Source: an uncultured Gammaproteobacteria bacterium
Lineage (GTDB): Bacteria; Patescibacteriota; Microgenomatia; UBA8517; JACQJR01
Length of the DNA: 64,000 nucleotides
Assembly: GCA_964442455.1 (NCBI GenBank)
Contig: CAYTZB010000001.1
Coordinates: forward strand, 85,910-149,909
Direction of reading: 5' to 3'
Positions within the stretch are counted from its first letter, which is position 1; each line of letters begins with the position of its first letter. Positions 1 through 64,000 of the stretch are shown here, piece by piece. The position numbers were made by a program, and so were the translations under genes. The notes below the pieces were generated by a model that saw only the letters and a list, made by a program, of their open reading frames with translations, did not search any database and was not told the origin of the DNA.

Positions 1-2
1 CG

Positions 3-302
3 ATTAAAGCTGATTTTCAGTGGGTAGATGTTGGTGACTGGGATGTGGTATGGCAATTAACACACAAGGATAATACTGGTAATGCCATAATCCACTTAAA
101 TAGAAAGGGCGACTGGATTGGTATTGAAACAAGCGAGACGCTCGTACAAACAGAAAAGCTTCTTATTGCAACAATTGGTGTTAAGGACTTGATAATTATT
201 GAAACACACGATGCACTTTTAGTAGCCGATAAAAACAAATCCCAATTAGTGAAAGAATTAGTGAATACCTTAAAAGATGAAAGAAAAGATAAATTTCTGT
301 GA
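3..302 (+). CDS. C-terminal fragment of a ManC/CpsB-like sugar nucleotidyltransferase (5' end outside window)
   Basis: The frame is open from the window edge to the stop at 300-302. FQWVDVGDWDVV and IIIETHDALLVADKN resemble the C-terminal part of mannose-1-phosphate guanylyltransferases. A sugar transferase gene is adjacent. Confidence 0.4.
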   Translation: MKADFQWVDVGDWDVVWQLTHKDNTGNAIIHLNRKGDWIGIETSETLVQTEKLLIATIGVKDLIIIETHDALLVADKNKSQLVKELVNTLKDERKDKFL

Positions 303-329
303 CTAAAAAATAGTGAAAGGTTGGGTATT

Positions 330-974
330 ATGAAAGATGATTACGATACCATTAAACGAGCTATGGATATTTTTTTTGCCATTTTTCTAGGCATCATCTT
401 TTTGCCGGTTATGGCTGTGGTAGCCGTTGCAATAAAACTTACGTCCCTTGGTCCAATTTTAGCTCAAACACCAATGAGGATGGGTAAAGATGGGAAACTT
501 TTTCGTTTGTATAAGTTTCGTTCAATGGTTGCAAATGCACACGAGTTGTTGACGAATGACCCAAAATTTAGGAAACTGTATGAAGAGTACAAAAAGTCGG
601 GGTATAAATTGAGGGAAGATCCGAGAGTTACGTCGGTTGGTCGCATTATCCGCCGCCATTCTCTTGATGAGTTGCCGCAACTTTTTAATGTATTGAGGGG
701 CGAGATGAGTATTGTGGGTCCGAGACCTTATTACCTTGATGAATTGCGCGAGCAACAAAAGCGCTATTCAGGAACGCACGAGTTAGTTCGCGAGGTACTG
801 TCCGTTCGACCGGGTATCACAGGGCTCTGGCAAGTATCTGGTCGTTCAGAGATTAATTTTGAGAAACGGATTACACTGGATGCGGAGTACGCTCGCCGTA
901 AATCGCTGTTACTTGACTTGAGTATCTTAATTAAAAGCCCGTGGGTGATGATAACCGGAAAAGGAGCGGTATAA
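330..974 (+). CDS. Polyprenyl-phosphate sugar-1-phosphate transferase (bacterial sugar transferase family)
   Basis: An N-terminal TM helix is followed by the family hallmark LYKFRSM...DPRVTSVGRIIRRHSLDELPQLFNVLRGEMSIVGPRP. ATG 330 is preferred over TTG 321. Confidence 0.85.
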   Translation: MKDDYDTIKRAMDIFFAIFLGIIFLPVMAVVAVAIKLTSLGPILAQTPMRMGKDGKLFRLYKFRSMVANAHELLTNDPKFRKLYEEYKKSGYKLREDPRVTSVGRIIRRHSLDELPQLFNVLRGEMSIVGPRPYYLDELREQQKRYSGTHELVREVLSVRPGITGLWQVSGRSEINFEKRITLDAEYARRKSLLLDLSILIKSPWVMITGKGAV

Positions 975-980
975 TGAAGT

Positions 981-3002
981 ATGAAAAAACAAGAAGAAAT
1001 AATCGGTGAAAATTTGTTAGCAAAGGAAGAGGTCAACCAACCACAGAATTCTACGGGAGAAAGTTCCAAACCCGTTTTGCAACAACTTCCAACCATTGGA
1101 AAGAAACTGTCCATCAGCGCTCTTGCCGGAACTCTAGGGGTTGGCCAAAACAAAAAGGTATGGATAATAACAAGTGCAATAGTTCTTATCCTGCTCTTCT
1201 TTGCTATGCTCCCATTGTTTGGTGTGGTACGCGCGGTGGGTAAACTCTCGCGAACAGTCAAACAAGTTCAGGATGGTTTCCGTGCACAAGATTTAGGGTT
1301 AGTGAAGCAGGGTTTAACACAGCTTGACAGTGATCTTACTGGGTTTGAGAGAAGTTTAACGCCACTGGTGTGGGTGAGAGTTCTCCCTTGGGTTGGTCTC
1401 TATTGGCGTGATGCAAAACAAGCTACTGTCGCAGCAAGAGAGGGCATTGAGGCTGCACAGATTCTTATTCCCGCAGTTGAGCCATTTGCTGATATTTTAG
1501 GATTTGGAGGAGCTGCTCCGCCATCTGGTGAAGCGGACGGTGCAAAAACAGCGGAGGAACGTATTGACTTTATTGTTGCTTCTTTGCCCTCAGTTTTGCC
1601 AAAAATTGACGAGGTAAAAGGAAAACTTATTACTGCGCGAGATGCCATTAATACTATTGATGCTTCCCGCTACCCCGCTACATTCCGTGGGAAACAGATA
1701 CGTTCAACAGTGCTCACCTTACAAACGTTTATTAGTCAAGCGAGCTCGCTTTTGGTGGATGGTAAGCCACTCTTGGAACGTCTTCCTTACCTTCTCGGTA
1801 TGGAGGCGGAGCGCACCTACTTAGTGATATTTCAAAATGACAAAGAATTGCGTCCGACAGGCGGTTTTATGACTGCATACTCCTTAATGAAAGTCAAAAG
1901 CGGCAAAATTCAGCCGGTAAACTCAGATGATATTTACAACCTCGACAAGCGATACCGTGCCCATATCACCGCACCCAAACCCTTCCTTACCCATATTAAG
2001 CAGCCCTACGGTGCCAATCCTAATTGGCGGCTGCGGGATATGAACTGGTCGCCTGATTTTAAGACGGCAATAAGCTTATTTATTGAGGAAGCAAAGACAG
2101 CTGGGCTCAAGGAAGTAGATGGAGTTATTGCGGTTGATACTAATATACTCGTGTCACTCCTTGAGGTGACGGGCCGAATTGGTGTGCCAGAACAAGGGAA
2201 TTTCTCAGCAGAAAAAGACCCTCGCTGTGATTGCCCTCTGGTGATTTATGAGCTTGAGTCATATGCTGATGTTGAGAAACCGATTGTGTGGGATCCAAAC
2301 ACCGGTAAAATTGTGTATGGAGAAATTGTTGATAACAGAAAAGCGATACTTGGACCACTGGTTAATTCCGTTATCGCCAATTCCCTCGCGCAACCAAAAG
2401 AAAAAGTTCCTGTCCTTGCCCAAGCAGTTCTTTCGAATTTAATGGACAAGCACGTACTGTTCTACATGTTTGATGAGGATACGCAGAAAGCAATAGAGAC
2501 ATTTAACGTGGGAGGAAGAGTGAAAGATACGAAGGGAGATTATCTTCAAATTGTTGATGCAAATATTGGTGGTCGCAAAGCCAACTTGTATGTTCAGCAA
2601 GAGGTGGTAGATAAAGTTACGAAAAAGGGTGATAAAGTCGTACATGAGCTTGAAATTACCTATAAAAATCCACAAAAACATGACGGATGGCTCAATTCGG
2701 TGCTTCCTAACTTTATGCGTGTGTATGTCACACCTGGAGCAAAACTCATTTCTTCCTCTGGTGCTGGAGATATAGAGACTTCAGAGGAATTTGGTAAAAC
2801 CGTATTTAATGGATTCTTTGAACTTCGACCCGAAGGAGTAGTAAAAGTGATGCTTGAGTACGAAGTGCCCAAGGTGGGAGAGCCTTATACATATCTTGTT
2901 CAACAACAACCGGGTAAACCTGTATCACGCTATACCATTACTGTCGGAAAGGACAGCGAGGAGTTTGAACTGAAGAATGACCGGCAACTTCGTTTTCATT
3001 GA
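981..3002 (+). CDS. DUF4012-family membrane-anchored envelope protein
   Basis: 673-aa ORF with an N-terminal TM segment (IITSAIVLILLFFAMLPLFGVV). The central motif LVIFQNDKELRPTGGFMTAYSLMKV is typical of DUF4012. Confidence 0.65.
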   Translation: MKKQEEIIGENLLAKEEVNQPQNSTGESSKPVLQQLPTIGKKLSISALAGTLGVGQNKKVWIITSAIVLILLFFAMLPLFGVVRAVGKLSRTVKQVQDGFRAQDLGLVKQGLTQLDSDLTGFERSLTPLVWVRVLPWVGLYWRDAKQATVAAREGIEAAQILIPAVEPFADILGFGGAAPPSGEADGAKTAEERIDFIVASLPSVLPKIDEVKGKLITARDAINTIDASRYPATFRGKQIRSTVLTLQTFISQASSLLVDGKPLLERLPYLLGMEAERTYLVIFQNDKELRPTGGFMTAYSLMKVKSGKIQPVNSDDIYNLDKRYRAHITAPKPFLTHIKQPYGANPNWRLRDMNWSPDFKTAISLFIEEAKTAGLKEVDGVIAVDTNILVSLLEVTGRIGVPEQGNFSAEKDPRCDCPLVIYELESYADVEKPIVWDPNTGKIVYGEIVDNRKAILGPLVNSVIANSLAQPKEKVPVLAQAVLSNLMDKHVLFYMFDEDTQKAIETFNVGGRVKDTKGDYLQIVDANIGGRKANLYVQQEVVDKVTKKGDKVVHELEITYKNPQKHDGWLNSVLPNFMRVYVTPGAKLISSSGAGDIETSEEFGKTVFNGFFELRPEGVVKVMLEYEVPKVGEPYTYLVQQQPGKPVSRYTITVGKDSEEFELKNDRQLRFH

Positions 3003-3046
3003 GGCGAATAGTTTTCATCTTCCTTGGGTTTTAATTGTCCATAACG

Positions 3047-3595
3047 ATGAGAGAGAAAACATACAAGGCTGAGGCGATTATCTTGGCCCGTCGTAATATA
3101 GGGGAGGCGGACAGGCTTCTTACGGTCTTTTCGAAGCATAATGGAAAGTTACGGATCATTGCAAAAGGAGTAAGGCGACCGACGAGTAGAAAACGAGGGT
3201 CTTTAGAGCTCTTTGCCTGCGTGCGACTTTTTCTGGTAAAAGGAAAAACGTTTGATATTGTGACCGAAGTAGAATTAAAAGAGAATTTTAATTCGTGGAG
3301 GGAGAGTTTGGTGCGTGTGGGTGTTGCCTACCATCTTGCAGAGGTGGTTAGTAAATTGACCAGAGAAGATCAAGAAAATAAAGTTGTTTATGGTATCCTC
3401 TTTAACGCTTTCTCACGATTGCACATAATAAATTATTGGCAATTGCATCATTTTATTTCGGAATTTAAGCGCCAGATTTTAGTCGAGCTTGGGTTTTTAG
3501 GAAGAAGTAAGGAGGAGAAAGAGCTTGATGACTATATCGAAGAGCTAACTCAGAGTAAACTCCGCACAAAGAGATTTTTACGCTCCCTTTCCTAA
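3047..3595 (+). CDS. recO: DNA repair protein RecO
   Basis: The N-terminal OB-fold signature AIILARRNIGEADRLLTVFSKHNGKLRIIAKGVRRPTSRKRGSLELF matches RecO. ATG 3047 is preferred over TTG 3035. Confidence 0.7.
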   Translation: MREKTYKAEAIILARRNIGEADRLLTVFSKHNGKLRIIAKGVRRPTSRKRGSLELFACVRLFLVKGKTFDIVTEVELKENFNSWRESLVRVGVAYHLAEVVSKLTREDQENKVVYGILFNAFSRLHIINYWQLHHFISEFKRQILVELGFLGRSKEEKELDDYIEELTQSKLRTKRFLRSLS

Positions 3596-3676
3596 GTTTG
3601 TCTAACTTCTATATGAGAACAGAATTTGTCATCCTTCTATTTTTTTAATTTCTTTTCTGATATCATAAACTCAGGT

Positions 3677-4978
3677 ATGGTTACCATGGAAAAAATTGTG
3701 GCTCTTTGTAAGCGGCGAGGATTTGTATATCCGGGGAGTGAAATTTATGGAGGAGTGGGAGGATTTTGGGACTTTGGGCCGTTAGGTGTAGTCCTCAAAA
3801 ACAATATTAAAAAAGCATGGTGGAAGGCAATTGTAAAACAGCGAGAAGATGTCTATGGACTTGATTCTTCAATTATTCATAATCCTAAGGTATGGGAAGC
3901 CTCGGGGCATACACTTTCATTTACTGACCCTCTTGTCGAGTGTAAATCATGCCATCAAAGGTTTAGAGCTGACAAGATTAAAACAAACCCCGAAGGGGTG
4001 CCTTCGGCATGTCCAGAGTGTGGTGGAAAATTAACAGAAGTAAAGCAGTTTAACCTCATGCTTCAAACGCATGTTGGACCGGTTGAGGATTCGTCGACGT
4101 TGACCTATCTTCGTCCTGAGACAGCCCAAGGAATCTTTATCAATTTTGCGAATGTGGTAGACAGCATGCATCCCAAAATTCCATTTGGTATTGCTCAAGT
4201 GGGAAAAGGGTTCAGAAACGAGATTACCCACGGTGATTTTATTTTTAGAGATAGAGAATTTGAAATGATGGAGCTTGAGTATTTTGTAAGACCAGGAGAA
4301 GACAGCGACTGGCATGACAAATGGATTGAGAATAGAATGGCATGGCACAAAAGTATGGGTCTATCCGAAAAACATCTAAGGCTTTATGAACATCCTAAAC
4401 AGAGTTTATCTCATTATTCAAAACGTACAGTCGATATTGAATATGAATTTCCCTTTGGATGGGCAGAACTTGAGGGGATTGCAAACAGGGCGGATTTTGA
4501 TTTAAAAAATCACGAGTTACACTCGGGTCGTGATTTGTCATTTACAGATGAAGAAGGAAGTAAATTCTACCCCTTTGTTATTGAGCCATCGTTGGGTGTT
4601 GAACGCATGATGCTTGCACTGTTGTCTGAGGCGTATACCGAGGAGAAGGACCGCGTGGTATTACAACTTACCCCAAAACTCGCACCACATAAAGTTGCAG
4701 TATTTCCGTTAGTTGCCAATAAACCTGATTTAGTAAATAAAGCGCATTCTGTCTACTCACAACTTAGAACTCATAACTCATTACCAATTATTTGGGATGA
4801 TCGCGGGAACATTGGAAAGAGATATTACGCCCAAGACGAGATTGGAACACCGTGGTGCGTAACAATTGATTATCAAACTTTGGAAGATGATACCGTAACG
4901 GTGCGCGACAGGGATACAACTAAGCAGGAAAGGGTAAAGTTGGAGCAGTTGAAATCAGTTATTGACAAGAGATTATAA
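3677..4978 (+). CDS. glyQS: Glycine--tRNA ligase (homodimeric class II, GlyQS type)
   Basis: MEKIVALCKRRGFVYPGSEIYGGVGGFWDFGPLG, FRNEITHGDFIFRDREFEMMELEYF and a C-terminal anticodon-binding region are present. The start is ATG 3677 or 3686; the ORF-track TTG 3626 is unlikely. Confidence 0.9.
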   Translation: MVTMEKIVALCKRRGFVYPGSEIYGGVGGFWDFGPLGVVLKNNIKKAWWKAIVKQREDVYGLDSSIIHNPKVWEASGHTLSFTDPLVECKSCHQRFRADKIKTNPEGVPSACPECGGKLTEVKQFNLMLQTHVGPVEDSSTLTYLRPETAQGIFINFANVVDSMHPKIPFGIAQVGKGFRNEITHGDFIFRDREFEMMELEYFVRPGEDSDWHDKWIENRMAWHKSMGLSEKHLRLYEHPKQSLSHYSKRTVDIEYEFPFGWAELEGIANRADFDLKNHELHSGRDLSFTDEEGSKFYPFVIEPSLGVERMMLALLSEAYTEEKDRVVLQLTPKLAPHKVAVFPLVANKPDLVNKAHSVYSQLRTHNSLPIIWDDRGNIGKRYYAQDEIGTPWCVTIDYQTLEDDTVTVRDRDTTKQERVKLEQLKSVIDKRL

Positions 4979-5006
4979 ATAGTAAATAGTAAATGATACA
5001 TACCTC

Positions 5007-5735
5007 ATGAAATCGTATCTGCCCATTTTTTTATTGGTTGGAGGGTTGCTTGTTATTTCGTTGGTAGGGTTTGCAGTATTTAACCTTCGCTCCAAAGAAA
5101 CTCCAGTTGAGAATGAGGAAGAAATTGTTCCTTCTGTTCCCGCCCCCTTTATAATACTAACTCCTGATAGTGCTGGTCGTGAGCTAACACTCAATGTTTC
5201 AAAGATTGACCAAACTGCTGCGAGCCTTGAATATGAGCTTGTCTATAATACTCAAGCAAATGTCCTCCAAGGGGTGCCAGGAACGGTTGATGTAACCGGA
5301 CAAGCGAGTATTTCTCGTCAATTGACGTTAGGAACCTGCTCATCTGGTGTGTGTCGATATGATAAGGGAGTAAAAGACATCACGCTCACCATTCGTCTTC
5401 GCAATAAAAGTGGAAAACTGCTTAATAAGTTTAGTAGTGGAGTTTCCCTTTCAACGAAAGAAAAGAAGCTTTCAGCAACCGACGGAAAGTTTACGCTTAC
5501 ACTAGATAAAACACCTACGGGATATTATGTCGTTACTCAAACAGGTAGCGCTCCAAGTGGCGCTCCTGGAGAGTTGACCAGCGGTCCTTATGGAGTCTTT
5601 GCCAGCGGAGGCACGTTGCAAAGCGGCACAGTTACACTTACGGGAGTAAAAATTTATCTGTGGGATGGAAAGGCATGGCAAGAACTCAGTTCTGGGAAGA
5701 CAAAGACGTTAGGAGTGTTTATTGCTACACAATAG
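5007..5735 (+). CDS. Hypothetical membrane-anchored/secreted protein
   Basis: 242-aa ORF with an N-terminal hydrophobic helix (LPIFLLVGGLLVISLVGFAVF). No recognisable catalytic motif. Confidence 0.5.
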   Translation: MKSYLPIFLLVGGLLVISLVGFAVFNLRSKETPVENEEEIVPSVPAPFIILTPDSAGRELTLNVSKIDQTAASLEYELVYNTQANVLQGVPGTVDVTGQASISRQLTLGTCSSGVCRYDKGVKDITLTIRLRNKSGKLLNKFSSGVSLSTKEKKLSATDGKFTLTLDKTPTGYYVVTQTGSAPSGAPGELTSGPYGVFASGGTLQSGTVTLTGVKIYLWDGKAWQELSSGKTKTLGVFIATQ

Positions 5736-6546
5736 GTCTTGGTGCTGGTGGTCTTGCGACGGCTTCAAATCCTTTTACCCAACAACCTTGTGGGTCTTCT
5801 TGTTTTCCGCAGTAACTATAGAGAGTAAGTAATTCCTGTATAAATTTATCAAGTTTAAGACCCTTAGTTAAGAGACCTGTCTTATTATCGTAGATAATTA
5901 CTTTTTCTATTGTTTCCCTCCATGCTTGTGCCTCAGTGAGGGCAAATATATCTTTTCCATCCATAGAGAGATAGTCTCCAAATGAAATTCCCTGAGCGCG
6001 AGCGTTTTCCGCTTCGCGTTCCAAAAGTTGCCATTGCCGATACGAAGCAAAAAGATGTAGTCCCAGAGCTTCTGGTGATCTCGAACTTATCAGATTTTCA
6101 TTGGTAGTTAAGGAATATTCCCATGACTCCTCTGTCGGGAACTGCACGCCACCCCACAGTGGGCGAGGAAGTGGGGGGTCAAATGTCTGGCCGTTAAATG
6201 CGTTTTCCGTAAAATAAAGATTGAGTTTCCAGCCAAGGGTGGGTATAGTATTTCCTGCTTCTTGTAGTTTTGGGTGCGGCGACTCCATGAGTGTAAGGAT
6301 TGCGATACCCAATTGGGTATTAATTTCTCGCACTGCACTATCTATCCGCCATTCAGCGGGAGCAGGAGAGAAAAATTGAGGAAGTTTTTCTGCAAGGGTA
6401 TACAGTGTGCGAGTGTCTTGAAACTCGTGTTGTGCTGAAAATTTTTCAAATACGGCTCTTATTCCAATAGTCCCCGCAAGGAACGTTAGTCCTGCAAAGA
6501 GAACACGCCATCTTGTGTCAATTTGCCCAAGCCGTTCTCTATTCAT
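5725..6546 (-). CDS. Hypothetical protein with N-terminal TM anchor
   Basis: 273-aa ORF, convergent with the previous gene and overlapping it by 11 nt. It has an N-terminal hydrophobic segment. No family recognised. Confidence 0.45.
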   Translation of the reverse strand: MNRERLGQIDTRWRVLFAGLTFLAGTIGIRAVFEKFSAQHEFQDTRTLYTLAEKLPQFFSPAPAEWRIDSAVREINTQLGIAILTLMESPHPKLQEAGNTIPTLGWKLNLYFTENAFNGQTFDPPLPRPLWGGVQFPTEESWEYSLTTNENLISSRSPEALGLHLFASYRQWQLLEREAENARAQGISFGDYLSMDGKDIFALTEAQAWRETIEKVIIYDNKTGLLTKGLKLDKFIQELLTLYSYCGKQEDPQGCWVKGFEAVARPPAPRPIV

Positions 6547-6672
6547 GAAAGTGTGAGATACTCACAAAAAAAACCTGGCTGATGCCAGACTTTTACAAAC
6601 CCAAAGTACCTTTTTATATTTATACCACATTTTGTACTAAAAGTCAACACCCCGATAGTGGAATTTCCCCTC

Positions 6673-6701
6673 TTGACAAGTGCGTGAAAACCCTTCAAAA
6701 T
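6673..6701 (+). promoter_or_regulatory. Candidate dcw (Pmra-like) promoter
   Basis: TTGACA (6673-6678), a 17-nt spacer, then CAAAAT (6696-6701), directly upstream of mraZ. Confidence 0.55.
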
Positions 6702-6723
6702 GGAGAAAAGTGGGGAAAAGTGG
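6697..6723 (+). promoter_or_regulatory. Three MraZ-box-like direct repeats (AAAATGG / AAAGTGG / AAAGTGG) at exact 10-bp spacing
   Basis: The repeats lie at 6697-6703, 6707-6713 and 6717-6723. Published MraZ operators are triple direct repeats containing GTGG/TGGG with about 10-bp phasing, located at the mraZ promoter. Confidence 0.55.
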
Positions 6724-6762
6724 AGGACGTCAAACGTCCTAAAGGAAATCTGCCCGTATGAA

Positions 6763-7209
6763 GTGCTCATTGGATATTACCTTACCAAACTGGATGAGAA
6801 AGGACGGCTGGCAGTTCCCAAGCGGTTCAGGGGAGAGCTTGGGGAAAAGCTTGTCGCTGCCCGCTGGTATGAGGGCTGTATCCTTTTGGTGGATAGGAAA
6901 GTATGGCAAAGTTTGGTCGCTCGTCTTACCGGGGGTGAACTTGCCACCCTCTCTGCTCGGGATACTGACAGGTTTTTGCTTGCTGGCTCTTTTGAAATTG
7001 ACTTGGACAAACAAGGCAGGTTTGTAGTGCCTGAGTCATTACGAGGGTATGCACAACTCGCCCAAGAGGTTGTATGTGCAGCATTAGGAGATAGGGTAGA
7101 ACTATGGAGCAAGAGTGCATGGGAAGAACGGGAGAAAGTGTTGTTGAAAGAATCAGGTGAGAAGATAGAAAAGTTGTATAGGGAGAGAAAGGGAAATGCG
7201 CGAACATGA
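6763..7209 (+). CDS. mraZ: Transcriptional regulator MraZ
   Basis: Both duplicated SpoVT/AbrB-like halves are present: LDEKGRLAVPKRFR and LDKQGRFVVPESLR. A GTG start at 6763 gives the canonical N-terminus (M)LIGYYLTKLDEKGRL. The ORF-track ATG 6700 lies inside the operator/-10 region. Confidence 0.85.
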   Translation: MLIGYYLTKLDEKGRLAVPKRFRGELGEKLVAARWYEGCILLVDRKVWQSLVARLTGGELATLSARDTDRFLLAGSFEIDLDKQGRFVVPESLRGYAQLAQEVVCAALGDRVELWSKSAWEEREKVLLKESGEKIEKLYRERKGNART

Positions 7210-8101
7210 ACCGGTTTTACTTAATGAAGTTCTAGAGTTTTTGAACGTTAAAAATGGTGGTCGCTACATTGATGCGACAGTCGGTGCTGGAGGACATGCA
7301 GGAGAGATTTGTCGTAGAGGTGGTAAAGTTTTGGGAATGGATTGGGACAAGGAGTCATTGGCTATAGCGAAACGACATCTTAAGGACGTCTGCCCTGATG
7401 TCGTTTTAGTACATGCAAATTTCGGCAAGATTGCCGATGTTGCCAAAGTTCATGGGTTTGTCCCGGTAGACGGAGTGCTCTTTGATCTCGGTATTTCGAG
7501 TATGCAATTGAAAGACGAGCGGCGTGGCTTTTCTTTTCAAACTGATGCACCGCTTGACATGCGGATGAATAAAAAAGAGCAAGGTGTAACAGCCGCTGAT
7601 CTGCTAAACGGTTTGCGAGAGGACCAGTTGTATGAATTATTTATTCAAACGACTCAAAAAAACGTTGCTCGGGCAGTTGCTCGTGCTGTTGTTCGCTCCC
7701 GTAGAAATAAGAGAGTTGAGCGGACGAGCGAATTAGTTAATTTAGTGAGTCAAGTTTATTCCGCCAGGAACAAGCTTGCTTACAGAGGGAGAGCAAGAAA
7801 GATTAGCCCGGCAACGACAATTTTTCTGGCACTCCGGATGGCAGTTAATTCGGAGCTTGAAAATTTAGAAAAAGGACTTGAGGGAGCTCTCAATGTACTG
7901 GGTTTTGGGGGAAAACTTGTTGTTATCAGTTTTCATTCCGGAGAGGATAGAATTGTTAAAAATTTCTTAAGAGAAAAACAAAAAAGTGGCATGTTACACA
8001 TTTTGACCAAAAAGCCGCTAACGCCGCAAGACGCGGAAATACAAAAGAATCCAAGAGCCCGGAGCGCAAAACTGCGCACAGGAGAAAAATTAAGAATATG
8101 A
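7196..8101 (+). CDS. rsmH: 16S rRNA (cytosine1402-N4)-methyltransferase RsmH
   Basis: HEPVLLNEVLEFL, YIDATVGAGGHA, DLGISSMQL and ISFHSGEDRIVK motifs are present, in the conserved position after mraZ. Confidence 0.9.
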   Translation: MREHEPVLLNEVLEFLNVKNGGRYIDATVGAGGHAGEICRRGGKVLGMDWDKESLAIAKRHLKDVCPDVVLVHANFGKIADVAKVHGFVPVDGVLFDLGISSMQLKDERRGFSFQTDAPLDMRMNKKEQGVTAADLLNGLREDQLYELFIQTTQKNVARAVARAVVRSRRNKRVERTSELVNLVSQVYSARNKLAYRGRARKISPATTIFLALRMAVNSELENLEKGLEGALNVLGFGGKLVVISFHSGEDRIVKNFLREKQKSGMLHILTKKPLTPQDAEIQKNPRARSAKLRTGEKLRI

Positions 8102-8394
8102 TGAAATTGCCTACCATTACTCAATATTCAGCCTTGCTTGTTGTTGTTCTTTTAGTCGTACAAATTCTGGTCAGCGTGATCTTTTCAAGTGCAGGTGTGA
8201 CATTAGGCGAGCTTGAAACAAAGGTCTCACAGTTGTCATTTGAAAATCAATTACTGGAAGAGAGGGTGGCGGCATCTGGGTCACTCCAAGAGATTGCGAA
8301 GCGAGCAACTGAGCTTGGATTTATATCTTCAGCCACCGCGTATCTGCCCCCAGAGACACCTCACGCACAGATACTTACCACGCAGAGCCGTTAA
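8098..8394 (+). CDS. ftsL: FtsL-like cell division protein
   Basis: 98 aa with one TM helix followed by a coiled-coil-like segment (LGELETKVSQLSFENQLLEERV). It occupies the conserved slot between rsmH and ftsI and overlaps both neighbours (ATGA-type junctions). Confidence 0.5.
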   Translation: MMKLPTITQYSALLVVVLLVVQILVSVIFSSAGVTLGELETKVSQLSFENQLLEERVAASGSLQEIAKRATELGFISSATAYLPPETPHAQILTTQSR

Positions 8395-8395
8395 T

Positions 8396-10126
8396 ATGGA
8401 TAATAGAGCTCGTTTTGTGGGAATACTGCTTGGCGCAGGCACACTTTTACTGATAGGACGACTTTTCTTTTGGCAAGTTGTGAAGGGAGCACAACTTGCT
8501 CAATATGCACGTTCTCAATACCTTCGCGCTGAAGAAATTGCAACACAGCGAGGTTCAATACTTGCCAACGATGGGGGGGTACTCGCGACCTCTCAAATTA
8601 CATGGCAAGTGTGGGCAGATCCGACAAAACTCACCAAAACGCCCGTTGATATTGCCCGTCTTTTGGCGCCTATTTTTTCCCGAGAACTACTCCCGGAAGA
8701 TGCTTCGGGAGAAGCTGAGCTTTCTTTTATTGAGAGAAAAGAGGAGCAACTGGAGAAAGCACTTGCCAAGCGTGATATACGGTGGGTGCTTCTTGCCGAT
8801 AAGTTGTCAAATGAGGGAAAACGCGTAGTTGAGAATTTGTCACTTCCCGGAGTGGGATGGACACTGGGGGAAAAACGGTTTTATCCCGAGGGAAGCGCGG
8901 CCGCGCACTTATTGGGATTTGTGGGAAAAGATGAGAGCGGAGAGCGGGGATATTTTGGACTAGAAGGGTTTTATGATATAACGCTTAAAGGTGTGAAAGG
9001 GATACAGAGAGCGGAGCGTGATGTGCGGGGAAATCCTATCCCTTTTGGGTTGTTTAATGAGATTGCCCCAACACAGGGACTTGATATCGTGACGTTTATT
9101 GACCGAACGGTACAGTATATTATAGAGAGGCATTTAGCTTCTGGTATTGAAAAATATGGGGCAAAGGGAGGCAGTGTGGTAGTGATGAAGCCGACAGGAG
9201 AGATACTTGCAAGTGCAACTTTTCCCTCATATGACCACACGCGGTACAGCGAAGCCGACTCATCTCTGTTTAAAAATCCGGCGGTTGCCGACTCATTTGA
9301 GCCGGGGTCTGTATTTAAGATTCTTGTGATGGCAGCGGCACTGGATAGCGGAGCGGTCAAGCCGGATATGCGATGTGACGCATGCAGCGGGCCAGTGACG
9401 ATTGGAAAATATCAAATTCATACGTGGGATGACAAGTATTACCCCGAGACAAGTATGACAGATATAATCAAACATTCAGATAACATTGGGATGGTTTTTG
9501 TAGGTGGGAAATTGGGGGGAGATAAAATGTGGGATTATTTGAATAGGTTTGGGATTGGGCGATTAACCGGTATCGATCTTCAAGAAGAATCAACGTCAGA
9601 GCTTAGGCCAAAGGGTAGGTGGGGTGATATTGATGTGGCAACCGCGTCATTCGGGCAGGGGGTTGCGGTGACCCCCGCTCAGTTACTCCGAGCGGTTGCG
9701 GCGATTGCCAATCATGGTGTTCTTCCGGTACCCCGGGTTGTAGATAAGATGAGAGAAGGTACATGGGAAGAGGAGACTGAGGTAAAAGACGAAGGAAGAG
9801 TAATTAGCGAGGATGCAGCGGTGAAAATTACAGAGATGATGATTGAAGCTGTACGCGCAGGTGAGGCAAAATGGGCAGCACCAAAGGGATTTTTGATTGC
9901 GGGAAAAACCGGAACCGCACAAATTCCTATTGCCGGACACTACGATCCTGAAAAAACAATTGCATCATTTATTGGTTTTGCGCCTGCGGACTCGCCAGAA
10001 TTTGTCATGCTCGTCTCGCTTAGAGAGCCAACATCGTCTCCTTTTGGTTCCGAAACAGCCGCGCCTCTTTGGTTTTCTATTGCCCGTGACCTCTTTCCAT
10101 ATTTCGGCATTGGTCCATCTCAATAA
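8396..10126 (+). CDS. ftsI: Peptidoglycan D,D-transpeptidase (class B PBP, FtsI)
   Basis: TM anchor present. PBP dimerisation region, then the transpeptidase motifs SVFK (SxxK), HSDN (SxN-like) and KTGTA (KTG). ATG 8396 is preferred; the ORF-track start 8213 overlaps ftsL. Confidence 0.85.
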   Translation: MDNRARFVGILLGAGTLLLIGRLFFWQVVKGAQLAQYARSQYLRAEEIATQRGSILANDGGVLATSQITWQVWADPTKLTKTPVDIARLLAPIFSRELLPEDASGEAELSFIERKEEQLEKALAKRDIRWVLLADKLSNEGKRVVENLSLPGVGWTLGEKRFYPEGSAAAHLLGFVGKDESGERGYFGLEGFYDITLKGVKGIQRAERDVRGNPIPFGLFNEIAPTQGLDIVTFIDRTVQYIIERHLASGIEKYGAKGGSVVVMKPTGEILASATFPSYDHTRYSEADSSLFKNPAVADSFEPGSVFKILVMAAALDSGAVKPDMRCDACSGPVTIGKYQIHTWDDKYYPETSMTDIIKHSDNIGMVFVGGKLGGDKMWDYLNRFGIGRLTGIDLQEESTSELRPKGRWGDIDVATASFGQGVAVTPAQLLRAVAAIANHGVLPVPRVVDKMREGTWEEETEVKDEGRVISEDAAVKITEMMIEAVRAGEAKWAAPKGFLIAGKTGTAQIPIAGHYDPEKTIASFIGFAPADSPEFVMLVSLREPTSSPFGSETAAPLWFSIARDLFPYFGIGPSQ

Positions 10127-10268
10127 ATATCTTGACAACAGCCGAAAATATGTAATACCCTTTACGTAGGACATAAAACCTGTTTCAAAACTTGCGCATC
10201 AGCTTTACTGGTTTGCTTAAGGTAGGTTTTGTGAAGCCGTTTTGAAACGACTTCATAGTAATTAATTT

Positions 10269-10646
10269 ATGTCAGCAGAACTGCCCCGCTGGACGTTTGA
10301 TGCTGCTGGGAGACCCCAAGACTTAATTCATAATGGAAAAATTGTGCTTCAAGACGGAAGACCAGTATTTGCGGAGAATAATTGTATTACTTTCGAGGAA
10401 GGCAAAAGTGGTGCACTTTTAGTAATCCGTGAACCAGAGAGTTCCGTATCATCATCTCTTTACATATTACGGCCAGAAGTAGGTAACTTTAGACTTATTC
10501 AAAATAGTATTGAGAGGAGGTTAAGTCTCGTGCCTTTGAGCGGGCAAATCGATGGAAACGGAAGGTCATTCACAATTCCCGACATGAGTTCAGTTTTGAG
10601 ACAAATAAGACTTCGTTTAGAAAAGCTTCCAAGAACCTCGCAATAA
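10269..10646 (+). CDS. Hypothetical protein (orphan, 125 aa)
   Basis: ATG-initiated ORF in an AT-rich insert between ftsI and murE. No recognisable motif. Confidence 0.45.
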   Translation: MSAELPRWTFDAAGRPQDLIHNGKIVLQDGRPVFAENNCITFEEGKSGALLVIREPESSVSSSLYILRPEVGNFRLIQNSIERRLSLVPLSGQIDGNGRSFTIPDMSSVLRQIRLRLEKLPRTSQ

Positions 10647-10733
10647 CTTCTTTTGAACTTAATTGTGGTATAATTCTTTGTTAAATCGTATGAATTGTTA
10701 AACAATTCTTAGCCTTGAATTTTTGAAACTTAG

Positions 10734-10818
10734 ATGTGTAGGCACCTTCGAGGTGTACGCAGGTATGGTACTATTACCACACTACAGAATATGGCAGTTG
10801 TTTAGTAATCTAATGATT
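10734..10818 (+). repeat. Copy A of a duplicated intergenic module (41-nt identical core 10743-10783, two hairpins, 23-codon micro-ORF)
   Basis: CACCTTCGAGGTGTACGCAGGTATGGTACTATTACCACACT is identical to 11741-11781. TATGG(C/T)AGTTGT and CTAATGAT are also shared downstream. Confidence 0.8.
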
Positions 10819-10842
10819 TAAATCACTGGATCAGTATGTTGG

Positions 10843-10870
10843 TTGACAAACGGATTACATTTGCTATAGT
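10843..10870 (+). promoter_or_regulatory. Promoter of the 272-aa orphan ORF
   Basis: TTGACA (10843-10848), a 16-nt spacer, then TG-n-TATAGT (10865-10870), followed by TAAGCTAAATTTATG. The architecture matches 11844-11871. Confidence 0.6.
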
Positions 10871-10882
10871 TAAGCTAAATTT

Positions 10883-11701
10883 ATGGCAGCTTCAATTGCT
10901 GAACGATTGGGGGTGACTTTAGAGCGTTTAGGTAAGGGGTTACAAGAAAGAGCAAGACCAAAAGAATCAACTTCTCCGGAACTTCTTCGTGATAAAGCAT
11001 TAGAATTATGGAGATTGACTGCTCCTGGACGCAAAGCTGATCCAAGCACCTCTGCTATTTCTTATTTCGTTTTCTCCTCTTCAGAAGGAGTTACTGCAGA
11101 CACTCAGGAAAAACAACTATTTGATGATTTATTAAAACCATATTGGCATGTCCATGATTATGATGGTTTTATGGTTATACTTTCAGTAAATCCGGATAAA
11201 CTTCCTAGTGTTTCATTTAAACTCTCCATTTTAGCTCCAGCTCCACCACAATTACCCTTTGAAGGTAAGTCTGCTGTTTTAGCATTTAGAGAATTTCCTC
11301 CAGATAGGAGTCGAAGGAGAGACTATCCTTATAATTTGCTTATTCAAGGAGAAAATAGAAATTTTTATTCTGATATATTGGATCAAGAAGTTACCGGTTT
11401 TGATCCTACTCAAGGATTACAATGGCAACAATTAGAAAAATACTCTGTTGATTATCAACCAAGAGGTGATATTGAATGGAGAAAAAAATTCACAAGCGAT
11501 GTTCTTGATCTCTTAATCGATATTATTAAAAAAATAGGATACGATGAAGTTGCTCAGGCTAGGATGGATCAATTTTGGAGGAGAAGTAGCATGATTCGGG
11601 GACGGTGGCTTGGTGAAGTTGAAAGTGAAAATCGGGAAGTAGATTATCGCCGACATTTTAATAATACTTCCTTGTCCCGCCGTAACAGGTTTAGTGTTTA
11701 A
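10883..11701 (+). CDS. Hypothetical protein (orphan, 272 aa)
   Basis: ATG-initiated ORF with its own promoter. A spot-counted 60-nt line (11161-11220) is about 30% G+C. No family recognised. Confidence 0.55.
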   Translation: MAASIAERLGVTLERLGKGLQERARPKESTSPELLRDKALELWRLTAPGRKADPSTSAISYFVFSSSEGVTADTQEKQLFDDLLKPYWHVHDYDGFMVILSVNPDKLPSVSFKLSILAPAPPQLPFEGKSAVLAFREFPPDRSRRRDYPYNLLIQGENRNFYSDILDQEVTGFDPTQGLQWQQLEKYSVDYQPRGDIEWRKKFTSDVLDLLIDIIKKIGYDEVAQARMDQFWRRSSMIRGRWLGEVESENREVDYRRHFNNTSLSRRNRFSV

Positions 11702-11728
11702 CTGTAATCGGTATTTTGAGGCTAATTA

Positions 11729-11816
11729 ATGGTGCAGACACACCTTCGAGGTGTACGCAGGTATGGTACTATTACCACACTCGGTGTATGGTAGTTGTAC
11801 AACGACTCTAATGATA
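11729..11816 (+). repeat. Copy B of the duplicated intergenic module (core 11741-11781, 21-codon micro-ORF preceded by GAGG)
   Basis: Same 41-nt core as copy A and the same downstream conserved blocks. Confidence 0.8.
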
Positions 11817-11843
11817 TGTATTATTAGAGCGATACCTTTTTTA

Positions 11844-11871
11844 TTGACAATTGAATCCTCTCTGATATAGT
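11844..11871 (+). promoter_or_regulatory. Promoter of the 183-aa orphan ORF
   Basis: TTGACA (11844-11849), a 16-nt spacer, then TG-n-TATAGT (11866-11871), followed by TAAGCTGAATTTAT. Confidence 0.6.
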
Positions 11872-11893
11872 TAAGCTGAATTTATAAGCTATT

Positions 11894-12445
11894 ATGACTG
11901 AATTAAGTCGCACCGACGGATTAGGAGAACCAGGTGAGCATGAAGCGTTTGAAGAATTAGATCCTCACAGAATTGCCCAACTTTTTGGAACAACAGCGAA
12001 ATTAACTTATTATGAAATTCGTTATGAGCTTGAAACAAATAAAGAAATTAAGAGAATTCCTGTGTGGGTGATTGATATTATAGAAAGGTCAAAATTAAGA
12101 CTTGTACAGCTATTCGTTGCACCAGAGATAAGACAAGTAGGTGTGGTTTCTAGTTTGCTTTTCAGCTCAAATTTACCACCCAACGTTGAGCCTGATCGGT
12201 ACGGTGAGACAAACCATACAGCCCGACTTGAGGGTGTGCAACAAGTTGAAGTTCGAAGATATCCTTTTTCCTCCCCATATACCAACGTAAGTTTTATTAT
12301 AGAAGACGAAAAAACAAAGTCAGTGCTACAAGTTGACTCTCGAGCAACATTCAGATTTGACTTTATGCAGAAAGAAGAATTAGGTAAGTATGCAATAGGT
12401 TTAGAAGAGATAAGGAACTTTTTCCGACGCGTTTCTCATTTTTGA
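11894..12445 (+). CDS. Hypothetical protein (orphan, 183 aa)
   Basis: ATG-initiated ORF. No recognisable motif. Confidence 0.55.
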   Translation: MTELSRTDGLGEPGEHEAFEELDPHRIAQLFGTTAKLTYYEIRYELETNKEIKRIPVWVIDIIERSKLRLVQLFVAPEIRQVGVVSSLLFSSNLPPNVEPDRYGETNHTARLEGVQQVEVRRYPFSSPYTNVSFIIEDEKTKSVLQVDSRATFRFDFMQKEELGKYAIGLEEIRNFFRRVSHF

Positions 12446-12455
12446 ACCTAAATCG

Positions 12456-12464
12456 TGGTATAAT
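12456..12464 (+). promoter_or_regulatory. Extended -10 promoter (TGgTATAAT) 7 nt upstream of the murE ATG (leaderless-type)
   Basis: TG at 12456-12457, TATAAT at 12459-12464, ATG at 12472. Confidence 0.5.
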
Positions 12465-12471
12465 TTACATA

Positions 12472-13818
12472 ATGGATGTGGTGAAGACGGTATTTGGGAA
12501 GAGTCGTTGGTATGGGCCGATCAGAAACTTCCAACACTTCGTAGAAGCAGTCTTCGCAGTTATTAAAAATGGATATCCTGCGCGAGATTTAACGGTTATT
12601 GGTGTGACAGGAACAGACGGAAAGACAACAACGTCGCACATTATCTCATCAATTCTTCAAGAAGCAGGAATTAAAACTGCGCTTATCTCAAGCGTCGGTG
12701 CATTTATTGGTGATGAGGAGGTCGATACAGGCTTCCATGTAACGACTCCTGATCCAAAATTACTTCAACCACTTCTCGTAAAGATTAAAGAGAAAGGAAT
12801 AACCCATGTTGTTATAGAAGCAACATCTCATGGACTTGACCAACACAGACTTCTTGGATGTAATTTTAAAGTGGGAGTTTTGACAAATATTACTCATGAA
12901 CATTTAGATTACCATCAGACGTTTGAAAGATATAGAGACGCTAAAGTAAAGTTGTTTCGCGGTGTTAAAACTGCTGTTTTAAATAGAGACGATGACTCAT
13001 TTTCCTACATAAAATCAAAAACAAATCCTGGTACTCGTGTCATTGCTTACAGCGTAAAACAAAATGCTACGTTATGGGCAGATAAAGTTTCATTTAATTG
13101 GAAGGGTATGGAATTTCGTGTGAGAGAAGGAAGATCAAGTATTACGCTTACAACAAAACTTATTGGTGAATATAATGTTTCAAATATACTCGCTGCTGTT
13201 GGAGTCGCGCGCGGAATTGGAATTTCATGGGAAGCGATTAAGGAAGGGGTCGAAAGGTTTGGAGGAATTCCAGGAAGGATGGAAAGAGTTGATGAAGGAC
13301 AAACGTTTGCCACCTTTATTGATTTTGCACATACACCAGCGGCTCTTGAGAGCGTATTGACACTTCTTAAGAAATTAAAAACTCGAGATAGTAAACTCAT
13401 CGTTGTATTTGGAGCAGCAGGAGAACGGGATGTTAGCAAGAGGGCTTTGATGGGTGAAATTGCCGCCCGTTTGGCTGATTTTACCGTGTTGACTGCCGAG
13501 GATCCGCGTACCGAGAATCTTAACAGGATTATTGATGATATTACACGGGGGATAAGGCAAAATGCTAAAGTGTGGGATGGTGTTGTGGATTGGAGAAAAG
13601 AAGGAAGCTGGTGTATTCGAGTTCCTGAGCGGGGTGAAGCGATTGCATTTGCCGCTCAAAAGTTGGCGAAAGGTGGGGATATTTTGGTGATTTGCGGAAA
13701 AGGCCATGAGAAATCAATGGCATTTGATCACACCGAATACCCATGGTCAGACCAGGAAGCAGCTAGGGTAGCGCTCAAAGGGAAAATTAAAAGAGTAAAA
13801 AGAGGACAATTAACCTAA
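12472..13818 (+). CDS. murE: UDP-N-acetylmuramoyl-L-alanyl-D-glutamate--2,6-diaminopimelate (or L-lysine) ligase MurE
   Basis: Mur ligase P-loop VIGVTGTDGKTTT, central domain TNITHEHLDYH, and the C-terminal motif DFAHTP. Confidence 0.9.
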   Translation: MDVVKTVFGKSRWYGPIRNFQHFVEAVFAVIKNGYPARDLTVIGVTGTDGKTTTSHIISSILQEAGIKTALISSVGAFIGDEEVDTGFHVTTPDPKLLQPLLVKIKEKGITHVVIEATSHGLDQHRLLGCNFKVGVLTNITHEHLDYHQTFERYRDAKVKLFRGVKTAVLNRDDDSFSYIKSKTNPGTRVIAYSVKQNATLWADKVSFNWKGMEFRVREGRSSITLTTKLIGEYNVSNILAAVGVARGIGISWEAIKEGVERFGGIPGRMERVDEGQTFATFIDFAHTPAALESVLTLLKKLKTRDSKLIVVFGAAGERDVSKRALMGEIAARLADFTVLTAEDPRTENLNRIIDDITRGIRQNAKVWDGVVDWRKEGSWCIRVPERGEAIAFAAQKLAKGGDILVICGKGHEKSMAFDHTEYPWSDQEAARVALKGKIKRVKRGQLT

Positions 13819-13922
13819 TTGACCTAATTATTCTAATTTCTAAAGAATGTCTAATGACAATTTTAAGAATTTCATATTTGGGATTTCTTTAGGTTAATTA
13901 GAAATTAGTAATTAGAAATTTA
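13809..13922. repeat. Imperfect long palindrome built from phased CTAATT / AATTAG units (element E1)
   Basis: Left arm: TAACCTAATTGACCTAATTATTCTAATTTCTAAAGAA. Right arm: TTCTTTAGGTTAATTAGAAATTAGTAATTAGAAATT. It fills the murE-murC spacer and is homologous to 36451-36590. Confidence 0.7.
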
Positions 13923-13929
13923 AGTTTTT

Positions 13930-15354
13930 ATGGATATAAAAACTTTGAAACATATCCATTTCACCGGCATTAAGGGTGTCGGTATGACAGCGCTTGTCTT
14001 ATGTGCACAGGATTTGGGGATAAAGGTAACCGGTTCTGATGTTGCCGAGGTATTTGTGACGGATGAGACACTAGAAAAGCGTGGGATAAGATGGAATGTG
14101 GGATTTGGTGAAAAGAATTTAGACCCGAGGCCTGATTTAGTTATTACCACCGGTGCTCATGGTGGATTACGCAATCCTGAGGTAGTGGCAGCACAAAAAA
14201 TGGGTATCCGAGTGTTAACACACGCCCAGGCGCTGTATGAATTTACGAAGGGGAAAGAAGTTATCGCGGTATGCGGAGTAGGTGGTAAATCAACGACCTG
14301 CGCAATGATTGCAACGATTTTTGATGAAGCAGGACTTCATCCGTCGTTTGCTATAGGCGTGGGGGACATTCCATCACTTGGTGCTCCGGGAAGATACGAT
14401 AAGAAGGGGAACGTGTTTATTGTTGAGGCGGACGAATATGCAATTTCTCCGGGGGTTGATAACCGGCCGCGGTTTAGTCTACTTTCTCCGCGAGTCATTG
14501 TTGTTACTAATATTGAGCATGACCATCCTGACATTTATAAAACTTTAGAGGATACGAAAAGAGCGTTTCGAGAATTTTTTGAAAAATTACCCAGCGATGG
14601 TTTGCTTGTTGCAAATGGAAACAGTGAGAATGTCCGCACGATAACTAAAAATCTCAAAGTAAGAGTTATAATGTACGATATTGAAAATTTAGAACTTTCT
14701 ATTCCTGGTAAGTTTAATCAGGCAAATGCGACTGCAGCTTCTGCAGTTGCAAAATTTTATAACAGCATTCAAGAATACTCCGCAATTTATTGCGGAGATG
14801 AATTGAACGCTGATATGTCATCCTCCTTTAGAGGGAAACCCAGCTCGTTAGAGCGGGGAGGATGTCATAAAATCCCAGAAGAAATAATTAAAAGAGGACT
14901 CCAAAATTTTAAAGGTGTTAGACGTCGGTTTGAAAAAATGGGTGAAATAAATGGAGTATTGTTTTATGATGATTACGCTCATACCCCAAATGAAATAAGG
15001 GCTACACTAGGAGCCGCTCGTGAATGGTTTAATAACCAACGCATAGTTGCAGTTTTTCAACCTCATACCTATTCTCGAACAAAAGCGTTACTTAGCGAAT
15101 TCGCGAAGAGTTTTAGTGATTCGGACATAGTTGGAGTTATGGATATTTATGCTTCCGCTCGGGAGAATGATACTTTAGGTATGTCGGGAGAGCTACTTGC
15201 AAAAGAAATTTCTCGATACCACAAAAATGTTGCCTATACGGGTAATCATGAACGAACTATTGAGTGGATTAAAAAAAATAGTAAAAGCGGTGATATAGTT
15301 TTGACTTTAGGGGCAGGCGATATTTTTTTATTGCACAGGATAATTAATTCATAA
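13930..15354 (+). CDS. murC: UDP-N-acetylmuramate--L-alanine ligase MurC (carries an in-frame ~38-codon repeat-element insertion)
   Basis: HFTGIKGVGMTAL, GVGGKSTT, NIEHDHPD, FKGVRRRFE and YDDYAHTP motifs are present. The segment NSIQEYSAIYCGDELNADMSSSFRGKPSSLERGGCHK is encoded by the repeat at 14757-14870. Confidence 0.9.
   Translation: MDIKTLKHIHFTGIKGVGMTALVLCAQDLGIKVTGSDVAEVFVTDETLEKRGIRWNVGFGEKNLDPRPDLVITTGAHGGLRNPEVVAAQKMGIRVLTHAQALYEFTKGKEVIAVCGVGGKSTTCAMIATIFDEAGLHPSFAIGVGDIPSLGAPGRYDKKGNVFIVEADEYAISPGVDNRPRFSLLSPRVIVVTNIEHDHPDIYKTLEDTKRAFREFFEKLPSDGLLVANGNSENVRTITKNLKVRVIMYDIENLELSIPGKFNQANATAASAVAKFYNSIQEYSAIYCGDELNADMSSSFRGKPSSLERGGCHKIPEEIIKRGLQNFKGVRRRFEKMGEINGVLFYDDYAHTPNEIRATLGAAREWFNNQRIVAVFQPHTYSRTKALLSEFAKSFSDSDIVGVMDIYASARENDTLGMSGELLAKEISRYHKNVAYTGNHERTIEWIKKNSKSGDIVLTLGAGDIFLLHRIINS
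14757..14870 (+). mobile_element. MITE-like hairpin element, long form, copy 1 (inside murC, in frame)
   Basis: 114 bp, homologous to 58021-58133 and to 25471-25538. Termini TTATAACA...TGTCATAA form inverted repeats. There are two internal 8-bp hairpins. Confidence 0.7.
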
Positions 15355-15361
15355 TATCGAT

Positions 15362-15379
15362 ATATTCATATATGAATAT
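15362..15379. promoter_or_regulatory. 18-bp perfect palindrome ATATTCATATATGAATAT overlapping the murB start codon
   Basis: The 16-bp core TATTCATATATGAATA recurs identically at 52856-52871. Confidence 0.4.
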
Positions 15380-16313
15380 CCGCATCACAGAAAACATTTT
15401 ATTCTCTTCCCTTACGACTCTCAGAATTGGTGGGCCCATAAAGTATTTTGCACCTGCAACTACAGAAGAGGAACTATTTCATTTAATTGAAATGGCAAAA
15501 GGGAAGAGCTTGCATTACTTGATTATAGGTGGCGGAAGTAATCTACTCGTATCAGGCGATGGATTTGATGGATTAGTTATTCAAAATCTTATTCAATCAA
15601 TTGAAAAGAAAGACGATGTTTTGGAGGTTGGTGCTGGTACAGATTTGCAAGCCCTTGTATGGTATGCAAATAAAAGTGGAATTTCTGGTTTTGAAAAACT
15701 GGCGGGTATTCCGGGAAGCGTGGGGGGGGCGGTGTATGGGAATGCAGGAGCATATGGACAGGCTATTTCTGACAATGTTTTGTGGATTGAAGTAGGAGAA
15801 CCAAAAGATGGAACAACGAAAAAACTAAAAAGTGAAGAATGTGGATTTGGTTATAGAAAGAGCAAGTTTAAAGAAACAAAAGATTTGATACTACGGATGG
15901 GATTTTCAATTACACCTGGTGACAGTAAGGAGCTTCTCAAAACTTCTCAAGAAATTGTGAAGATGCGAATGCAAAAATATCCTCCGGGTATTGCCTGTCC
16001 GGGAAGCTTTTTTAAGAATGTAGAAGTAGATAAACTTGATAAAGGCATTCTTTCCCGCATTCCAAAAGATAAAATTATGTTTGGGAAAATTCCCGCAGGT
16101 TGGTTGCTTGAAGAAGTTGGGGCAAAGGGAGCAAGAAAAAATGGTGTAGAGATTGCACCGTGGCATGGAAATTTATTTGTGAACCAAGGTGGGGGAAGAG
16201 CAGAAGACTTTTTATATTTAGCAAAAGAATATAGGCAAAAGGTTAAAGAACGGTTTGGTATCGAACTTGAGCCAGAAGTACAGTTGGTTGGATTTAAAGA
16301 GAATATGTTTTAA
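15372..16313 (+). CDS. murB: UDP-N-acetylenolpyruvoylglucosamine reductase MurB
   Basis: FAD-binding pattern LTTLRIGGP...LIIGGGSNLLV and a C-terminal MurB domain. Confidence 0.9.
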   Translation: MNIRITENILFSSLTTLRIGGPIKYFAPATTEEELFHLIEMAKGKSLHYLIIGGGSNLLVSGDGFDGLVIQNLIQSIEKKDDVLEVGAGTDLQALVWYANKSGISGFEKLAGIPGSVGGAVYGNAGAYGQAISDNVLWIEVGEPKDGTTKKLKSEECGFGYRKSKFKETKDLILRMGFSITPGDSKELLKTSQEIVKMRMQKYPPGIACPGSFFKNVEVDKLDKGILSRIPKDKIMFGKIPAGWLLEEVGAKGARKNGVEIAPWHGNLFVNQGGGRAEDFLYLAKEYRQKVKERFGIELEPEVQLVGFKENMF

Positions 16314-16340
16314 TTCGCTTCATGCTACAATTAACACATC

Positions 16341-16991
16341 GTGGAGGCGGCGTATTTTGAACTTAACCCAAAAGGAAGAAATAAGAACGAACTCAAACAC
16401 ATGCTACTTCTTCACGGATGGGGTGTAACGAAGGAAATGTTGCGGCCCTTAGGAAAGCGGTTAGCGCGGTCAGGATGGCATGTGGTGGGGCTTGATTTGC
16501 CTGGATTTGGGAAGACCCCTACCCTAACCTCTGTATGGAATCCTTCTGATTATGTAAAATTTGTGCGAGTATTTGCAAAAAGAGTGTTTGATACTGCTCC
16601 CTTTATTGTGTTTGGTCATTCTTTCGGAGGTAGAATTGCCATACAGTTGGCTGCTACTCGCCGAAAAGATATTCTAGGAGTGGTTTTGTGCGCTCCTGCC
16701 GGCATTTACCGACCTATGGATGTACGACATCTTATTCGCAGGGTAATGCGCCGCACCCGCTGGGAAGATATGAAGCCGCTTTTACCAAAAATTACCGTCC
16801 CCTCTCTTATTCTGTGGGGTAAACAGGACAAGATAACCCCGGTCAGAGGGGCGTATAGTGCGAAAAACTTATTACCCCGCGCACTTCTTAAAATTTTCCC
16901 TTCTATTGGTCATTCACTTCCGTATCGGCGGCCTGCGGCAATCGCGCGCGAAATCACTTTGTGGAGTAAAACGTTCCATGACCACACATAA
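16341..16991 (+). CDS. Alpha/beta-fold hydrolase (short, 216 aa)
   Basis: HGWG oxyanion region, nucleophile elbow GHSFGG, and a C-terminal IGHSLPY histidine. The start is uncertain (GTG 16341 or ATG 16401). Confidence 0.65.
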   Translation: MEAAYFELNPKGRNKNELKHMLLLHGWGVTKEMLRPLGKRLARSGWHVVGLDLPGFGKTPTLTSVWNPSDYVKFVRVFAKRVFDTAPFIVFGHSFGGRIAIQLAATRRKDILGVVLCAPAGIYRPMDVRHLIRRVMRRTRWEDMKPLLPKITVPSLILWGKQDKITPVRGAYSAKNLLPRALLKIFPSIGHSLPYRRPAAIAREITLWSKTFHDHT

Positions 16992-18246
16992 CCAACCTCT
17001 TCCAAGACTGTTACAGTGGTGGGTTACGCCACAGTTACCCTCCCACTACTTTTTTTCGCTTCCTCGCCCTAAGACTGTTGTGAGTATTGCCCGCCATTAT
17101 TTAGTACAACTCCTCGTTCATCCCATTAAAAGAAGGATTGCGAAATATCATGTGAAGTTTTTGCAAACGGTAGGGAGAACACAAGTCATAGGGATTACGG
17201 GAAGCGTGGGTAAAACAACCACAAAAGAGATGATTGCTTCGGTTCTTTCTCAAAAATACAGAACTGTCTCATCTTTGGGAAACATTGATCCGGTGTATAA
17301 CATTCCTACTACAATTCTTACCGCGACGCTACGTACTCAAATGCTTGTCCTTGAAATGGGTGTTGAGTATCCGGGAGATTTAGATTTCTACCTTTGGATA
17401 GTCCAACCTTCGGTTGGAGTGCTCACTAACATTTATTGGACGCATACAGAGTTTTTAGGAGGGATTGAAGGTGTAGCAGCAGAAAAGAGCAAACTCATTC
17501 TCTCTTTGCCAAAAAACGGGTGGGCGGTACTCTGTGGTGATGATAGAAGGGTCGCTGTGTTAAAAAGCGAAACCCGCGCGCGAGTCATAATGATGTATGG
17601 CCGGGGAGCCAAAGAAGAGATACGTGCGGAAGACGTGCGGATTACTAAAGAGCTGCACACAGAGTTTACATTGCATATAGGGGATGATTCAGAGAAAGTT
17701 CAGATGCCCGTCCTCGGCGAGCATTTTGTCTATAGTGCACTTGCTGCAGCCGCAGTAGGGCATACCCAACAGGTACCCATTACCGCTATTAAGCGGGGGC
17801 TTGAAACGTTTACACCACAACCACATCGCATGGTGCCAGTAAAAACTAAAAGCGGTGCACTTCTTTTGGACGATACCTATAACAGCAATCCGCTGGGGGC
17901 AAAGGCAGCGCTTGAAACACTGGTGCAAGTAGGAAAAGATAAAAAGAAAATTGCAGTTTTGGGGGATATGTTGGAGTTAGGCGCCTACACAGAAAAAGGA
18001 CATAAAGAGGTAGGAAGGTGGGCAGCACAAAAGGGCGTCGATATGCTCTTCTGCGTGGGAGAATATGCAAATTTTTTGGCCGAGGGTGCGCTGGAAGGAG
18101 GGATAAAAAAAGAAAATATTGTGTTGTTTTCCAATGGTCGTAGTGTGCTCAAAACACTCAAATCTCTTTTGTCAAAAAACAGCGTAGTGCTGCTTAAAGC
18201 TTCCCGGAAACTCGGCTTTGAACACCTGGTCGAAATCCTCCTTTAA
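16978..18246 (+). CDS. murF: UDP-N-acetylmuramoyl-tripeptide--D-alanyl-D-alanine ligase MurF
   Basis: VIGITGSVGKTTTKEM P-loop, TNIYWTHTEFLG, and DDTYNSNP. ATG 16978 is preferred; the ORF-track start 16858 overlaps the hydrolase. Confidence 0.85.
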   Translation: MTTHNQPLPRLLQWWVTPQLPSHYFFSLPRPKTVVSIARHYLVQLLVHPIKRRIAKYHVKFLQTVGRTQVIGITGSVGKTTTKEMIASVLSQKYRTVSSLGNIDPVYNIPTTILTATLRTQMLVLEMGVEYPGDLDFYLWIVQPSVGVLTNIYWTHTEFLGGIEGVAAEKSKLILSLPKNGWAVLCGDDRRVAVLKSETRARVIMMYGRGAKEEIRAEDVRITKELHTEFTLHIGDDSEKVQMPVLGEHFVYSALAAAAVGHTQQVPITAIKRGLETFTPQPHRMVPVKTKSGALLLDDTYNSNPLGAKAALETLVQVGKDKKKIAVLGDMLELGAYTEKGHKEVGRWAAQKGVDMLFCVGEYANFLAEGALEGGIKKENIVLFSNGRSVLKTLKSLLSKNSVVLLKASRKLGFEHLVEILL

Positions 18247-18266
18247 TAGTGTGGTATAATACCATA

Positions 18267-18455
18267 ATGGCTCTTGCAATGGACAAAGTTTCAATAAATG
18301 AGCTAATTGCTTTATTCACCCAAAAAGGCGGTCGCATCCATAAGTATTATCTTCAAAACCCACAAAAAAGCAGGCAAACCCTGGTTCATTTAAACGGGTG
18401 GTTTAGTGGACACAATATCCGCGAAGCAATTTTAAGAGCCCTCGCAGGTCAGTAA
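18267..18455 (+). CDS. Small hypothetical protein (62 aa), apparently leaderless
   Basis: TGgTATAAT (TATAAT 18255-18260) lies 6 nt before ATG 18267. No motif recognised. Confidence 0.35.
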   Translation: MALAMDKVSINELIALFTQKGGRIHKYYLQNPQKSRQTLVHLNGWFSGHNIREAILRALAGQ

Positions 18456-18534
18456 AAAAAGTTTCCAATTTTTGCTTCTTGGTAGGCATTTCGTGTACAA
18501 TAAAAATGTACACTTGTAGTGAGCGTGTCGAACT

Positions 18535-19791
18535 ATGGCTCAGCTGAGAATTACCGGTGGAAAACCCCTCAAAGGGAAAATTCAGGTTGCAGGAAACAAG
18601 AATTCAGTCTTGCCTCTTATGGCTGCCTCTTTGGTTGTTAACGGGCCGGTTACCTTAACCAATGTTCCTCATCTTAGAGATGTTGTGTTGATGGCAGAAA
18701 TAATCAAGGGTTTGGGTGGGGAAGTGAGAGGGGTTGGAACAAGTAAACTTGTGATTGATCCAGCTGGTCTTTCTTCCTGGGAGCCTAACCCAGAACTTGT
18801 ATGTAAATTTAGAGGGTCAGTGCTCCTTATTGCGCCACTCCTTGCTCGCTTTGGAAAAGTGCGTATTGCTACTCCTGGTGGCGATTCAATTGGTGAACGG
18901 CTTCTTGATACTCATTTTGAATTACTCTCTGCATTTGGTGTATCAGTGAAAGAGATAAACGGAAACTATGATTTGAAAGGCAGGGCCAAACAGGCGTCGC
19001 TTTTTTTGGATGAAGCCTCCGTTACCACAACGGAATTGGGGCTTATGATTGCAGCGACATTGCCTGGTAAAACGGTTATAGAGGATGCAGCTGCTGAGCC
19101 CCACGTTCAAGATTTAGCTTTATTTCTCACAAAAGCTGGTGCGACAATTGCCGGTAGCGGGACAAACACGCTTAGTATTCAAGGAAAGAAAAATCTTTCA
19201 AGTGTCACTCACCGTGTGCGTGATGATCACATTGAGGCAGGCACATTTGCAATTGCGACAGCAATTACTGGCGGACACGTGCAGATTGTTGGAGCACACG
19301 AGGAGGATCTTAAAATGACACTTGCTTACCTTTCCCATATGGGGGTGGAGTGGAAAATTAAGGATAACTCGCTTGAAATACTTCCCAGTGAACTTGTTGC
19401 AACTCGCAAAACGTTTCAAACCCGCCCATGGCCTGGTTTTCCTACAGATTTAATGAGCCATTTTATAGTATTAGCAACACAAACAAAAGGAACAGTTCTG
19501 TGCCATGATTGGATGTTTGAATGGCGTATATTTTTCGTTGATCATTTAATTAGGATGGGAGCAAATATTACTATTGCCGATCCCCACAGAATAATTGTGA
19601 CCGGTCCGACCAAACTTCACGCAGAAGTGATTCCTACCACTGACATTAGGGCTGGGGCAGCTCTGGTTTTAGCGGCGCTGGCGGCACGTGGCGAATCAAC
19701 GATTGAACATGCGGAGATTATCGAGCGGGGATATGAGGATTTGGATGGAAGGTTGGCAAAACTAGGAGCGGAAATTAAAAAAGTAGAATAG
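18535..19791 (+). CDS. murA: UDP-N-acetylglucosamine 1-carboxyvinyltransferase MurA
   Basis: LRITGGKPLKGKIQVAGNKNSVLPLMAASL at the N-terminus and an EPSP-synthase-like fold over the full length. Its location inside the dcw cluster is unusual. Confidence 0.9.
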   Translation: MAQLRITGGKPLKGKIQVAGNKNSVLPLMAASLVVNGPVTLTNVPHLRDVVLMAEIIKGLGGEVRGVGTSKLVIDPAGLSSWEPNPELVCKFRGSVLLIAPLLARFGKVRIATPGGDSIGERLLDTHFELLSAFGVSVKEINGNYDLKGRAKQASLFLDEASVTTTELGLMIAATLPGKTVIEDAAAEPHVQDLALFLTKAGATIAGSGTNTLSIQGKKNLSSVTHRVRDDHIEAGTFAIATAITGGHVQIVGAHEEDLKMTLAYLSHMGVEWKIKDNSLEILPSELVATRKTFQTRPWPGFPTDLMSHFIVLATQTKGTVLCHDWMFEWRIFFVDHLIRMGANITIADPHRIIVTGPTKLHAEVIPTTDIRAGAALVLAALAARGESTIEHAEIIERGYEDLDGRLAKLGAEIKKVE

Positions 19792-19793
19792 CT

Positions 19794-19848
19794 AAATGGC
19801 TGGATGGTCAAATGGTTAACAATTAGCCATGTAACCATTTTAACCATT
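19794..19848. repeat. Imperfect palindrome of AATGG / CCATT units followed by a T-run (element E2; possible murA terminator)
   Basis: AAATGGTTA (19810-19818) pairs with TAACCATTT (19832-19840). Outer AATGG/CCATT units are also present, and T8 follows at about 19852-19859. Confidence 0.5.
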
Positions 19849-19859
19849 AAATTTTTTTT

Positions 19860-20900
19860 ATGGCTTTATCTCTAGGACTACTTATTTTTTCATTCATTAT
19901 CACCGGGATTCTAATTATCCCGTTTATTAATCTCCTTTATCGGTTGAAATTTACCCGCAAAGTTGAGGCACCGAAAGGAAAAAAGAAAGTCTCCCTTTTC
20001 GACGTGATGCATGATTGGAAGGCGGGAACACCGGTTGGAGGAGGAATTCTCATTATTGGAGTCGTGTCTCTCCTTTTTCTTTTTATTTTTCCTTTCGTTG
20101 TCTACTTTGGCCTTCGGGTAAACAGCGCGTATCCCTTGCCAGACGAATTGCGTATTATTTTTCTCACCTTTGTTGCGTTTGGGATGCTGGGATTTTATGA
20201 TGATTTGATTAAGTTTTTCGGCAAACCAAAAGCAGGGCAACTGGGGCATATTTTTGGTCTTCCCCGACGATGGAAATTTTTTCTTCAATGGATTATCGCC
20301 CTCACTATTGGATTTTTACTCTGGGGTCGGTTGGGGATTGATATCGTATATATCCCCATCGTTGATTTTGTGATACATCTTTCGTGGTGGTATGTTGTAT
20401 TTGCAGCGTTCATAGTTGTGGCATTTACCAACGCGGTGAATATCACAGATGGGTTAGATGGTTTGGTGGGTGGACTTCTTGTTATATGCCTTTTTGCATT
20501 TTGGATTATTGCCTCATCAGTGATTGACACTCCGCTTTCAGTATTTATTCCTCTTTGGATTGGTGCACTTTTTGCGTTTTTGTATTTTAATGTCTGGCCC
20601 GCACGTATTTGGATGGGAGATGCGGGAGCGCTTGCATTTGGTGCAACGCTTGCGGTAATTGGACTTTTAACCGGAAAGATTTTTACACTTCTTGTTATTG
20701 GGGCGATATTTGTGGCTGAAGTTGTCTCAAGTTCGATACAGATTTTTGGATGGAAGGTGTTCAAACGTCCTATTTTTCGAATTGCACCCTTTCATTTATT
20801 ACTCCAGTCAATCGGGTGGGAAGAGCCGAAAATTGTGATGCGGGCGTGGCTTGCTGGAGCAATGCTTGCAATATTTGGATTATGGTTGGCGTTTATATGA
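19860..20900 (+). CDS. mraY: Phospho-N-acetylmuramoyl-pentapeptide transferase MraY
   Basis: Polytopic membrane protein with NAVNITDGLDGL and the W/GDAGALAFG motif. Confidence 0.9.
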   Translation: MALSLGLLIFSFIITGILIIPFINLLYRLKFTRKVEAPKGKKKVSLFDVMHDWKAGTPVGGGILIIGVVSLLFLFIFPFVVYFGLRVNSAYPLPDELRIIFLTFVAFGMLGFYDDLIKFFGKPKAGQLGHIFGLPRRWKFFLQWIIALTIGFLLWGRLGIDIVYIPIVDFVIHLSWWYVVFAAFIVVAFTNAVNITDGLDGLVGGLLVICLFAFWIIASSVIDTPLSVFIPLWIGALFAFLYFNVWPARIWMGDAGALAFGATLAVIGLLTGKIFTLLVIGAIFVAEVVSSSIQIFGWKVFKRPIFRIAPFHLLLQSIGWEEPKIVMRAWLAGAMLAIFGLWLAFI

Positions 20901-21087
20901 TTAATTGGGAAGCTTCGGCAACACTTTTTTCGAAACCGCTCGGCGTACGTGTGGGTGGAATAGTTCGTATGCTCCGAGCGCCTCGCTTGGATCCGCTCAA
21001 GACACCGTACTTACAAGAAAGTGATTGCCTTCTTCATCTGTCTTTCGCTCTACATTTCTCAAAAAGGTTGCCTTCGCTTTCTTAAAC

Positions 21088-22455
21088 ATGGATTTTTCAA
21101 ACAAAAATGTCGCCATCATTGGGGCAGGTTTAGAGGGTAAAGATGTCCTGCGATTTTTGAGTAAGAAGGGCGCAAAAATTACGGTTTTTGATCAAAAAGA
21201 AAAAGAAGAACTGGACTTATCTGACGTAGAAAAAATTCCCGCTCAATTTATAACCGGCCCTGGCTATCTTGATAGAGGACTACGCAACTTCGACTATATT
21301 GTTCGTTCTCCAGGAGTAAGACCTGATTTACCCCAAATAGTAGATGCGGAAAAGGGTGGTACAGAAATAACAAGCGCCATCAACATATTCTTTTCTTTTA
21401 GTCCTGCTTCTGCTATTGGTGTGACCGGAACAAAAGGAAAGGGGACAACGGCAACGCTCGTGGCAAAGTGTCTAGAATCAAACCTGCCTGCGCAGACAGG
21501 TGGCAAGACCGTGTACTTGGCTGGTAATATTGGAACTCCTTATCTTGAACTTTTAGAAAAATTAAAATCTAGCGATACTGTTGTTCTTGAACTTTCTTCT
21601 TTTCAACTCCTCGATATTAAAAAATCTCCTCATATTGCAGTGGTATTAAACATTACGACCGATCACCTTGATTGGCACAAAGACAGAGAGGAGTACGTCC
21701 GAGCAAAAGAGAATATTGTGAGGTTTCAAACGCAAAAAGATTACGCGGTGTTAATCAAAGATTACGAAACGCCTGCCAGTTTTGCTCAAAAAACAAAAGC
21801 TCAAGTTTGCTGGGCGAGTGCAAAAGAGCAGGTGAGGGGAGTGTATGTATTGCATGGAAAAATTGTCGTGAATATTGATAAGAAAGAAGAGGTAGGTTCT
21901 GTAGATAAACTGTTGCTTCGGGGGCGACATAATTGGGAAAATGTGACAGCGGCTGCATGTGCTTCGTACTTGGCTGGGGCAACAGTGGAAGGGATAAGAA
22001 AAGGAGTCTTTTCATTTAAAGGACTCCCCCATCGTCTGGAGTTGGTTGGAACCTATAATGGAATTACTTTCTATAACGACTCGTTTGCTACAAGTCCTGC
22101 TCCAGTTTTAGCAGCTGTTGCCAGCTTTACCGAGCCGGTAATTTTAATTTTGGGTGGCTCAAGTAAAGGGCTCTCATACGACGAATTTGGGAAAGAATTG
22201 GCGAATAAAAAACAAGTAAAAGCGGTTCTTATTATTGGAGAAGTAGGCCCAGAAATACAAAAAGCGCTGGAGGTTGGTGGATTTACTGGAAAAATAGTGG
22301 TCGGTGGAAAGAATATGGTTGAGATTGTACAGAATGCGATTACCCTTGCCCAGACTGGTGACGTGGTACTCCTCTCCCCAGCTGCTGCGTCGTTTGATAT
22401 GTTCCGAGATTACAAAGACAGAGGGGAACAGTTTAAGGAAGTCGTAACCCAATAA
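21088..22455 (+). CDS. murD: UDP-N-acetylmuramoylalanine--D-glutamate ligase MurD
   Basis: N-terminal Rossmann NVAIIGAGLEGK, P-loop GVTGTKGKGTT, and NITTDHLDWH. ATG 21088 is preferred over the ORF-track start 21025. Confidence 0.9.
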   Translation: MDFSNKNVAIIGAGLEGKDVLRFLSKKGAKITVFDQKEKEELDLSDVEKIPAQFITGPGYLDRGLRNFDYIVRSPGVRPDLPQIVDAEKGGTEITSAINIFFSFSPASAIGVTGTKGKGTTATLVAKCLESNLPAQTGGKTVYLAGNIGTPYLELLEKLKSSDTVVLELSSFQLLDIKKSPHIAVVLNITTDHLDWHKDREEYVRAKENIVRFQTQKDYAVLIKDYETPASFAQKTKAQVCWASAKEQVRGVYVLHGKIVVNIDKKEEVGSVDKLLLRGRHNWENVTAAACASYLAGATVEGIRKGVFSFKGLPHRLELVGTYNGITFYNDSFATSPAPVLAAVASFTEPVILILGGSSKGLSYDEFGKELANKKQVKAVLIIGEVGPEIQKALEVGGFTGKIVVGGKNMVEIVQNAITLAQTGDVVLLSPAAASFDMFRDYKDRGEQFKEVVTQ

Positions 22456-22469
22456 CTTAAAGCAGATCA

Positions 22470-23585
22470 ATGAAAAAAAATATTGTTTTGAAAACACAGC
22501 AGAGTAAAGTAGATAAAGTACTTTTAATTTTACCTATAGTCTTGACAATAGTTGGTCTTGTCATGATGACCAACGCGTCAGTTGCCCAAGCGCAAAATTT
22601 ATTCGGTGATAAGTTTTTTTTCGCAAAGCAACAGCTTATGTGGGCGGCCCTTGGCCTCGTAGGTTTTTTTATTGCCGCACGAATTCCCTTTTCTCTCTGG
22701 GAAAAAATTGCAACCCCTCTTTTCTGGCTTACTGTTGTTGCGCTAGCGCTCGTTCTTGTGCCAGCAGTTGGTACCATGGCGCTTGGTGCACGACGCTGGA
22801 TAACACTTGGACAGTTTAGCCTCCAGCCGGCAGAGATTGCAAAACTTACCTCTATTCTTTACTTTTCTCGCTTATTCACGAAACAGCAGGTTTTAGGTTG
22901 GACTCATGTGTTTACTTTTCTTTTCGCAGTAACCCTCGCTGGTGGTCTGATAGTTGTAGAACCTGATTTGGGTACCAGTGTTGTCATTGGTGTGACTTCG
23001 TTTGTACTGTTCTTTGTAAGTGGAGTACCGCTAACCCTTTTTATTGCACTTATCCCTCTCCTTGTGGGAGTTACGTTGCTGCTCTCCCTTTCTTCTTCTT
23101 ATCGAAAACAGCGTCTCCTTTCTTTTCTTTCCGGTGTGTTTGATCCGTTCCAGGCTTCCTATCATGTAAAGCAGGTCCTGCTTGCTGTTGCGTCTGGGGG
23201 CTTATTTGGAGTAGGATTAGGGGAGAGCAGACAAAAGTTTCTCTTCTTGCCAGAGGCAGCAACTGATTCAATTTTTGCAGTTATTGCTGAAGAAACAGGG
23301 TTTGTTGGATCGCTCTTTGTTATCTTCCTGTTCGTTGTTCTTGTCGCACGTATATTTGTTGTTGCACAGGGAGTGGGGGTTGACTTTGCGAAGTTGGTAG
23401 CGGTAGGCATTGGGACATGGATTGGAGTGCAGGCACTGGTTAATATTGCGGCAATGACTGCCACCCTTCCCTTAACCGGTATTCCACTCCCCTTTTTCTC
23501 GTATGGTGGGTCGTCTCTTTTTGTAACCCTTTTCGCACTGGGGATTGTGGTAAATATTTCAAAAATGAGGATGCTCAAGCGATGA
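22470..23585 (+). CDS. ftsW: SEDS-family peptidoglycan glycosyltransferase FtsW
   Basis: Roughly 10 TM helices. SEDS motifs QPAEIAKL, EPDLGT, LPEAATDSIFAVIAEETGF and PLPFFSYGGSS are present. Conserved dcw position. Confidence 0.85.
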   Translation: MKKNIVLKTQQSKVDKVLLILPIVLTIVGLVMMTNASVAQAQNLFGDKFFFAKQQLMWAALGLVGFFIAARIPFSLWEKIATPLFWLTVVALALVLVPAVGTMALGARRWITLGQFSLQPAEIAKLTSILYFSRLFTKQQVLGWTHVFTFLFAVTLAGGLIVVEPDLGTSVVIGVTSFVLFFVSGVPLTLFIALIPLLVGVTLLLSLSSSYRKQRLLSFLSGVFDPFQASYHVKQVLLAVASGGLFGVGLGESRQKFLFLPEAATDSIFAVIAEETGFVGSLFVIFLFVVLVARIFVVAQGVGVDFAKLVAVGIGTWIGVQALVNIAAMTATLPLTGIPLPFFSYGGSSLFVTLFALGIVVNISKMRMLKR

Positions 23586-24661
23586 GAAAGAAAACGTTAC
23601 TCGTTGTCGGAGGACATCTTACACCCGCACTGGCAGTTATTGAGCAAATACGTCGTACCACAGACTGGAATATTTCGTGGGTTGGCCGGAAATTTGCAAT
23701 GGAGGGAATGGAAGTTCATTCTTTGGAATATGAAATCATACCAAAGCTTGGTATTCCCTTTTACACGCTTCACACCGGGCGCCTCCAGAGAAGATGGACC
23801 CGTTGGACTGTCCCCTCATTCGCCCGCATTCCTCTTGGATTTCTTCAAGCTTTCTTTCTTCTTATTAAAGTCAAACCTCGTGTTATCCTTTCATTTGGTG
23901 GATACCTTTCTCCCCCTGTGGTAATTGCGGGATGGGTACTCTCTATTCCTTCGGTGGTGCATGAACAGACGGCAGCTTCAGGTTTAAGTAATCGAATTGT
24001 ATCCCCTTTTGCCCGTGTGATTGCACTCTCCTACCATACTAGTGCTCCCGAGTTTCCCCATGAGAAAACAGTATTGACAGGCAATCCGGTAAGGCGCGAA
24101 ATTCTTGAGATAAAAAGAAGGCGTACCCGCCCCCAGCTTATTTTTATTACCGGAGGAAATCAGGGTTCGCAAACGATTAATCGAGCAGTTGAGCGAATAC
24201 TCCCTAAGCTTGCTGCTCGCTACCGTGTCATTCATCAAACAGGGACACTTGATTACAAAAAATTTGTAACCAAACAGCGGCGCTACTCATCTCGCTACCG
24301 AGTTTATGCAAATTTGGCACCTTCTGAGATTCCTAACATATTGGCTCGTGCATCGCTTGTTGTGGGTAGAGCGGGAGCAAATACGGTCGCTGAGGTTGCA
24401 GCGGTTGGGGTGCCCACAATTTTTATTCCTATTCCGTGGAGTGAGCGAGGGGAACAGGTGAAAAACGCGCAGCTTCTCTCCTCAGCAGGTCTTGCACGCG
24501 TAATTCTTCAAGAACAACTAACACCCGAGCTTTTACTTTCGACCATTGAGGAGATTTTGCACGCTCCTGTCTCACGGAGCGCTGTGCGTGCTGCAAAAAA
24601 ACTGGTCCAAAAAGATGCAGCCGAAAAGCTAGTGGATCTGGTCAAGAAATATATGGAATGA
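23582..24661 (+). CDS. murG: UDP-N-acetylglucosamine--N-acetylmuramyl-(pentapeptide) pyrophosphoryl-undecaprenol GlcNAc transferase MurG
   Basis: GGHLTPALAV N-terminal glycine-rich motif, HEQTAASGLSNR, and C-terminal GRAGANTVAE. There is a 4-nt overlap with ftsW. Confidence 0.9.
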   Translation: MRKKTLLVVGGHLTPALAVIEQIRRTTDWNISWVGRKFAMEGMEVHSLEYEIIPKLGIPFYTLHTGRLQRRWTRWTVPSFARIPLGFLQAFFLLIKVKPRVILSFGGYLSPPVVIAGWVLSIPSVVHEQTAASGLSNRIVSPFARVIALSYHTSAPEFPHEKTVLTGNPVRREILEIKRRRTRPQLIFITGGNQGSQTINRAVERILPKLAARYRVIHQTGTLDYKKFVTKQRRYSSRYRVYANLAPSEIPNILARASLVVGRAGANTVAEVAAVGVPTIFIPIPWSERGEQVKNAQLLSSAGLARVILQEQLTPELLLSTIEEILHAPVSRSAVRAAKKLVQKDAAEKLVDLVKKYME

Positions 24662-24662
24662 G

Positions 24663-25346
24663 ATGACAAATTTCAAATTCCCCTTAATACTTTTGATGCT
24701 TTTGGTACTTTTGGTACCCTTTTCAGGTTCTATCAAAGTAAAAAAAATTACCTGTAAAACTCAATATGGTCCGTGTACAGCAAGCCTTGAGGAGCAGTTA
24801 TCGCGGCTCATGGGAGCACGTCTTTTGACAGTCTCAACGCACGCGATAGAGGATATTGCATTATCATTACCCTCAGTGCGTGAAGTCCATGTTTATAAGT
24901 ACTTTTACGGGAAATTAGAGGTTGTGCTTAACATCACCAAACCTTATGGTGCCATTCAACTTCGTCTTCCGAATGGCGAACTCTCTCAACAATTATTTCT
25001 TGTTGACCAGGGGGGGCGCAGAGTGGGGACAACAGATGTCACTTCTTTACCAACTCTCGTTATTCCTTCTTCCCTTATGAGTATTTCCGACTACAATCCT
25101 AATTTATCACCTTACCTTGGGGTTGCCGACCTTATGAACAGGGCTCGAGGTATAAAAACAGTTGAGTTGACGGCTGACGCACTCATTTTTCGAGTTGAGA
25201 ACGTCGTCGTGTGGTTCCCGCAAGAAACTATAGACCCTCGTCTTTTAGTCGGCTCTTTACAATTTATCCTTGCCCGTTCTACAATTGAGGGCAAACAACC
25301 TGTGAAAATAGATATGAGATTTAAAAATCCAGTTGTTGTATTTTAA
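24663..25346 (+). CDS. ftsQ: FtsQ-like cell division protein (TM + POTRA-like)
   Basis: 227 aa with a single N-terminal TM helix, in the position between murG and ftsA. Sequence similarity is weak, so the call relies mostly on context. Confidence 0.5.
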   Translation: MTNFKFPLILLMLLVLLVPFSGSIKVKKITCKTQYGPCTASLEEQLSRLMGARLLTVSTHAIEDIALSLPSVREVHVYKYFYGKLEVVLNITKPYGAIQLRLPNGELSQQLFLVDQGGRRVGTTDVTSLPTLVIPSSLMSISDYNPNLSPYLGVADLMNRARGIKTVELTADALIFRVENVVVWFPQETIDPRLLVGSLQFILARSTIEGKQPVKIDMRFKNPVVVF

Positions 25347-25470
25347 ATTCGAAGCACGAAGCTCGAAACAATATCTAAATTCAAATACCCAATGTTCAAA
25401 AAGGTTTAGAATTTTGAATTTTACTTATTTGAAATTTGTTTAGGATTTCGAATTTAGAATTTCGGATTTA
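25347..25470. repeat. Imperfect long palindrome of TTCGAA / TCTAAATT-type phased units (element E3)
   Basis: Left arm: AAATTCGAAGCACGAAGCTCGAAA...TCTAAATTCAAATA. Right arm: TATTTGAAATTTGTTTAGGATTTCGAATTTAGAATTTCGGATTT. Confidence 0.6.
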
Positions 25471-25538
25471 TTATAACAGCATTCAAGAAAACTCCCGACT
25501 TTTAGTCGGGTGATGAATTGAACGCTGATATGTCATAA
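25471..25538 (+). mobile_element. MITE-like hairpin element, short form, copy 2 (abuts the ftsA start codon)
   Basis: 68 bp, TTATAACAGC...GATATGTCATAA. It equals the long form minus the segment between two ATGTCAT direct repeats. Confidence 0.7.
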
Positions 25539-25541
25539 GTT

Positions 25542-26810
25542 ATGGCTAAAGGAAAAGTTATTGCCGGAATAGATATTGGTTCTTCCAAAGTTGCGACCGT
25601 CATAGGCAGTGCAAATCCAGAGGAAGAAGTACTACAAGTTTTGGGAGTGGCGTCTGTTCCTGCTCCGCCTGATGGAATTAAGAAGGGGCAAATTGTTGAT
25701 ATTGAGAAAGCCTCTGGGGCGGTTGTAGCTTCGGTTGAGAAAGCAGAACGGATGGCGGGGTTTGCACTCGATAACGTCGTCGTTGTTATTAATGGTGGAC
25801 ATATTCAGGGTCAAAACTCTCATGGGGTTGTTGCAATATCCTCCCCGGAGGGAGAGATAGAAGGAAGTGATGTTGAGCGGGTCATTGATGCCGCGCGTGC
25901 GATATCTCTTCCAGCTGGTCGCGAAGTTATTCATGTGCTCCCTTGTGAGTTTATTGTAGATGGGGAGAAAGGGATAAAGGATCCGGTGGGAATGAGTGGG
26001 GTGCGGCTTGAGGTAGAAGCGCATATTGTAACCGCGTCAACAACTGCCATTCGCAATTTAACCAAGTGTGTAAGTGAGGTGGGAGCGAGAATTTCCGGTG
26101 TGGTGTTCTCGGGGTTTGCCGCCGCCGCATCGGTGCTTTCTGATACCGAACGGGAACTAGGAGTCGTGTTAATTGACCTTGGAGCGGGGACGACCTCAAT
26201 TGCCGTTTTCACCGATGGCGCACTGGTTCACTCGCGAGTGCTTCCTATTGGTTCAAAAAATATTACCAATGATTTAGCTATAGGACTGCGCACCTCGCTT
26301 GAGAGTGCTGAGAAGATTAAAATTTCTCTCTCCGCAGCAAGTAAAAAAGACAAAGAGGAAGACGAGATAGACGTGTCGGGGTTGGGTGTTGATGGAGGGG
26401 AACGGACTGTGTCAAAAAGGACCCTTTCAGAGGGGATTATACGGCCTAGACTCAACGAAATTTGGAGTATGGTAGGGATGGAGCTCAAGGCCACGGGTCT
26501 TGGAGGGAGAACCCCGGCAGGAGTGGTGATTACCGGAGGGGGAGCGTTAACGGTAGGAGCGGTTGAGTCAGCACGGCGAATCTTAGCCCTTCCTGTTCGG
26601 GTGGGAATTCCCACCGGTATTTCGGGATTGGTTGACGATGTCTCAACGCCCGCATTTGCCGCAACGGTTGGGGCGGTTGCGTGGGCAGCACAAAACGTTG
26701 CCCCTCCTTCGGGTTTTCGTATTGGTCAGTTCACCCGTCCCTTCGAAAGCCTCCCTGTAAAAGGAGTGGTAGGCAAGGTGGTTGAGGTTATAAAAGGATT
26801 GCTGCCATAA
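25542..26810 (+). CDS. ftsA: Cell division protein FtsA
   Basis: Actin-like ATPase motifs GIDIGSSKV and LIDLGAGTTSIAVF, with the characteristic C-terminal region. Confidence 0.9.
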   Translation: MAKGKVIAGIDIGSSKVATVIGSANPEEEVLQVLGVASVPAPPDGIKKGQIVDIEKASGAVVASVEKAERMAGFALDNVVVVINGGHIQGQNSHGVVAISSPEGEIEGSDVERVIDAARAISLPAGREVIHVLPCEFIVDGEKGIKDPVGMSGVRLEVEAHIVTASTTAIRNLTKCVSEVGARISGVVFSGFAAAASVLSDTERELGVVLIDLGAGTTSIAVFTDGALVHSRVLPIGSKNITNDLAIGLRTSLESAEKIKISLSAASKKDKEEDEIDVSGLGVDGGERTVSKRTLSEGIIRPRLNEIWSMVGMELKATGLGGRTPAGVVITGGGALTVGAVESARRILALPVRVGIPTGISGLVDDVSTPAFAATVGAVAWAAQNVAPPSGFRIGQFTRPFESLPVKGVVGKVVEVIKGLLP

Positions 26811-26823
26811 AAGTTCATGGTTG

Positions 26824-26849
26824 AAGCGCGTCAGAAAACGCCGCTTTTC
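26824..26849 (+). terminator. Weak hairpin/T-tract after ftsA
   Basis: AAGCGCGT-CAGAAA-ACGCCGCTT forms an 8-bp stem with one bulge, followed by TTCG. The T-tract is short. Confidence 0.3.
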
Positions 26850-27021
26850 GATTAGCATACGAGGAATCAAAATTTTTTACTCCGTTGTCCCCTTGAGAAC
26901 TGCTAAAAATTTATTCACCTAAAACCTGAGGATATTTCTCGACTATAGGCTCATTTTGTGCTAAAATACGCTTGAAATGGTAGAAAAAGAAATCTTTTTG
27001 GTATAATTAAGGCAAAATTTT

Positions 27022-28794
27022 ATGATCGCTGAACGTCAAGAAAATAAAGCCGTTCAATTGAACGGTCGAGATTGGTTATCCCCTGAGGTTGATGATATTG
27101 CACGTCAAGCAATTAGAGATATGGTGCCGCAGAGATCTGAGGATGGTAATGGTTTGCATTCACAGGAAGAGTTAAATAATGCATTATCAATTTCTTCCTT
27201 TCGTAGAAATGGTCTCCTTGGAATGTTACATATAAAATTTGATGGCGATATTGAGCAAGCTTTAAGATTTGCATATCCTGAGATTTTTAGAAAACCACTT
27301 TTACATCTTGATGAACCTCATTATGGTGATCCTTTTCAAGAAACATGGAGGGAAAGAGAACGCGAAATTGAAGGCAGAATAATATCGACGATGGAAAGGA
27401 GTAGGTTAGGTCATATCTATTTCTACGATAATGAAGTTATTGATAGTGATCAAAAAGCAAGGAAACTTATGAAATTGGGTAGACGGGTCGAGCGCCATGT
27501 AAACCGAAGAAATACCCGTGAACGTCATCACGAAAAAATAGACGTTGACGAATGGCAGGGAAGAGAAAATGAAGATTTTCAAAGAGCAATAGTTCGTTTT
27601 CTAAAACTTGGTGATAGCGTCGCAGGTTTTCTCGGCAGCAACGATACTGAAATTCCACGTTCTATTTTAAATCGAATTGGACAACAAGGAGTATTTTATA
27701 TGATAGGTCGCAGAAATTATCCTTATAACGAACTCGCCGGTTCATTTCCTAACGCAAATAATAGAGGAATCGAGGACGAACTTTTAGCAAGAGCTCTTGA
27801 GTTGGGAGAGTCTTTAATATTGAACAACTACGATCAAGAACAAATAAAAAAAACACTTAACGGTCATAAAATCTATCCAGTTGTCTACAGACCTCCCAAT
27901 CTTCCTGAAGAAATTTCTCGACATTCTTTAAATGCTTTCATTGTGAGCGATCGAGTAAGGGAAATTTTGGAAGAATTTAGGGAAGATTTCCTATGGGCAA
28001 TAGATTCAGCTTTAAAACAAGGTGGATATTTAATTTTTCGAGAAAACGCCAGGCAACAGACAAATATTGAGTACTATGGCCAAGATCTTTGGTCTAGCAG
28101 ATATCAAAGAGTAGGGACGGGAACGAAATCGGCCCAATTAATGATTTTTCGTAAAGTTGCTACAGGTAATTCTATGGTTAGTATTTCTCAAACAGTTTCA
28201 GAAAGTTCTCAATCGACTGAAAATGAAGAGGAATTTGGAGTGTGTACTATTGAACATAAGTGGGAATTTGAAAACGGAGAAGGGGCTGATAAGCAAATTT
28301 ACGCAGCACTTAAGCATGTTATTGAACAAAAACATAGATTAAACGGGGAAGTTACAGAAGCTCAACAGATAGACGAGTTACTAAAAGGAACGTTGAGCGT
28401 AAGTTGGTTTAGGAAAACTGGGCTTTTGCCAATCTTATTTAGTCGGTTTGGCGGAAGTGTTGAAAAAGCAGCGGAGTTTGTTATAGAACATAACCAAGCA
28501 GGAAGAACTCCTCCAACTATTATCCAAAGATCTCCTGAAGGGGCAAAATCCTCTTATAATCTCTACGATCTTGCCAAAGAATTGGGAGTTAGGATAGATG
28601 TTATTAGAAAAACTCTAAATAATGCTGGTATAAAAGGAGTACAGTCACAAAGAAATAAAGGGAATTTTCACCCCCAAACAAGTAGAATGCAATTTTCTTA
28701 TCAGGAGTTTTTAACATTAAGAGATGTATTACGGAGGGATTTAAATGTAGAAAAGGCTACCAAGGAAAGGAGCGATAATGCAGAGAGAATTTGA
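27022..28794 (+). CDS. Hypothetical 590-aa protein with two copies of a ~75-aa module shared with the SNF2-sigma protein, plus a C-terminal HTH-like segment
   Basis: Module copies lie at nt 27073-27287 and 28261-28493 (W..(F/L)..., L(S/N)xSxF(R/Q)(R/K)xGLL...FxGxxxxAxxF). The C-terminus YNLYDLAKELGVRIDVIRKTLNNAGIKG is HTH-like. There is a 17-nt overlap with the next ORF. Confidence 0.7.
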   Translation: MIAERQENKAVQLNGRDWLSPEVDDIARQAIRDMVPQRSEDGNGLHSQEELNNALSISSFRRNGLLGMLHIKFDGDIEQALRFAYPEIFRKPLLHLDEPHYGDPFQETWREREREIEGRIISTMERSRLGHIYFYDNEVIDSDQKARKLMKLGRRVERHVNRRNTRERHHEKIDVDEWQGRENEDFQRAIVRFLKLGDSVAGFLGSNDTEIPRSILNRIGQQGVFYMIGRRNYPYNELAGSFPNANNRGIEDELLARALELGESLILNNYDQEQIKKTLNGHKIYPVVYRPPNLPEEISRHSLNAFIVSDRVREILEEFREDFLWAIDSALKQGGYLIFRENARQQTNIEYYGQDLWSSRYQRVGTGTKSAQLMIFRKVATGNSMVSISQTVSESSQSTENEEEFGVCTIEHKWEFENGEGADKQIYAALKHVIEQKHRLNGEVTEAQQIDELLKGTLSVSWFRKTGLLPILFSRFGGSVEKAAEFVIEHNQAGRTPPTIIQRSPEGAKSSYNLYDLAKELGVRIDVIRKTLNNAGIKGVQSQRNKGNFHPQTSRMQFSYQEFLTLRDVLRRDLNVEKATKERSDNAERI

Positions 28795-31700
28795 ATCTCA
28801 AAGAACGATAGAAATAACACCGGGCAAATCTCCAACTAATGAAGTTATAGAAAGGGTAGGTAGAGAAATAACTCACTGTGATTTGCTCCATATGTGGAAT
28901 TTTGAGGTGGATGGGAGGAACCAGCAAGAGATAGATGAAGAACTTCAGGAAGCAATAAGGCATGTTGTAACGTATACACATACCATCAATGGTGCAGAGT
29001 ATGGAGGCTACCTACCTGATGAGACACTTGAAGAAAAATTGAATTTAGCGTGGTTTCAGAAAGTGGGACTGTTAAAACCAGTGGCGTTGCAGTTTAAGGG
29101 TGAAATTGCAGATGTTGTTCGGTTTGCGTGGCCTGAAGGATTTCACCAGGAAGAGCAAGAGAGAGTCCAGGCGTTTCGTTTGAGACCAGATACAATTGAA
29201 TTTTGGCAGGAATTAAAGAAAGATCTAGAAGGAATACAAACGCCCAAAAATATGGCACTTTCAACTTTTATGATGTATTACGATCCTCGAACAAAAAGGC
29301 AATCTTATCTTGAGGGAGGTAAATATATATACCTTTACGGCCTCTTTTTTCAGGATACATTAGCTGAAGAGTCGATTCATAACCCGGTTGATTATTTAAG
29401 CTCCCGATTCAATCCACCTCGTGATAATCAAGAATTTATTGATCTAGTCAAGGAAACACGTGAGCTTGCGGAGATAAAGCTTCGTAAACCCTATGGAAGT
29501 GTTATGGACATACAAGAAAGGCTTGCAGATCCTAGTTTTTTGGAAGAGTTTGTAATAGATTTGAACGAATATACTGAAGATTTCACTTTTGCTAACTTTA
29601 TGCAAGGCTGGTTGAATTATACAACTCCCAATGGTGACATCATACGGTGGAGTGCTAGAGGAAAGTACAGAGAGCTTCTCAATGATCTTTTAGCACGAAG
29701 GTGGATTGCACAACTGGGCGAAAATGCCGGTTCTGAATCTACACCAAAAAAACCCGCTGAAATATTTTATGAAGCTGCTCCGCAGAACCTCAAACTTTTA
29801 CTTTTGGCGAAATTTCCGAAGGATTTTTCCCATCTTACACTCGAAAGTTTGGAACAGAGTCAGGTAGTGTCAGATGAAGTTCGTGCAATACTTGAAGAGA
29901 CCAGCTTACTGGGAGTTGATAGTCAAGATCGTATTTTAGAGACGCTTGGGAATTATATCTTAGCTAAACATAAAAATAATGAAAGTCTTAATTATCTTGA
30001 TGGTCAACGAATTAAGACGATTTTACTTCAAGTTTCTCAACAAATTCTTCCCGCAGTTATTAGAAGAGCTGCTTCTTCCAAAACGGAGAGCGTTTTAACC
30101 GATAGTCGCATAGTTCCTACAGTTTTGAGCGAAGCAAACTCAGAGAATCAAGAAGTTGCTGACTCTGCCCAAGAGTTGTTGGAATCTCTTAGGGAGGCGT
30201 ACTACTTTCCCCTGCTTAAAAGTTTACTTTACAAACCAACAGCGCTTTTTTGGACTTCATATTTAACTGAGCACCCCGAAGAGGTAACAGTTCCTCCTGC
30301 CATGTTAATTAATTTCCTTGAAAAGCATTTAAAAGGAAGAGTAGAAGAAATTGCTCTTCAAGGCGATCAAAAAGAGGTTCTTGGTTATTTAAGTCAAGAG
30401 GTACTTCCTAATGTCTATCGCCACTTTGCTGAAGTTGCTACCTTTGCCCAGACAATTGCTCACTTTAGAACAAAGGATATTGAAGGGAAACCTCAACATT
30501 TACTTTTTCACCAAGTAGAAGGAATTAAGAAATTGATCGAAGATAAAGGCGGAATTGTATCAGATGAACCTGGTACTGGCAAAACACTTATACTTGCGCT
30601 TTCTGCACTTAATCTGATGGACAGAAGCGGAATTGTTGGACGAGGTACACCTGGGCGCGCTTTAGTAGTTGGGACAAAATCAGTAATAGATAATTGGGAA
30701 AGTGAACTGGATGCACATATACGAACAGACTATATAGATGTTGTAAATGTCAACTTCACCAATCAGAAAGATAGACAAGTGAGTAGAGATGAGTTACAAG
30801 CCCGGTTACGTGAGCTAGAAAGATTACTTCGAAACCCTAGACATCAGAGACAAATGGTATTGGTCAATTACGATTTGTTCAGACACCCTACATTTAAAAA
30901 GATTTTGGGATCTTATCCGTTTGATTCTGTGATAGTTGATGAGGCACATAACGTTAAATCTCGGTTTCTTGAATCAATTAATACCTATGAGAAAAGCGAT
31001 GATTTACGGAGTAGCACGAGTGTAGCTAAAAGAACAAGGGGTCTTTATAGCTACATCAGAACTAGTCCTGACCTTTCTGTATTTTTTGCCACGAGTACAC
31101 CTTATGTTAAAGAGCTTGTCGAACCTCTTATTATGGCGCATTTAGTTAACGAACAACTTGTACCTAGAGAAAGGGTACAACAACTTATGGAAGATACTGT
31201 TGGAACTCACCAAGTATTAAGACAAGTGATGATTCGCAGAAAGAAAGAGGAGATAGCTGACTTACCACCTAAAGAAACGGTAGTAGTTCCGATTGATCTT
31301 ACTTTGCTTTCCGAGGAGGAGAAGCAAGAGTTTAAAGCAATAGCACAAGAGATTATGGAGAACGAAAATTTTGCTGCACGGTTTTATTCAATGCTTTCGC
31401 TTGAAGGTTTGGCCAAATATCCCTGGTTGACAGAAAAGGTTAAAGAGCTTATTTCAGATGGTCGCAAGGTAATTATCTTCACCCCCTTTGTGGTTGGAGA
31501 AAATCGATATACTGCGCCGATTAGTACCGCACGAATAGCAGCAAAATTAATGGGTGCAGGAATTCCAATCAACTCAGTTGCTGTTTTGGACGGAAGTTTA
31601 GATGAAGGAGAACGAATTAGTGTGCAAGGACGTTTTCGTAACCAGCGAGATCCGAAAGTTTTAGTTGGTAATTACATTACCGCAGGAGAGTCAATAACAC

Positions 31701-34700
31701 TCAACTCACCCACCAATAGAGCTACGGAAGTAATTATCTTTGTGGGGCCAAATACAATTACTCGCTATATTCAAGGGGTTGACCGAAGCCACAGAATTGG
31801 GCAAACAGAAAAAGTTACCATTCACATACCATATGTTACTGGAGATTTGCTTGGACGAGGTGAGACCTACGACGAAGCAGTAATTAAACGACTTATGGAT
31901 GAACTGGTAGTTTTTGGAGCTGTCGTCGACGGGCGATTCTTTATGGAGCCAAAAGATATCTATCAATCAATTATTCAAACAGATAGAGCAAAACCGAGAG
32001 GTAGTGTTGAATTTACACGAGAGCATCGACAACGATCAAGAGAGAGGCGACGTGGTCCTTATACACCTCGGTTGCCCGGAGAACCAACTCCAAGAGTAAT
32101 GATAAGTGAAGATGAGGTTATCGATTTTGGATGGATGCAAAATATTCGTGAGGTTGTTACTCGTGAGAGCGAGTCTGAACAGGATATAGTGAGAATGTAT
32201 CTAGAGCAGATAGGACAATACCCACTATTTAATCCGGATAATCCAAATCACGAAAGATTGGCGTTCGATTATTTTAAAAGTGACAGAACCCTTGATGAAT
32301 TAAAGATAGATTCAGAATTTCTTTCAATGATTAATCCGCGAGATAGAGAAGATTTTGGACGTGTTCTGACTGATAGCCAAAGTATTCAAGATTTAATTAT
32401 TAACTGTAATCTCCGCTTGGTAGTTTCAGTAGCTCGTCAACGTCAAGGTCGCGGCTTACCCCTTTTGGATTTAATACAAGAAGGAACATTTGGCTTAATG
32501 CATGCGGTTGAACTCTTCGAACCCGAGCGAGGAAATAAATTTTCAACATACGCAACGTGGTGGATACGCCAAAGTATAAACAGAGCGATCATGAATTCTT
32601 CGCAGACAATCCGATTGCCAGTTCATATGTATGAAAGAATTGGTTTGGCTCGGAGATTTGCAAGAGAATTTGAAGCTACAAATGGTCGCACCCCAAAAGT
32701 GAGTGAGCTGCGCGAGTTAGTTTTAACTCAAACAAAGTTTTCCGAAAGTGAAGTTGACTCTGTAATCGAAACCATTGCTTCAGGAGTTATGCAAATGGGC
32801 ACTTTGGACTTTGAGATTGGGGAAGATGGAGAAGATACATTATATGATGTCGTTGCCGACAAGAGAATGGATGTTGAAGCAACTGTTTTGGAAGAAACAG
32901 AGGATGATGAGCTGAATACTGAGGTAAAGAGGGCTCTGAAAGAGAATTTGGATGAAAGAGAAAGAAGAATAATAGAGTTAAGATTCGGTTTGGGTGAAAC
33001 AAGAGAGAGAACTCTAGAAGAAGTCGGACAAGAATTTGGATTGACACGAGAACGTGTTAGACAGATTCAGGAAAGAAGTTTAGGCAAACTTAGTAGAGAC
33101 AAACAATTACGCGCTCGGTGGGAAGGCGATGCTCCGAGTTTTGTGTATCATACGAGTGCAGAGCAAGCAGCCATCAGGTTAGGATTATTCAATAAGAAGC
33201 AAAGTTATGTCGAGAAAGTTGTCGCAGAGTTACCTCCCCATCTTCAGAGTGTGCTTAATCAACGTATTCTCAAAGCAGCATCTTTGATAAATGGAGATGC
33301 ACAAAATGGGACTTCCGAAGTGGATCAAAGTTATCAATTTACACTTGCACGACTTGCAGTATGGGAGAAGTTAGGGACACTTTATCCAGACGATTTAACT
33401 GACTCACGGCAACGTCGTGAAATATATGGAAAAGATTTTGGGCCATATTTTGACCTATCGCTTATGAAACGGTTGTATGAGCGAAGGGATGGTAGAGTTA
33501 GACTGTTAGATAATCGAGTGTTATCGCACTTTTTTGGATTTGGCGATGGTCAGAAACCCCTCTTAAGTGTAGAGAAAGTTACTCAAGAGCTAGGAATTCC
33601 ACAGGATACAGTTACCGCGGGTCTTCATAAGGGGTTGCAGGTACTTGAAGCTCCACCAGAGAAGAAAACCAGAGCAGAAGAGCTCAGCAGAGAACACAGC
33701 ATTGTTGCACAGGCGTTTCGCAATCAAGAGATTTGGGATCAAATTCCTGATAGAGAAAAAAGCATATTAACACTCTATTTCATACGTGGTGGCGATCAAC
33801 AAGTATTAAAAGAGAATTTTTCGAGAATTTTCGGGATTTCTCTGCCTGAAGTAGATGCACGAATAAACGCTGCAGTAGAGTTAACTGAACGACTTTTAAC
33901 AGAAATTCAGGCTAAACCAGAACGTCAACGAAGGGTAACAAGAGGAGAACTTAGAGATATGGTTGAAGGATTATTGAAAGAGTATCCTTGGTTGAGCAAT
34001 AGCGAAGTAACAGAGCATCTTTCAACAAAACTAAAACAAGATTTAAGCAAAGCTCGTGTTGACCAAGCGAGGAAGAGCTTGGTTGCCCTTGAGAGAGTAG
34101 AGTCACGGCGTGGAAAATTAGATATACTTGACTCAAGAGTCGAAGCATTACTACTCCAAGGATTAAAACCCCAGCAAATTGCTGAGAGTTTGGTTCAATC
34201 AGAAAAAAGAGTTATTGCTTCTATAAGAAGATTGATTAGCACAGGAAATCTTGATACCCAACTTATTCAGTGGAGAAACGATGGCCTTTCAAAGGAAGAA
34301 ATTGCTGAAAGAATAGGAAGTTCAGCTGTTACCATAGGGAGAAGGCTCCGGGTACATGTTGAATCTGGTGCTCTACCTTTCCATCCTCGTGATCCTCGGA
34401 CAGTTGATGATTCTGGAGTTACCGAGCACGTCAGAAACCTAGACGGTATGGTTGAGTCATTGATTCTTCAAGATCCAAAAATAAAAACTAAAGAAATTAT
34501 TGCTGCATTGGAACCTACAGTAGGAAAATACATGGCGGAATTAACAATCCGGAGAGCAAAGAAGCGGCTGGTAGCTGCAGGGAGAATACCTTCTCATTTA
34601 TTTAATCTTACCCATGAGGAAGCAGTAGCTTTAGATCAACAAGTAGAAGAATTGGTAAAAAACGGAAATCTCTCTTATAAAGAGATAGCTGCTGCATTGA

Positions 34701-34951
34701 ATCAGCCAATCAGCAGAATTAGAAATTCTAAAGAAAGACTTGTCAAGACTCGCAGAATTGAGCCTAATCCAAAGTATGTTGACAAAGGAGCTAGTGCAGC
34801 TCTAGAGGAGTACTTATCAACACATCATGGTGATGAAATTAATTTATCAGAGTTTGCGCGCTCTATTGGTATTAGCCGCGAACGCGCAAGCCAACTCTAC
34901 AAGCGGTTAACCAATTCGCAGCTTAAGGAATTAATGACGCGGAGGAAGTAA
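28778..34951 (+). CDS. Giant fusion protein: N-terminal shared module + SNF2-family ATPase + complete primary-type sigma-70 factor + C-terminal array of ~8 HTH-like units
   Basis: SNF2 motifs: SDEPGTGKT (nt ~30563), [11 protein letters not shown] (~30938), [17 protein letters not shown] (~31781). Sigma motifs: region 1.2 [16 protein letters not shown] (~32182), region 2 [49 protein letters not shown], region 4 [13 protein letters not shown]...[17 protein letters not shown]. It is a single uninterrupted ORF. Confidence 0.88.
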   Translation: [2057 protein letters not shown]

Positions 34952-34995
34952 GAAAGTTGCTTTTACGCTTCTTGTAAGCTATACTACACACCGAT

Positions 34996-36351
34996 ATGGC
35001 AATAGAGAAACTTTTTTCAAGAATGAGGCAAGATGCCCTCGATAGCGCTTCTGGCCTTTCTGAAGAGCAAGCACATTTATTGCGTGAGGGAAAGGTAGAA
35101 GATGCTGAACAGAGAATGAACCAGGTGAAAATCGAGATAGCTAAAGCAAAAAAGGTTAATAGGATCGTTGCTGATATGTTGGATATTTTACGTGCAGCAG
35201 GTTTTGAACAACCTCCTGCTGAGTATCTTGAGCAAGTAGTAGCAAGAGAAGTATCAACTCCCGAACCCGTTTATGTAAAAGGGCAAAAATCGGGTCTTTT
35301 TAGTTTCCTCGCTCGATTATTTCCTTCAAAACAAGAACAAATATTTATTCCTGGACGACCCATTTCTCCTCTTAATCTTGTCGAAGAAGTTATGGGATCA
35401 AGACCAGTTGTAGAGGAGACAAGCGAAGAAGTGAAAGAGATTGGAGATATAGATAGAGAAGGAGAGGAAGTGGTAGCGGCAGTACCAACTCCTCCAATTG
35501 AAGCCAAAAGAGTGAGAGGTGATTTTGTGGAGCGCGAAGAAAAATTAGTATACGCAGCTCTTGCTGTTAATCCTAATAGAGATGGATTTCAATTTGAATC
35601 ATGGAGGAGTGTGTGGCGCCAGGCGTTTTCTGATGCCTTCGAGAATATTACCGATGAAAGAGAGCGTGACGATAAAGAAAAAAATTCGCAGATAGCCTCA
35701 TATTCTGCCCGCAGTGCTATTATTGTCAAACTTCAAAGAGTCAAAACTAATGCTCAGGACATTCCCCCTAAAGTAGCGAGTTTTCTTGAATGGGTTAAAA
35801 CTCAACCAGAATACGTTAATCTAAGTGTTGATGATATCTCCCTAATTATACAAAGACAAATAACCTTTGATGAAATTCGTCAAAAGGCAAGCCAAGCAGT
35901 AAATATCTTGCAAATAGAATCGCAACCCACAGAAGAGCAAGCGGTTTCTGGGGAACAAACTGAGTCAGTTCCACAACTGCCCTCGATTCAAGCATCAGAA
36001 AGCAGGGCAACAGAGCCACAAACGCTACAGTTAACAGGGCCAGAGCTTCACTTGCTTGCGCAGAAGTTACTTCAGGCAGCGCCAGCAGTATTAGAAAGAA
36101 CAGGAATAAGAATTCACACTGCAGATAGAGAAGAGATAGGTGGAATTATGGGGCGGCTCGCAAGTTCACCAGAAACTCTTCGTGCAAGCGAAACTTCTCT
36201 TGAAAGTCTCACACAGAAACTTGCTGCATATCTAAAAGACAAAGAAAAAGTATTTATGGAAAATGTCAGCAATGAGGATGCTCAGTATTTGATTACGTTT
36301 GTTGCGGGTATCAGTTCTGAAGACCTATTAAAAGAGTTTTTAAGTAGTTGA
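34996..36351 (+). CDS. Hypothetical acidic 451-aa protein (third gene of the ftsA-ftsZ insert)
   Basis: It has its own TTGCTT-17-TATACT promoter (34957-34985), an N-terminal coiled-coil-like segment and E/Q/S-rich linkers. No family recognised. Confidence 0.6.
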   Translation: MAIEKLFSRMRQDALDSASGLSEEQAHLLREGKVEDAEQRMNQVKIEIAKAKKVNRIVADMLDILRAAGFEQPPAEYLEQVVAREVSTPEPVYVKGQKSGLFSFLARLFPSKQEQIFIPGRPISPLNLVEEVMGSRPVVEETSEEVKEIGDIDREGEEVVAAVPTPPIEAKRVRGDFVEREEKLVYAALAVNPNRDGFQFESWRSVWRQAFSDAFENITDERERDDKEKNSQIASYSARSAIIVKLQRVKTNAQDIPPKVASFLEWVKTQPEYVNLSVDDISLIIQRQITFDEIRQKASQAVNILQIESQPTEEQAVSGEQTESVPQLPSIQASESRATEPQTLQLTGPELHLLAQKLLQAAPAVLERTGIRIHTADREEIGGIMGRLASSPETLRASETSLESLTQKLAAYLKDKEKVFMENVSNEDAQYLITFVAGISSEDLLKEFLSS

Positions 36352-36407
36352 CGCTTCTTTCCTCTCACCCAGAGATTCCCAGATGGCGATACGGCTCACT
36401 CGACCCC

Positions 36408-36436
36408 TTGACAACTCCTGAAAATTTATCCACAAT
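36408..36436 (+). promoter_or_regulatory. Candidate ftsZ promoter
   Basis: TTGACA (36408-36413), a 17-nt spacer, then CACAAT (36431-36436). The predicted ~150-nt 5'UTR contains element E4. Confidence 0.55.
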
Positions 36437-36450
36437 AGGCCACAAGTGAA

Positions 36451-36590
36451 ATTAACCTAATTAACCTAATTGCTCTAATTGATCTAAATTTTGAAGATTT
36501 GTAGTTTAAAAATTGGGATTTATTTAGAAATTAGAATAATTAGAAATAAGCAGAGCTTGTTTCTCGCAAGCTCGAAATTAGAAATTTTTA
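36451..36590. repeat. Imperfect long palindrome of CTAATT / AATTAG phased units (element E4, homolog of E1) plus an internal 7-bp hairpin
   Basis: Left arm: ATTAACCTAATTAACCTAATTGCTCTAATTGATCTAAATT. Right arm: TTTAGAAATTAGAATAATTAGAAAT...GAAATTAGAAATT. The hairpin is GAGCTTG-TTTCTCG-CAAGCTC. Confidence 0.65.
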
Positions 36591-36592
36591 AA

Positions 36593-37720
36593 ATGGCTCT
36601 TGTTAAACCAGATACCACGCGGTTGGCAAAAATTCGAGTAATTGGGGTTGGTGGCGGTGGGGGGAACGCAATTAACTCCATGATCTCCCAAGATAAGATT
36701 TCCGGAGTTGAGTTCATTGCCGTTAATACAGATGCACAAGTCCTTCTCTCAAACCTCGCGTCCACAAAAGTTCAAGTTGGTGAAAAATTGACGCGCGGGT
36801 TGGGTGTTGGGGGAAATCATGAGCTTGGGAAACAAGCAGCGGAGGAATCAAGAGAAAAAATTAAAGAACTGCTTCTTGACTCTGATATGGTATTTATTAC
36901 TGCAGGTATGGGTGGAGGGACTGGAACTGGGGCTGCACCGATTATTGCCGAGGTCGCGCGTGAGGTGGGGGCGTTGACGATTGCTATTGTTACCAAACCT
37001 TTTGCCTTTGAAGGTGCACGGCGCGCAGTAGTAGGAGAAGAGGGAATTGAAGCGCTTAAAGGAAAGGTTGATACGCTCATTATCATTCCCAATCAGCGGT
37101 TGATGGATGTCATTGACCGGAAGGTGACGCTACTTGATGCGTTCCGCCTGGCCGACTCGGTGCTCTCGCAAGGTGTACAAGGAATTTCTGAAATTATCAC
37201 CCAACCGGGACTTATTAACGTTGACTTTGCGGATGTAAAAGCAATTATGACCCAAGCAGGCTCAGCGCTTCTTGGCATTGGTACGGGAGTTGGTGAAGCG
37301 CGGGCACAAATGGCAGCACGGGCAGCAATTTCCTCTCCTCTTCTTGACTTATCAATCGAGGGTGCAAAGGGAGTGTTGTTTAATATCTCGGGTGGCCCGG
37401 ACTTGACTATGGCGGAGGTTGATGAGGCAGCGCGAATTATCGCCGAGCATTCCGATGCAGACGCAAACATTATTTTTGGTGCATCAATTGACCAACGGTT
37501 GTCCGATCAAGTACGTATTACAGTTATTGCGACCGGTTTTGATGAGGCGCGGGCACGACTTGCGCAAATAACCCAAACCGCAGTCAAACCTCAACCAACC
37601 CTTGAGTCGACAGAAGAGACTCGTGGGGAAAACGAGGAGGAAGAAAAGGCAGAAGAACCCAAGGATGATGAGTTTGGAGAACGCTTCGAAATACCAGCGT
37701 TTCTAAGACAGGGCCGCTAG
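36593..37720 (+). CDS. ftsZ: Cell division GTPase FtsZ
   Basis: GVGGGGGNAIN, tubulin signature GGGTGTGAAPIIA, NTDAQ, and the C-terminal conserved peptide FEIPAFLRQGR. ATG 36593 is preferred; the ORF-track TTG 36491 extension runs through the palindromic repeat. Confidence 0.92.
   Translation: MALVKPDTTRLAKIRVIGVGGGGGNAINSMISQDKISGVEFIAVNTDAQVLLSNLASTKVQVGEKLTRGLGVGGNHELGKQAAEESREKIKELLLDSDMVFITAGMGGGTGTGAAPIIAEVAREVGALTIAIVTKPFAFEGARRAVVGEEGIEALKGKVDTLIIIPNQRLMDVIDRKVTLLDAFRLADSVLSQGVQGISEIITQPGLINVDFADVKAIMTQAGSALLGIGTGVGEARAQMAARAAISSPLLDLSIEGAKGVLFNISGGPDLTMAEVDEAARIIAEHSDADANIIFGASIDQRLSDQVRITVIATGFDEARARLAQITQTAVKPQPTLESTEETRGENEEEEKAEEPKDDEFGERFEIPAFLRQGR
37669..37707 (+). repeat. Direct repeat copy 1 (last 39 nt of the ftsZ body before its final 13 nt)
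   Basis: TGAGTTTGGAGAACGCTTCGAAATACCAGCGTTTCTAAG is identical to 40512-40550. Confidence 0.9.
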
Positions 37721-37781
37721 CTTCTAGGATAAAACCTATAATATTTCTTCTACTCTTTAGTTGATATGGTATACTATCGGC

Positions 37782-40514
37782 ATGATTGCAACAACCGAAA
37801 GAGCTATACCAATAGGATTGACTGGCGATATCTCAAAGGATGGAATTCTTTCTCCAGGAACACAAATAGAGCTTGATCGTCTCCAAACTAATGCGGCTGA
37901 TGCTTGCATGGAATATCTAGATAGAATGGCACCAGATGCACCATTTCCTCTAGTTTTTATGGCAACTGGCGTCGGTAAGGGAAAAATTATTCACGAACTG
38001 ATTAAAAGGCAAAAAGCTCGAAAACAAGACTCGAAGATTTTGTTAGTTACAGGTACAAAAATTGTTTTAGTTGATCAGACTGATCAAGCTTTAACTGCTT
38101 ATCAGCAAGAACAAAATGATTTTGATATGGATGAGGATCTTGAACTGGACCAGATGGATTTTGAAAAAGAAGCGTTTGGAGAATACACATTTGATAAGTA
38201 TGGTAATCCGGATGTGGATGTTCAACTGGCAACAATTCAAAGAATTCAAAGGCAGCATAAAGAGGGGAAACTTAATGCGAATGATTTCGATCTACTAATA
38301 GTAGATGAAGTACATAATGTAGGAACCCAGAATAGGTTTAATGCAATTGATAACTTTCAAAGGGTTGTTGGTTTTACTGCTACTCCATATCGCTACACTG
38401 GCCCAATGAAAACACCACAAAGTTATGGATTTGAAATAATTACTTCGCTGTCCCTTCCCGAAGCACAAGAAAGGAAAATTCTTCCGCCTCTTTATGCACT
38501 GCAGATTAATACATCAGAATTACTAAAAGACGAACAAATACCTACCACGAGAACTGGAAAGATCGATTATTCGAAACTCGAGAAAGTTCTCAAGGCACAT
38601 CCGGAATTAAGGGAATTCATTGCGAATAGAGTTGCACCAATTATCAATTTTGAAGGGAGAAGTTATAAAACTGTTGTAACTGTTAACTTTGTGTGGGAAG
38701 CCCTGGAACTTGCCTGGTTATTTAGGGATAAAGGAATTAAGGTTGGTTTAGCAGTTAATCAATATGCCGCAAAGAATATTGATACCAAAGAAATACCAGC
38801 ATTGGACACGATTAGGAGATATAAACTGCCGGAAGGCGATCCAGAAAGCCTCCAGGTTTTAATTTCTCCTTATGTTATTTCGGAAGGTTTTGATGCTCCG
38901 GCAACAGAGATTTTAGTTTGGGCGTCTCCAACTGATTCATATCTGCGATACACGCAATATACTGGACGGCTGGCCAGAAGACATTTTGGTAAAGCTTATG
39001 GACTAGTTGTTGATTGTTTATACCAAACAAGCCAGTATGGTTGGACCTACAACTTTGCAATGTGGATGAAGGGATATGTACAAGAGTTAGAACCTGGACT
39101 TTTATATCTTGGCCCGATGTCAGAAATCAAAGATGTTGAAGTACTTAGACGCATACACGAGATTTCGGATAATATCCATATTCGTGAATTACAAAGGGAA
39201 GGAATACTACCTATTCAAGAAAACGACTTGCCGCTTTCACAAAATTGGATTCGACCTCTTTTCCAGGGAGATTGGCTTAGATTAACTTCTTTAATCGATG
39301 AGATTAAAGAAGAGTATAGAATCACTGGTGAGGAGGTATTTAATCAACTATTCACAACCAGGCTTAGTGGTAATCAACTTGTGCTCGTATGTACAAATAG
39401 AGATATTTTTATTCAACGGCTAATAGACAAAGGTGCTAAACCAAAGGTTGAAAAACCACGAGAGGGAGAGATTCCTTTGACTCAGATTAATCTACCCAAA
39501 CTCTTTGTTGGTAATTTTGAAGATACTTTGAGACCTATGCTTAATTCAATAATGGCGCGTATTAAAAATGAAGATCCAGAGGAATACCAGCGACTCTTTG
39601 CCAAACGAATGCAGGGTAGGGAAATCTATGTTTGCACAAATAAGGATAGACTTATTCAACTTATGGTTGAAGCTGGCGCAAAACTCAGGCCAGGGACTAA
39701 GGTAGCAAAAGAGAAAATGCAAACTAGCGATTTTGCTCTTACAGCAGATAATCTCGGAGAAACTTTTATTACTGGAAGAACAAAGAAGATAAGAGAAGTA
39801 ATAAGGAAAATAAAAGAAAGTTTGCCAGAAGGGGACTCTTTATTTACTTTTAGAGAATACAAGTATGCCGATGTTGAGGTAGTAACTGATTTCGATAGAT
39901 TTGTGCAATTAATGCTACAAACTGGAGTCAAACTCAGACCAAAAAATTTTATTCCAATTCAACCAAATGATATACAATTAAGTAGGGATTTATTAAAAAC
40001 ATTTTTAGGGCAATGGCGTGAAATTTCTACAACAGCGCAGCGAGCTAAAGAAAGACTTGAAAGACAATTCCCCGATGACTGTGATACTCTTTTTGTAGTT
40101 AGGACAACGAGAGTCCAAAATAAACCTCTTTGGATTGATGTATGTACAGACAGGTCTAAATTTATAAAAGCAATGGTAGAGGAAGGAGCTCGATTGAGAG
40201 ATCAGGCAGATATTAACCTTCTACCTATTCAAGAAAATGATATTGTTTTGAGCTTTGAATCTTTCTATTCGATTTCTACTACAAACTGGAGTAAATTAAA
40301 AGTTGTAATTAGACGAATTAAAGATAGGATAAAAGAGGAAATGCCAGAGGAATTCGAAAAGTTATTTGTAAAAAGGAAAAACCGTCGGGGGAAAAGTGAG
40401 GTCTGTACAGATAGAGGTTTATTTATTAAGTGGCTTGAAGAAGAGGGTGTTAAGCTAAGGCAAATTCCGCTAGTTGTGCGACATAGAAGTAGTAACTCTA
40501 ATCGTAACTCTTGA
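37782..40514 (+). CDS. SF2 helicase (ResIII/DEAD-like N-terminal ATPase + helicase-C) with five tandem ~84-aa C-terminal repeats
   Basis: Motif I FMATGVGKGK, motif II LLIVDEVHNV, motif III GFTATP, motif VI QYTGRLARR. TGgTATACT lies 6 nt before ATG 37782. The repeats span nt ~39204-40465. Confidence 0.85.
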   Translation: MIATTERAIPIGLTGDISKDGILSPGTQIELDRLQTNAADACMEYLDRMAPDAPFPLVFMATGVGKGKIIHELIKRQKARKQDSKILLVTGTKIVLVDQTDQALTAYQQEQNDFDMDEDLELDQMDFEKEAFGEYTFDKYGNPDVDVQLATIQRIQRQHKEGKLNANDFDLLIVDEVHNVGTQNRFNAIDNFQRVVGFTATPYRYTGPMKTPQSYGFEIITSLSLPEAQERKILPPLYALQINTSELLKDEQIPTTRTGKIDYSKLEKVLKAHPELREFIANRVAPIINFEGRSYKTVVTVNFVWEALELAWLFRDKGIKVGLAVNQYAAKNIDTKEIPALDTIRRYKLPEGDPESLQVLISPYVISEGFDAPATEILVWASPTDSYLRYTQYTGRLARRHFGKAYGLVVDCLYQTSQYGWTYNFAMWMKGYVQELEPGLLYLGPMSEIKDVEVLRRIHEISDNIHIRELQREGILPIQENDLPLSQNWIRPLFQGDWLRLTSLIDEIKEEYRITGEEVFNQLFTTRLSGNQLVLVCTNRDIFIQRLIDKGAKPKVEKPREGEIPLTQINLPKLFVGNFEDTLRPMLNSIMARIKNEDPEEYQRLFAKRMQGREIYVCTNKDRLIQLMVEAGAKLRPGTKVAKEKMQTSDFALTADNLGETFITGRTKKIREVIRKIKESLPEGDSLFTFREYKYADVEVVTDFDRFVQLMLQTGVKLRPKNFIPIQPNDIQLSRDLLKTFLGQWREISTTAQRAKERLERQFPDDCDTLFVVRTTRVQNKPLWIDVCTDRSKFIKAMVEEGARLRDQADINLLPIQENDIVLSFESFYSISTTNWSKLKVVIRRIKDRIKEEMPEEFEKLFVKRKNRRGKSEVCTDRGLFIKWLEEEGVKLRQIPLVVRHRSSNSNRNS

Positions 40515-40563
40515 GTTTGGAGAACGCTTCGAAATACCAGCGTTTCTAAGGCAAGGAAGATGA
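40512..40563 (+). pseudogene. Orphan duplicate of the ftsZ 3' end (encodes EFGERFEIPAFLRQGR-stop)
   Basis: 39 nt are identical to 37669-37707. The next 13 nt differ from the ftsZ tail at 7 positions, yet both tails translate to RQGR-stop. It is not in frame with the helicase ORF. Confidence 0.8.
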
Positions 40564-40571
40564 GGGTAACA

Positions 40572-41147
40572 CTACCTTCTCGGGAGTATGATTGAAGTTG
40601 GCGGCTCAAGCGAAAGGTTTCCCATCTTCAAAAACATACACGCAAGTGCAAACCCATAATCATCTTTTAATGACTCGGGTACTGTTAATGCTTCTCTGAA
40701 TCTGCGTGGCCATAATACCTTTATTACTCTCTCCCCGTTTTCTCGCTTGGAACTTTCAAGACCGGCTACGACTTCTACATGAGGCAAAAGCGACAAGATA
40801 AGTTGTCGAGCCAACGGATCGCGAGTGTTAGGGAATGGTTGTCTCGGAAGTGATTCAATAATCCCATTAACCAGATTAAGTTCTTGTTTCACTTCTTCTT
40901 GTGTGGTTGCGGTGAAATCAAATTCCATAAAACGGATAGTCCCTGAAATTTCATCAAAATAGACGATATAGACACTCTGTAGATGTCTTGTCTGGTCAGG
41001 TCCTATTTGTGCTCGGGTAGGTCGGACAATTCTATGACGGAATTCTTCTGACATGTAGAGTTGTTCAAGAAGATCTGCAACACGTGCCTGATCGCTTGAT
41101 TTAAGCTGTTCTATTATTGGGGCAATACCAGTACGTTCCTGCCGCAT
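40572..41147 (-). CDS. Hypothetical protein (191 aa)
   Basis: ATG-initiated ORF divergent from 41230. No family recognised. Confidence 0.5.
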   Translation of the reverse strand: MRQERTGIAPIIEQLKSSDQARVADLLEQLYMSEEFRHRIVRPTRAQIGPDQTRHLQSVYIVYFDEISGTIRFMEFDFTATTQEEVKQELNLVNGIIESLPRQPFPNTRDPLARQLILSLLPHVEVVAGLESSKRENGERVIKVLWPRRFREALTVPESLKDDYGFALACMFLKMGNLSLEPPTSIILPRR

Positions 41148-41229
41148 ATAGGGTGTCAGTATAGCACTTGCCCGATACCTCCTTCAATTTCTGTCCGAGT
41201 TTTAGTATAATACCTCGAGAAGAACAAGT

Positions 41230-41883
41230 ATGAGACCAGAACAGGGAAGGGGTATTACTCCTTCACAAATTATTACACAAGCAGAGATGACGACGTTGCT
41301 ATCCGAGAGAAGTGGACATCCCTTTTCTCTGTTGCGAACGCGTGCACTCGCACTTAATTATGTCGGGAGGGAAGCGGTTAATTCGGTATTAGATAGGTTG
41401 GGCACAAGAGGGAATATAATTGCAGCAATTTCACCAGATACTCGTTTCTATGCACGGCGATTACAAGGAACACAACAAGAGCAGATATTTGACGAAGGAG
41501 TTGGGTGTATTATTCTTGGAACAACCATTCTTTCTCTTGAAGATGCTATTTTAGACTGGGAGTGGAAGGACAAACTGCTTGAGGATAATTTCAACCGCGT
41601 GGTTAGTGGTACTCCTCTGCCAAAACTGCCTTTAGAAGCGATTGTCCGAAAAACTCCGGCAAATAAAAGAGATATATCTCCCAAACAAGTCTTCGATCGG
41701 ATATTACGGGAGGCGGCGCGCGATACAAGTTTTCAAGGATTTTTTACGTCCGAAGGCATGGAAGTTAACCCTCCGGCGGTGGTTAGTACGTTCCTTCGTG
41801 CGAATGAACGGTCAGTCAGAGCAGCATTACTTCTCTATCGTGAAGTCGTTGCTGCGGGTTTAAAGCAGCATCTTCAATTTTGA
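41230..41883 (+). CDS. Hypothetical protein (217 aa)
   Basis: ATG-initiated ORF preceded by TAGTATAAT. No family recognised. Confidence 0.5.
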   Translation: MRPEQGRGITPSQIITQAEMTTLLSERSGHPFSLLRTRALALNYVGREAVNSVLDRLGTRGNIIAAISPDTRFYARRLQGTQQEQIFDEGVGCIILGTTILSLEDAILDWEWKDKLLEDNFNRVVSGTPLPKLPLEAIVRKTPANKRDISPKQVFDRILREAARDTSFQGFFTSEGMEVNPPAVVSTFLRANERSVRAALLLYREVVAAGLKQHLQF

Positions 41884-41907
41884 TTCCTTTTTATGTACAA
41901 TTGAGGC

Positions 41908-44877
41908 ATGGCAAAGCGAACAGAAGGACCTTTCTTTAAGCCGGTATCCTCTCACCCTGACTTTCCAAAGATGGAGAAGGAGCTGCTTTCCCATTGGTAT
42001 AGAGCGGGAATTGTCAAGAAATATCTCACAAAAAATAATAAAAGCAGAAAACTGTTTCGTTTCTTAGACGGGCCAATTACCGCCAACAATCCCATGGGAG
42101 TTCATCATGCGTGGGGACGAACGTACAAAGACCTATGGCAACGCTATAAAAATATGCAAGGGTATAGGCAGCGGTTTCAAAACGGATTTGACGCGCAAGG
42201 ATTGTGGGTTGAGGTGAATGTGGAGCGGGAGTTGAAACTTAAAAGTAAACACGATATTGAGAATTTGGTCCCAGGGGACAAATTCCGCTCTATTGCCCGC
42301 TTTGTTGAGGCGTGTAAAGAAAGAGTGAACCACTTTGTCAAAGTCCAAACCTTGCAATCAAAACGCCTGGGATATTTTATGGATTGGGATAACTCATACA
42401 TTACATACTCCCCCGAGAACAACTATATGATTTGGAACTTCTTGAAAAGGTGTCATGAGCGGGGTTTAGTTTATGAGGGGTTGGATGCGGTGCCGTGGTG
42501 TCCGAGATGTGCGACTGCCATATCAAACCACGAGATTTTGACCGAAGGGTATCGGGAACTTACCCATACCGCAGTCACGCTCAAATATCCTATTGCAGGC
42601 AGAGTTAGGGAGTATTTGCTGGTGTGGACTACCACACCATGGACCCTTCCCGCAAACGTGGCAATTGCGGTAAATCCGAAGATTATTTATAGCAGAGTGA
42701 AAGTTGGGCGAGACCTGCCTGCGCAGGCAGGTATCTACTATATTGCACGTGATAGGATAGTGCCGGTTCTTGGAAGAGATGTAGAAGTGCTCGAGGAATT
42801 AACTGGCGACCGACTGCTCAATATTTCTTATAAAGGTCCTTTTGATAACTTACCTGCAGTAGATAGTGCTCGGCGCGAAAACCCACGCACATTTCATAAA
42901 ACAATTGATGGGGGAGAGCTGGTAACAAGTGAGGAGGGGACAGGACTCGTACACATTGCGCCAGGTGCCGGTCATGAGGATTTTGTGCTCGGCCGCAAAT
43001 TCGAACTTCCCACAATTATGGTTATCGATGAGCAGGCGCATTTTATAGACGGATTTGCCTTTCTCACCGGTCGCCGAGCAGCGGACGCCCGTCCGATAAT
43101 TAACTATTTAAAGAAAGAAAAACCCGAAGGTTCAAAAATGGGGTGGTTGGTGAAGCAGGAGGAGTATTCACATCGCTACCCTGTATGCTGGAGATGCGAG
43201 ACGGAACTTGTATTTCGGGCAGTACCTGAATGGTATATTGCAATGGATCCAATTCGCGAAAAAATGGCAGAAATGGCGAAGAAGATTACTTGGATTCCTG
43301 AATTTGCTAAAGAAAGGGAGCTTGACTGGATTCGCAATATGGGTGATTGGCTGATTTCAAAGAAGCGATATTGGGGTCTTGCGTTGCCTATTTGGAGATG
43401 CAGCGCGTGTGGGTGGTTTACGGTAATAGCAGGGAAAGAGGAATTAAAAGAGAGAGCAGTTGAAGGTTGGGAAAAGTTTTCAGGACATTCCCCTCACCGA
43501 CCCTGGATTGATGAGGTAAAAGTCACTTGTGAGCGGTGTAGTGAGCGGGCTTCCCGCATTCCTGATGTCGGCAATCCATGGCTTGACGCTGGTATTGTGC
43601 CATTTTCAACCCTAATAGATCCGAGGTCTAAGAAAGTTTCATACATGACGGACAAGAAATATTGGCAAGAGTGGTTTCCGGCGGACTTTATTACTGAAAG
43701 TTTTCCGGGCCAGTTTAAAGGTTGGTTTTATAGTCTTTTGGCAATGAGCGCGGTACTGGAAAACGTTCAACCTTTTAAAACGGTGCTTGGGTTTGCGACC
43801 TTGTTTGGTGAGGATGGACGACCAATGCACAAAAGTTGGGGAAATGCCGTCGAATTCGGGGAGGGGGCAGACAAAATTGGAGTTGATGTGATGCGCTGGA
43901 TGTACGCAAAAGCCTCCCCGGCCCAAAACCTATTGTTCGGCTACACACTGGCTGATGAGACTCGCAGGAATTTCCACCTCCCACTGTGGAATGTATACAA
44001 CTTTTTTGTAACATATGCTAACTTCGACAAATGGTCTCCGAGGGGGGCACGAGTACCAAAGGTACCACGAGTATCAAGCATTTTAGATAAATGGATTCTG
44101 GCACGGCTCAAAGAGATGGCGTACAATGTTGGGCAGTCTCTTGATAAATATGATGCTCAAACAGCATCAAGTGAAATAGAAAGATTTGTTGATGATTTAT
44201 CGACGTGGTATATCAGGCGTTCTCGTTCACGAGTAGGGCCAAGCAATACCGATACAACGGATAAAGAAGAGTTTTATCCTACGACTTATTTTGTATTGGT
44301 GACGCTTTCCCAACTTCTTGCACCCTTTTTGCCGTATTTGTCCGAGTTTATCTTTACTTACCTGACCCATGAAGAATCGGTACATTTGACACAATGGCCC
44401 GACACTCCCGCACCTGATACGCGGGAGATTGAACTTATTGCTACAATGCACGAGCTGCGAGAAGCGGCCCAAGTAGGACACGCTATGAGAAAAACTGCGG
44501 GCATCAAAGTGCGCCAACCATTAAATCGTGCCACAGTCGGCGCACCGAGTAAATCTCCCACACGTCCCTTTCTAACTCTTCTGGGAGAAGAGTTGAATGT
44601 TAAAGAAGTTGTTTGGAAAAAGAAACGGGTACAAAAAGCGGTTGTAACTCTCAATACACGTATTACTCCAGTTCTGGTTGAGGAGGGAGAGGCACGAGAA
44701 TTGGTGCGCAGAATTCAAGAGGAGCGGCGACGGCTTGGTTTGGGTCTAACTGAGCGCGTGCGCGTCACTGTACCTCACATACCGACGGACAAAAAGCTTT
44801 TTAATTGGATAAAAGCGAAAACGCTGGCGCAAGATTTAAGTCAGGGAGACGAATTTATTGTTACAAAAATGGAATGA
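41908..44877 (+). CDS. ileS: Isoleucine--tRNA ligase
   Basis: Class I signature region GPITANNPMGVHHAWGRT (HIGH-variant), WTTTPWTLPANVAIAVNP (IleRS editing-domain hallmark), the KMSKS-variant PMHKSWGN, and Zn-like CxxC pairs. Confidence 0.85.
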   Translation: MAKRTEGPFFKPVSSHPDFPKMEKELLSHWYRAGIVKKYLTKNNKSRKLFRFLDGPITANNPMGVHHAWGRTYKDLWQRYKNMQGYRQRFQNGFDAQGLWVEVNVERELKLKSKHDIENLVPGDKFRSIARFVEACKERVNHFVKVQTLQSKRLGYFMDWDNSYITYSPENNYMIWNFLKRCHERGLVYEGLDAVPWCPRCATAISNHEILTEGYRELTHTAVTLKYPIAGRVREYLLVWTTTPWTLPANVAIAVNPKIIYSRVKVGRDLPAQAGIYYIARDRIVPVLGRDVEVLEELTGDRLLNISYKGPFDNLPAVDSARRENPRTFHKTIDGGELVTSEEGTGLVHIAPGAGHEDFVLGRKFELPTIMVIDEQAHFIDGFAFLTGRRAADARPIINYLKKEKPEGSKMGWLVKQEEYSHRYPVCWRCETELVFRAVPEWYIAMDPIREKMAEMAKKITWIPEFAKERELDWIRNMGDWLISKKRYWGLALPIWRCSACGWFTVIAGKEELKERAVEGWEKFSGHSPHRPWIDEVKVTCERCSERASRIPDVGNPWLDAGIVPFSTLIDPRSKKVSYMTDKKYWQEWFPADFITESFPGQFKGWFYSLLAMSAVLENVQPFKTVLGFATLFGEDGRPMHKSWGNAVEFGEGADKIGVDVMRWMYAKASPAQNLLFGYTLADETRRNFHLPLWNVYNFFVTYANFDKWSPRGARVPKVPRVSSILDKWILARLKEMAYNVGQSLDKYDAQTASSEIERFVDDLSTWYIRRSRSRVGPSNTDTTDKEEFYPTTYFVLVTLSQLLAPFLPYLSEFIFTYLTHEESVHLTQWPDTPAPDTREIELIATMHELREAAQVGHAMRKTAGIKVRQPLNRATVGAPSKSPTRPFLTLLGEELNVKEVVWKKKRVQKAVVTLNTRITPVLVEEGEARELVRRIQEERRRLGLGLTERVRVTVPHIPTDKKLFNWIKAKTLAQDLSQGDEFIVTKME

Positions 44878-44878
44878 C

Positions 44879-45901
44879 ATGCGTATTGATGGTGCATTAT
44901 TGGGTGCGGTAATACTCCTTCTTGTAGTGGGCAATACTATTCTTCTCTCTGTTGAGCCGCGGCTTTTTCCGCTCCAATTTTTGTATATCGGTGCGGCCGT
45001 AGTTGTATTTTTCCTTGTTGCTAGAGTGGACGCTGCCGTATTGCGTGCCTTTGCACCCCTTGGGTATTGGCTAGTGATAATTTTTTTGGCAGTTACGTTA
45101 GTTATTGGAGTAATAAGTCATGGAGCAGTGAGATGGTTACCAATAGGACCTGTTACGGTGCAACCGTCTGAATTTGCAAAACCCGCTATTGCTTTAATGA
45201 CTGCGTGGCTCCTATCAGGAAATATTAAAAATAGCTTTTTAGCTTCTTTGTTGGTCAGCTTTTTAGCTTCTTTGTTGGTATTTATTCAACCAGATTTCGG
45301 AACCGCTGTGATTCTGGGTGTATCATGGTTGGGAGCTGTCTTAGCAAGCGGAGTATCGTTTAAAACTGTTTTTAGGTTTTTAATTTTTTTCATTCTTTTA
45401 ATTCCTTTAGGTTGGTTTATTCTAGCACCGTACCAGCGAGAAAGAATAACTTCATTTTTAAACCCGACGAGCGACCCCGCAGGTGCTGCGTACCAAGGAC
45501 GACAAGCAATGATTGCTGCCGGTTCGGGAGGACTCCTTGGCCGAGGGTTGGGACAGGGAAGTCAAACACAGCTTGCATTTTTACCAGCGCGCTCAACTGA
45601 CTTTGCATTCGCAAGCGTGGGAGAGGAGCTTGGATTCGTGGGGATGGCGCTCGTTTTGGTAGGATTTTTTGTGGTTTTTTTGAGGATTGTAGGGGTGTTA
45701 AGGGAAGCGCGCGAGCCGTTTGTGAAAGCTGCACTTGGTGGAATTTTTCTTTTTCTTTTCGCCCAAACAACGGTGAATATTGCCATGAATCTTGGTATGC
45801 TTCCCATCGCCGGTGTGCCGCTACCCCTTATTTCTGCCGGCGGCTCGGCGCTTGTCTCAACGATGTTAAGCTTAGGGATTGTCGTGGCTCTTCGGAAGTA
45901 G
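44879..45901 (+). CDS. rodA: SEDS-family protein RodA (second FtsW/RodA paralog)
   Basis: QPSEFAKP, QPDFGT, LPARSTDFAFASVGEELGF and PLPLISAGGSA motifs are present. It contains a 24-bp in-frame tandem duplication. Confidence 0.8.
   Translation: MRIDGALLGAVILLLVVGNTILLSVEPRLFPLQFLYIGAAVVVFFLVARVDAAVLRAFAPLGYWLVIIFLAVTLVIGVISHGAVRWLPIGPVTVQPSEFAKPAIALMTAWLLSGNIKNSFLASLLVSFLASLLVFIQPDFGTAVILGVSWLGAVLASGVSFKTVFRFLIFFILLIPLGWFILAPYQRERITSFLNPTSDPAGAAYQGRQAMIAAGSGGLLGRGLGQGSQTQLAFLPARSTDFAFASVGEELGFVGMALVLVGFFVVFLRIVGVLREAREPFVKAALGGIFLFLFAQTTVNIAMNLGMLPIAGVPLPLISAGGSALVSTMLSLGIVVALRK
45233..45280 (+). repeat. 24-bp tandem duplication inside rodA (SFLASLLV x2)
   Basis: AGCTTTTTAGCTTCTTTGTTGGTC followed by AGCTTTTTAGCTTCTTTGTTGGTA (23/24 identical). 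Confidence 0.9.
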
Positions 45902-45914
45902 TATAATTGCCCCT

Positions 45915-46235
45915 ATGGAACTATTTGCAATTGTACAAATTGGCAGCAAACAGTATAAGGTTGCTGAAGGGAGTGAGCTGCTTGTAGATAAGCTCAACGC
46001 GGAGAGTGGTGAGGTTACTTTAGATAAGGTTTTACTCTTTGCTCGCGGGGGGGAAGTGAAAATTGGTACCCCCACCGTTTCGGGTGTTCAGGTTGTTGCA
46101 AAAGTATTAGGACAAGAAAAGGGTGAAAAAGTGACCGTGCTCAAGTTTAAAGCCAAATCGCGATATCGAAGAAAACTTGGTTTCCGCGCTGCGTTAACAA
46201 GAATTAAAATTGAAAAGGTACTTCAAAAGAGGTAA
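45915..46235 (+). CDS. rplU: 50S ribosomal protein L21
   Basis: MELFAIVQIGSKQYKVAEG...KVTVLKFKAKSRYRRKLGFR. TATAAT (45902-45907) lies 7 nt before the ATG. Confidence 0.9.
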   Translation: MELFAIVQIGSKQYKVAEGSELLVDKLNAESGEVTLDKVLLFARGGEVKIGTPTVSGVQVVAKVLGQEKGEKVTVLKFKAKSRYRRKLGFRAALTRIKIEKVLQKR

Positions 46236-46308
46236 AACTATATCAAACCACCCTCTTGACATTTGTGAAAATTTACCGTAAATTAAATTTTAGGGAAATA
46301 GGTTAATT

Positions 46309-46557
46309 ATGGCTCATACAAAAGCAGGCGGCGCAAAAGCTGCACAAGGAAGTGAACGGCGAGGAAAGCGCTTGGGCGTGAAGATTTTTGGTGGCCAAAA
46401 GGTTCAACCGGGAGATATTTTAGTAAGGCAGCGAGGCACGAAGTTTCACCCGGGAATAAATGTAGGGATGGGACGGGATTTTACATTGTTTGCTAAGAGA
46501 GAAGGCAAAGTTACTTATAAGGTAAGGCACGGAAAGCAAATATTAACAGTAATTTAG
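46309..46557 (+). CDS. rpmA: 50S ribosomal protein L27
   Basis: [56 protein letters not shown]-17-TAAATT promoter lies upstream at 46255-46283. Confidence 0.92.
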
Positions 46558-46581
46558 GTTGTTAGGTGGCTAAGCCCAATT

Positions 46582-47448
46582 ATGGCTGAAGAAATAGCTC
46601 AATTACCAGTAGATGAGTTGCAACCCAATCCGCTTCAACCCCGTGGTGTTATCAGCCCCGAAAGTTTGGTTGATTTAATTGACTCAATTCGAGAGCATGG
46701 AGTGCTTGAGCCGCTTGTGGTAGCCAAGACCCCTGCGGGCCACCAGATTATTGCGGGTGAGCGGCGTTGGAGGGCCGCGAAGTTATCGGGTCTTACCCAT
46801 GTACCGTGTATTATTCGCGAGACGACACCTCAAGGGATGCTTGAGATGGCATTGGTAGAGAATGTCCAGAGAATTGATTTAAATCCGATTGACCGAGCGA
46901 AAGGATTTAAACGCTTGATGGATGAATTTAGCCTCCACAACACTCAAATTGCTCAAAGAATAGGCAAAAGTAGCGCTTATGTGTCCAATACCCTTAGACT
47001 TCTTGAACTACCGGATGCACTAAAAGATGGATTGCTCCAAGGGCTCGTTACAGAAGGACACGCCAGAGCGCTCGCTGCCATTGAAGATTCCTCCCTTATG
47101 ATTGAGGCATACAAGATTGTGTTACGAGAGGCGGCGTCGGTGCGGCGTGCAGAAGACCTTGCTCGACGTATGAAAACTCGGCTTGGTCAAGCACCCAGCA
47201 CCCCCGCTACCCCCATTGTGAGCGATGAAATTGATGAAATGGAAAAAGAACTTGAGTCCTCGCTTGGAGGAAAGGTTAAGGCCCAGGTGAAACTCCGTCG
47301 CTCACGAGTACAAACACGGCTGCTTTTTATCTTGAAAGGAGATTTAAATGAGACGGACGAGTCGCTCCAGCAAATTTATAAGGGAATTGCGCAAAACAAA
47401 GAAACCAAACGAGAGAAACAAGAATCCTCTGCCGCTGCTACTGCTTAG
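46582..47448 (+). CDS. parB: ParB/Spo0J-family chromosome partitioning protein
   Basis: LQPNPLQPR box, GERRWRAAKL, and an HTH (TQIAQRIGKSSAYVSNTLRLL). No adjacent parA and no obvious parS were seen. Confidence 0.85.
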   Translation: MAEEIAQLPVDELQPNPLQPRGVISPESLVDLIDSIREHGVLEPLVVAKTPAGHQIIAGERRWRAAKLSGLTHVPCIIRETTPQGMLEMALVENVQRIDLNPIDRAKGFKRLMDEFSLHNTQIAQRIGKSSAYVSNTLRLLELPDALKDGLLQGLVTEGHARALAAIEDSSLMIEAYKIVLREAASVRRAEDLARRMKTRLGQAPSTPATPIVSDEIDEMEKELESSLGGKVKAQVKLRRSRVQTRLLFILKGDLNETDESLQQIYKGIAQNKETKREKQESSAAATA

Positions 47449-48029
47449 AAATTCGCAAAGCTTACTCGCGGGATAATTCCAATTTTGTTTGGTGGCCAAT
47501 AGACAATCCATGCTCTCCCAATGATATCCTCTTTTTTAATAGGTCCCCAAAATCGTGAATCGGAAGAATGACCGCGGTTATCTCCAAACATAAAATATTC
47601 GTCTTGACCTAATGTGAATATCTTTTCTTCGGATAGGAATGGCCCTCCAAACGTCAGTATGGTTGCAGGAAGATAATTTTCTTGGAGCTCTTTATCGTTG
47701 AGCCACACTTTCCCCGCTTTTATTGCAATAGTATCACCAGGCAATCCTACTATCCGTTTTATAAAGTCCTCATTTCTAGTTGGCGGTGCGGCAAATACTA
47801 CTACGTCCCCTCTTTTTGGTTCGCCTATCCGATACGAGAGTTTATCGGTAAGCAAATATTCTCCATCATAAAAGTTCGGATCCATAGAATGACCACGTAC
47901 CTGGTGTGGTTGAAGGAGGAACAGGTATACAATCGCAAAAATTCCAAGTGCGAGCGCAACCGTTTGGAGAACTTCGAATAGAAAACTTCGGAGTTGTGAC
48001 ATATATCTATTATCATTATAGTAAAGCAA
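47445..48029 (-). CDS. lepB: Signal peptidase I
   Basis: TM anchor present. Catalytic boxes GHSMDPNF (Ser), KRIVGLPGD (Lys) and GDNRGHSSDSR. Confidence 0.85.
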   Translation of the reverse strand: MLYYNDNRYMSQLRSFLFEVLQTVALALGIFAIVYLFLLQPHQVRGHSMDPNFYDGEYLLTDKLSYRIGEPKRGDVVVFAAPPTRNEDFIKRIVGLPGDTIAIKAGKVWLNDKELQENYLPATILTFGGPFLSEEKIFTLGQDEYFMFGDNRGHSSDSRFWGPIKKEDIIGRAWIVYWPPNKIGIIPRVSFANF

Positions 48030-48061
48030 AAAGATATTTGCTATAATAAGTTTGTCAAGAT

Positions 48062-48135
48062 GGACCCGTAGCTCAGCTGGTTAGAGCGTTCGATTCACAT
48101 TCGAGAGGTCGATGGTTCGAGTCCATCCGGGTCCA
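48062..48135 (+). tRNA. tRNA-Val (anticodon CAC)
   Basis: Manual cloverleaf: acceptor GGACCCG/CGGGTCC, D arm GCTC-AGCTGGTTA-GAGC, anticodon arm TTCGA-TTCACAT-TCGAG, T arm GATGG-TTCGAGT-CCATC. CCA is not encoded. A TGCTATAAT promoter lies upstream. Confidence 0.9.
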
Positions 48136-48139
48136 CTAA

Positions 48140-48781
48140 ATGTTCATCATTAAAGTAATCCTTGTTTCGCTTTATATCATCCTTCTTTTTATTCCCGGTT
48201 ACACCATCGCACGGAGTTCTGACGTACTTCAGGATACATTTTCGTTAAATAATCCAACAATTGTTTACTTTTTTCTGCGCTTGGCAGCATTATACGGTAT
48301 TACCTTGCTTTTCATTCAATTAATACTGGGGGCGTTTATGCAACCATTGACGAGAGTTTTCCCAGGACTTTTGCGATGGCACATTGTTGAGGGAACAATA
48401 ACTTATGGGATAATTTTAGCTCACCCAATGCTCTATACGATTTATACTTACGAAACAATTGGAATTTTCAATCCGCTACTTACACTTTGGCCCAATTTTT
48501 CGGTGCAAAACGAATTCTACATAAGTTTTGGCAGAGTTGCCCTATATCTGCTAACTATAGGTATTATTGCGGGACTTTTTCGACGGAGTACTTTCCTTTC
48601 CCGCCATTGGCGAAAATTTCATATCTTAAACTACTTTGCATTTGCGGCAGTCCTTTGGCATTCGTGGAACATTGGCTCCGACACCCACTCAACTCCATTT
48701 ATATTTCTATATCCGCTCTTTGTTGTTGGTCTCATTGTTTCTCTCTCTTATCGCCGCATCTATCGTGTCTTAAAGAGATAA
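48140..48781 (+). CDS. Polytopic membrane protein, possibly ferric-reductase-like (di-heme) TM domain
   Basis: About 6 TM helices. Two intramembrane His pairs are spaced 13-14 residues apart (WHIVEGTITYGIILAHP; FHILNYFAFAAVLWHS), as in FRD/MsrQ-type domains. The function is tentative. Confidence 0.4.
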   Translation: MFIIKVILVSLYIILLFIPGYTIARSSDVLQDTFSLNNPTIVYFFLRLAALYGITLLFIQLILGAFMQPLTRVFPGLLRWHIVEGTITYGIILAHPMLYTIYTYETIGIFNPLLTLWPNFSVQNEFYISFGRVALYLLTIGIIAGLFRRSTFLSRHWRKFHILNYFAFAAVLWHSWNIGSDTHSTPFIFLYPLFVVGLIVSLSYRRIYRVLKR

Positions 48782-48823
48782 GATTAGGACGTATCAATTA
48801 ATTGAAATAGGTGAATATGCTTT

Positions 48824-49996
48824 TTAAGCAAGACCATCTAATAAGAAATTAACCTCTTCAAGGAGAAGATTGTAGCCATTGAGATTTATGTGATTTTCTT
48901 TTTGCGCTTCAAGTTGATTAAGAAATGCGTTGAGAATATTGCGTGCAGATTTAGTTTTTCCACTGTCTGCTTGTTGTTGCGCCGCAATGAGTTTGTCGCG
49001 TAGACCCACATAGACATCCTCATCATCAATCCATCCAAGCAACCACAGAATCTGAAGGTCTTGAAGAGAAGATTCCAACGTCGGTTCATTTTCTTCAAGA
49101 GATGGAGTGTTTGAGTCCTGGTCGTAATTAATGTGCAGTGTCTCCGGCATTCCTTCTAATGCGAGACCATTAAGAGTAGAAGGAAGATTATCTATAAGGT
49201 TTCCTTGTTTGTCATAAAGATATGCATCAAGTTGAAACGGTCCATCTCCACCTTCTATTTCAACTGTATACTCGCTCTGCGGTGGTTCTTGGAAAATAAG
49301 GACACGTAATGTCTCGCCACTTGTTGTTGTTCCATCAATGTCGTCCTCCAATGGTTCCTGAAGATAAGAAATTGCGTCAATAGGACTACCAGAGGAGTCA
49401 AAAAGAGAAATATTTGTATCCCCATCAACAACTAGCATGATTGCGGAAAGATCGGTTGAGGTAATTGTATATCTACCAAACGAAGTGAATGTGTTTCCAT
49501 ACGACTCGAGGGTTGGGCGGTCAGTATACCCTGGGTCATTGATTGCAAACGTACTATCCTGCTCTCCTTTTGCGACAACAAAATGGCTGGGTTCGCCAAG
49601 GATAATCGGATGTCCGGCATCAAGTTCGCTCGCGAGAGTGGTCATATCTGCATTTTGGATTTTTCTATACTGGAGAATTGGGTAGGCACCGTTTGCGGCA
49701 TTTTGTGCTCGTGTGTATCGTGAGATAGCAAGCCAATTTGTAACACCATTACGGATATAACCGTCGGGTTGACTCTTAAGCCATGCATTTAGTCCGCCGG
49801 GATCTGTAGGATGTCCATAAAATTGTAATATCATCGCTGCAGATGTTACCGCACATCCCCACCGCGCCATTGAAGGATCAGTTGGGTACCAACGATTTGC
49901 ATCATTGTATACATCATCTCCCCAGGGTAGTGAAAATTGCTTAAGGTCTGGGACAGGGAGAAAGGTGGGTGGCGGAACGCTTTCAACTTCTGCCAC
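48824..49996 (-). CDS. Papain-like (peptidase C39-like) cysteine peptidase domain protein with C-terminal helical domain
   Basis: WGCAVTSAAMILQFYGH resembles the C39_2/BtrH-type catalytic Cys context, with a downstream His (PSHFVVAKG). There is no signal peptide on this ORF. Confidence 0.55.
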   Translation of the reverse strand: MAEVESVPPPTFLPVPDLKQFSLPWGDDVYNDANRWYPTDPSMARWGCAVTSAAMILQFYGHPTDPGGLNAWLKSQPDGYIRNGVTNWLAISRYTRAQNAANGAYPILQYRKIQNADMTTLASELDAGHPIILGEPSHFVVAKGEQDSTFAINDPGYTDRPTLESYGNTFTSFGRYTITSTDLSAIMLVVDGDTNISLFDSSGSPIDAISYLQEPLEDDIDGTTTSGETLRVLIFQEPPQSEYTVEIEGGDGPFQLDAYLYDKQGNLIDNLPSTLNGLALEGMPETLHINYDQDSNTPSLEENEPTLESSLQDLQILWLLGWIDDEDVYVGLRDKLIAAQQQADSGKTKSARNILNAFLNQLEAQKENHINLNGYNLLLEEVNFLLDGLA

Positions 49997-50006
49997 AAAT
50001 ACACTA

Positions 50007-51056
50007 CTAAAATATAAAATATCCGCCTGGAAGACCGTTATGGCCGCCGGTCAAATAAACTTTATTGCCCCATGCAACCAGAGGAGAACAACAATTTACT
50101 CTTGGTAAATTATTTGGGCTTGTTGACCATTCACTAATACTTCCGTCTGGATTAATATGTGCAGAGAAAACAAGGTTTAAATAACTACTACCGTAGATTC
50201 CACCGGCGGAAATCAAAGTATTTCCTGCTCGTGTTATGCTTGCTCGGAGTACGGGATATGGTAAGGGAGGTAACTCTGTCCAACTTCCAAGGGTTCCATC
50301 AGGATTAATTTCTGCACTTCGAACATTTGCGAAAGATCCCGAACTTAGACCTCGACCACCAATTATGACAATATGGTTATTAATTTCAACCATTCCAAAA
50401 CCTATCATTGAGTCAGGTAGCAATCCTGCTTCAGTCCAGTCTCCAATAGTCCCATCGAGATTGATGTCTGCTTTATATACCTTTTGTTTTGCGCCAGACA
50501 CTTCTTGTCCTGAAGTGCTTCCTCCAGCAAAGTAGAGTCTGTTACCTATCACCACTGCTGCTCCTAATGCCAAACTTTGTGGGAGAGGATGAGTTAATGT
50601 CTGCCAGGATCCGATATTTCCACTTTCCTCAATTATTCCCATAAATACATTGCTAGTATTTACGAGTGGAGGGTAGGTTACTCCACCCAAAATGTAAACA
50701 AAGTTATCTTTTAAAGCAGTTGCATGCCAAAATACAGGAGGAGATGGTACAGAGGATGATATCCACTCCGATAATAAACCATCAGGTTGCACTGTGGAGA
50801 ATATAGAGAGTGGAACAACAGTTGTATTTGCACCTCCTATCACATAAATTTTTCCGTTGTGAGCAAAGGAAGTATGGCTTGCAATTGAGGATGGTAAACT
50901 TGTAGTACTAGACCAACTACCTACTATATCGGAAGCAAGCAGTTTGAGTGGTATTAAAAAGAGCCCTACAAAGAGGGCTGAAGCAATTAAGCCAAAAGAA
51001 CTTAAAATTCTATTCACTACTTTTAAATATAATTTAAAGTGACTTTTAGTTGTCAA
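50007..51056 (-). CDS. Kelch-repeat beta-propeller protein, membrane-anchored/secreted
   Basis: Six blades marked by GKIYVIGG, NFVYILGG, NRLYFAGG, NHIVIIGG, NTLISAGG and NKVYLTGG, each followed by a W. N-terminal TM/signal helix present. Confidence 0.75.
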   Translation of the reverse strand: MTTKSHFKLYLKVVNRILSSFGLIASALFVGLFLIPLKLLASDIVGSWSSTTSLPSSIASHTSFAHNGKIYVIGGANTTVVPLSIFSTVQPDGLLSEWISSSVPSPPVFWHATALKDNFVYILGGVTYPPLVNTSNVFMGIIEESGNIGSWQTLTHPLPQSLALGAAVVIGNRLYFAGGSTSGQEVSGAKQKVYKADINLDGTIGDWTEAGLLPDSMIGFGMVEINNHIVIIGGRGLSSGSFANVRSAEINPDGTLGSWTELPPLPYPVLRASITRAGNTLISAGGIYGSSYLNLVFSAHINPDGSISEWSTSPNNLPRVNCCSPLVAWGNKVYLTGGHNGLPGGYFIF

Positions 51057-51069
51057 GTACCAATTTTAA

Positions 51070-51846
51070 ATGAGAAAGCAAAATGATCCATTCAAAGTTG
51101 AGAAAATAAGAGCAGAATTAGCCGCGCAACTTCGATTTTCTGAGTTATTTAAGACTTATTCTGAATCTTATCCTGAAATAAAGGATTTCAATACATCGAA
51201 ACTCTGGGATAAGCTTAATTTTCAAAAGTTAATCTCAAGAGAAAACAATCCTATGATGAGGGATAGAGTGGATACTGTGGCCAGTTTAATTAAAGGAAAT
51301 AACATAAAAGTACTAAATATTGGATTTGGATCTGCAATTTTAGAACAAATCATTTTTGAGAACTTGGGTAATTTTAAATGGTATGGCATTGACATCTCAC
51401 CACGATCTGTTAGAGACGCTTGCAAGAAGTATTCACAAGGAATATTTAAGATTGGTATTATTACCAACATTAAACACAAACCGAGTTATTTTGACTATGT
51501 TGTCATATTAGAAGTGCTAGAACATATTAGACCAAGCCAGACCTTCAAGGCCTTAAAAGAGATATATCGCGTTCTTAAGAGAGGTGGAAAAGCTATAGTT
51601 TCTGTTCCTTTAAATGAGAAACTTAAAGAAATGGTGGCAAAAGGAGAGAATCCGAATGCTCACGTTCGGACATATACCCATAATCTTATAAAAGCTGAGT
51701 TAAGAATTGCGGGATTTAAAATCTTAAAAGAAAAAACCCTTTTTGCTTTTAATAAAAATTACAAAATTAAAACAATTATTGCTAAATATATATTCCATGG
51801 AATAAGAGAACCAAATAACATTATTGTGCTTGCTCAAAAACCATGA
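51070..51846 (+). CDS. Class I SAM-dependent methyltransferase
   Basis: Motif I VLNIGFGSA, VILEVLEHI, and LKRGGKAIVSVP. Confidence 0.7.
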   Translation: MRKQNDPFKVEKIRAELAAQLRFSELFKTYSESYPEIKDFNTSKLWDKLNFQKLISRENNPMMRDRVDTVASLIKGNNIKVLNIGFGSAILEQIIFENLGNFKWYGIDISPRSVRDACKKYSQGIFKIGIITNIKHKPSYFDYVVILEVLEHIRPSQTFKALKEIYRVLKRGGKAIVSVPLNEKLKEMVAKGENPNAHVRTYTHNLIKAELRIAGFKILKEKTLFAFNKNYKIKTIIAKYIFHGIREPNNIIVLAQKP

Positions 51847-52850
51847 ATATTCTTTTCTTAACTCGTTTATATTATCCTCATATTGGGGGAGTGGAGAAGC
51901 ATGTTGGGGAAGTGGGAAAAAGATTAATTAAGAAAGGGTATAAAGTTACCATAGTTACTGAGTTGCTAGGTGAAACAAAGAGAGAAGAAATAAGAGATGG
52001 AATAAAAATAATAAGATTTGCTTATCCGAAAGTAAAGTTTTTGGGACTGATTTTTATCTGGCTACAGCTTTTAAGAAGATTTCAATTAATTAAAACGTCT
52101 GATATTTTACATGTACATGATGTATTTGTGTGGTATTTACCTTTTAAATTTTTATTTCCTCAAAAATCAGTGTATGTGACGTTTCATGGATGGGAGGGAA
52201 AGTACCCGGTACCTTGGAGTAATAAATTTTTGCGAAAAGTTGCAGAAAAGCTCTCTTGGGGGAATATCTGTGTTGGTGATTACCTTAAGAAATGGTATGG
52301 AACAAATCCTACCTTTGTTACTTATGGCGGAATTAATATAATTCAAAATTTAAAAGTCCTAGCAAAATTCAAAATTGTTTTTATTGGGAGGTTAACTGGG
52401 GAATCTGGGCTAGTTACGTATTTAAAAACCCTAAAACTTTTAAAATTCCCTCATGACCAAATTGTTTTTTTAGGGGACGGGCCACTTAGAGATGAGGCTA
52501 ATAAATTCGGGCAAGTTTGTGGGTTTATTGAAAATATAAATCCATACCTATCAAATTCTCGATTTGTGATAGCCTTAGGCTTTCTTTCCATTCTTGAAGG
52601 AATGGCGGCCAGAAAACTTATTTTCTCAGTTTATAATAATCCACTTAGGCAGGATTATTTAAAAATGGCACCATTTGCGAGGTGGATTGTCGCTGAAAGT
52701 TCGCCGAAAAAATTAGCCGAGAAAGTAGAGTATTATTTAAAACACCCTGAAGAAGAAAAAAAACTAGTGGAAGAGGGGTATAACTGGATACAACAACAAA
52801 CATGGGATAAAGTTGTGGAAATATATCTAAGACTTTGGAGGTTTCAATAA
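51843..52850 (+). CDS. Glycosyltransferase family 4-like (GT-B)
   Basis: MNILFLTRLYYPHIGGVEKHV N-terminal GT4 signature. The C-terminal half is short/atypical. Confidence 0.65.
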   Translation: MNILFLTRLYYPHIGGVEKHVGEVGKRLIKKGYKVTIVTELLGETKREEIRDGIKIIRFAYPKVKFLGLIFIWLQLLRRFQLIKTSDILHVHDVFVWYLPFKFLFPQKSVYVTFHGWEGKYPVPWSNKFLRKVAEKLSWGNICVGDYLKKWYGTNPTFVTYGGINIIQNLKVLAKFKIVFIGRLTGESGLVTYLKTLKLLKFPHDQIVFLGDGPLRDEANKFGQVCGFIENINPYLSNSRFVIALGFLSILEGMAARKLIFSVYNNPLRQDYLKMAPFARWIVAESSPKKLAEKVEYYLKHPEEEKKLVEEGYNWIQQQTWDKVVEIYLRLWRFQ

Positions 52851-52855
52851 TCATA

Positions 52856-52871
52856 TATTCATATATGAATA
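52856..52871. promoter_or_regulatory. Second copy of the 16-bp perfect palindrome TATTCATATATGAATA
   Basis: Identical to 15363-15378. It lies in the GT4-GT2 spacer, 13 nt before ATG 52884. Confidence 0.4.
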
Positions 52872-52883
52872 GCAGATTGTGAT

Positions 52884-53795
52884 ATGAAGACTTCGATTGT
52901 AATTACAGTATTAAATGAAGAAAAGACGATTAGAAAACTTATTACATCACTTTTTAATCAAACGAAAAGTCCGGATGAGGTAATTATTGTGGATGGAGGA
53001 TCAACCGATGCTACTACATCGATAGTTTCCAATGAAAATTTAAAACTTAGATTGCTGGTTAAACTTGGGAATAGGGCTATTGGTAGAAATTATGGGATTG
53101 AACAGGCAAAAAATGAGATTATTGTGATAACGGATGCTGGTGGATATCCTAAAAATGATTGGTTGGAAAAGATTGTCTCTCCGTTTAAAAATCCTCGTGT
53201 TAAAGTAGTAAGCGGATATTATGTTTCTCTTGCAAAGACTTCTTTCGAAAAGTGCGTAGCCCCCTATTTTTTGGTTATGCCGGACGCGCTCCCCAAAGAT
53301 GGGGAATTTCTACCTTCTTCCCGCTCCGTTGCATTTCGGAAAAGTGTATGGAAGAAAGCGGGTGGATATCCTGAGAAATTTTCTCATAATGAGGATTTAG
53401 TATTCGATTATAATTTGAAAAAAATGGGAATTTCATTTTTCTTTAATCAAAAAGCAGTGGTGTATTGGTATCCACCCCAGAATCTTTTTTTTGCTGCCAA
53501 GAAATTTTTTAGATTTGCTTATGGCGATGCACAAGCGGGAATAAAACGTCCTAGGGTGCCTTTTATTTTTATGCGGTATGGAGTAGCATTACTGCTTTTG
53601 GCAGCAGGCGCATATCCTCTTCTTTTTTTACTCATTTTTCTTTATGGATTTTGGGTAATAGGGAAACACTTTAAATATGTGAAGCAACCCAGTGCACTTT
53701 TTTGGTTGCCGATTATTCAAGTTACAGCTGATTTTGCTATTATGAGTGGAACTCTTATTGGTAAGATGCGAAAAGTGAGGGTACAAGATAAATGA
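52884..53795 (+). CDS. Glycosyltransferase family 2 with C-terminal TM helices
   Basis: SIVITVLNEEKTI, VIIVDGGSTDAT, and ITDAG (DxD-like). Confidence 0.8.
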   Translation: MKTSIVITVLNEEKTIRKLITSLFNQTKSPDEVIIVDGGSTDATTSIVSNENLKLRLLVKLGNRAIGRNYGIEQAKNEIIVITDAGGYPKNDWLEKIVSPFKNPRVKVVSGYYVSLAKTSFEKCVAPYFLVMPDALPKDGEFLPSSRSVAFRKSVWKKAGGYPEKFSHNEDLVFDYNLKKMGISFFFNQKAVVYWYPPQNLFFAAKKFFRFAYGDAQAGIKRPRVPFIFMRYGVALLLLAAGAYPLLFLLIFLYGFWVIGKHFKYVKQPSALFWLPIIQVTADFAIMSGTLIGKMRKVRVQDK

Positions 53796-54535
53796 AAATT
53801 TCTGTTATAGTTTTGGCCAAAAATGAAGAAAAAAATATTAAGGAGTGTTTAGAAAGCCTTAAATTCTGTGAAGAGATGATTGTTATTGATGACAATTCAG
53901 ATGATAAAACGCGAGAGATTGCAAAAGAGATGGGGGCAAAAGTGTTTATACGCGCACTTGAAGGGAATTTTGCAGCACAAAGAAACTTTGGATTGGAACA
54001 GGTGAGGGGAGAGTGGGTCTTGTTTGTGGATGCGGATGAGATTATTTCACCCACGTTGCGGGATGAAATAAAATCCGAAGTCCGAAGCACGAAATTCGAA
54101 ATTAATGGATATCTCTTTAAAAGAGAAGACATGTTATGGGGAAGAAAATTGAGGTACGGAGAGGTGGGAAACATTCAATTGCTTAGATTGGCACGAAAGG
54201 GCAGTGGTATATGGAAACGGCGGGTGCATGAGTATTGGGATGTGAGAGGAAAAGTTGGTGAGTTAAAAAATCCTTTGCTTCATTTTCCCCATCAAACATT
54301 AAATGAGTTTGTCAAAGATATTGAATTTTATTCTACTCTTCATGCGCAACAAAAAAAGGATGATAATGAGCGCTCAAGTATAGTTAAAATCGTGCTATGG
54401 CCATTGGCTAAATTCACAAAAGATTGGATACTTAAAGGCGGATTCTTGGATGGGGTACCAGGCTTAATACATGCATTACTGATGAGCCTTCATTCGTTTC
54501 TTGCGTGGAGTAAATTATGGTTACTCAAGCATTGA
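53792..54535 (+). CDS. Glycosyltransferase family 2
   Basis: ISVIVLAKNEEKNI, IVIDDNSDDKT, and FVDADE (DxD). Confidence 0.8.
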   Translation: MKISVIVLAKNEEKNIKECLESLKFCEEMIVIDDNSDDKTREIAKEMGAKVFIRALEGNFAAQRNFGLEQVRGEWVLFVDADEIISPTLRDEIKSEVRSTKFEINGYLFKREDMLWGRKLRYGEVGNIQLLRLARKGSGIWKRRVHEYWDVRGKVGELKNPLLHFPHQTLNEFVKDIEFYSTLHAQQKKDDNERSSIVKIVLWPLAKFTKDWILKGGFLDGVPGLIHALLMSLHSFLAWSKLWLLKH

Positions 54536-55812
54536 GAAAAATTCTTTGGTTTTTAGTTTTTTTATACCTTGTTTCATTTCCCTTTGGGCAATTAACAAAA
54601 CTACCGTTATCTCTTCCCTTTCCAGAAATACGAATTTACGCAACAGACGTACTTGTCGGAGTCGTGGGATGTTTGTGGGCAGTAGGGTGGGTGGTGATAA
54701 GGAAGAAACGAAATACACCGCCATTTACTAAAGAGTTATTGGTATTTCTAGCAGTTGCTCTTTTTTCACTCATCCTGAATAGTCCCCTCTTTGAGGGTAG
54801 GGAAGTACTGGTGTCCTCCTTATATCTTATTCGTGTTATTACGTATGTGCTTTTCTATTTTGCGGTAGGGAGCGTTCTAGAAACAGCACAAGAAAAAAAA
54901 TTATTGCTTTCGTCTCTCATTGCAGTTGGGTCCATGCTCGCGGTGTTTGGGTGGGTTCAATATTTTCTGTTTCCGGACATTCGCCCATTCATTGAGTTTG
55001 GCTGGGATGAACATTTGAGCAGGATTGTCGGTACATTTCTCGACCCTAATTTTAGCGCCCTTATTCTTGTTTTGACATTGGTACCACTAACGTTTTCCGC
55101 CTTCGCCAAAGGCTACGGTGGATCCTCCATAGCCTTCAGCGACGGAGGACAATTAATTAAAAAGAAAAGTTTATCGATTTCTCTTTTATGGATTTTTGTA
55201 TTCGTAACGCTTTTATTTACCTATTCCCGCAGCGGCTATCTTACATTTTTAGTTTCAATGGCGGCTATATCATTTTTAATGAAGAAACCGCAACTTTTAC
55301 TCATTTCAGTACTTCTTTTAGTAGTTGGTATCGCGTTGTTGCCGCGGCCCGGTGGTGAAGGCGTACAGCTTGCCCGCACTGCGAGTAACATCGCTCGATT
55401 AGAGAATTGGAGTGAGGCACTTTCGTTTACATCCGACTCTCCCCTTTTTGGAGTAGGATTTAACAATTTACGGTATGTGAGAGAGCGCAAAGGATTACTC
55501 GAAGAACCATATGGGCCCTCTCACGCGGCGGCTGGAATTGATAATAGTTTTTTGTTTGTGCTGGCAACTACAGGAATTGCTGGATTATTAGTGTTTGCAG
55601 CACTGGTTACACAGCTTTTCAAAGCGGCATGGCAGGTCTACCTGCCCCGCCTGCGCGAGCAGGGCAGGCAGGCACGCACGGACGAAGGAAATGCGCTTTT
55701 CGTATCTTTAGTAGCGGTTGTTGCCCATTCTCTATTTTTAAATAGTATGTTTTATCCGTGGGTTATGGGATGGATGGCCGTTCTTTTGGCTCTAACTACA
55801 AGGAGAAAGTAA
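54517..55812 (+). CDS. O-antigen ligase/polymerase-like (Wzy_C) polytopic membrane protein
   Basis: At least 10 TM helices. YSRSGYL motif and a large periplasmic-type loop. Confidence 0.65.
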   Translation: MVTQALRKILWFLVFLYLVSFPFGQLTKLPLSLPFPEIRIYATDVLVGVVGCLWAVGWVVIRKKRNTPPFTKELLVFLAVALFSLILNSPLFEGREVLVSSLYLIRVITYVLFYFAVGSVLETAQEKKLLLSSLIAVGSMLAVFGWVQYFLFPDIRPFIEFGWDEHLSRIVGTFLDPNFSALILVLTLVPLTFSAFAKGYGGSSIAFSDGGQLIKKKSLSISLLWIFVFVTLLFTYSRSGYLTFLVSMAAISFLMKKPQLLLISVLLLVVGIALLPRPGGEGVQLARTASNIARLENWSEALSFTSDSPLFGVGFNNLRYVRERKGLLEEPYGPSHAAAGIDNSFLFVLATTGIAGLLVFAALVTQLFKAAWQVYLPRLREQGRQARTDEGNALFVSLVAVVAHSLFLNSMFYPWVMGWMAVLLALTTRRK

Positions 55813-56509
55813 GAATAAGCTCTTTTTCCGTACTATTTCCCGCCTCATCCATAGCTTTAATAATAAATTTGTTTTCTCCGGGAGAAAGTTTTATTTGGGT
55901 TGAAAAATTGTTTTCCGCATCTTGGGTAACGAGACGGTCATTGACCGATATTTGTGCTTCTTCATTCACCCAACCACGGATAGTAACGGTTTCTTGGCTC
56001 TTGCCTGAAAAATTTGTTGTTTGGGGCTCGGTAATAGCAATCTCAGGTGGCGTGGTATCTAGAGTTACGCTGAGAGGTTCTGAATTTTGACTTTCATTTC
56101 CTGCCTCGTCTTTTGCGCGTGCAACAAAAGTATTTTCCCCCTCAAGAAGGGTTATTCCCTTTTGAAAGAGTGCGCTCTCGTCAGCGGTGACTTTTCCTAG
56201 TTCGCCCCCATTTCGGAAAAGTGTAACTTCCGAGTTTGCCTCGCTTGTACCGGAGATAATGAGGGTTGCGCTATTCGTGGCAAGTTCCAACGTTGAGAAG
56301 CGAGGTATGGGTGGAGGTGTGGTGTCGTTCTTGTTTGCTTGAGAGGTGCTATTGCGCAGATCAGAAATAAATGCGCCTAAGCGGGCAACGGTAGGGATAC
56401 CAAAAAAAATAAGGAGAACGAAGAGAGCGATGGTAAGAAATGTGTAGAGCGCTGCTCGCCTACGATGTTTTCGCTCTTCAACGGTAAGTAGTCGTGAGTA
56501 TCTTCGCAT
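55796..56509 (-). CDS. Membrane-anchored protein with tandem bacterial Ig-like domains
   Basis: N-terminal TM helix present. Two Ig-like units end in NTFVARAKDEAGNESQNSEP...TTPPEI and NKFIIKAMDEAGNSTEKELI. Confidence 0.55.
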   Translation of the reverse strand: MRRYSRLLTVEERKHRRRAALYTFLTIALFVLLIFFGIPTVARLGAFISDLRNSTSQANKNDTTPPPIPRFSTLELATNSATLIISGTSEANSEVTLFRNGGELGKVTADESALFQKGITLLEGENTFVARAKDEAGNESQNSEPLSVTLDTTPPEIAITEPQTTNFSGKSQETVTIRGWVNEEAQISVNDRLVTQDAENNFSTQIKLSPGENKFIIKAMDEAGNSTEKELILTFSL

Positions 56510-56525
56510 TTTTAAAAGCCAAATG

Positions 56526-56597
56526 AGCCGGAGGTGGGATTTGAACCCACGACTTGCTCTTTACGAAAGAGCTACTCTACCGCTGAGTTACTCCGGC
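56526..56597 (-). tRNA. tRNA-Thr (anticodon CGT)
   Basis: Manual cloverleaf: GCCGGAG/CTCCGGC acceptor, ACTC-AGCGGTA-GAGT, GCTCT-TTCGTAA-AGAGC, GTGGG-TTCAAAT-CCCAC. CCA is not encoded. Confidence 0.9.
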
Positions 56598-56649
56598 ATT
56601 ACTATCTCATTATACCAAAATAATGTGGTACAATAAATTTTTAAACGGC

Positions 56650-57189
56650 ATGTTGCACGAAAGACGACAAGAGATTGAAGACACTGGCAAAAAGCCGGAT
56701 ATTTTTTTAATGGAGCCTGATGAGTACTTAGAACTCATGGGAGATGGCTTATTGAATGGTCACCATGCGTTTGATTTGCTCGATTTAACAAAGTTTAGCG
56801 AGTATTCTCATTTGCGTGTACCTGATTACGTATTAGTTCATAATGCACCAAAAATTCATATTCCTCCTCTACGACATCACGAATCGTCGTCTTTGTATTT
56901 GATAAACGAGTGGTATGAAGGGAATGATAGAATTTTACTCTCAATTTTACCGCCTTATTCTAAAAGTTCAACACACCATCATCCGCAACCGGTGAGAGAG
57001 TTTTATTGGTGTTTATGGGGAGAATTTAGTGTGAATGGGGTATTACTTAGGCGTGGGGATAGACACTTAATACTTCCCGGAGAAGTACATCAGGCAGCGA
57101 CTGAAGGAGAGTTAGCGATAATACTTATTCGGATGGAAAATGCAAAAGGCGTCCCAGAAAGCCAATTGCATACCCGTTCTATTACTTAA
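56650..57189 (+). CDS. Cupin-domain protein
   Basis: HHHPQPVREFYWCLWGEF...GDRHLILPGEVHQA matches the two-motif cupin metal-site pattern. ATG 56650 is preferred; GTG 56623 lies in a TGTGGTACAAT -10 element. Confidence 0.5.
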   Translation: MLHERRQEIEDTGKKPDIFLMEPDEYLELMGDGLLNGHHAFDLLDLTKFSEYSHLRVPDYVLVHNAPKIHIPPLRHHESSSLYLINEWYEGNDRILLSILPPYSKSSTHHHPQPVREFYWCLWGEFSVNGVLLRRGDRHLILPGEVHQAATEGELAIILIRMENAKGVPESQLHTRSIT

Positions 57190-57739
57190 AAGGAGCTTCA
57201 AGCACCTCTTTTGCCCCCGAGATAGCCGTCTTAAGGGAATTCTTGACAGCTTCAGCGGTTTCTGTGCTTATGCTTTCTGCTGCTTCAACAGCTGCTAATA
57301 CCGCCTTTTTTGTTGTTCCGCCTACATCCCCGCCAACTTCTGTCGTAGCATCAATCGCACCTTGCACGGCCCCTACTGCGACTTGTGCAACGTCTCCGCC
57401 GACATCCGCTGTTTGTTTGATAGTTCCTTTTACCGCATTTCCCGTTGCTTCTACAATATCCCCGCCGACATCAGATACTCCTTGGACAATTGCCTTTACG
57501 CCTGTCCGTGCTGCTGAGACCAAAGACACGCCAGTCGTACTTGCCCCTAAAATTACCCCTTGGGCAACGTCAGTTGCAACCTGAACTGTAGTTGTAGCTA
57601 TGTCTCCGCTAGCGCGCAATGAATTAACTACTGTATCACGAACGAGCTTTGTCGCTTCTGCCGTTATTTCGTTTGTTCCTCTGATGGCTGCAACAATGCC
57701 GTCTTTCACCTCGTTTACAATGTTTGCCAATATTGCCAT
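57182..57739 (-). CDS. Ala/Gly/Val-rich repeat protein (VGGD(I/V) ~22-aa periodic repeats)
   Basis: DVGGDIVEATGNAVKGTIKQTADVGGDVAQVAVGAVQGAIDATTEVGGDVGGTTKKAV. Strong SD (AGGAGGAGGTGAG) and a TTGACA-17-TACAGT promoter are present. Confidence 0.5.
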   Translation of the reverse strand: MAILANIVNEVKDGIVAAIRGTNEITAEATKLVRDTVVNSLRASGDIATTTVQVATDVAQGVILGASTTGVSLVSAARTGVKAIVQGVSDVGGDIVEATGNAVKGTIKQTADVGGDVAQVAVGAVQGAIDATTEVGGDVGGTTKKAVLAAVEAAESISTETAEAVKNSLKTAISGAKEVLEAPFK

Positions 57740-57821
57740 AATTTCTCACCTCCTCCTGTTTAACTGTATGAGGTATAAAGGCACTTGTCAAGAATTGAAA
57801 GAATTTACATTGACACCTATT

Positions 57822-58007
57822 TCAAGTGAAGAAATAAATATAGACTACTAAGGAATCGATTATCAAACCACCAATGCCTATGATAAGCAAGGCTATTGTT
57901 GCCCATTGAGGGATAAAATGACCAGTTTTCAGGGACCACGCTGATAACACAGTAATGAAACCGAAGACACCTACTCCTAGGATATCAAAAACCTCTGGTC
58001 TGAACAT
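57822..58007 (-). CDS. Small two-TM membrane protein (61 aa)
   Basis: Two hydrophobic helices. No family recognised. Confidence 0.35.
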   Translation of the reverse strand: MFRPEVFDILGVGVFGFITVLSAWSLKTGHFIPQWATIALLIIGIGGLIIDSLVVYIYFFT

Positions 58008-58020
58008 AGCAGTGAGTTTA

Positions 58021-58133
58021 TTATAACAGCATTCAAGAAAACTCCCGACTTTCAGTCGGGAGATGAATTGAACGCTGATATGTCATCCTCCTTTAGAGGA
58101 AACCCCGCTTTTCAAAGCGGGGAGGATGTCATA
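58021..58133 (+). mobile_element. MITE-like hairpin element, long form, copy 3 (intergenic)
   Basis: TTATAACAGC...GGATGTCATA, with hairpins CTCCCGAC-TTTCA-GTCGGGAG and CCCCGCTT-TTCA-AAGCGGGG. Confidence 0.75.
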
Positions 58134-58149
58134 GTATAATTCTTTTGAC

Positions 58150-58239
58150 ATGAAATTTGCGGTTGGGAGCGATGAGAAGACTAAGATAACGGACTTTGTG
58201 GTCGATTATCTTAAAACACGTACAAAAACTCTATATTGA
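58150..58239 (+). pseudogene. Possible N-terminal remnant of an RpiB/LacAB-family sugar-phosphate isomerase (29 codons, then stop)
   Basis: MKFAVGSDEKTKITDFVVDYLKTR resembles the RpiB N-terminus (MK.A.GSDh.g..lk..i..yL). It is truncated by TGA at 58237-58239, where the next promoter begins. Confidence 0.35.
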
Positions 58240-58286
58240 CGTTTATTAAAAACTAATTTCATAATAAAAGATAGAAAGGGGGTAAG

Positions 58287-58436
58287 ATGACTGCAACAGG
58301 TGAAAAACATTGGCACGCAAGCTATTACTTTCCTGCATTTATTTTATGGACACGTCATGATGAAGAAGGGAATGTAACTTTGGAGATTCTTGCCGCACTT
58401 GGTATAATTCCAATTGCGGTTAAGTTAAACTTCTAA
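58287..58436 (+). CDS. Small hypothetical protein (49 aa)
   Basis: A TTGACG-17-CATAAT promoter (58236-58264) and strong SD GAAAGGGGG precede ATG 58287. The hydrophobic C-terminus is LEILAALGIIPIAV. Confidence 0.4.
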   Translation: MTATGEKHWHASYYFPAFILWTRHDEEGNVTLEILAALGIIPIAVKLNF

Positions 58437-58675
58437 AGGTATAAAGTACACGTACGGGTCCTATCTAATGGTCAATTCTTTTCTTTCGCGCTCGACCCGC
58501 ACCCGAGCGCGCAACGCGGATTCTTCTTGTGAGCTCTTGAACGTATTTTACAGCTTAAAGCACTGAAAGACCACTTTCTCCAATCTTCTGGAATTAAGTT
58601 CTATCATTCTCTGTTAATTCCTGTTATACTATGGAGTAGACCGCTAACGTCTGACCAAAGGCGGTTTTTTGTTTT

Positions 58676-60514
58676 ATGAATATACGAAACGTTGCCATTA
58701 TTGCTCATGTTGACCACGGAAAAACCACTCTCGTGGATGCTTTGCTGCGCCAAAGCCACACCCAATTAAATAAAGAACAATCTGAGGAAAACCAAATAAT
58801 GGACAGTAATGAGCTTGAACGTGAGCGCGGCATAACGATTTTCTCCAAAAACGCTTCTGTTGAATACAAAGGCACAAAAATTAATATTATCGATACTCCA
58901 GGACATGCCGATTTTGGCGGAGAGGTCGAACGTGTTCTTTCCATGGCTGATGGAGCTTTGCTTCTAGTTGATGCAACAGAGGGGCCCATGCCCCAAACGA
59001 GATTTGTCCTTAAGCAGGCCTTAAAAATGGGCCTTAAAGTTATTGTCATTATAAATAAAATTGACGCTAAAAATGCTAAGCCCGAACATGCTCTTGGTAA
59101 AACATTTGATTTATTTGTAGAGCTGGGGGCAGACGAAGAAACCGCATTTTTCCCAACTGTTTATGCTTCAGGACGCGACGGTAAAGCAGGAATAGGGACC
59201 GATTTAGGAAAAATGACAGACATTATTCCCATTTTTGATGCAATTTTGAAATATGTACCGGAACCGCGTGTTCATGGCCTAAAACCACTTCAGATGAGAG
59301 TTTCGACTATCGGCAAGGATAACTATAAAGGCAGAATTGCCATTGGGAAGATTTATTCGGGAATAATTAAAAACGGCCAAGATGTTGCACACATTAACCG
59401 CGAAGGAATAATTTCTAAATATAAAATTACGTCTCTTTCTACATTTAAGGGACTCGGGAAAACTGATGTGGAAGAAGCCCAAGCAGGAGATATTGTTGCC
59501 GTTGCAGGAATTGCCGATGTAAATATTGGGGAAACCATTGCAGATCCGGTTACACCGGTTGCCTTACCGCTTTTATCAATTGAAGAACCAACCGTAAAAA
59601 TGATTTTTATGGTTAATAATTCTCCGTTTGGAGGACATGAGGGAGAATTTAAAACCTCACGTCAAATAAGCGCCAGGCTTCATAAAGAGCTTGAAACTGA
59701 CGTTGCCTTGAGGGTTGAAGACAATTCGGACGGTACCTGGACAGTTTCGGGGCGTGGTGAACTTCACTTGGCAATCTTAATTGAGAGAATGAGAAGGGAA
59801 GGATACGAGTTTCAGGTAAGCCGTCCCCACGTTATTAACAAAACTATTAATGGAGTGAAGATGACGCCTTTCGAAAAAGTGTATATAGAAGTCCCTCAAG
59901 AGTATTCCGGAACTGTTATTCAAAAAATGGGCCAGAGACACGCCAAAATGGACACTATGGAAACCCGTGAGGGAGTAATTTACTTGGTGTTTACGGTTGC
60001 AACGAAGGAGCTCATCGGATTTAGAAGCGAGTTTATTACGGATACAAAAGGACTTGGAGTTATTAACGCTGCATTTTTTGAATTTCAACCGGACGACAGT
60101 TTTCAAAGGGAAAGGGAAAGAGGGTCCTTGGTTGCGTATGAAAGTGGAGAGACAAGACTTTACGGCTTAACCGGAGTCCAGGACAGAGGTGGGCTTTTTG
60201 TCGGCCCGGGGATATTAGTTTATAAAGGCCAGATTATTGGCCAAAATTCACGATCGGGGGATATGAGAGTTAACGTTTGTAAAGAAAAGAAACTCAGTAA
60301 CATGCGCTCAAAAGGTGACGGAACAAGGGAGCATTTTAATGCCCCAAAAATAATGGGTCTTGAGGATGCGCTTGAATATATCGACGACACGGAACTAGTT
60401 GAAGTTACTCCCAAAAGCATTAGGATTCGCAAAATGATTTTGGATGAAGTGGAAGAGCGCAAAAACCAAAAACTTCGTCAGGTTTCAGACGAATCACCTG
60501 TCTTGAGCGGGTGA
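58676..60514 (+). CDS. typA: Translational GTPase TypA/BipA
   Basis: AHVDHGKTTL, DTPGHADFGGE and NKID G-motifs, with EF-G-like domains over 612 aa. Confidence 0.92.
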   Translation: MNIRNVAIIAHVDHGKTTLVDALLRQSHTQLNKEQSEENQIMDSNELERERGITIFSKNASVEYKGTKINIIDTPGHADFGGEVERVLSMADGALLLVDATEGPMPQTRFVLKQALKMGLKVIVIINKIDAKNAKPEHALGKTFDLFVELGADEETAFFPTVYASGRDGKAGIGTDLGKMTDIIPIFDAILKYVPEPRVHGLKPLQMRVSTIGKDNYKGRIAIGKIYSGIIKNGQDVAHINREGIISKYKITSLSTFKGLGKTDVEEAQAGDIVAVAGIADVNIGETIADPVTPVALPLLSIEEPTVKMIFMVNNSPFGGHEGEFKTSRQISARLHKELETDVALRVEDNSDGTWTVSGRGELHLAILIERMRREGYEFQVSRPHVINKTINGVKMTPFEKVYIEVPQEYSGTVIQKMGQRHAKMDTMETREGVIYLVFTVATKELIGFRSEFITDTKGLGVINAAFFEFQPDDSFQRERERGSLVAYESGETRLYGLTGVQDRGGLFVGPGILVYKGQIIGQNSRSGDMRVNVCKEKKLSNMRSKGDGTREHFNAPKIMGLEDALEYIDDTELVEVTPKSIRIRKMILDEVEERKNQKLRQVSDESPVLSG

Positions 60515-60518
60515 AACG

Positions 60519-61280
60519 CTATCGATCCTCCCTTAAGGATGGGGTTGCTCTTTTTATGAAGTCAGCTTTTGTTTGATAAACCAAGACTTGGTTTTTGTAT
60601 GCCTCCAATGATTCCCGCATTTGCGCATCCATACGATTTATTGGATCGCTTAATCCCAAATCAAACAGTCTATAAAGTTCAGAGGGAAATGGATGTCCTT
60701 CTATATTAAATCCCCATCTTCGAGCGGCAATAGTTCCCATGCGGGGATGGGTCAACCCAACAACAAAATCTCCTCTCATACTGTTCAATATAATTGAATC
60801 AGCCACGAGTTCAAACGATCTTGTTAGCATCGCTGGTGTTACGACCGTACCAGCAGGACTGTCTTCGAAATTAACTTTGGGAATTTGGAGATCAATGGTC
60901 TGGGTTCCTCGAGGAATGATAGTTTCACCGTTCTCATTAACGAAATCCCAATCAGTAGTATCTTCTCTGAAATAAAGGATACCTAATCGTTTGTACTGAC
61001 GAGGGTCATACTCATGCGGTTTTTCTATGAAACGGTGAATAGTGCTAAAAGGAACAGTGAGTATTCCTCCTCCTTTAAGACTATTACGTAAATGATTAAA
61101 TAAACCCGTGATATTTTCTTCTGCTCCCCTCGTTTTTTCTTCTTCACTAAGAGTTTCTTTAACTGTATCCTCAATTGTATCCACATAATCTAATGCGTCG
61201 GCTATGTCAAGATCATCTATATAGTAATCTCTACCGACTTTTTTATTAGATTCGGCTCCTGTGAATTCGGCTTTACTCAT
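60519..61280 (-). CDS. Hypothetical protein (253 aa)
   Basis: ATG-initiated ORF convergent with typA. No family recognised. Confidence 0.5.
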   Translation of the reverse strand: MSKAEFTGAESNKKVGRDYYIDDLDIADALDYVDTIEDTVKETLSEEEKTRGAEENITGLFNHLRNSLKGGGILTVPFSTIHRFIEKPHEYDPRQYKRLGILYFREDTTDWDFVNENGETIIPRGTQTIDLQIPKVNFEDSPAGTVVTPAMLTRSFELVADSIILNSMRGDFVVGLTHPRMGTIAARRWGFNIEGHPFPSELYRLFDLGLSDPINRMDAQMRESLEAYKNQVLVYQTKADFIKRATPSLREDR

Positions 61281-61398
61281 ACTAGGTGAAATTACTTTTG
61301 TGAGCGGGTGACCGTACTTTGCTCGAACCTGTACGATTCAATCACCCCTGACTTGATGTTACAACTTAATATATTGAAAAGCCATTTAGGACACGAGT

Positions 61399-61761
61399 TT
61401 AGTTATTGAATTCAGTAACTGGTTTTGATTCAACGACTCCATTCTTAAAACAAGTTTGGACAAGGTAGTAAGAAAAGTCAGCGTATGGCCATAATTTACC
61501 ATCTGTTGAATATCTCCAACAAATGTAATTAGGATTATTACTTCCATAGTTATGCTTATCAAGTGGTTTACCCAGTATAGCCTCTACTTGTTCTTGAGTC
61601 ATTCCAAGTTCAACTCTGTTAAATTTTTCCCACGCAAAATCTTTAGCAAAAATGGTATCGACATAAGGATTAAATGGAAAATGCATTTCTAAAGAAGAAT
61701 ATAGTTTTAAACCTAGAAGTAAAACGAGGATAGCAAGGACAATCTTAACTTTTTTGTTCAT
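61399..61761 (-). CDS. Small membrane-anchored protein with SmpA/OmlA(BamE)-like fold motif
   Basis: N-terminal TM helix present. GMTQEQVEAILGKP is typical of the SmpA_OmlA/DUF3862-type domain. Confidence 0.4.
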   Translation of the reverse strand: MNKKVKIVLAILVLLLGLKLYSSLEMHFPFNPYVDTIFAKDFAWEKFNRVELGMTQEQVEAILGKPLDKHNYGSNNPNYICWRYSTDGKLWPYADFSYYLVQTCFKNGVVESKPVTEFNN

Positions 61762-61801
61762 AAATCTAACTTTCTGTGTATTTTTGTAGATAACTGTTGA
61801 T

Positions 61802-61844
61802 TGGAGCGGGTGATGGGATTTGAACCCACGGCCTCTTCCTTGGC
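61802..61844 (-). pseudogene. 3' partial tRNA-Gly(GCC)-like fragment (anticodon to CCA)
   Basis: GCCAAGGAAGAGGCCGTGGGTTCAAATCCCATCACCCGCTCCA has a T arm (GTGGG-TTCAAAT-CCCAT), a Gly-type acceptor 3' strand and U73-CCA. No matching 5' half (GCGGGTG...) is present. Confidence 0.6.
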
Positions 61845-61855
61845 CCTGCCATTTC

Positions 61856-61929
61856 TGGAGCGGGATACGGGAGTCGAACCCGTCTTTCTACCATGGGAAG
61901 GTAGTGTTGAGCCGCTCAACTAATCCCGC
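61856..61929 (-). tRNA. tRNA-Gly (anticodon CCC), CCA encoded
   Basis: GCGGGAT/ATCCCGC acceptor, GTTG-AGCGGCT-CAAC, CTACC-TTCCCAT-GGTAG, ACGGG-TTCGACT-CCCGT, and U73-CCA. Confidence 0.9.
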
Positions 61930-61945
61930 ATAGGATATGGCGGGG

Positions 61946-61965
61946 TACCGCTGAACTACGTCCGC
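61946..61965 (-). pseudogene. 5' partial tRNA fragment (acceptor 5' strand + D-arm 5' half)
   Basis: GCGGACGTAGTTCAGCGGTA matches positions 1-21 of Gly-type tRNAs and then diverges (no GAAC D-stem return). It is preceded by a TGTGGTAAAAT -10 element (plus-strand 61983-61993). Confidence 0.55.
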
Positions 61966-62035
61966 ACTTCATCTTTCTTTTCATTTTACCACAACCACAA
62001 AGACAGGCTTTTAATTAAATGAAACCTATGCGAAA

Positions 62036-62593
62036 TTAGCGGGGTAGGTTCAAAATGTTCCCTGCGTGAATAAGGTCGGGATTTGCTAATTCATTCGCTT
62101 GGGCTATTTTTACCCACTGATACCCATCTCCATACGCTCGAACCGCAATATTCCAGAGATTATCATCTCGCACAACAGTATAAGAGTCACCAGTGATAGC
62201 ATTACCTGATATATCAGCAGAAACAGTGGGAGATGTCGCTGCCTGTACTACTTTCGGTTCAACTTTAGGAATTATTAATGTTTGTCCTACTGCGAGTAAA
62301 TTTGCATTCAAAAGATTATTTTCACGCGCTATATCCACCCAGTTGTAACCTGAATTGTAATATTTTTCGGCAATTCCCCACAGGTTTTCACCAGCGCTTA
62401 CCGTATGTTCTGTAGGCAAGGTGGGTGTTAGTCTTTCCTCTGTTGTTATAGATCCGGGAGTTGTAGTGGTTCGTAGTCCTCGGAAATAGTTGATAACTAG
62501 GATACCGACGACTACCACCACAATTGCACCAAGTAGCATGCTTATTGTTCCTTCATTAAGCTTAACTGCCTTGAGTATATTTTTAAGGTCCAT
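62036..62593 (-). CDS. LysM-repeat protein (two LysM domains, N-terminal TM anchor)
   Basis: HTVSAGENLWGIAEKYYNSGYNWVDIARENNL...GQTLIIP and YTVVRDDNLWNIAVRAYGDGYQWVKIAQANEL...GNILNLP. ATG 62593 with SD GGAAGGAGGTG is preferred over the ORF-track start 62665. Confidence 0.8.
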   Translation of the reverse strand: MDLKNILKAVKLNEGTISMLLGAIVVVVVGILVINYFRGLRTTTTPGSITTEERLTPTLPTEHTVSAGENLWGIAEKYYNSGYNWVDIARENNLLNANLLAVGQTLIIPKVEPKVVQAATSPTVSADISGNAITGDSYTVVRDDNLWNIAVRAYGDGYQWVKIAQANELANPDLIHAGNILNLPR

Positions 62594-62684
62594 TATGTGA
62601 CTTTTCACCTCCTTCCTTGATATAGGCAGGCCTGCCTGCGCAGACAGGAGTTTGTGAGCAGTCAATAAAAGTTTAGCTGTTCTG

Positions 62685-62757
62685 CGGACCCGACCGGAAT
62701 CGAACCGGCGATCTTCCGCGTGACAGGCGGATGTGTTAACCGCTACACCACGGGTCC
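62685..62757 (-). tRNA. tRNA-Asp (anticodon GTC)
   Basis: GGACCCG/CGGGTCC acceptor, GTGT-AGCGGTTA-ACAC, TCCGC-CTGTCAC-GCGGA, GCCGG-TTCGATT-CCGGT, and G73. CCA is not encoded. Confidence 0.9.
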
Positions 62758-62833
62758 ATTTTGCTTACTATATCATAAGCTTCTTGGTCTCGTCAACAAG
62801 AGGTGATATTATTAAAGTGCCAACCTTTGTAGG

Positions 62834-64000
62834 ATGAAAATGCATCGTAACATGACTAATCAGGAGGTTGCTCAGCTTCTTCAAGCTGTTGCTGCGGCAC
62901 ACCAGTTAAAACCTGGCGGGGCAAATACCCGTTTCCGAGTAGTAGCCTATGAGCGAGCTGCAGATGCCGCTGAACACGCAACAAGTGAACTCAAAGACGT
63001 TTGGGAAGAAGGGAAGCTTGATACCATTCCTGGTTTTGGTTCAAATATTACTGGGTACTTAGACGAGCTTTTTAAAACCGGCAAAGTTTCGCACTTTAAA
63101 ACAATCTTTGCCGGGCTGCCTCCTGCTCTTTTTGAACTTATCCGGGTTCCGGGAGTAGGAGTGAAAACAGCATTCAAATTGACTAAAAAACTTGGAATCA
63201 AAGATGAAAGCCGTGCTATTGAGTTACTCGAGCGTGCCGCTAGGGAGGGGAAAATCCGCACAATTCCAGGTTTTGGGGAAGATTCCGAGGCTGATATCAT
63301 ACGCAGTATTGAGGAAATTAAAGGACGGACGGGAAGAATGCTTCTGCCCTATGCAACCCAAATTGCTGAGGATGTGGTCGGTTGGTTGCGGAAACACCCA
63401 GCAGTAGTGCGTGCTGACCCTCTAGGAAGCCTCAGGCGTCAAGTTGCGACCGTAGGTGATGTTGACGTTGCTGTTGCCTCTAAAAAGCCCCGAGAAGTCA
63501 TTGAACACTTCACAAAGTATCCTAAAAAGGCACGGGTACTTGAGGCAGGAGAACGCACGTCTTCTATTGTTCTACCTGGGGGTTCACAGGTTGATCTGAT
63601 GGTTCAGCCTCCAGAGTCTTACGGCTCACTTCTTCAACATTTCACAGGCTCAAAACATCATAATATTGCTCTTCGTGAGTTTGCTCTGAAACACGGGATG
63701 AGCCTATCGGAGTATGGGATTAAGATTCATGGGAAACTTCGTAACTTTAAGACTGAAGAAGAGTTTTATAAGGCACTAGGCCTTGACTGGATTCCACCAG
63801 AATTACGGGAAGATACAGGAGAGATTGAGGCTGCCCTTGAGGGAAAATTACCAAAATTAATTGATATAGATGACATTAAAGGCGACCTCCATTTACATTC
63901 AAGTTTTCCAATAAAGACCAGCCATGACGAGGGGACTGCAAATTTTGAGGAAATGATTAGAAGAGGAGAAGAGCTTGGATATCAGTATCTTGGTTTTAGC
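62834..64000 (+). CDS. polX: Family X DNA polymerase with PHP domain (3' end outside window)
   Basis: The frame is open to the window end. HhH motifs (IPGFGSNITGYL, VPGVGVKTAFKL), the Pol-beta-like GSLRRQVATVGDVDVAV, HFTGSKHHNIALR, and then the PHP start GDLHLHSSF. Confidence 0.85.
   Translation, partial: MKMHRNMTNQEVAQLLQAVAAAHQLKPGGANTRFRVVAYERAADAAEHATSELKDVWEEGKLDTIPGFGSNITGYLDELFKTGKVSHFKTIFAGLPPALFELIRVPGVGVKTAFKLTKKLGIKDESRAIELLERAAREGKIRTIPGFGEDSEADIIRSIEEIKGRTGRMLLPYATQIAEDVVGWLRKHPAVVRADPLGSLRRQVATVGDVDVAVASKKPREVIEHFTKYPKKARVLEAGERTSSIVLPGGSQVDLMVQPPESYGSLLQHFTGSKHHNIALREFALKHGMSLSEYGIKIHGKLRNFKTEEEFYKALGLDWIPPELREDTGEIEAALEGKLPKLIDIDDIKGDLHLHSSFPIKTSHDEGTANFEEMIRRGEELGYQYLGFS

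What the first reader, a model, noticed from the sequence alone, without database searches (positions are those of the whole stretch)
14757..14870. MITE-like palindromic element inserted in-frame inside the essential murC gene (analogous to Rickettsia palindromic elements)
114 bp within murC are homologous to two intergenic elements (58021-58133 and 25471-25538). They share the termini TTATAACAGCATTCAAGAA...GATGAATTGAACGCTGATATGTCAT...GGAGGATGTCATAA, with 7/8-matching terminal inverted repeats (TTATAACA / TTATGACA).

The insert adds about 38 residues (NSIQEYSAIYCGDELNADMSSSFRGKPSSLERGGCHK). They fall between the conserved ...NATAASAVAKF helix and IPEEIIKRGLQNFKGVRRRFE, where other MurC proteins have only a short turn.

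Read in the same phase, the intergenic copy hits TGA after hairpin 1. The murC copy has a hairpin-1 loop 1 nt shorter and 1 extra nt in the hairpin-2 region. It therefore stays open and totals a multiple of three, which is what selection for an intact murC would produce. In-frame palindromic repeat insertions are established for Rickettsia RPEs. I know of no description for this kind of organism or for a Mur ligase, and I cannot search.
Basis: partly seen in the sequence, partly recalled or inferred. Interest (0 to 1): 0.75.

Follow-up and report, generated by a model that had tools for sequence, protein, structure and literature searches.

The report
Mobile hairpin element translated inside murC
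A 108-base mobile DNA element has landed inside the essential cell-wall gene murC of an ultra-small (CPR) bacterium without breaking it, and it belongs to a large, apparently undescribed family that lives inside many genes by being exactly a whole number of codons long.

Summary
murC (13930-15354) carries a repeat that also occurs at 58 kb and, in a short form, at 25.5 kb.

The closest ortholog (87% identical) has an empty site, and the net insertion is exactly 108 nt, or 36 codons (N278-H313). AlphaFold2 models the insert as a disordered loop between the central and C-terminal domains. All invariant MurC residues are kept.

The element is not a TIR/TSD MITE. The supposed left repeat, TTAT, is pre-existing target sequence, so the element is 14761-14868. 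Its layout matches IS200/IS605 (IS608-type) ends fused into a PATE:
- TTAT lies in the flank and TCAT is the last 4 nt.
- Covarying hairpins sit 17 nt and 10 nt from the two cleavage points.
- The guide tetranucleotides AAAA and GAAA are those predicted by the IS608 code.
- There is no duplication at the one site testable, and 34 of 43 copies share one strand orientation relative to GC skew.

The family spans at least 20 Microgenomates MAGs. It is 3n-long in 42 of 63 copies and sits in-frame in many proteins, including ArgRS, Pth and a P-type ATPase. It resembles the archaeal HgcC RNA below threshold.

No transposase was found, so mobilization is inferred. I judge it a new member of known kinds (PATE; RPE-like in-frame insertion).

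The parts
13930..15354 (+). murC (UDP-N-acetylmuramate--L-alanine ligase), 474 aa, host gene of the insertion
   Evidence: Pfam Mur_ligase N/M/C domains. Best PDB match is MurC 9ir5, E=2e-64. All 44 invariant columns of a 98-sequence alignment are retained. It lies in a dcw cluster syntenic with L001.
14757..14760 (+). TTAT: target / transposon-adjacent motif (left cleavage site). This is host sequence (end of codon F276 plus Y277), not part of the element.
   Evidence: Flank positions -4..-1 are T44 T43 A46 T46 of 46, with no conservation beyond -5; TTAT in 59 of 63 copies. The ortholog L001 has TTGT at the homologous position, so these 4 nt pre-exist.
14761..14868 (+). The inserted element: 108 nt = 36 codons, encoding N278-H313 of MurC
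   Evidence: Empty site in L001 is GCAAAATTTTGT|AAAATTCC. Filled site is GCAAAATTTTAT[108 nt]AAAATCCC. nhmmer gives 106.6 bits to the family profile.
14774..14777 (+). Left guide tetranucleotide (AATA here; family consensus AAAA), immediately 5' of the left hairpin foot
   Evidence: AANA in 40 of 44 copies and AAAA in 29. This matches the IS608 rule TTAC:AAAG -> TTAT:AAAA.
14778..14797 (+). Left subterminal hairpin P1 (IPL-like), CTCCGCAAT-TT-ATTGCGGAG; its foot is 17 nt from the left cleavage point
   Evidence: 7 pairs each carry 10-16 double compensatory changes across 34 copies. The distance is 17 nt in 40 of 44 copies.
14798..14834 (+). Conserved linker ATGAATTGAACGCTGATATGTCATCC... It pairs back to both ends (outer stems) and contains the small CUCC/GAGG hairpin. 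It encodes DELNADMSSSF.
   Evidence: These are invariant columns in alignment A5. The outer stems appear in every fold.
14835..14838 (+). Right guide tetranucleotide GAAA, 5' of the right hairpin foot
   Evidence: GNNA in 26 of 30 copies and GAAA in 19. This matches the IS608 rule TCAA:GAAT -> TCAT:GAAA.
14839..14858 (+). Right subterminal hairpin PB (IPR-like), CCCAGCTC-GTTA-GAGCGGGG (one A.G mismatch in this copy)
   Evidence: The 3' foot lies exactly 10 nt from the element end in 28 of 37 long copies. The stem sequence varies between copies but stays complementary.
14865..14868 (+). TCAT: transposon-encoded motif / right cleavage site, the last 4 nt of the element
   Evidence: Invariant ...TCAT end in the copies. 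It lies in the 10-nt tail after the right hairpin, as in IS608.
58025..58132 (+). Intergenic full-length copy (108 nt), preceded by TTAT at 58021-58024; P1 at 58042-58062, PB at 58103-58122
   Evidence: Best nhmmer hit, 114 bits. Sub-threshold Rfam HgcC match at 58041-58145, 36 bits, E=4.6e-7.
25475..25536 (+). Short (62 nt) copy: left module plus ATATGTCAT, lacking the right hairpin; preceded by TTAT at 25471-25474; ends 6 nt before the ftsA-like ATG
   Evidence: 62.4 bits, profile positions 1-66. It looks like a deletion between the two ATGTCAT direct repeats, like the 'terminal-only' PATEs described in PMC3119063.

Best explanation
The 108 nt at 14761-14868 are a non-autonomous mobile element of the IS200/IS605 type. 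It is a PATE: the fused left and right ends of such an insertion sequence, with no gene of its own.

Inferred mechanism. A Y1 (HUH) TnpA transposase encoded elsewhere recognises the two subterminal hairpins by their shape. It finds its cleavage sites by base-pairing between 4-nt internal guides (AAAA, GAAA) and TTAT (flank) and TCAT (element end). It excises the top strand as a single-stranded circle and pastes it 3' of a TTAT on single-stranded DNA at a replication fork, without duplicating the target.

Shown directly. In an ancestor of this genome the element landed after TTT-TAT (F276-Y277) of murC. The copy was of a subfamily that is 36 codons long and stop-free in that phase, so the gene stayed open. 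MurC now carries a 36-residue disordered loop in the linker between its central and C-terminal domains, with every invariant catalytic residue intact.

Also shown: the family's architecture, target motif, orientation bias, whole-codon lengths and its presence inside many other proteins. Inferred: the identity of the enzyme, the single-strand mechanism, and that the insert is translated rather than removed.
For: Insertion:
- The ortholog at 87% identity has an empty site, and the net gain is +108 nt with no duplication needed.
- The AF2 model has pLDDT 91.7 overall. Only residues 283-312 fall below 50, between helices 261-279 and 317-326.
- All invariant MurC residues are kept.

Mobility:
- 43 exact-core loci in at least 20 MAGs, with several copies per genome.
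- Copies occur in intergenic regions, next to tRNA genes and inside unrelated genes.
- Some copies carry small insertions inside the element, and one copy sits directly after the TCAT of another.

IS200/IS605 architecture:
- TTAT flank in 59 of 63 copies and an invariant TCAT end.
- No TIR once the ends are redefined.
- Left hairpin foot 17 nt from the cleavage point in 40 of 44 copies, against 19 nt in IS608. Right hairpin foot exactly 10 nt from the end in 28 of 37, against 10 nt in IS608.
- Guides AAAA (29; AANA in 40 of 44) and GAAA (19; GNNA in 26 of 30), as predicted from IS608 TTAC:AAAG and TCAA:GAAT.
- Hairpin stems covary heavily, which fits structure-based recognition (PMC3201880).
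- G.U pairs outnumber A.C pairs 14 to 4 on the top strand.
- The top strand lies on the G-rich strand in 34 of 43 copies, p=1.7e-4.
- TTAT and TTTAT are documented TAMs of IS200/IS605 elements.
- Consistent 28-36 bit matches to Rfam HgcC, which has been linked to IS605 right ends and PATEs.
- The short 62-nt form resembles repeat-mediated 'terminal-only' PATEs.

Translation:
- Lengths are 3n in 42 of 63 copies (p=7e-8) and in 23 of 37 after dereplication (p=3e-4).
- 14 of 15 genic copies are 3n.
- 121 protein-cluster representatives carry the translated element. Pfam on 20 of the longer ones identifies GT-C/PMT glycosyltransferases, O-antigen ligases, a methyltransferase, peptidyl-tRNA hydrolase and others.
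Against: - No TnpA, TnpB or full-length parent IS with these ends was found. This covers 477 kb of held DNA and a metagenome scan designed to exclude the short form.
- Only one empty/filled site pair could be compared. It requires the ancestor to have had TAT where the relative has TGT, and a 2-4 nt AT/ATAA duplication cannot be formally excluded.
- The orientation bias is confounded with gene orientation.
- The cleavage sites lie within or next to the conserved outer stems, which IS608 lacks.
- The hairpin sequences differ between copies within a single genome. That is unusual if one TnpA serves them all.
- The HgcC match is below Rfam's gathering score.
Confidence: 0.7

Rival explanations
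1. A classical MITE: a deletion derivative of a DDE-transposase insertion sequence. It would be recognised through terminal inverted repeats (TTATAACA / TTATGACA) and would insert with a short AT-rich target duplication (TA, TAA or ATAA).
For: A 7/8 inverted match exists if TTAT and the trailing AA are counted as element. At the murC site a 2-4 nt direct repeat (AT...AT, or ATAA...ATAA if the ancestor had TAT) is formally possible. The base after the element is A in 31 of 46 copies.
Against: - TTAT must pre-exist in murC. A 112- or 114-nt element would not restore the frame of the ortholog.
- The left flank is fixed (TTAT in 59 of 63) while the right flank is only weakly biased. This is an asymmetric target, not a duplication.
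- The true ends share 2 of 8 positions.
- Copies show strand-orientation bias.
- The guide tetranucleotides and the 17/10-nt hairpin spacing fit IS608 in detail.
- The internal blocks are as conserved as the ends, unlike MITEs.
Confidence: 0.12
2. Primarily a host-functional or nuclease-guide structured RNA gene, i.e. an HgcC-like ncRNA or TnpB omega-RNA scaffold. On this view conservation reflects RNA function, and the murC copy is an accidental by-product. This is not exclusive of the best explanation.
For: The frame sequence is conserved exactly across different Microgenomates lineages while the stems covary. G.U pairs outnumber A.C pairs on one strand. HgcC matches extend about 13 nt beyond the element end, as an omega-RNA guide would. 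PATEs often encode omega-RNAs (PMC10055086). A PATE-derived RNA affected growth in Halobacterium (PMC4615843). Several copies abut tRNA genes or gene starts.
Against: There is no transcription data. Copies lie in both orientations relative to genes and inside ORFs of unrelated proteins. The element is absent from orthologous sites in a close relative. No TnpB was found nearby. Single-stranded DNA hairpins explain the covariation and strand asymmetry equally well.
Confidence: 0.1
3. The insert is not part of the MurC protein. It would be removed from the mRNA (intron-like or ribozyme-mediated) or skipped by the ribosome (programmed bypassing).
For: The segment forms a very stable structure (-49.7 kcal/mol, z=-8.3) that a ribosome must unwind. 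Patescibacteria are known for unusual introns (PMC13011429, listed).
Against: No intron or ribozyme family matches even at a permissive threshold. At 108 nt it is far below group I/II intron size. The whole-codon length bias and stop-free frames of genic copies (14 of 15 are 3n) are expected only if the element is translated. The same peptide frame recurs in many host proteins.
Confidence: 0.03
4. An assembly artefact: a repeat-induced chimera in a metagenome-assembled genome.
For: The source is a MAG and the element is repeated in the genome. No reads were available, and the exact protein is a single-member cluster.
Against: Both flanks continue the same murC ORF in frame and align with orthologs across the junctions. 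The murC copy differs in sequence from the other two window copies. The same kind of in-frame insertion is seen in independent assemblies and genes.
Confidence: 0.01

Closest known systems
PATEs (palindrome-associated transposable elements): non-autonomous IS200/IS605-family elements made of fused left and right ends (Haloquadratum, PMC3119063; Geobacillus, PMC10055086), with IS608 as the mechanistic paradigm (PMC3201880, PMC5934647)
   Same: - No coding capacity, no TIR, no target duplication at the one testable site.
- A fixed 4-nt motif in the 5' flank (TTAT; compare TTAC for IS608, TTAT for ISDge10, TTTAT for ISGst2).
- A subterminal hairpin at each end.
- Guide tetranucleotides 5' of each hairpin foot that obey the IS608 pairing rule.
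- The right cleavage site 10 nt after the hairpin.
- Orientation bias toward one replication strand.
- Short 'terminal-only' derivatives.
   Different: - No cognate TnpA or parent IS has been identified.
- It is very small (108 nt), with extra conserved outer stems that pair the linker to both ends.
- Hairpin sequences are highly variable, even within one genome.
- Lengths are quantised in codons.
- It is frequently found in-frame inside protein-coding genes, including essential ones.
- The hosts are CPR bacteria.
Rickettsia palindromic elements (RPE) and other in-frame small mobile repeats, e.g. Coxiella QMITE2 (PMC5896051). The RPE comparison rests on my own knowledge of Ogata et al. 2000.
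   Same: A short palindromic repeat is inserted in-frame in many unrelated protein genes of a reduced genome. It adds a peptide segment at a tolerated surface position without destroying function.
   Different: Sequence similarity to RPEs was not tested, and the host phylum is different. Here the transposition chemistry can be inferred (IS200/IS605-like), whereas RPE mobilisation is unknown. Copies are equally common in intergenic DNA.
Rfam HgcC family RNA (RF00062), a high-GC ncRNA of AT-rich hyperthermophilic archaea whose function is unresolved
   Same: The order of elements is the same: hairpin - GAUGA..UGAAC - small hairpin - 8-bp hairpin with a UUNA loop - AGGAnGUCA. Full-length model matches occur on the element's top strand in 5 copies. 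The HgcC consensus also fits the guide/cleavage rule (GAAC before the hairpin, UCAG 10 nt after it).
   Different: Scores are 28-36 bits against a gathering score of 50. HgcC has a 37-nt central segment where this element has 11 nt. The hosts are archaea, not CPR bacteria. The HgcC model lacks the first 17 nt of this element.

Membership tests
IS200/IS605-derived PATE | Too short to encode a transposase; multi-copy and at non-orthologous sites | tested here: met
   62-153 nt. 43 loci in at least 20 MAGs plus 20 metagenome loci. Absent from the orthologous murC site, and no copy is seen upstream of ftsA in the relative L001, though that intergenic region is too diverged to define edges.
IS200/IS605-derived PATE | No terminal inverted repeats | tested here: met
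   With the ends defined by flank conservation (AACAGCAT... / ...GATGTCAT), only 2 of 8 terminal positions are complementary. The 7/8 match depends on counting the TTAT flank.
IS200/IS605-derived PATE | No target-site duplication; scarless relation between empty and filled site | tested here: inconclusive
   One pair only. L001 has ...TTTTGT|AAAAT and the window has ...TTTTAT[108]AAAAT. This fits zero duplication if the ancestor had TAT, but a 2-4 nt AT/ATAA repeat cannot be excluded.
IS200/IS605-derived PATE | Fixed 4-6 nt targeting motif abutting the left end only | tested here: met
   TTAT in 59 of 63 copies. Positions beyond -5 are unconserved and the right flank is only weakly A-biased.
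IS200/IS605-derived PATE | Subterminal hairpins at both ends, recognised as structure | tested here: met
   P1 has 7 pairs with 10-16 double compensatory changes each. PB has an 8-9 bp stem of varying sequence. Fold z is about -8. Recognition by a protein was not tested.
IS200/IS605-derived PATE | Guide tetranucleotide 5' of each hairpin foot complementary to the cleavage sites (IS608 rule), with IS608-like spacing | tested here: met
   GL is AAAA/AANA in 40 of 44 copies, 17 nt from the TTAT cleavage point. GR is GAAA/GNNA in 26 of 30, with the hairpin ending 10 nt before the TCAT end in 28 of 37. The rule and spacings come from PMC3201880 and PMC5934647.
IS200/IS605-derived PATE | Top strand preferentially on the lagging-strand template | tested here: met
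   The top strand is on the G-rich strand in 34 of 43 copies (p=1.7e-4), and in 25 of 31 where |skew| is at least 0.05. All 3 window copies follow this. It is confounded with gene orientation.
IS200/IS605-derived PATE | A Y1 TnpA (or RAYT) in the same genomes, and a full-length IS with the same ends | tested here: not met
   None in 477 kb of held DNA by motif scan, neighbour clustering or tblastn. The metagenome scan for left ends not followed by the fused junction gave only short variants. Whole host genomes could not be searched, so this reflects lack of data rather than demonstrated absence.
MITE in the strict sense (DDE-transposase derived) | Terminal inverted repeats matching a transposase-encoding IS, plus target-site duplication | tested here: not met
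   See the rows above. The apparent TIR includes host sequence, the flanks are asymmetric, and no related IS was found.
Rfam HgcC (RF00062) | Covariance-model score at or above the gathering threshold (50 bits) | tested here: not met
   36.0, 33.7, 32.7, 29.3 and 27.9 bits. All are full-length matches on the same strand as the element.
Rickettsia palindromic elements | Sequence membership in an RPE family | not tested
   No RPE sequences or models were available in the tools. Only the behaviour (in-frame insertion in many proteins) is shared.
MurC (UDP-N-acetylmuramate--L-alanine ligase) | Three Mur-ligase domains, conserved catalytic residues, dcw-cluster context | tested here: met
   Pfam PF01225, PF08245 and PF02875. 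PDB MurC match at E=2e-64. All invariant columns are present. The gene lies between a Mur ligase gene and murB.

The most novel reading that the evidence does not exclude
This would be a previously unrecognised, phylum-spanning lineage of IS200/IS605-type mini-elements that has become 'codon-compatible', meaning quantised to 105/108/111 nt and stop-free in one frame. That would let it persist inside genes of gene-dense, reduced CPR genomes. It could leave those genes scarlessly, giving reversible loop polymorphisms in essential proteins. On this reading it is the bacterial counterpart of the archaeal HgcC RNAs, which would explain that orphan RNA family as PATE/omega-RNA-type transcripts.
Probability: 0.35. 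Interest if true: 0.75.

Novelty: new member of a known kind. Interest (0 to 1): 0.6.

Why it matters
- It shows that an essential peptidoglycan enzyme of a CPR bacterium tolerates, and probably expresses, a 36-residue transposon-encoded loop. The same element sits inside tRNA synthetase, peptidyl-tRNA hydrolase, transporters and many envelope glycosyltransferases across Microgenomates. Selfish DNA is therefore a real source of protein-length variation in these minimal genomes.
- It gives a concrete, testable mechanism (TTAT/TCAT cleavage sites with AAAA/GAAA guides) for a family with no known enzyme.
- It flags dozens of database 'hypothetical proteins' as spurious ORFs called on the element.
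- It offers a lead on what the long-orphan HgcC RNA family is.

Tried and rejected
- Rfam at gathering threshold found only tRNAs.
- Hammerhead, twister and other ribozyme or intron readings were considered. No family matches, and the core motifs do not fit.
- A TA-duplication (mariner-like) model was rejected because the implied empty site would be 2 nt short and out of frame.
- The ftsA-upstream site in the relative was too diverged to define insertion edges.
- The word-indexed protein search with the peptide profile returned only 22-81 aa ORFs and missed the window's own MurC, so it was not usable as a census of host proteins. An earlier attempt failed because the query was under 40 aa.
- The exact 20-mer is absent from viral contigs.
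- Neighbour-gene clustering showed no protein family recurring beside copies.
- The metagenome scan designed to find a full-length parent IS gave only linker variants, one solo left module (L053) and nested or tandem copies.
- Regex and tblastn searches for TnpA/TnpB in 477 kb were negative. The TnpA query was written from memory.
- Stop-freeness of the element on its own is not clearly beyond expectation, because about two thirds of hairpin lengths would connect two open phases. I do not use it as evidence; only the 3n length bias is used.
- The alignment to solved MurC did not localise the insert cleanly, because this clade lacks another segment present in those structures. The ortholog alignment and AF2 model were used instead.
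- A 2025 paper on archaeal omega-RNAs does not mention HgcC.
Full report
**Observation.**
The window holds three copies of one repeat, all on the + strand. One lies inside an ORF at 13930-15354, one is intergenic at 58 kb, and one is a short form at 25.5 kb. The two exact shared blocks of 19 and 25 nt each occur three times, whereas shuffled sequence gives essentially none. A profile search finds no further copies in the window.

The ORF is MurC. It has all three Mur-ligase Pfam domains, and its best solved-structure match is MurC at E=2e-64. It sits in a dcw cluster. The organism is a Microgenomates-class CPR bacterium, judging by its homologs.

**The insertion is real and precisely defined.**
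None of 23 aligned orthologs has a homologous segment. The closest, P0002 (87% identity over the aligned part), reads VAKF-C-KIPEE where the window reads VAKF-Y[NSIQ...GGCH]KIPEE. Its contig L001 is syntenic from mraZ to ftsA.

At the DNA level the empty site is GCAAAATTTTGT|AAAATTCC, and the filled site is GCAAAATTTTAT[108 nt]AAAATCCC. The net gain is exactly 36 codons (N278-H313).

An AlphaFold2 model built from 98 sequences is confident overall (pLDDT 91.7, pTM 0.90) except at residues 283-312, where pLDDT is below 50. That stretch lies between the last helix of the central domain (261-279) and the first helix of the C-terminal domain (317-326). All invariant MurC columns are retained.

Mis-assembly is very unlikely. 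Both flanks continue the same gene in frame, and the murC copy differs in sequence from the other two window copies.

**The element belongs to a large family.**
A 20-nt core occurs exactly in 43 places in at least 20 different Microgenomates-class MAGs, among them Woesebacteria, Microgenomatus, Shapirobacteria and Blackburnbacteria. Several genomes carry several copies. A differently designed scan found 20 more copies in metagenomes.

All copies share a fixed frame: TTAT|AACAGCATTCAAGAAAAC-[hairpin P1]-ATGAATTGAACGCTGATATGTCATCCTC-[small hairpin, hairpin PB]-AGGATGTCAT|. The two inner hairpins differ freely between copies but stay complementary. P1 has 7 pairs, each with 10-16 double compensatory changes among 34 copies.

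Non-Watson-Crick pairs are mostly G.U (14) rather than A.C (4) on this strand, so the fold is selected on the top strand.

**What kind of element it is.**
The four bases before the element are T, T, A, T in 44, 43, 46 and 46 of 46 copies, with no conservation further out. The right flank is only weakly A-biased, and the element always ends in TCAT. Over 63 copies the flank is TTAT in 59.

In murC these four bases are host codons, and the relative has TTGT at that position. So TTAT is a target motif, not part of the element. With the true ends there is no TIR, and the one empty site needs no duplication.

That combination defines IS200/IS605-family elements and their gene-less derivatives, the PATEs: no TIR, near-terminal palindromes, no duplication, and a 4-6 bp targeting oligonucleotide at the 5' end (PMC3119063).

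I then tested the detailed IS608 architecture taken from the literature (PMC3201880 and PMC5934647):
- The left cleavage site TTAC lies in the flank, 19 nt 5' of the left hairpin foot.
- The right cleavage site TCAA lies inside the element, 10 nt 3' of the right hairpin foot.
- Each site is read by a 4-nt guide just 5' of the hairpin foot (AAAG and GAAT).
- The transposase reads hairpin shape rather than sequence.

The pairing rule (site position 2 with guide position 1, site position 4 with guide position 4) predicts guide AAAA for TTAT and guide GAAA for TCAT. The measurements fit:
- The P1 foot is 17 nt from the left cleavage point in 40 of 44 copies, and the preceding 4 nt are AANA in 40 of 44 (AAAA in 29).
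- PB ends exactly 10 nt before the element end in 28 of 37 long copies, and the 4 nt before it are GNNA in 26 of 30 (GAAA in 19).

TTAT and TTTAT are documented transposon-adjacent motifs of IS200/IS605 elements: ISDge10 (PMC12908284) and ISGst2 (PMC10055086).

The top strand lies on the G-rich strand in 34 of 43 copies (p=1.7e-4), and all three window copies follow this. By established knowledge of strand skew, the G-rich strand is the lagging-strand template, which is the preferred target of single-strand transposition. This bias is confounded with gene orientation.

The 62-nt copy at 25.5 kb looks like a deletion between the two ATGTCAT repeats. That parallels the 'terminal-only' PATEs.

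**The HgcC link.**
No Rfam family reaches its threshold. At a permissive threshold, the intergenic copy matches HgcC (RF00062) over the whole model on the element's strand, at 36 bits against a gathering score of 50 and E=4.6e-7 on 241 nt. Four other copies give 28-34 bits.

HgcC is an archaeal ncRNA family of unresolved function (PMC5732400). It was previously noted to contain a motif typical of IS605 right ends and PATEs (PMC4615843).

In the consensus printed, the 8-bp hairpin is preceded by GGAAC and followed by AGGAGGUCAG. That corresponds to a guide GAAC and a site TCAG 10 nt after the hairpin foot, which again obeys the rule. This is a resemblance and not membership.

**In-frame residence is a family habit.**
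Among the public loci, copies lie inside long ORFs of the following proteins:
- a P-type ATPase (L035);
- GT39-like membrane proteins (L002, L043);
- an arginyl-tRNA synthetase (L020);
- a UvrD-like helicase, in antisense orientation (L034);
- others.

The usual reading is ITAFKK...DELNADMSSSF...GEDVI.

An exhaustive profile search of 1.84 billion cluster representatives found 121 proteins carrying the translated element. About 35 of these are at least 150 aa. This is a lower bound, because MurC itself is represented by an insert-free relative.

Pfam on 20 of the longer ones identified GT-C/PMT glycosyltransferases, O-antigen ligases, a methyltransferase, a KH-domain protein, an Asp/Glu racemase, a GT2 and peptidyl-tRNA hydrolase. 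The many short hits are spurious ORFs called on intergenic copies.

Element lengths are quantised in codons. Of 63 copies, 42 are 3n long (p=7e-8), as are 23 of 37 after dereplication at 90% (p=3e-4). The bias also holds for intergenic copies alone (28 of 48, p=3e-4), and 14 of 15 genic copies are 3n.

The murC copy belongs to a subfamily with a hairpin 1 nt shorter and a linker 1 nt longer. That subfamily is still 108 nt but is read in a different phase at both ends (YNSIQE...GGCH). The same architecture occurs in intergenic copies elsewhere. Selection in murC therefore acted as a filter on which variant could survive there. It did not create the indels.

**What is missing.**
I found no transposase. 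Motif scans, neighbour clustering and a tblastn with an IS608 TnpA query written from memory were all negative on 477 kb of held DNA.

A metagenome scan for left ends not followed by the fused junction returned only linker variants, a solo left module and nested or tandem copies. There were no hits on viral contigs.

Whole host genomes could not be searched with the tools available. The enzyme and the single-strand mechanism are therefore inferred from architecture, at about 0.7 confidence. Only one empty/filled pair was available to test for duplication. Translation of the insert is inferred from the codon-length bias and the open frames, not observed.

**Comparison and novelty.**
The behaviour matches Rickettsia palindromic elements (my own knowledge) and the in-frame Coxiella QMITE2 cases (PMC5896051). 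The architecture matches PATEs of the IS200/IS605 family.

Full-text searches found no description of such elements in Microgenomates, Patescibacteria or CPR bacteria, or inside a Mur ligase.

I classify it as a new member of known kinds, with two unusual features: codon-quantised length and the HgcC resemblance.

Noticed in passing
window 25475-25545: The short 62-nt copy ends only 6 nt before the ftsA-like start codon (TCAT|AAGTT ATG). It therefore occupies the place where a ribosome-binding site would normally be. The relative L001 has unrelated sequence there.
   Followed up: partly
window 58133-58245: Directly after the 58 kb copy comes AGTATAAT (a -10-like box). It is followed by a short ORF, MKFAVGSDEKTKITDFVVDYLKTRTKTLY*, that looks like the N-terminus of a ribose-5-phosphate isomerase B and stops after 30 codons. 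It may be a gene remnant.
   Followed up: no
window 10743-10783 and 11741-11781; 10843-10884 and 11844-11885: There is a perfect 41-nt direct repeat about 1 kb apart. Each copy is followed 100 nt later by a TTGACA...TATAGT promoter-like repeat (76% identical). This suggests a tandemly duplicated small unit.
   Followed up: no
window 21482-21501, 42713-42732, 62630-62649: A 20-nt GC-rich palindrome, ACCTGCCTGCGCAGACAGGT, occurs three times. It may be a second small repeat family or a shared terminator.
   Followed up: no
window 13808-13846 and 36450-36497: AATTAACCTAATT(G/A)ACCTAATT-type short tandem-like repeats occur just upstream of murC and again at 36.4 kb.
   Followed up: no
window 37669-37713 and 40512-40556: A 45-nt direct repeat, 96% identical, with copies 2.8 kb apart.
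   Followed up: no
alignment A2, columns 270-310 and the insert column: MurC of this clade (the window and P0002-P0013) lacks a segment of about 30-40 aa that other Microgenomates MurC proteins have in the central domain. P0002, P0030 and others are murC-murB fusions. P0075 carries an unrelated insert of about 17 aa at the same inter-domain loop, so this loop tolerates insertions generally.
   Followed up: partly
L042:29-164, L062 (tandem), L049, L061, L039, L032: Some copies carry other small insertions. L042 has about 28 nt in the P1 loop, flanked by TTAC...TTAC. L049, L039 and L032 have insertions in the right module, and L061 has one in the linker. In L062 a second, internally deleted copy sits directly after the TCAT end of the first, as if TCAT served as the target.
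   Followed up: partly
L008, L009, L013, L016, L033, L060: Several copies lie within about 10-20 nt of tRNA genes (tRNAs in L008 confirmed). It is unclear whether this reflects TTAT-rich spacers or a preference.
   Followed up: no
proteins P0121-P0167: Dozens of 22-81 aa 'hypothetical proteins' in public databases are simply ORFs called across intergenic copies of this element.
   Followed up: partly
Rfam HgcC consensus as printed: The HgcC consensus itself fits the IS608 guide/cleavage rule: GAAC lies 5' of the 8-bp hairpin and UCAG lies 10 nt 3' of it. This suggests that HgcC RNAs are transcripts of IS200/IS605-type ends.
   Followed up: partly

Follow-up and report, generated by a model that had tools for sequence, protein, structure and literature searches.

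A three-gene module encoding an SNF2–sigma-70 fusion protein lies between ftsA and ftsZ in a dcw cluster

Gene organization of the ftsA–ftsZ spacer

The window, i.e. the whole 64,000-nucleotide stretch of DNA that was analysed, contains a complete dcw cluster in which an insert separates ftsA from ftsZ, as the first-pass annotation had observed. The 9.8 kb between the two genes are taken up by three open reading frames (ORFs) on the + strand, of 590, 2,057 and 451 amino acids, each re-found where it had been called. Upstream of the insert, the full dcw set is present (ftsI, four Mur ligase genes, murB, murA, mraY, ftsW and murG). An ORF of 227 amino acids (24663–25346) occupies the position of ftsQ, with a weak match to POTRA (15.3 bits, cut-off 23). 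The features of the locus are:

25542..26810, + strand: ftsA, left neighbour, outside the module (Pfam FtsA 136 bits, SHS2_FTSA 115 bits)
26880..26918, + strand: left copy of a 39-nt direct repeat, holding TTGAGA-17-CACCTA, a decayed version of the promoter-like element that precedes ftsZ
26999..27007, + strand: TGGTATAAT, extended -10-like motif, putative promoter, 15 nt upstream of the ORF590 ATG
27022..28794, + strand: ORF590, module gene 1, 590 amino acids; homologues lie upstream of a sigma gene elsewhere
28778..34951, + strand: SNF2–sigma-70 fusion, module gene 2, 2,057 amino acids (Pfam domains), overlapping ORF590 by 17 nt
34957..34985, + strand: TTGCTT-17-TATACT, putative promoter, in the 44-nt gap before ORF451
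34996..36351, + strand: ORF451, module gene 3, 451 amino acids; homologues lie downstream of a sigma gene elsewhere
36395..36433, + strand: right copy of the 39-nt repeat, overlapping the next element
36408–36436, + strand: TTGACA-17-CACAAT, promoter-like site upstream of ftsZ
36593..37720, + strand: ftsZ, right neighbour, outside the module (Pfam Tubulin 163 bits, FtsZ_C 123 bits)

The likely start of ftsZ is the ATG at 36593 (MALVKPD...); the mechanically derived ORF opens at a TTG at 36491. The overlap between the first two module genes, noted at first pass, is borne out by the ORF coordinates: the stop codon of ORF590 is located at 28792–28794, and the ATG of the fusion gene at 28778 is preceded by a Shine-Dalgarno-like stretch (AAGGAAAGGAG). 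The same 17-nt overlap is kept in three homologous modules described below (L002, L003 and L099). No recombinase, relaxase or other mobility gene is found in or near the module within the 64-kb window, and no sigma gene is found there besides the fusion.

The three promoters previously quoted are all present as motifs, but such sites are not more frequent than expected by chance (30 found between 25 and 42 kb, 32.6 expected). The TTGCTT-17-TATACT motif ends 10 nt before the ATG of ORF451, which has no Shine-Dalgarno sequence, so a transcript from it would be leaderless if the promoter is real. Low G+C content had been taken as a sign of foreign origin. The G+C fractions of ORF590, the fusion gene and ORF451 are 0.375, 0.404 and 0.414, against 0.51 for ftsA and 0.49 for ftsZ, but this is only mildly under the window mean of 0.42, and the GC3 of the module (0.25–0.30, against 0.42 in ftsA and ftsZ) is equally low in other patches of the window; base composition is a weak argument here.

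The insert is bracketed by the two copies of the 39-nt direct repeat, spaced 9515 nt apart and confined to these two sites in the 64 kb. The repeat is imperfect, with 31 of 39 positions identical, eight different and longest exact runs of 8–10 nt. It scores 20; 1000 shuffles gave at most 13.5, and none of 519 other window segments reaches its score.

Domain structure of the SNF2–sigma fusion protein

The product of the second gene contains two uncharacterised domains, an intact SNF2 ATPase, a primary-like sigma-70 core with regions 1.2 to 4 and an array of helix-turn-helix (HTH) units. That it is an SNF2–sigma fusion, as first annotated, is substantiated by Pfam matches to SNF2-rel_dom, Helicase_C, Sigma70_r2 and Sigma70_r4. 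Its segments, all on the + strand, are:

28853..29152: Nmod, residues 26–125, from alignment with the Nmod of ORF590
29153..30502: all-helical "mid" domain, residues 126–575, also present in mid-sigma and wHTH-mid-sigma proteins
30503..31972: Swi2/Snf2 ATPase core, residues 576–1065 (Pfam SNF2-rel_dom, ResIII, Helicase_C)
32153..33112: sigma-70 regions 1.2, 2, 3 and 4, residues 1126–1445, primary-like (group 1/2) (Pfam, TIGR02997, PDB SigA)
33113..34948: carboxy-terminal extension with several extra HTH units, residues 1446–2057 (Pfam on the segment)

Nmod, which matches nothing in Pfam or the PDB, shows a conserved C/H-x3-H, H, H pattern; the amino-terminal region, which is all-helical, gives no informative structural match. 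Both lobes of the ATPase are recognized by Pfam (SNF2-rel_dom 59.2 bits, cut-off 24.9; Helicase_C 29 bits, cut-off 23.5). Motifs I (DEPGTGKT), II (DEAH) and VI (QGVDRSHRIGQ) identify it as a Swi2/Snf2 protein and are kept in nearly all of 22 divergent fusions; its closest PDB relatives are HELLS, DDM1, ISWI and CHD1L.

Sigma70_r2 (65.9 bits, cut-off 24) and Sigma70_r4 (83.2 bits, cut-off 24.1) place the protein in the sigma-70 family, with regions 3 (23.8 bits, cut-off 25.3) and 1.2 (16.7 bits, cut-off 22) just below the Pfam cut-offs. The TIGR02997 model (Sig70-cyanoRpoD) aligns over positions 1–297 of 298 with 241 bits, and PDB matches to SigA reach 2e-51. In a comparison by eye, the segments YATWWIRQ and TRERVRQI carry the -10 and -35 contact residues of E. 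coli sigma70, with a sole change, T440N. Across the 22 fusions, the region 2.4 motif fits strict patterns in about one third and the region 4.2 motif in about two thirds. In the carboxy-terminal extension, region-4-like units are located near residues 1963–1984 and 2017–2043; the segment matches Sigma70_r4 (6e-12), Sigma70_r4_2, HTH_24, HTH_23/38 and GerE in Pfam, and BLAST between homologues reveals repeats.

Twenty-two cluster representatives, drawn from independent assemblies, each encode the fusion as one ORF. Members of the family are very rare, these 22, mostly singletons, being found among 1.84 billion clusters, and in 185,579 GTDB species genomes no member fitted the scan patterns. The sigma domains of the family are mutually 35–54% identical and about 43% identical to the best ordinary sigmas (range 40–45%). 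Those of the core subfamily, which includes the SNF2-less protein P0041, are closer to each other than to ordinary sigmas. No SNF2–sigma fusion was found in full-text searches of the literature.

ORF590 and ORF451

ORF590 consists of a degenerate Nmod (residues 12–125), a methyltransferase fold (residues 175–380, approximately), a second Nmod (residues 404–490) with a C-x3-H...H-x5-H motif, and an HTH segment around residues 512–538. The HTH-like segments first reported in both ORF590 and the fusion are supported by Pfam and by homologue comparison. An amino-terminal module had been described as common to all three proteins; it is present in the fusion and twice in ORF590, but none was found in ORF451.

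The AlphaFold2 model of ORF590 has a pLDDT of 65.7, with values of 70–90 over residues 175–380. Foldseek retrieves 327 PDB matches at E<=0.001, the top ones being SAM methyltransferases (TMt 0.5–0.67, probability 1.0) and the matches including MnmM/YtqB, 3eey and 3dh0. As modelled, the central domain is a class I methyltransferase (Rossmann-like) fold. Pfam matches of the ORF590 family to Methyltransf are weak (E 0.007–0.06 in five of six members), as are those to HTH domains. In an alignment judged by eye, the motif I sequence is G-S-N-D-T / LGGxD and strand 2 is not followed by a conserved acidic residue; the methyltransferase motifs of the family look degenerate. ORF451 has a conserved helical amino-terminus (residues 1–85), a variable acidic middle and a conserved carboxy-terminal part of about 115 residues, and matches nothing in Pfam, PADLOC, PHROGs, NCBIfam or the PDB.

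The insertion site in relatives and the module elsewhere

The adjacency of ftsA and ftsZ, taken as the norm in the first-pass annotation, holds: the two genes directly adjoin in 53 of the 56 related loci with ftsA at most 10 kb upstream of ftsZ, every Patescibacteria relative included. In all Patescibacteria ftsZ loci, ftsA ends about 200–370 nt before ftsZ, and no match to ORF590, ORF451 or ORF917, the helicase encoded after ftsZ, occurs at any of those compared. The nearest relatives are Gottesmanbacteria-like. The synteny comparison shows the module to be absent from this site in all of them, at a distance of 62–66% FtsZ identity over residues 3–373. The insert has direct repeats at its boundaries, and its site is empty in the (distant) relatives, two features expected of an integrative or conjugative element. 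Public data hold FtsA proteins 94–95% identical to that of the window (P0211 and P0213), and a search of 5.8 billion proteins gave no homologue of ORF590 or the fusion that exceeds 47% identity.

The co-occurrence expected at first pass is found elsewhere: at least four further metagenomic contigs, on which the surrounding genes are unrelated, carry the whole trio as a unit, and a fifth carries two of the genes. All three genes are present on L003, L093, L098 and L002, the last having both flanking module genes cut at the contig ends, and L089 contains at least two before its end. Homologues of ORF590 are the upstream genes in L002, L003, L089, L093, L098 and L099 (BLASTP, phmmer), and the sigma gene is followed by a homologue of ORF451 in L002, L003, L093, L098 and L099. 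In L099 and L100 the module is minimal: the central gene encodes an Nmod-sigma protein of 486 residues from which the SNF2 part is missing, the mid-SNF2 block being restricted to longer module versions. Since Nmod and sigma are all that this minimal operon retains of the fusion, the sigma is the core component. The helicase ORF917 had been counted as part of the system; no other module contig carries it, and neither do the relatives.

The neighbourhood of the module in L093 is purely housekeeping: it is flanked by an rsmI-like gene on one side and iPGM/enolase on the other, and uvrA, uvrB and lexA are close by. In L098 it adjoins genes for Replic_Relax (28.6 bits, cut-off 25.3), a TrwB/TraG-type coupling protein, HTH_17 and a large serine recombinase (Resolvase, 105 bits, with Recombinase and Zn_ribbon_recom domains), and in L089 a T4SS_pilin/TrbC gene (47 bits). 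These neighbours lend support to the mobile-element reading proposed earlier. Patescibacteria chromosomes commonly carry type IV secretion and pilin genes, so such neighbours are suggestive, not decisive, for mobility. Searches for relatives in IMG/VR, INPHARED phages and PLSDB plasmids returned single-domain matches only.

Nature of the module

We interpret 27022–36351, with a probability of about 0.5, as a three-gene operon for an accessory sigma factor that occurs in uncultured Patescibacteria and that in this lineage was inserted into the ftsA–ftsZ spacer; horizontal transfer of an accessory sigma module is the most likely origin. Its recurrence in varied contexts, its absence in relatives, the flanking repeat, motif conservation and GC3 support this, while the lack of a mobility gene near the module in the window, the housekeeping context of L093, the imperfect repeat, a GC3 that is not unique, the absence of a second sigma gene in the 64 kb and a right junction without independent assembly support speak against it. 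Site-specific recombination at the promoter region of ftsZ, or a duplication of that region, may have produced the insertion, leaving ftsZ its own promoter copy. The sigma core of the fusion would bind the host core RNA polymerase and read near-consensus -35/-10 promoters, with the tethered SNF2 motor translocating on duplex DNA beside the polymerase, driven by ATP. The motor may dislodge proteins from the DNA, free polymerase that is stalled or past termination, or assist in polymerase loading and DNA opening. ORF590 and ORF451 would be partners or regulators, ORF590 perhaps through Nmod–Nmod contacts and translational coupling.

Among the roles first proposed (sigma replacement, takeover, defence), defence is now the weakest, and both an accessory and a housekeeping sigma remain. 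In the latter case the fusion would be the principal sigma, a giant RpoD with an added SNF2 motor and further domains, its operon sitting in the dcw cluster and co-transcribed with essential genes. We consider this appreciably less probable, although the sigma part is primary-like over regions 1.2–4, with TIGR02997 aligned over its full length, the SigA matches cited and -10/-35 contact residues almost as in sigma70. Also in its favour are its position as sole sigma in the window, the co-orientation of the operon with the dcw genes, the conservation of both halves over 22 clusters, the context in L093, and the existence of Nmod-sigma and mid-sigma proteins of ordinary RpoD-like length. However, the protein falls under every RpoD/SigA equivalog cut-off (TIGR02393 RpoD_Cterm 217 against 354 bits, NF004208 RpoD 220 against 555, TIGR02997 241 against 384.5), and the sigma identities within the family indicate fast evolution for a housekeeping sigma, ordinary sigmas being about as close at best. 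The rarity of the family, the scan of GTDB species genomes, close FtsA relatives known without a detectable close module homologue, and conjugative or integrative-element genes among some module neighbours also argue against a principal sigma.

Anti-phage or anti-plasmid defence, in which a methyltransferase-like protein would work with an SNF2 helicase and a sigma-like regulator in the manner of MZA, DISARM, Zorya or Dpd components, is improbable. PADLOC gives partial matches (MzaA, 2e-47, on the sigma part; ZorD, DpdE and DrmD on the SNF2 core), ORF590 has a predicted methyltransferase fold, and the module is island-like and patchily distributed, with an orphan ResIII helicase nearby. These matches are all to single generic domains far under the family cut-offs; PADLOC matches neither ORF590 nor ORF451, and no nuclease, other effector or partner gene of those systems is present. 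Moreover, there is no SNF2 part in the minimal module, ORF917 is not found together with the module elsewhere and the methyltransferase motifs appear degenerate.

That the assembly wrongly placed a foreign contig between the two division genes is very improbable: Logan contig L001 covers exactly 26845–36478, spacer to spacer, L001 and L092 (two sequencing runs) both end at 36478 and no independent contig crossing from ORF451 into ftsZ was obtained, but the left junction is no assembly join, since L090 (window 25507–29082) and L091 (26679–29032), independent contigs from other runs, connect ftsA through ORF590 to the fusion start with 0 mismatches, a 186,660-bp NCBI contig carries the module, the flanking repeat is a biological rather than an assembler signature, and 31-mers at either break point occur only once in the window.

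Comparison with known systems

The fusion shares with group 1/2 sigmas (RpoD/SigA, RpoS and the cyanobacterial and actinobacterial group 2 proteins) the region order 1.2, 2, 3, 4, at 40–45% identity, with nearly invariant -10 and -35 recognition segments. It differs from them in the absence of region 1.1, in having about 1,125 residues (Nmod, mid and SNF2) before region 1.2 and about 610 residues of extra HTH domains after region 4, in scoring under all curated RpoD/RpoS equivalog cut-offs, and in its conserved three-gene operon with two uncharacterised partners. Sigma factors are carried by some mobile elements and phages. Likewise, the fusion is an island sigma gene with partner genes, some homologous modules lying near conjugation or recombination genes, but its sigma is primary-like and fused to an ATPase, not minimal or ECF-like as a phage sigma.

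MzaA of the MZA anti-phage system (NCBIfam NF041931), like the fusion, has a long amino-terminal region followed by a sigma-70 domain, and is the top-scoring model in both NCBIfam and PADLOC for the sigma part of the fusion. Only the sigma part aligns (model positions 470–705 of 726; 243 bits against a cut-off of 800), ORF590, ORF451 and ORF917 have no Mza matches and the other Mza components are absent. For Zorya, DISARM and Dpd, only stretches of about 150–230 residues of the SNF2 core align, with E values of 6e-15 or weaker and no partner matches.

RapA/HepA is an RNA-polymerase-associated Swi2/Snf2 ATPase that recycles the polymerase (PMC8501970; bioRxiv 10.1101/2024.09.28.614012). Both it and the fusion are bacterial Swi2/Snf2 ATPases, coupled to the polymerase by binding in RapA and presumably by the sigma linkage in the fusion. 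The large region ahead of the fusion ATPase could be regulatory like the RapA amino-terminal domain; RapA, in contrast, is free-standing and unfused to a sigma, and the amino-terminal region of the fusion is all-helical. No RapA chain is among the PDB sequence matches to the SNF2 core at E<=0.01, which argues against membership of this subfamily.

More speculatively, and rather unlikely in our estimation, the fusion could function as an initiation factor that mechanically couples promoter recognition to ATP-driven DNA translocation, serving an uncultured lineage of Patescibacteria as its principal sigma or serving the conjugative elements of that lineage. It would then represent a third bacterial mode of initiation, beside ATP-independent sigma-70 and AAA+-dependent sigma-54, would unite polymerase recycling of the RapA type with sigma reloading in a single polypeptide, and would be controlled by Nmod, as a new zinc-finger-like domain, together with a partner that is a pseudo-methyltransferase. 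Initiation is ATP-dependent with sigma-54 and its AAA+ enhancer-binding proteins and with eukaryotic TFIIH XPB. The likeness of the fusion to these, an ATP motor coupled to promoter recognition or opening, is one of analogy only, as sigma family, ATPase class and architecture are all different.

Gene order between ftsA and ftsZ

The forward strand of the window carries a full division and cell-wall cluster, in which ftsI, four Mur ligases, murB, murA, mraY, ftsW and murG were recognised with Pfam; at the position of ftsQ, an ORF of 227 amino acids gives only a weak POTRA match. Exactly three ORFs are located between ftsA and ftsZ, as the first-pass annotation had claimed:

25542-26810, + strand: ftsA (Pfam)
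27022-28794, + strand: ORF590 (ORF call)
28778-34951, + strand: SNF2-sigma fusion, 2,057 amino acids (ORF call and Pfam)
34996-36351, + strand: ORF451 (ORF call)
36593 (likely ATG), + strand: ftsZ, 3' of ORF451

The 17-nt overlap between ORF590 and the fusion gene is real, and the ATG of the fusion is preceded by a strong Shine-Dalgarno-like stretch inside ORF590. Its description as an SNF2-sigma fusion also holds, with matches to SNF2-rel_dom, Helicase_C, Sigma70_r2 and Sigma70_r4 all exceeding the Pfam cut-offs.

Few gene pairs in bacteria are as conserved as ftsA-ftsZ. In a search of 185,579 species genomes, the closest FtsZ proteins are those of Candidatus Gottesmanbacteria and other Patescibacteria (62-66% identity), which places the source of the window among Microgenomates-like CPR bacteria. 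In all of these Patescibacteria relatives the distance from the end of ftsA to ftsZ is about 200-370 nt, and their 20-kb loci contain no match to ORF590, ORF451 or ORF917, the helicase gene directly 3' of ftsZ in the window; the module is thus missing between ftsA and ftsZ in every nearest relative. Among 72 ftsZ loci for which the sequence 5' of the gene was long enough, ftsA is the immediate neighbour in 53, is separated by 1.1-3.8 kb in three and is not within reach in 16, counts that make the 9.8-kb separation in the window exceptional. The window documents a case in which a large insertion between these genes is tolerated. The three intermediate separations, of 1.1, 2.8 and 3.8 kb, are found in L022, L023 (Armatimonadales) and L024 (Chloroflexia).

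Precedent for sigma genes beside ftsZ is provided by Firmicutes. In Firmicutes ftsZ loci L013, L019, L020, L026, L031, L037 and L041, the sigma part of the fusion matches two sigma genes about 1.1-3 kb downstream of ftsZ, consistent with the known spoIIGA-sigE-sigG arrangement; they are unrelated to the module.

A contrast in base composition exists, with a G+C fraction of 0.375-0.414 in the module versus 0.49-0.51 in ftsA and ftsZ, but it is smaller than first claimed, the window mean being 0.42. The GC3 of the module (0.25-0.30) falls in the lower tail of the window, as does that of a glycosyltransferase cluster and of a patch at 10.9-16.3 kb. Scans for tRNAs and with Rfam revealed no RNA gene or tRNA target near the insert. 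The three promoter-like motifs quoted in the first-pass annotation are all present, but they lose their value as evidence: 30 sigma-70-like sites were found versus 32.6 expected, and because such counts are not above shuffled expectation, the sites are treated as candidates only. Terminator counts are likewise no higher than in shuffled sequence. One of the motifs, TTGCTT-17-TATACT at 34957-34985, occupies the 44-nt gap 5' of ORF451, with 10 nt left before the ATG; this start has no Shine-Dalgarno sequence, and the transcript would be leaderless if the motif were the promoter.

Domain structure of the encoded proteins

The sigma core of the fusion (residues 1126-1445) aligns with group 1/2 models from end to end, yet stays under every equivalog cut-off. 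It matches SigA structures in the PDB at 2e-51 and shares 37-48% identity with the best ordinary sigma factors in a word-index search, which was not exhaustive, since the fusion itself was missed; the same search with the sigma domain gave no taxonomic signal. The core contains YATWWIRQ (with T440N) and TRERVRQI, nearly unchanged versions of the stretches with which E. coli sigma70 contacts the two promoter elements, -10 and -35. In the SNF2 core (residues 576-1065) motifs I, II and VI are intact, and they are kept in nearly all of 22 fusions. By sequence this core is nearer to HELLS, DDM1, ISWI and CHD1L than to RapA, which is not among its matches at E<=0.01. The carboxy-terminal 610 residues contain several more helix-turn-helix units, some of them region-4-like; these repeats were read by eye and from BLAST across homologues, self-BLAST having returned none.

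An amino-terminal domain of about 90 residues (Nmod) is found as a single copy in the fusion and as two copies in ORF590, the first of these two being degenerate. The domain is marked by a conserved [C/H]-x3-H ... H ... H pattern and by a WF-K-GLL motif, and Pfam and PDB profile searches gave no match to it. The following domain of the fusion (mid, residues 126-575) is confidently predicted to be all-helical (pLDDT 77), and fold searches including BFVD gave no informative structural neighbour. The central domain of ORF590 has a predicted class I SAM methyltransferase fold, for which Foldseek returned MnmM/YtqB and other small methyltransferases (TMt up to 0.67); members of the family give weak Pfam methyltransferase matches, and judging from the sequence the SAM-binding motifs look degenerate. 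The carboxy-terminus of ORF590 bears a helix-turn-helix. In ORF451 both ends are helical and conserved and the middle is acidic and variable; no relative was found in any library searched, including PDB and Pfam profile searches. The components come from known superfamilies with three uncharacterised protein regions attached (Nmod, mid and ORF451); what the module brings is these regions without recognisable relatives and a partner of methyltransferase fold. Full-text literature searches, which included the Candidate Phyla Radiation, found neither an SNF2-sigma fusion nor this operon described.

Recurrence of the module

Among 5.8 billion proteins, only two close relatives of the fusion were found, with 44-47% identity. 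A scan of JGI metagenomes added one true relative, a truncated ORF of 886 amino acids on a 3.6-kb contig (L084) whose context is uninformative. A pattern scan of genome collections with the fusion alignment matched 61 stretches, none encoding a relative, which is weak evidence of absence because the patterns are specific to the closest subfamily. A profile of the amino-terminal 575 residues matched 87 proteins among 1.84 billion cluster representatives. Domain mapping identified 22 of these as mid-SNF2-sigma fusions of 1,183-2,163 residues; the others include mid-sigma proteins of about 1,000 residues, some with ArsR/MarR-type winged helices in front, and two Nmod-sigma proteins (467-486 residues). 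Gene order was compared on the contigs with readable context.

Loci with homologous modules
L002, L003: ORF590-like, fusion and ORF451-like genes, 17-nt overlap; the contig ends truncate the two flanking genes in L002, in L003 the 3' neighbour is an unknown 123-aa gene, not ftsZ
L089: 870-aa ORF590-like and 1,900-aa fusion genes; divergent T4SS pilin/TrbC gene upstream
L093: 561-aa, 1,597-aa and 380-aa genes; housekeeping neighbours uvrA, uvrB, lexA, rsmI-like, iPGM and enolase
L098: 620-aa, 1,610-aa and 445-aa genes; Crp-like, Replic_Relax, TrwB/TraG coupling protein, HTH_17 and large serine recombinase
L099/L100: 626-aa ORF590-like, 486-aa Nmod-sigma and 625-aa (with ORF451 carboxy-terminus) genes, 17-nt overlap; no mobility genes seen

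The co-occurrence of the three genes is borne out: the same order is present in L002, L003, L093 and L098 and, in minimal form, in L099/L100, while L089 has two of the genes. In the minimal operon (L099 205-5458, and L100) the middle gene consists of Nmod and sigma only, without mid or SNF2. This locus-by-locus comparison establishes that the trio is a conserved unit with sigma as its core, and that its neighbourhood varies, twice including genes characteristic of conjugative or integrative elements. The stretch beside the module in L098 (8995-15523), which encodes a Replic_Relax protein, a 913-aa TrwB/TraG/HerA-type coupling ATPase, HTH_17 and a serine recombinase, looks like an integrative conjugative or mobilisable element in a Patescibacteria-like genome. 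A phage or plasmid origin of the module finds no support, as searches of the available viral, phage and plasmid collections and a BFVD fold search gave single-domain matches only.

Flanking repeat

The longest direct repeat in the 26.5-37 kb region is a 39-mer (31/39 identical) with one copy in each flanking spacer, at 26880-26918 and 36395-36433, and these are its only sites in the whole window. Its score of 20 compares with a maximum of 13.5 in 1000 shuffles, and none of 519 other window segments reaches 20. The TTGACA-17-CACAAT element 5' of ftsZ lies in the right copy, and the left copy has a decayed version of this promoter-like site, TTGAGA-17-CACCTA. In the simplest reading, the insertion would have duplicated the promoter region of ftsZ or recombined there, the working copy staying with ftsZ; the apparent duplication would keep ftsZ expressed.

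Accessory or housekeeping sigma factor

The best-supported reading is that of an accessory sigma-factor operon that passes from one Patescibacteria genome to another, probably as cargo or as a regulatory part of integrative or conjugative elements, and is now fixed between ftsA and ftsZ. It is favoured by the variable neighbourhood, some of it mobile-element genes, by the significant direct repeat flanking the insert, by the low GC3, by the rarity of the family and by the fast evolution of the sigma domain. It is also favoured by public data in which FtsA proteins 94-95% identical to that of the window exist (P0211 on a 10.5-kb ENA contig, P0213 on a 36-kb Logan contig), although for neither ORF590 nor the fusion was a close homologue found there. 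Against it count the lack of any mobility gene in the 64-kb window and the purely housekeeping surroundings of L093. Together with the absence of a second rpoD from the 64 kb, the part of the genome examined, these two points leave substantial weight to the alternative that the fusion is the housekeeping sigma factor; were it the only primary sigma of the organism, the picture of basal transcription would change for part of the Candidate Phyla Radiation. A role in defence is the weakest option, all matches to defence libraries being to generic domains far under the cut-offs, no effector being present and the minimal module having no helicase.

That the gene order is an assembly artefact, with contigs wrongly joined between ftsA and ftsZ, is very unlikely. 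The left junction is no assembly join: contigs from other sequencing runs (L090, window 25507-29082; L091, 26679-29032) run from ftsA through the spacer and ORF590 into the start of the fusion with no mismatch. The module is carried on an NCBI contig of 186,660 bp. No independent contig was found to cross the right junction: Logan contigs L001 and L092, from two sequencing runs, end exactly at 36478 in the ORF451-ftsZ spacer; L001 begins at 26845. No 31-mer at 36478 or 26845 recurs within the window, and the contig ends may reflect population heterogeneity, for example insert-free cells. Exact look-ups of ftsZ (with two start codons) and ORF917 gave no match, gene callers having probably chosen other starts.

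Proposed mechanism

Sigma factors are well understood, as are Swi2/Snf2 ATPases, and RapA is a Swi2/Snf2 motor able to act on bacterial RNA polymerase. The fusion is conserved in at least 22 divergent protein clusters and both of its halves are intact, an argument that its sigma and SNF2 activities would work on the same polymerase molecule. The sigma core would bind core polymerase and recognise near-consensus promoters, and the SNF2 translocase, tethered via a basic linker of about 60 residues in front of region 1.2, would be placed on the DNA beside it. There it could plausibly strip DNA-bound proteins, help DNA loading or opening, or, like RapA, which is a free-standing protein, release polymerase that is stalled or past termination (PMC8501970; bioRxiv 10.1101/2024.09.28.614012). 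Because both activities are argued to act on one polymerase, the fusion would be a ready-made construct for studying the ways in which a DNA translocase can help or reset initiation. ORF590 and ORF451 may be stoichiometric partners or regulators, to judge from the shared Nmod and from the conservation of the gene overlap and of the third gene.

ORF917 and other genes of the window

ORF917 (37761-40514, + strand, directly 3' of ftsZ) has a low GC3 of 0.27. Its amino-terminal half is a ResIII/SF2 helicase (PHROG 16 at 2e-37, weak PbeA and type I/IV restriction matches). In the carboxy-terminal half, about five repeats of about 90 residues, each ending in '...C/VTD..FI..L.E.G.KLR', can be discerned by eye; self-BLAST of this half returned no internal repeats. 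The first-pass annotation had counted this helicase with the module, which is not upheld: it does not follow ftsZ in any of the relatives and occurs on no other contig with the module. ORF917 is thus independent of the module, and ftsZ has lineage-specific genes on both sides. Further downstream, a second FtsW/RodA-family gene (44858-45901) follows ileS, and a ParB gene is located at 46.6 kb (46582-47448). A low-GC3 patch at 50007-54535 encodes three glycosyltransferases along with a methyltransferase and a Kelch-repeat protein, and probably represents a variable island for surface polysaccharides.

Follow-up and report, generated by a model that had tools for sequence, protein, structure and literature searches.

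In the eukaryotic Mot1/BTAF1-TBP and TFIIH-XPB systems, a promoter-recognition factor serves as the anchor for an SF2/SNF2 translocase working on the flanking duplex DNA; Mot1 dissociates TBP and XPB opens the promoter. In Mot1, the N-terminal region is helical and the SNF2 domain is C-terminal. MzaA, of the MZA anti-phage system, belongs to the sigma-70 family, and ZorD is the SNF2 nuclease of Zorya. In bacteria, RapA (HepA) is a SNF2-family ATPase tied functionally to RNA polymerase (RNAP); its site on core RNAP overlaps that of sigma70, with which it competes for core, and it strips post-termination core off DNA using ATP (PMC10334767).

Here, we analyzed a gene in a 64-kb window (the whole stretch of DNA under study) whose product carries a SNF2 motor and a sigma-70 domain in one chain. 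RapA is a free protein competing with sigma, whereas the motor of the fusion is covalently joined to it; the Mot1 and XPB arrangements are non-covalent, belong to the TBP/Pol II machinery and share with the fusion only the homology of a generic SNF2 core. A preliminary description of the locus had taken this architecture to be undescribed, and no description was found in full-text literature searches.

Organization of the fusion gene

The fusion gene and its domains are arranged as follows:

28778..34951, + strand: SNF2-sigma fusion gene, 2,057 codons plus stop, with an ATG start and a Shine-Dalgarno-like AAGGAAAGGAG ahead of the ATG
28877..29152 (residues 34-125), + strand: N-motif, a small alpha/beta domain (custom HMM; AF2 pLDDT about 80-90)
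29180..30457 (residues 135-560), + strand: N-mid region, family-specific and all-helical
30458..32032 (residues 561-1085), + strand: SNF2 ATPase core (Pfam SNF2-rel_dom and Helicase_C)
32033..32176 (residues 1086-1133), + strand: linker of 48 aa (9 K/R, 9 D/E, 5 P)
32177..33112 (residues 1134-1445), + strand: group-1-like sigma-70 domain (Pfam, NCBIfam, alignments)
33113..33937 (residues 1446-1720), + strand: C-extension 1 and 2, two region-4-like HTH units
33938..34948 (residues 1721-2057), + strand: C-terminal tail, about six more sigma-region-4-like HTH/winged-helix modules

The ORF listing and the translation confirmed a single uninterrupted frame of 2,057 aa on the plus strand with zero internal stops, as first described. 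When the translation was re-read, every motif quoted in the preliminary description was recovered, namely at residues 575-586, 595-603 (SDEPGTGKT), 718-728, 961-975 and 997-1009 in the SNF2 half, at residues 1084-1105 for the linker, and at residues 1136-1151 (region 1.2), 1211-1271 (region 2), 1277-1284 (TIRLPVHM) and 1393-1438 (region 4) in the sigma half. That description missed the domain structure of the N-terminal 560 aa, the 610-aa C-terminal extension and the three-gene cassette. Four of the Pfam families it had predicted were detected above cutoff, SNF2-rel_dom (4.7e-16, 59.2 bits vs cutoff 24.9), Helicase_C (1.4e-6, 29.0 bits vs cutoff 23.5), Sigma70_r2 (2.9e-18) and Sigma70_r4 (8.6e-24), whereas Sigma70_r3 (4.8e-5) and Sigma70_r1_2 (7.4e-3) fell just under the Pfam cutoffs. 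The SNF2-sigma junction (32.0-32.2 kb), inspected for a hidden split into two genes, showed none, and no internal Shine-Dalgarno sequence with a start codon for a separate sigma was present there.

The N-terminal region and the SNF2 motor

The helical N-terminal region of ~560 aa is family-specific. Its N-motif, with the signature ..LN/S.(A/S)WF.K.GLL...F.G.....FA.PE, was also detected by the custom HMM directly ahead of the sigma in a relative (P0042) and in two copies in the upstream partner gene up590. By eye, P0062 likewise has an N-motif directly before its sigma. In the N-mid region, the unit FW.E...DL...F..F..P....GKY is internally duplicated; this region matched no Pfam family and no similar fold among solved structures, and no recognisable RNAP- or DNA-binding fold was found for the N-terminal region among the solved folds compared.

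The motifs of the motor were read from the translation:

30560-30586, + strand: motif I, GTGKT
30929-30961, + strand: motif II, DEAH
31085-31111, + strand: motif III, STP
31658-31702, + strand: motif V
31766-31804, + strand: motif VI, DRxHRxGQ

Across 28 family members, G599, G601, K602, T603, D721, E722, H724, T774 and P775 were invariant, and R1003, H1005, R1006, G1008 and Q1009 were conserved in at least 90%. The SNF2 ATPase is complete as claimed, with both lobes above the Pfam cutoffs and motifs I, II, III and VI kept in the family. Judged by its sequence, it is a very divergent enzyme with intact catalytic motifs. By analogy, RapA would be the best functional model for a SNF2 motor tethered to sigma, and the earlier comparison holds at that level; orthology does not, since the RapA model NF003426 gave 25.7 bits vs a cutoff of 576 with only 65 residues matched, and the N-terminal region resembles no solved fold. 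No RapA-type N-terminal domain was found in the fusion, and RapA was absent from the solved-structure matches of the motor (PDB sequence search).

The sigma-70 domain

As in the primary sigmas RpoD and SigA, regions 1.2, 2, 3 and 4 follow one another in order, with the key residues kept; the regions were placed by translation and alignment:

32183-32239, + strand: sigma region 1.2
32399-32590, + strand: sigma region 2
32633-32866, + strand: sigma region 3
32945-33091, + strand: sigma region 4

The sigma part aligned end to end with solved SigA/RpoD over regions 1.2-4.2 (about 180 bits), the best solved matches being SigA of mycobacteria and Thermus. For residue comparison we used E. coli sigma70 and its numbering. 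Equivalents of Y430, W433, W434 and Q437 (-10 recognition and melting), H455 and E458 (extended -10), and R584, E585 and R588 (-35) were found in most members, the window protein included. The core-binding residues of region 2.2 were also retained in the window protein, and its -35 segment reads TRERVRQ.

The domain had been introduced as a complete primary-type sigma-70. Regions 1.2-4.2 are indeed complete; RpoD/SigA equivalog status was not borne out, with scores of 220 bits vs 555 for NF004208 (RpoD), 217 vs 354 for TIGR02393 and 241 vs 384.5 for TIGR02997. As the sigma part lies below every curated RpoD/SigA equivalog cutoff, we call it group-1-like, short of a certified RpoD. A neighbour-joining tree placed it in a CPR-specific clade apart from canonical RpoD.

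No Pfam match to the sigma region 1.1 family was found on the fusion at E<=0.1, and the proposed replacement of this region was supported: the N-terminal module and a charged linker of about 50 aa, whose length and sequence vary across the family, fill its place. In contrast to RpoD/SigA, the fusion thus has the N-domain, SNF2 and linker (about 1,130 aa together) instead of region 1.1, and a 610-aa HTH array follows its region 4.

Distribution of the family

An exhaustive HMMER search of 1.84 billion representatives returned 21 proteins with the N-domain, SNF2 and sigma in one chain, an architecture shared by about 20 clusters (50% identity). The 20 other fusion proteins showed 31-47% identity, and fused genes occurred in genomes of Ca. 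Gottesmanbacteria and Ca. Woesebacteria and in one JGI metagenome. Among the GTDB species representatives the distribution was patchy: there were at least six family loci, of which at least three have the fusion ORF intact, while in L005 it is split.

The two halves also occur apart. A sister group (P0026-30, L007) has the N-domain and SNF2 without sigma, and the closest relative of the sigma part is a motor-less sister sigma (P0039/L084) with the same partner genes. Within the family, P0017 and P0018 have lost the sigma melting residues, and the sigma of P0031/L008 is degenerate and mostly lost; in these lineages, sigma may be an anchor only, or a relic. On two counts, the fusion as such is unlikely to be essential everywhere: the close relatives P0039/L084 have the same sigma without the motor, and P0017, P0018 and P0031 have lost the melting residues or most of the sigma. 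The preliminary description had suggested that the fusion would be the housekeeping initiation factor if it were the only group-1-like sigma of the genome; within the 64-kb window, no second sigma gene was found.

Five related sigmas (P0037, P0039, P0042, P0089 and P0095) share with the fusion a signature between regions 1.2 and 2.1, and several of them a post-region-4 extension, whereas all lack the N-mid and SNF2 module. In P0089, which sits in an ICE-like region, a ResIII / PF18766 SWI2_SNF2-type helicase is fused to the same sigma clade. As this SF2 translocase is unrelated to the motor of the fusion, the coupling of a translocase to sigma arose at least twice. In P0095, an ECF-type sigma appears by eye to lie in front.

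Proposed role of the fusion

From these sequence comparisons, we judge it moderately likely that a Microgenomates-type CPR bacterium encodes here a genuine, conserved transcription initiation factor of several domains, whose motor remodels or recycles sigma-RNAP-DNA complexes. The sigma part would dock on core RNAP and recognise canonical promoters, with the SNF2 motor tethered at the usual place of the autoinhibitory region 1.1. From there, the motor could engage the promoter-flanking duplex DNA and use ATP to remodel the sigma-RNAP-DNA complex, pulling sigma, holoenzyme or post-termination core off the DNA (recycling) or clearing the promoter. Through the fusion, the motor would be made to work in cis, on the complex formed by its own sigma. 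Locations in housekeeping neighbourhoods of the chromosome, the dcw cluster in this window and zwf/gnd in L004, support the reading as an initiation factor.

The motor would most likely play a role like that of RapA on RNAP or Mot1 on TBP. Melting residues are retained in the sigma itself, close relatives use this sigma with the partner genes but no motor, and in the sister group the N-domain and SNF2 occur with no sigma attached, which together suggest that the motor has an accessory part and does not drive melting; recycling or promoter clearance would therefore be its most likely job. The recycling role is drawn by analogy, the motor being no RapA ortholog and the N-terminal region having no recognisable RNAP- or DNA-binding fold. 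These features suggest that, in the CPR lineages with the fusion, the start or reset of transcription is coupled directly to ATP hydrolysis.

The motor might instead pump or twist flanking duplex DNA into RNAP, so that initiation needs ATP for promoter opening or escape, as with TFIIH/XPB in Pol II initiation or the AAA+ activators of sigma-54. The motor sits exactly at the position of region 1.1, which fills the channel for downstream DNA until the promoter opens, its catalytic motifs are strictly conserved, and P0089 couples its own translocase to the same sigma clade, all of which would fit such a role. However, the sigma has a full ATP-independent melting apparatus (the Y430, W433 and W434 equivalents and region 1.2), and P0039 with its partner genes does without a motor; we regard ATP-driven opening as unlikely.

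It is similarly doubtful that the sigma serves as an anchor only, with the protein being in essence a SNF2 enzyme that associates with RNAP to recycle it or remove roadblocks, and a separate stand-alone sigma carrying out housekeeping initiation. The sister group without sigma, the lost melting residues of P0017 and P0018, the degenerate sigma of P0031/L008 and the patchy occurrence with its split locus would agree with an anchor, as would the overlap of the RapA and sigma70 sites on core (PMC10334767). Yet the residues that read the -10, extended -10 and -35 elements are conserved in the window protein and most members, and docking alone would not need them.

The three-gene cassette and its genomic setting

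The fusion gene is flanked by two partner genes, and candidate promoter elements precede the first:

26959-26967: second candidate extended -10 element, TGCTAAAAT
26999..27007, + strand: candidate extended -10 element TGGTATAAT, 14 nt before the start codon of up590
27022..28794, + strand: up590, upstream partner gene, 590 aa, no Pfam family, two N-motif copies of ~90 aa each
34996..36351, + strand: dn451, downstream partner gene, 451 aa, no Pfam family

The end of up590 overlaps the start of the fusion by 17 nt. Immediately ahead of the fusion, up590 homologs were found in L002, L003, L005, L009 (a weak match), L087 and L168; in L084, one precedes the motor-less sigma P0039. Homologs of dn451 lie directly downstream in L002, L003, L004 and L168, and in L005/L006 they follow after one minus-strand ORF in between; in the stand-alone sigmas P0037 and P0039, a dn451 homolog is fused covalently to the C-terminus. 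The cassette is thus conserved, and up590 and dn451 are domain-linked to the sigma clade via Rosetta-stone fusions. TGGTATAAT recurs ahead of the up590-like gene of L168, and TGGTAAAAT stands at that place in L087; promoter-consensus matches near up590 were not enriched over shuffles, and the candidate elements are a lead only.

In the window, the cassette sits between ftsA and ftsZ and interrupts an otherwise standard dcw cluster, while the fusion locus of L004 has zwf/gnd as neighbours. The interrupted cluster, a genomic position that is not conserved among loci, and a cassette GC of 0.385-0.41, slightly under the flanks (about 0.43-0.45), could also point to the chance insertion of part of a defence system or mobile element (MzaA- or ZorD-like). 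In L009, the cassette has a type I R-M system nearby, the helicase-sigma fusion P0089 lies in an ICE-like region, and the top curated models were MzaA on the sigma part, with 243 bits in NCBIfam and 160 in PADLOC, and ZorD on the SNF2 N-lobe. We consider this origin very improbable, as both scores lie far under their cutoffs and cover generic domains only. Identity with MzaA was rejected at 243 bits vs 800 with profile positions 470-705 of 726 (the sigma portion only) aligned, and with ZorD at 35 bits vs 1500; what MzaA has in common with the fusion is that sigma domains can be joined to other modules. Moreover, the neighbouring genes gave zero PADLOC matches except an unrelated helicase after ftsZ, no integrase or Mza or Zor partner genes were found near the cassette, other loci lie among metabolic genes, and no family members occurred in viral contigs, phage records or plasmid records, where only generic SNF2 proteins of 22-25% identity were found.

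That adjacent SNF2 and rpoD genes were joined by a frameshift or a chimeric contig is effectively refuted and scarcely credible, given an alignment unbroken across the junction in 21 proteins from many samples, fusions in GTDB genomes and the JGI metagenome, no homopolymer run at the 32.0-32.2 kb junction, and an ORF encoding a 100% identical protein on a separately assembled Logan contig (run SRR12113420), which may share source reads with the NCBI contig.

The C-terminal extension

Past region 4, the fusion continues for 610 aa with about eight sigma-4-like HTH modules. The C-extension opens with the clade signature W.(E).D.PSF.Y..SAE.AA..LGLF. Among the stand-alone sigmas, P0039 has it too, as does P0037 (start only), and C-extension 2 is partly common to P0095. 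The C-terminal tail matched Sigma70_r4 (6.2e-8) and HTH_24 (1.6e-6) in Pfam, and in the AF2 model the tail formed a string of 3-4-helix modules, for which the weak Foldseek matches were mostly sigma factors and tandem winged helices. This tail of ~8 HTH modules suggests extra DNA specificity beyond the proposed model. A similar start of the C-extension was seen by eye in P0051.

Integrity of the SNF2-sigma reading frame

Translation of window positions 28778..34951 (+) gave one open reading frame (ORF) of 2,057 codons with no internal stops, in which all the peptide motifs quoted in the preliminary description were found where it had placed them. That description had put an SNF2 ATPase and a sigma factor in a single protein, and a Pfam search matched both parts, with SNF2-rel_dom at residues 588-729 (4.7e-16), Helicase_C at residues 886-1008, Sigma70_r2 at residues 1208-1271 (2.9e-18), and Sigma70_r4 at residues 1390-1438 (8.6e-24). 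The further claim of a full sigma-70 held for regions 2 and 4 by Pfam and for the alignment from region 1.2 to 4.2, over which the solved primary sigmas M. smegmatis and Thermus SigA align with the fusion sigma at about 180 bits; Sigma70_r1_2 was weak (residues 1136-1154) and Sigma70_r3 fell slightly below its cutoff (residues 1286-1363).

The junction DNA at 32.0-32.2 kb was free of homopolymer runs and held no internal Shine-Dalgarno sequence with a start codon able to yield a separate sigma; an assembly artefact and an internal start were both rejected. A good AAGGAAAGGAG site precedes the annotated start of the fusion. With the ORF uninterrupted and an identical protein encoded on a separately assembled Logan contig (run SRR12113420), a junction frameshift or hidden stop, named at the outset as one way in which the fusion could be spurious, was not found. 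Two proteins from other runs, at 44-47% identity, had the same architecture, and their alignment was continuous across the junction.

Domain anatomy

HMMs made from the three closest proteins were used to map the domains, which are listed here together with the partner genes up590 (upstream, 590 aa) and dn451 (downstream, 451 aa).

Features of the fusion and its cassette (window coordinates, or residues of the fusion)
26999-27007: candidate extended -10 TGGTATAAT, 14 nt before the up590 start codon
27022..28794 (+): up590
27094-27300 and 28220-28480 (approximate): N-motif (~90 aa) in up590
28778..34951 (+): SNF2-sigma fusion
28877-29152 (residues 34-125): N-motif, the small domain that opens the fusion (own HMMs)
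Residues 135-560: N-mid, all-helical and internally duplicated (own HMMs)
Residues 561-1085: SNF2 core
Residues 1086-1133: charged linker
Residues 1134-1445: sigma
Residues 1446-1720: C-extension, opening with the clade signature W.E.D.PSF.Y..SAE.AA..LGLF
Residues 1721-2057: tail of HTH modules
34996..36351 (+): dn451

The motor joins the sigma through the flexible charged linker, at the position of region 1.1. About eight HTH modules are spread over the C-extension and the tail and match Pfam Sigma70_r4 and HTH families. Comparison of 28 family members showed invariant residues in Walker A, DExH, and motif III, and nearly invariant arginines in motif VI. The sigma halves were aligned with what we take to be the E. 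coli sigma70 sequence and residue numbering. In this alignment, the window sigma and most members keep the core-binding DLIQEG..GLM, the 11-residue segment for -10 recognition and melting, IRLPVHMYE for the extended -10, and TRERVRQ for the -35 element. The melting residues were lost in the relatives P0017 and P0018, and in P0031 (locus L008) only a degenerate sigma-2 and a weak region-4-like remnant were left. Judged from these residues, both enzymatic halves of the window protein look functional.

Family and host

The size of the family rests on HMMER, run exhaustively over 1.84 billion cluster representatives with a profile spanning SNF2 to sigma, and not on word-indexed search. Eighteen further proteins were confirmed to carry both SNF2 and sigma, which with the three close proteins makes 21 fusion proteins at 31-47% identity to the window protein. 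The word-indexed search returned only the three closest proteins, whether queried with the full protein or the 28-member family alignment, and nothing with the N-terminal alignment; a GTDB genome scan with the three-sequence N-terminal/SNF2 alignment gave zero matches, the source genome likewise being unmatched.

Among the GTDB species representatives in the matches listed, family loci were named Ca. Gottesmanbacteria (MFJN01) and Ca. Woesebacteria (JBDTWD01). The remaining listed loci were labelled 'uncultured Gammaproteobacteria' or 'Woesearchaeota', which we regard as doubtful pipeline or binning labels, and one more fused locus lay on a JGI metagenome contig. The named loci, together with the DUF4012 gene and the compact, one-strand gene layout of the window, assign the window to a Microgenomates-type CPR host. 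Loci L004, L007, and L008 carry the CPR family yet are labelled 'uncultured Gammaproteobacteria'. The ORFs flanking the fusion in L005 (MFJN01000014.1, Ca. Gottesmanbacteria) and L006 (DUGB01000140.1, Ca. Woesearchaeota archaeon, UBA10204) are equal in length (280 and 529 aa), with identical or near-identical HMM scores; these lengths and scores suggest that a mis-binned contig accounts for the conflicting labels. The fusion gene of L005 is broken close to its 5ʹ end into fragments 1135-1488 and 1583-6193, possibly by a frameshift or as a pseudogene.

A cassette built around a sigma clade

The window gene order is murD, ftsW, murG, an FtsQ-like ORF, ftsA, up590, fusion, dn451, and ftsZ, that is, a dcw cluster. 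The three-gene cassette (~9.5 kb) thus breaks an otherwise canonical dcw cluster between ftsA and ftsZ (window 25542-37720); ahead of it the cluster also has a PBP, murE/F-type ligases, and murA, and the GC content of the cassette (0.385-0.41) is slightly lower than that of its flanks. Placement between ftsA and ftsZ was unique to the window among the family loci listed: L004 adjoins zwf and gnd, and L009 adjoins a type I R-M system. The partners recur, with up590 homologs immediately 5ʹ of the fusion, frequently with an overlap at the fusion start, in L002, L003, L005, L009 (weak), L087, and L168, and dn451 homologs immediately 3ʹ in L002, L003, L004, and L168; in L005 and L006 the dn451 homolog lies 3ʹ beyond one intervening minus-strand ORF.

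Domain fusions tie both partners to the sigma clade. The N-motif, which matches no Pfam family, is present in two copies in up590 and in one copy at the N-terminal end of the fusion, and it directly precedes the stand-alone sigma in P0042. Two other stand-alone sigmas, P0037 and P0039, have a region homologous to dn451 fused to their C-terminus. The N-motif looks like a dedicated sigma-associated module of the CPR clade; by eye, it also stands directly before the stand-alone sigma in P0062.

In a neighbour-joining tree, the sigma nearest to that of the window protein was P0039. Its gene lies directly 3ʹ of an up590 homolog, and its product shares the C-extension and HTH tail and ends in a dn451-like part, without the SNF2 module. 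Conversely, P0026-P0030 and locus L007 carry N-mid and SNF2 with no sigma detected, and a search for sigma remnants in these sigma-less sister proteins gave a weak region-4-like match in P0026 only. Because P0039 lacks the motor and the P0026-P0030/L007 proteins lack the sigma, the core unit appears to be up590, sigma, and dn451; the N-domain/SNF2 motor would be a module, either joined to the sigma or encoded on its own.

A candidate extended -10, TGGTATAAT or TGGTAAAAT, was common to the window, L168, and L087, with 8-32 nt separating it from the start codon of the first cassette gene; in the window and L087, the mRNA would then have a very short leader or be nearly leaderless. In a consensus scan of the region for promoters and terminators, matches did not rise above shuffles.

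The up590 proteins of the window, L003, L084, L087, and L168 share a strongly conserved stretch, SLD..(I/V)E.DRFS...E..KE..L.E.D.ALKPGGYLIFRENA..Q..IEYYGQ.L, which recalls a class I methyltransferase fold (its C-terminal half); no SAM-binding motif could be recognised in up590, and Pfam gave no match. Its C-terminus has an HTH-like segment, FYT..DLAKEL....VRK.L.

Comparison with known systems

Viral contigs and phage and plasmid records held generic SNF2 helicases only (22-25% identity over the ATPase core), and a phage or plasmid origin was rejected. Membership of MZA or Zorya was rejected as well, as only generic domains matched MzaA (the sigma-70-family protein of the MZA anti-phage system) and ZorD (the Zorya SNF2 nuclease), far under the cutoffs, and the partner genes were absent nearby.

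To our knowledge, RapA is the only bacterial SNF2 enzyme that acts on RNA polymerase. The preliminary description had invoked RapA, and the functional analogy is kept, whereas membership is not: the window protein scored 25.7 bits against a cutoff of 576, and RapA was missing from the PDB sequence matches. The nearest SNF2 cores, all weak, were ZorD-like, archaeal Rad54-like, ISWI, INO80, and HELLS/DDM1. RapA binds core at a site overlapping that of sigma70 and uses ATP to remove core from DNA (PMC10334767). RapA and sigma are separate, competing proteins, whereas the window motor is covalently tied to a sigma.

The sigma fell under all curated equivalog thresholds, hence the fusion is group-1-like and no certified RpoD. 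In the neighbour-joining tree, whose long branches make it indicative only, it fell in a CPR-specific clade apart from canonical RpoD/SigA.

No description of an SNF2-sigma fusion was found in the full-text literature searched, candidate comparative-genomics papers and RapA work included, in line with the initial impression that the architecture was undescribed. The sequences are publicly deposited, where the window protein has no name or accession (one family member was checked). As both components come from well-known families, the protein is not categorically new; it is their conserved combination that is unexpected for sigma-70-type initiation.

Proposed mechanism

Promoter opening in sigma-70-type initiation is ATP-independent, and the question is what an ATP-driven DNA motor does when permanently bound to the promoter-recognition subunit. 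As a self-contained reagent, the fusion makes this directly testable. We propose that the sigma part would dock on core RNA polymerase and read canonical -35/extended -10 promoters, and that the tethered SNF2 motor would engage flanking duplex DNA and spend ATP on remodelling the complex. The motor may then act in an accessory role, in which it would clear the promoter or else dissociate or recycle one of three targets, namely sigma, holoenzyme, and post-termination core. Such action would resemble that of RapA in removing core with ATP, and Mot1, which acts on TBP, would offer a functional parallel. We favour an accessory role in dissociation/recycling or promoter clearance, since the sigma retains its melting residues, the sigmas of close relatives are motor-free, and a sigma-less motor exists.

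Chief among the alternatives is an obligatory, ATP-driven opening of the promoter in the manner of XPB, which we judge quite improbable. A second translocase-sigma fusion of independent origin, P0089, with a helicase of ResIII/PF18766 type, lends it some support, but P0089 sits in an ICE-like region. That the sigma is a mere core anchor likewise seems to us to have little probability, and the accessory role stays our preferred reading.

Is the fusion a housekeeping sigma?

We hold it possible, though unlikely, that the fusion with up590 and dn451 is the principal housekeeping sigma of a Microgenomates clade. In its favour are the group-1-like architecture with intact determinants, the core-gene neighbourhood, and the lack of any other sigma in the 64-kb window or the scanned family flanks; the nearest sigmas among the 1.84 billion representatives were CPR-type, stand-alone, and of ordinary size. 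Against it, the fusion is patchy among the family loci listed, its genomic position varies, and there are relatives without the motor and others with a degenerate sigma. Were it true, the view of the transcription cycle in minimal-genome bacteria would change. Routine initiation or holoenzyme turnover would have an ATP-driven SNF2 DNA translocase coupled to it as an intrinsic part, giving a third route for ATP hydrolysis into promoter complexes, beside sigma-54/AAA+ activators and TFIIH/XPB or Mot1, and the first such ATP coupling in the sigma-70 family.

Other module gains and neighbouring genes

The CPR-specific sigma clade has repeatedly gained modules: helicases of two kinds, HTH arrays, partner domains, and what appears to be an additional ECF-type sigma. 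Such gains point to transcription biology still to be explored across a very large, uncultured section of the bacterial tree. P0089 (L086 10001-13264; ENA ERZ28653421 scaffold_5, 1.14 Mb) has the ResIII/PF18766 SWI2_SNF2-type helicase first and then a sigma of the same CPR clade as the fusion. Its ICE-like region holds a resolvase, a TraG-like coupling protein, TrbC pilin, FtsK, Mrr, and SRAP, along with a Peptidase_S24 (LexA/UmuD-type) protein and an IMS-family polymerase. P0095 (947 aa) has an ECF-like sigma (region 2/4-type, by eye) before a complete group-1-like sigma of the CPR clade that carries part of the C-extension, and is possibly a sigma-sigma tandem fusion, to go by its sequence.

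Immediately after ftsZ, where GC content is the lowest in the neighbourhood (0.371), the window encodes a 917-aa ResIII/DEAD helicase (37761-40514) that in PADLOC resembles PbeA and type IV methyl-directed restriction enzymes; it has distant similarity to the helicase part of P0089 (26% over 265 aa). The window also has two FtsW/RodA-family paralogs (22470-23585 and 44858-45901) and four Mur-ligase-type genes in 64 kb, indicating a full peptidoglycan and division toolkit in a small-genome bacterium.
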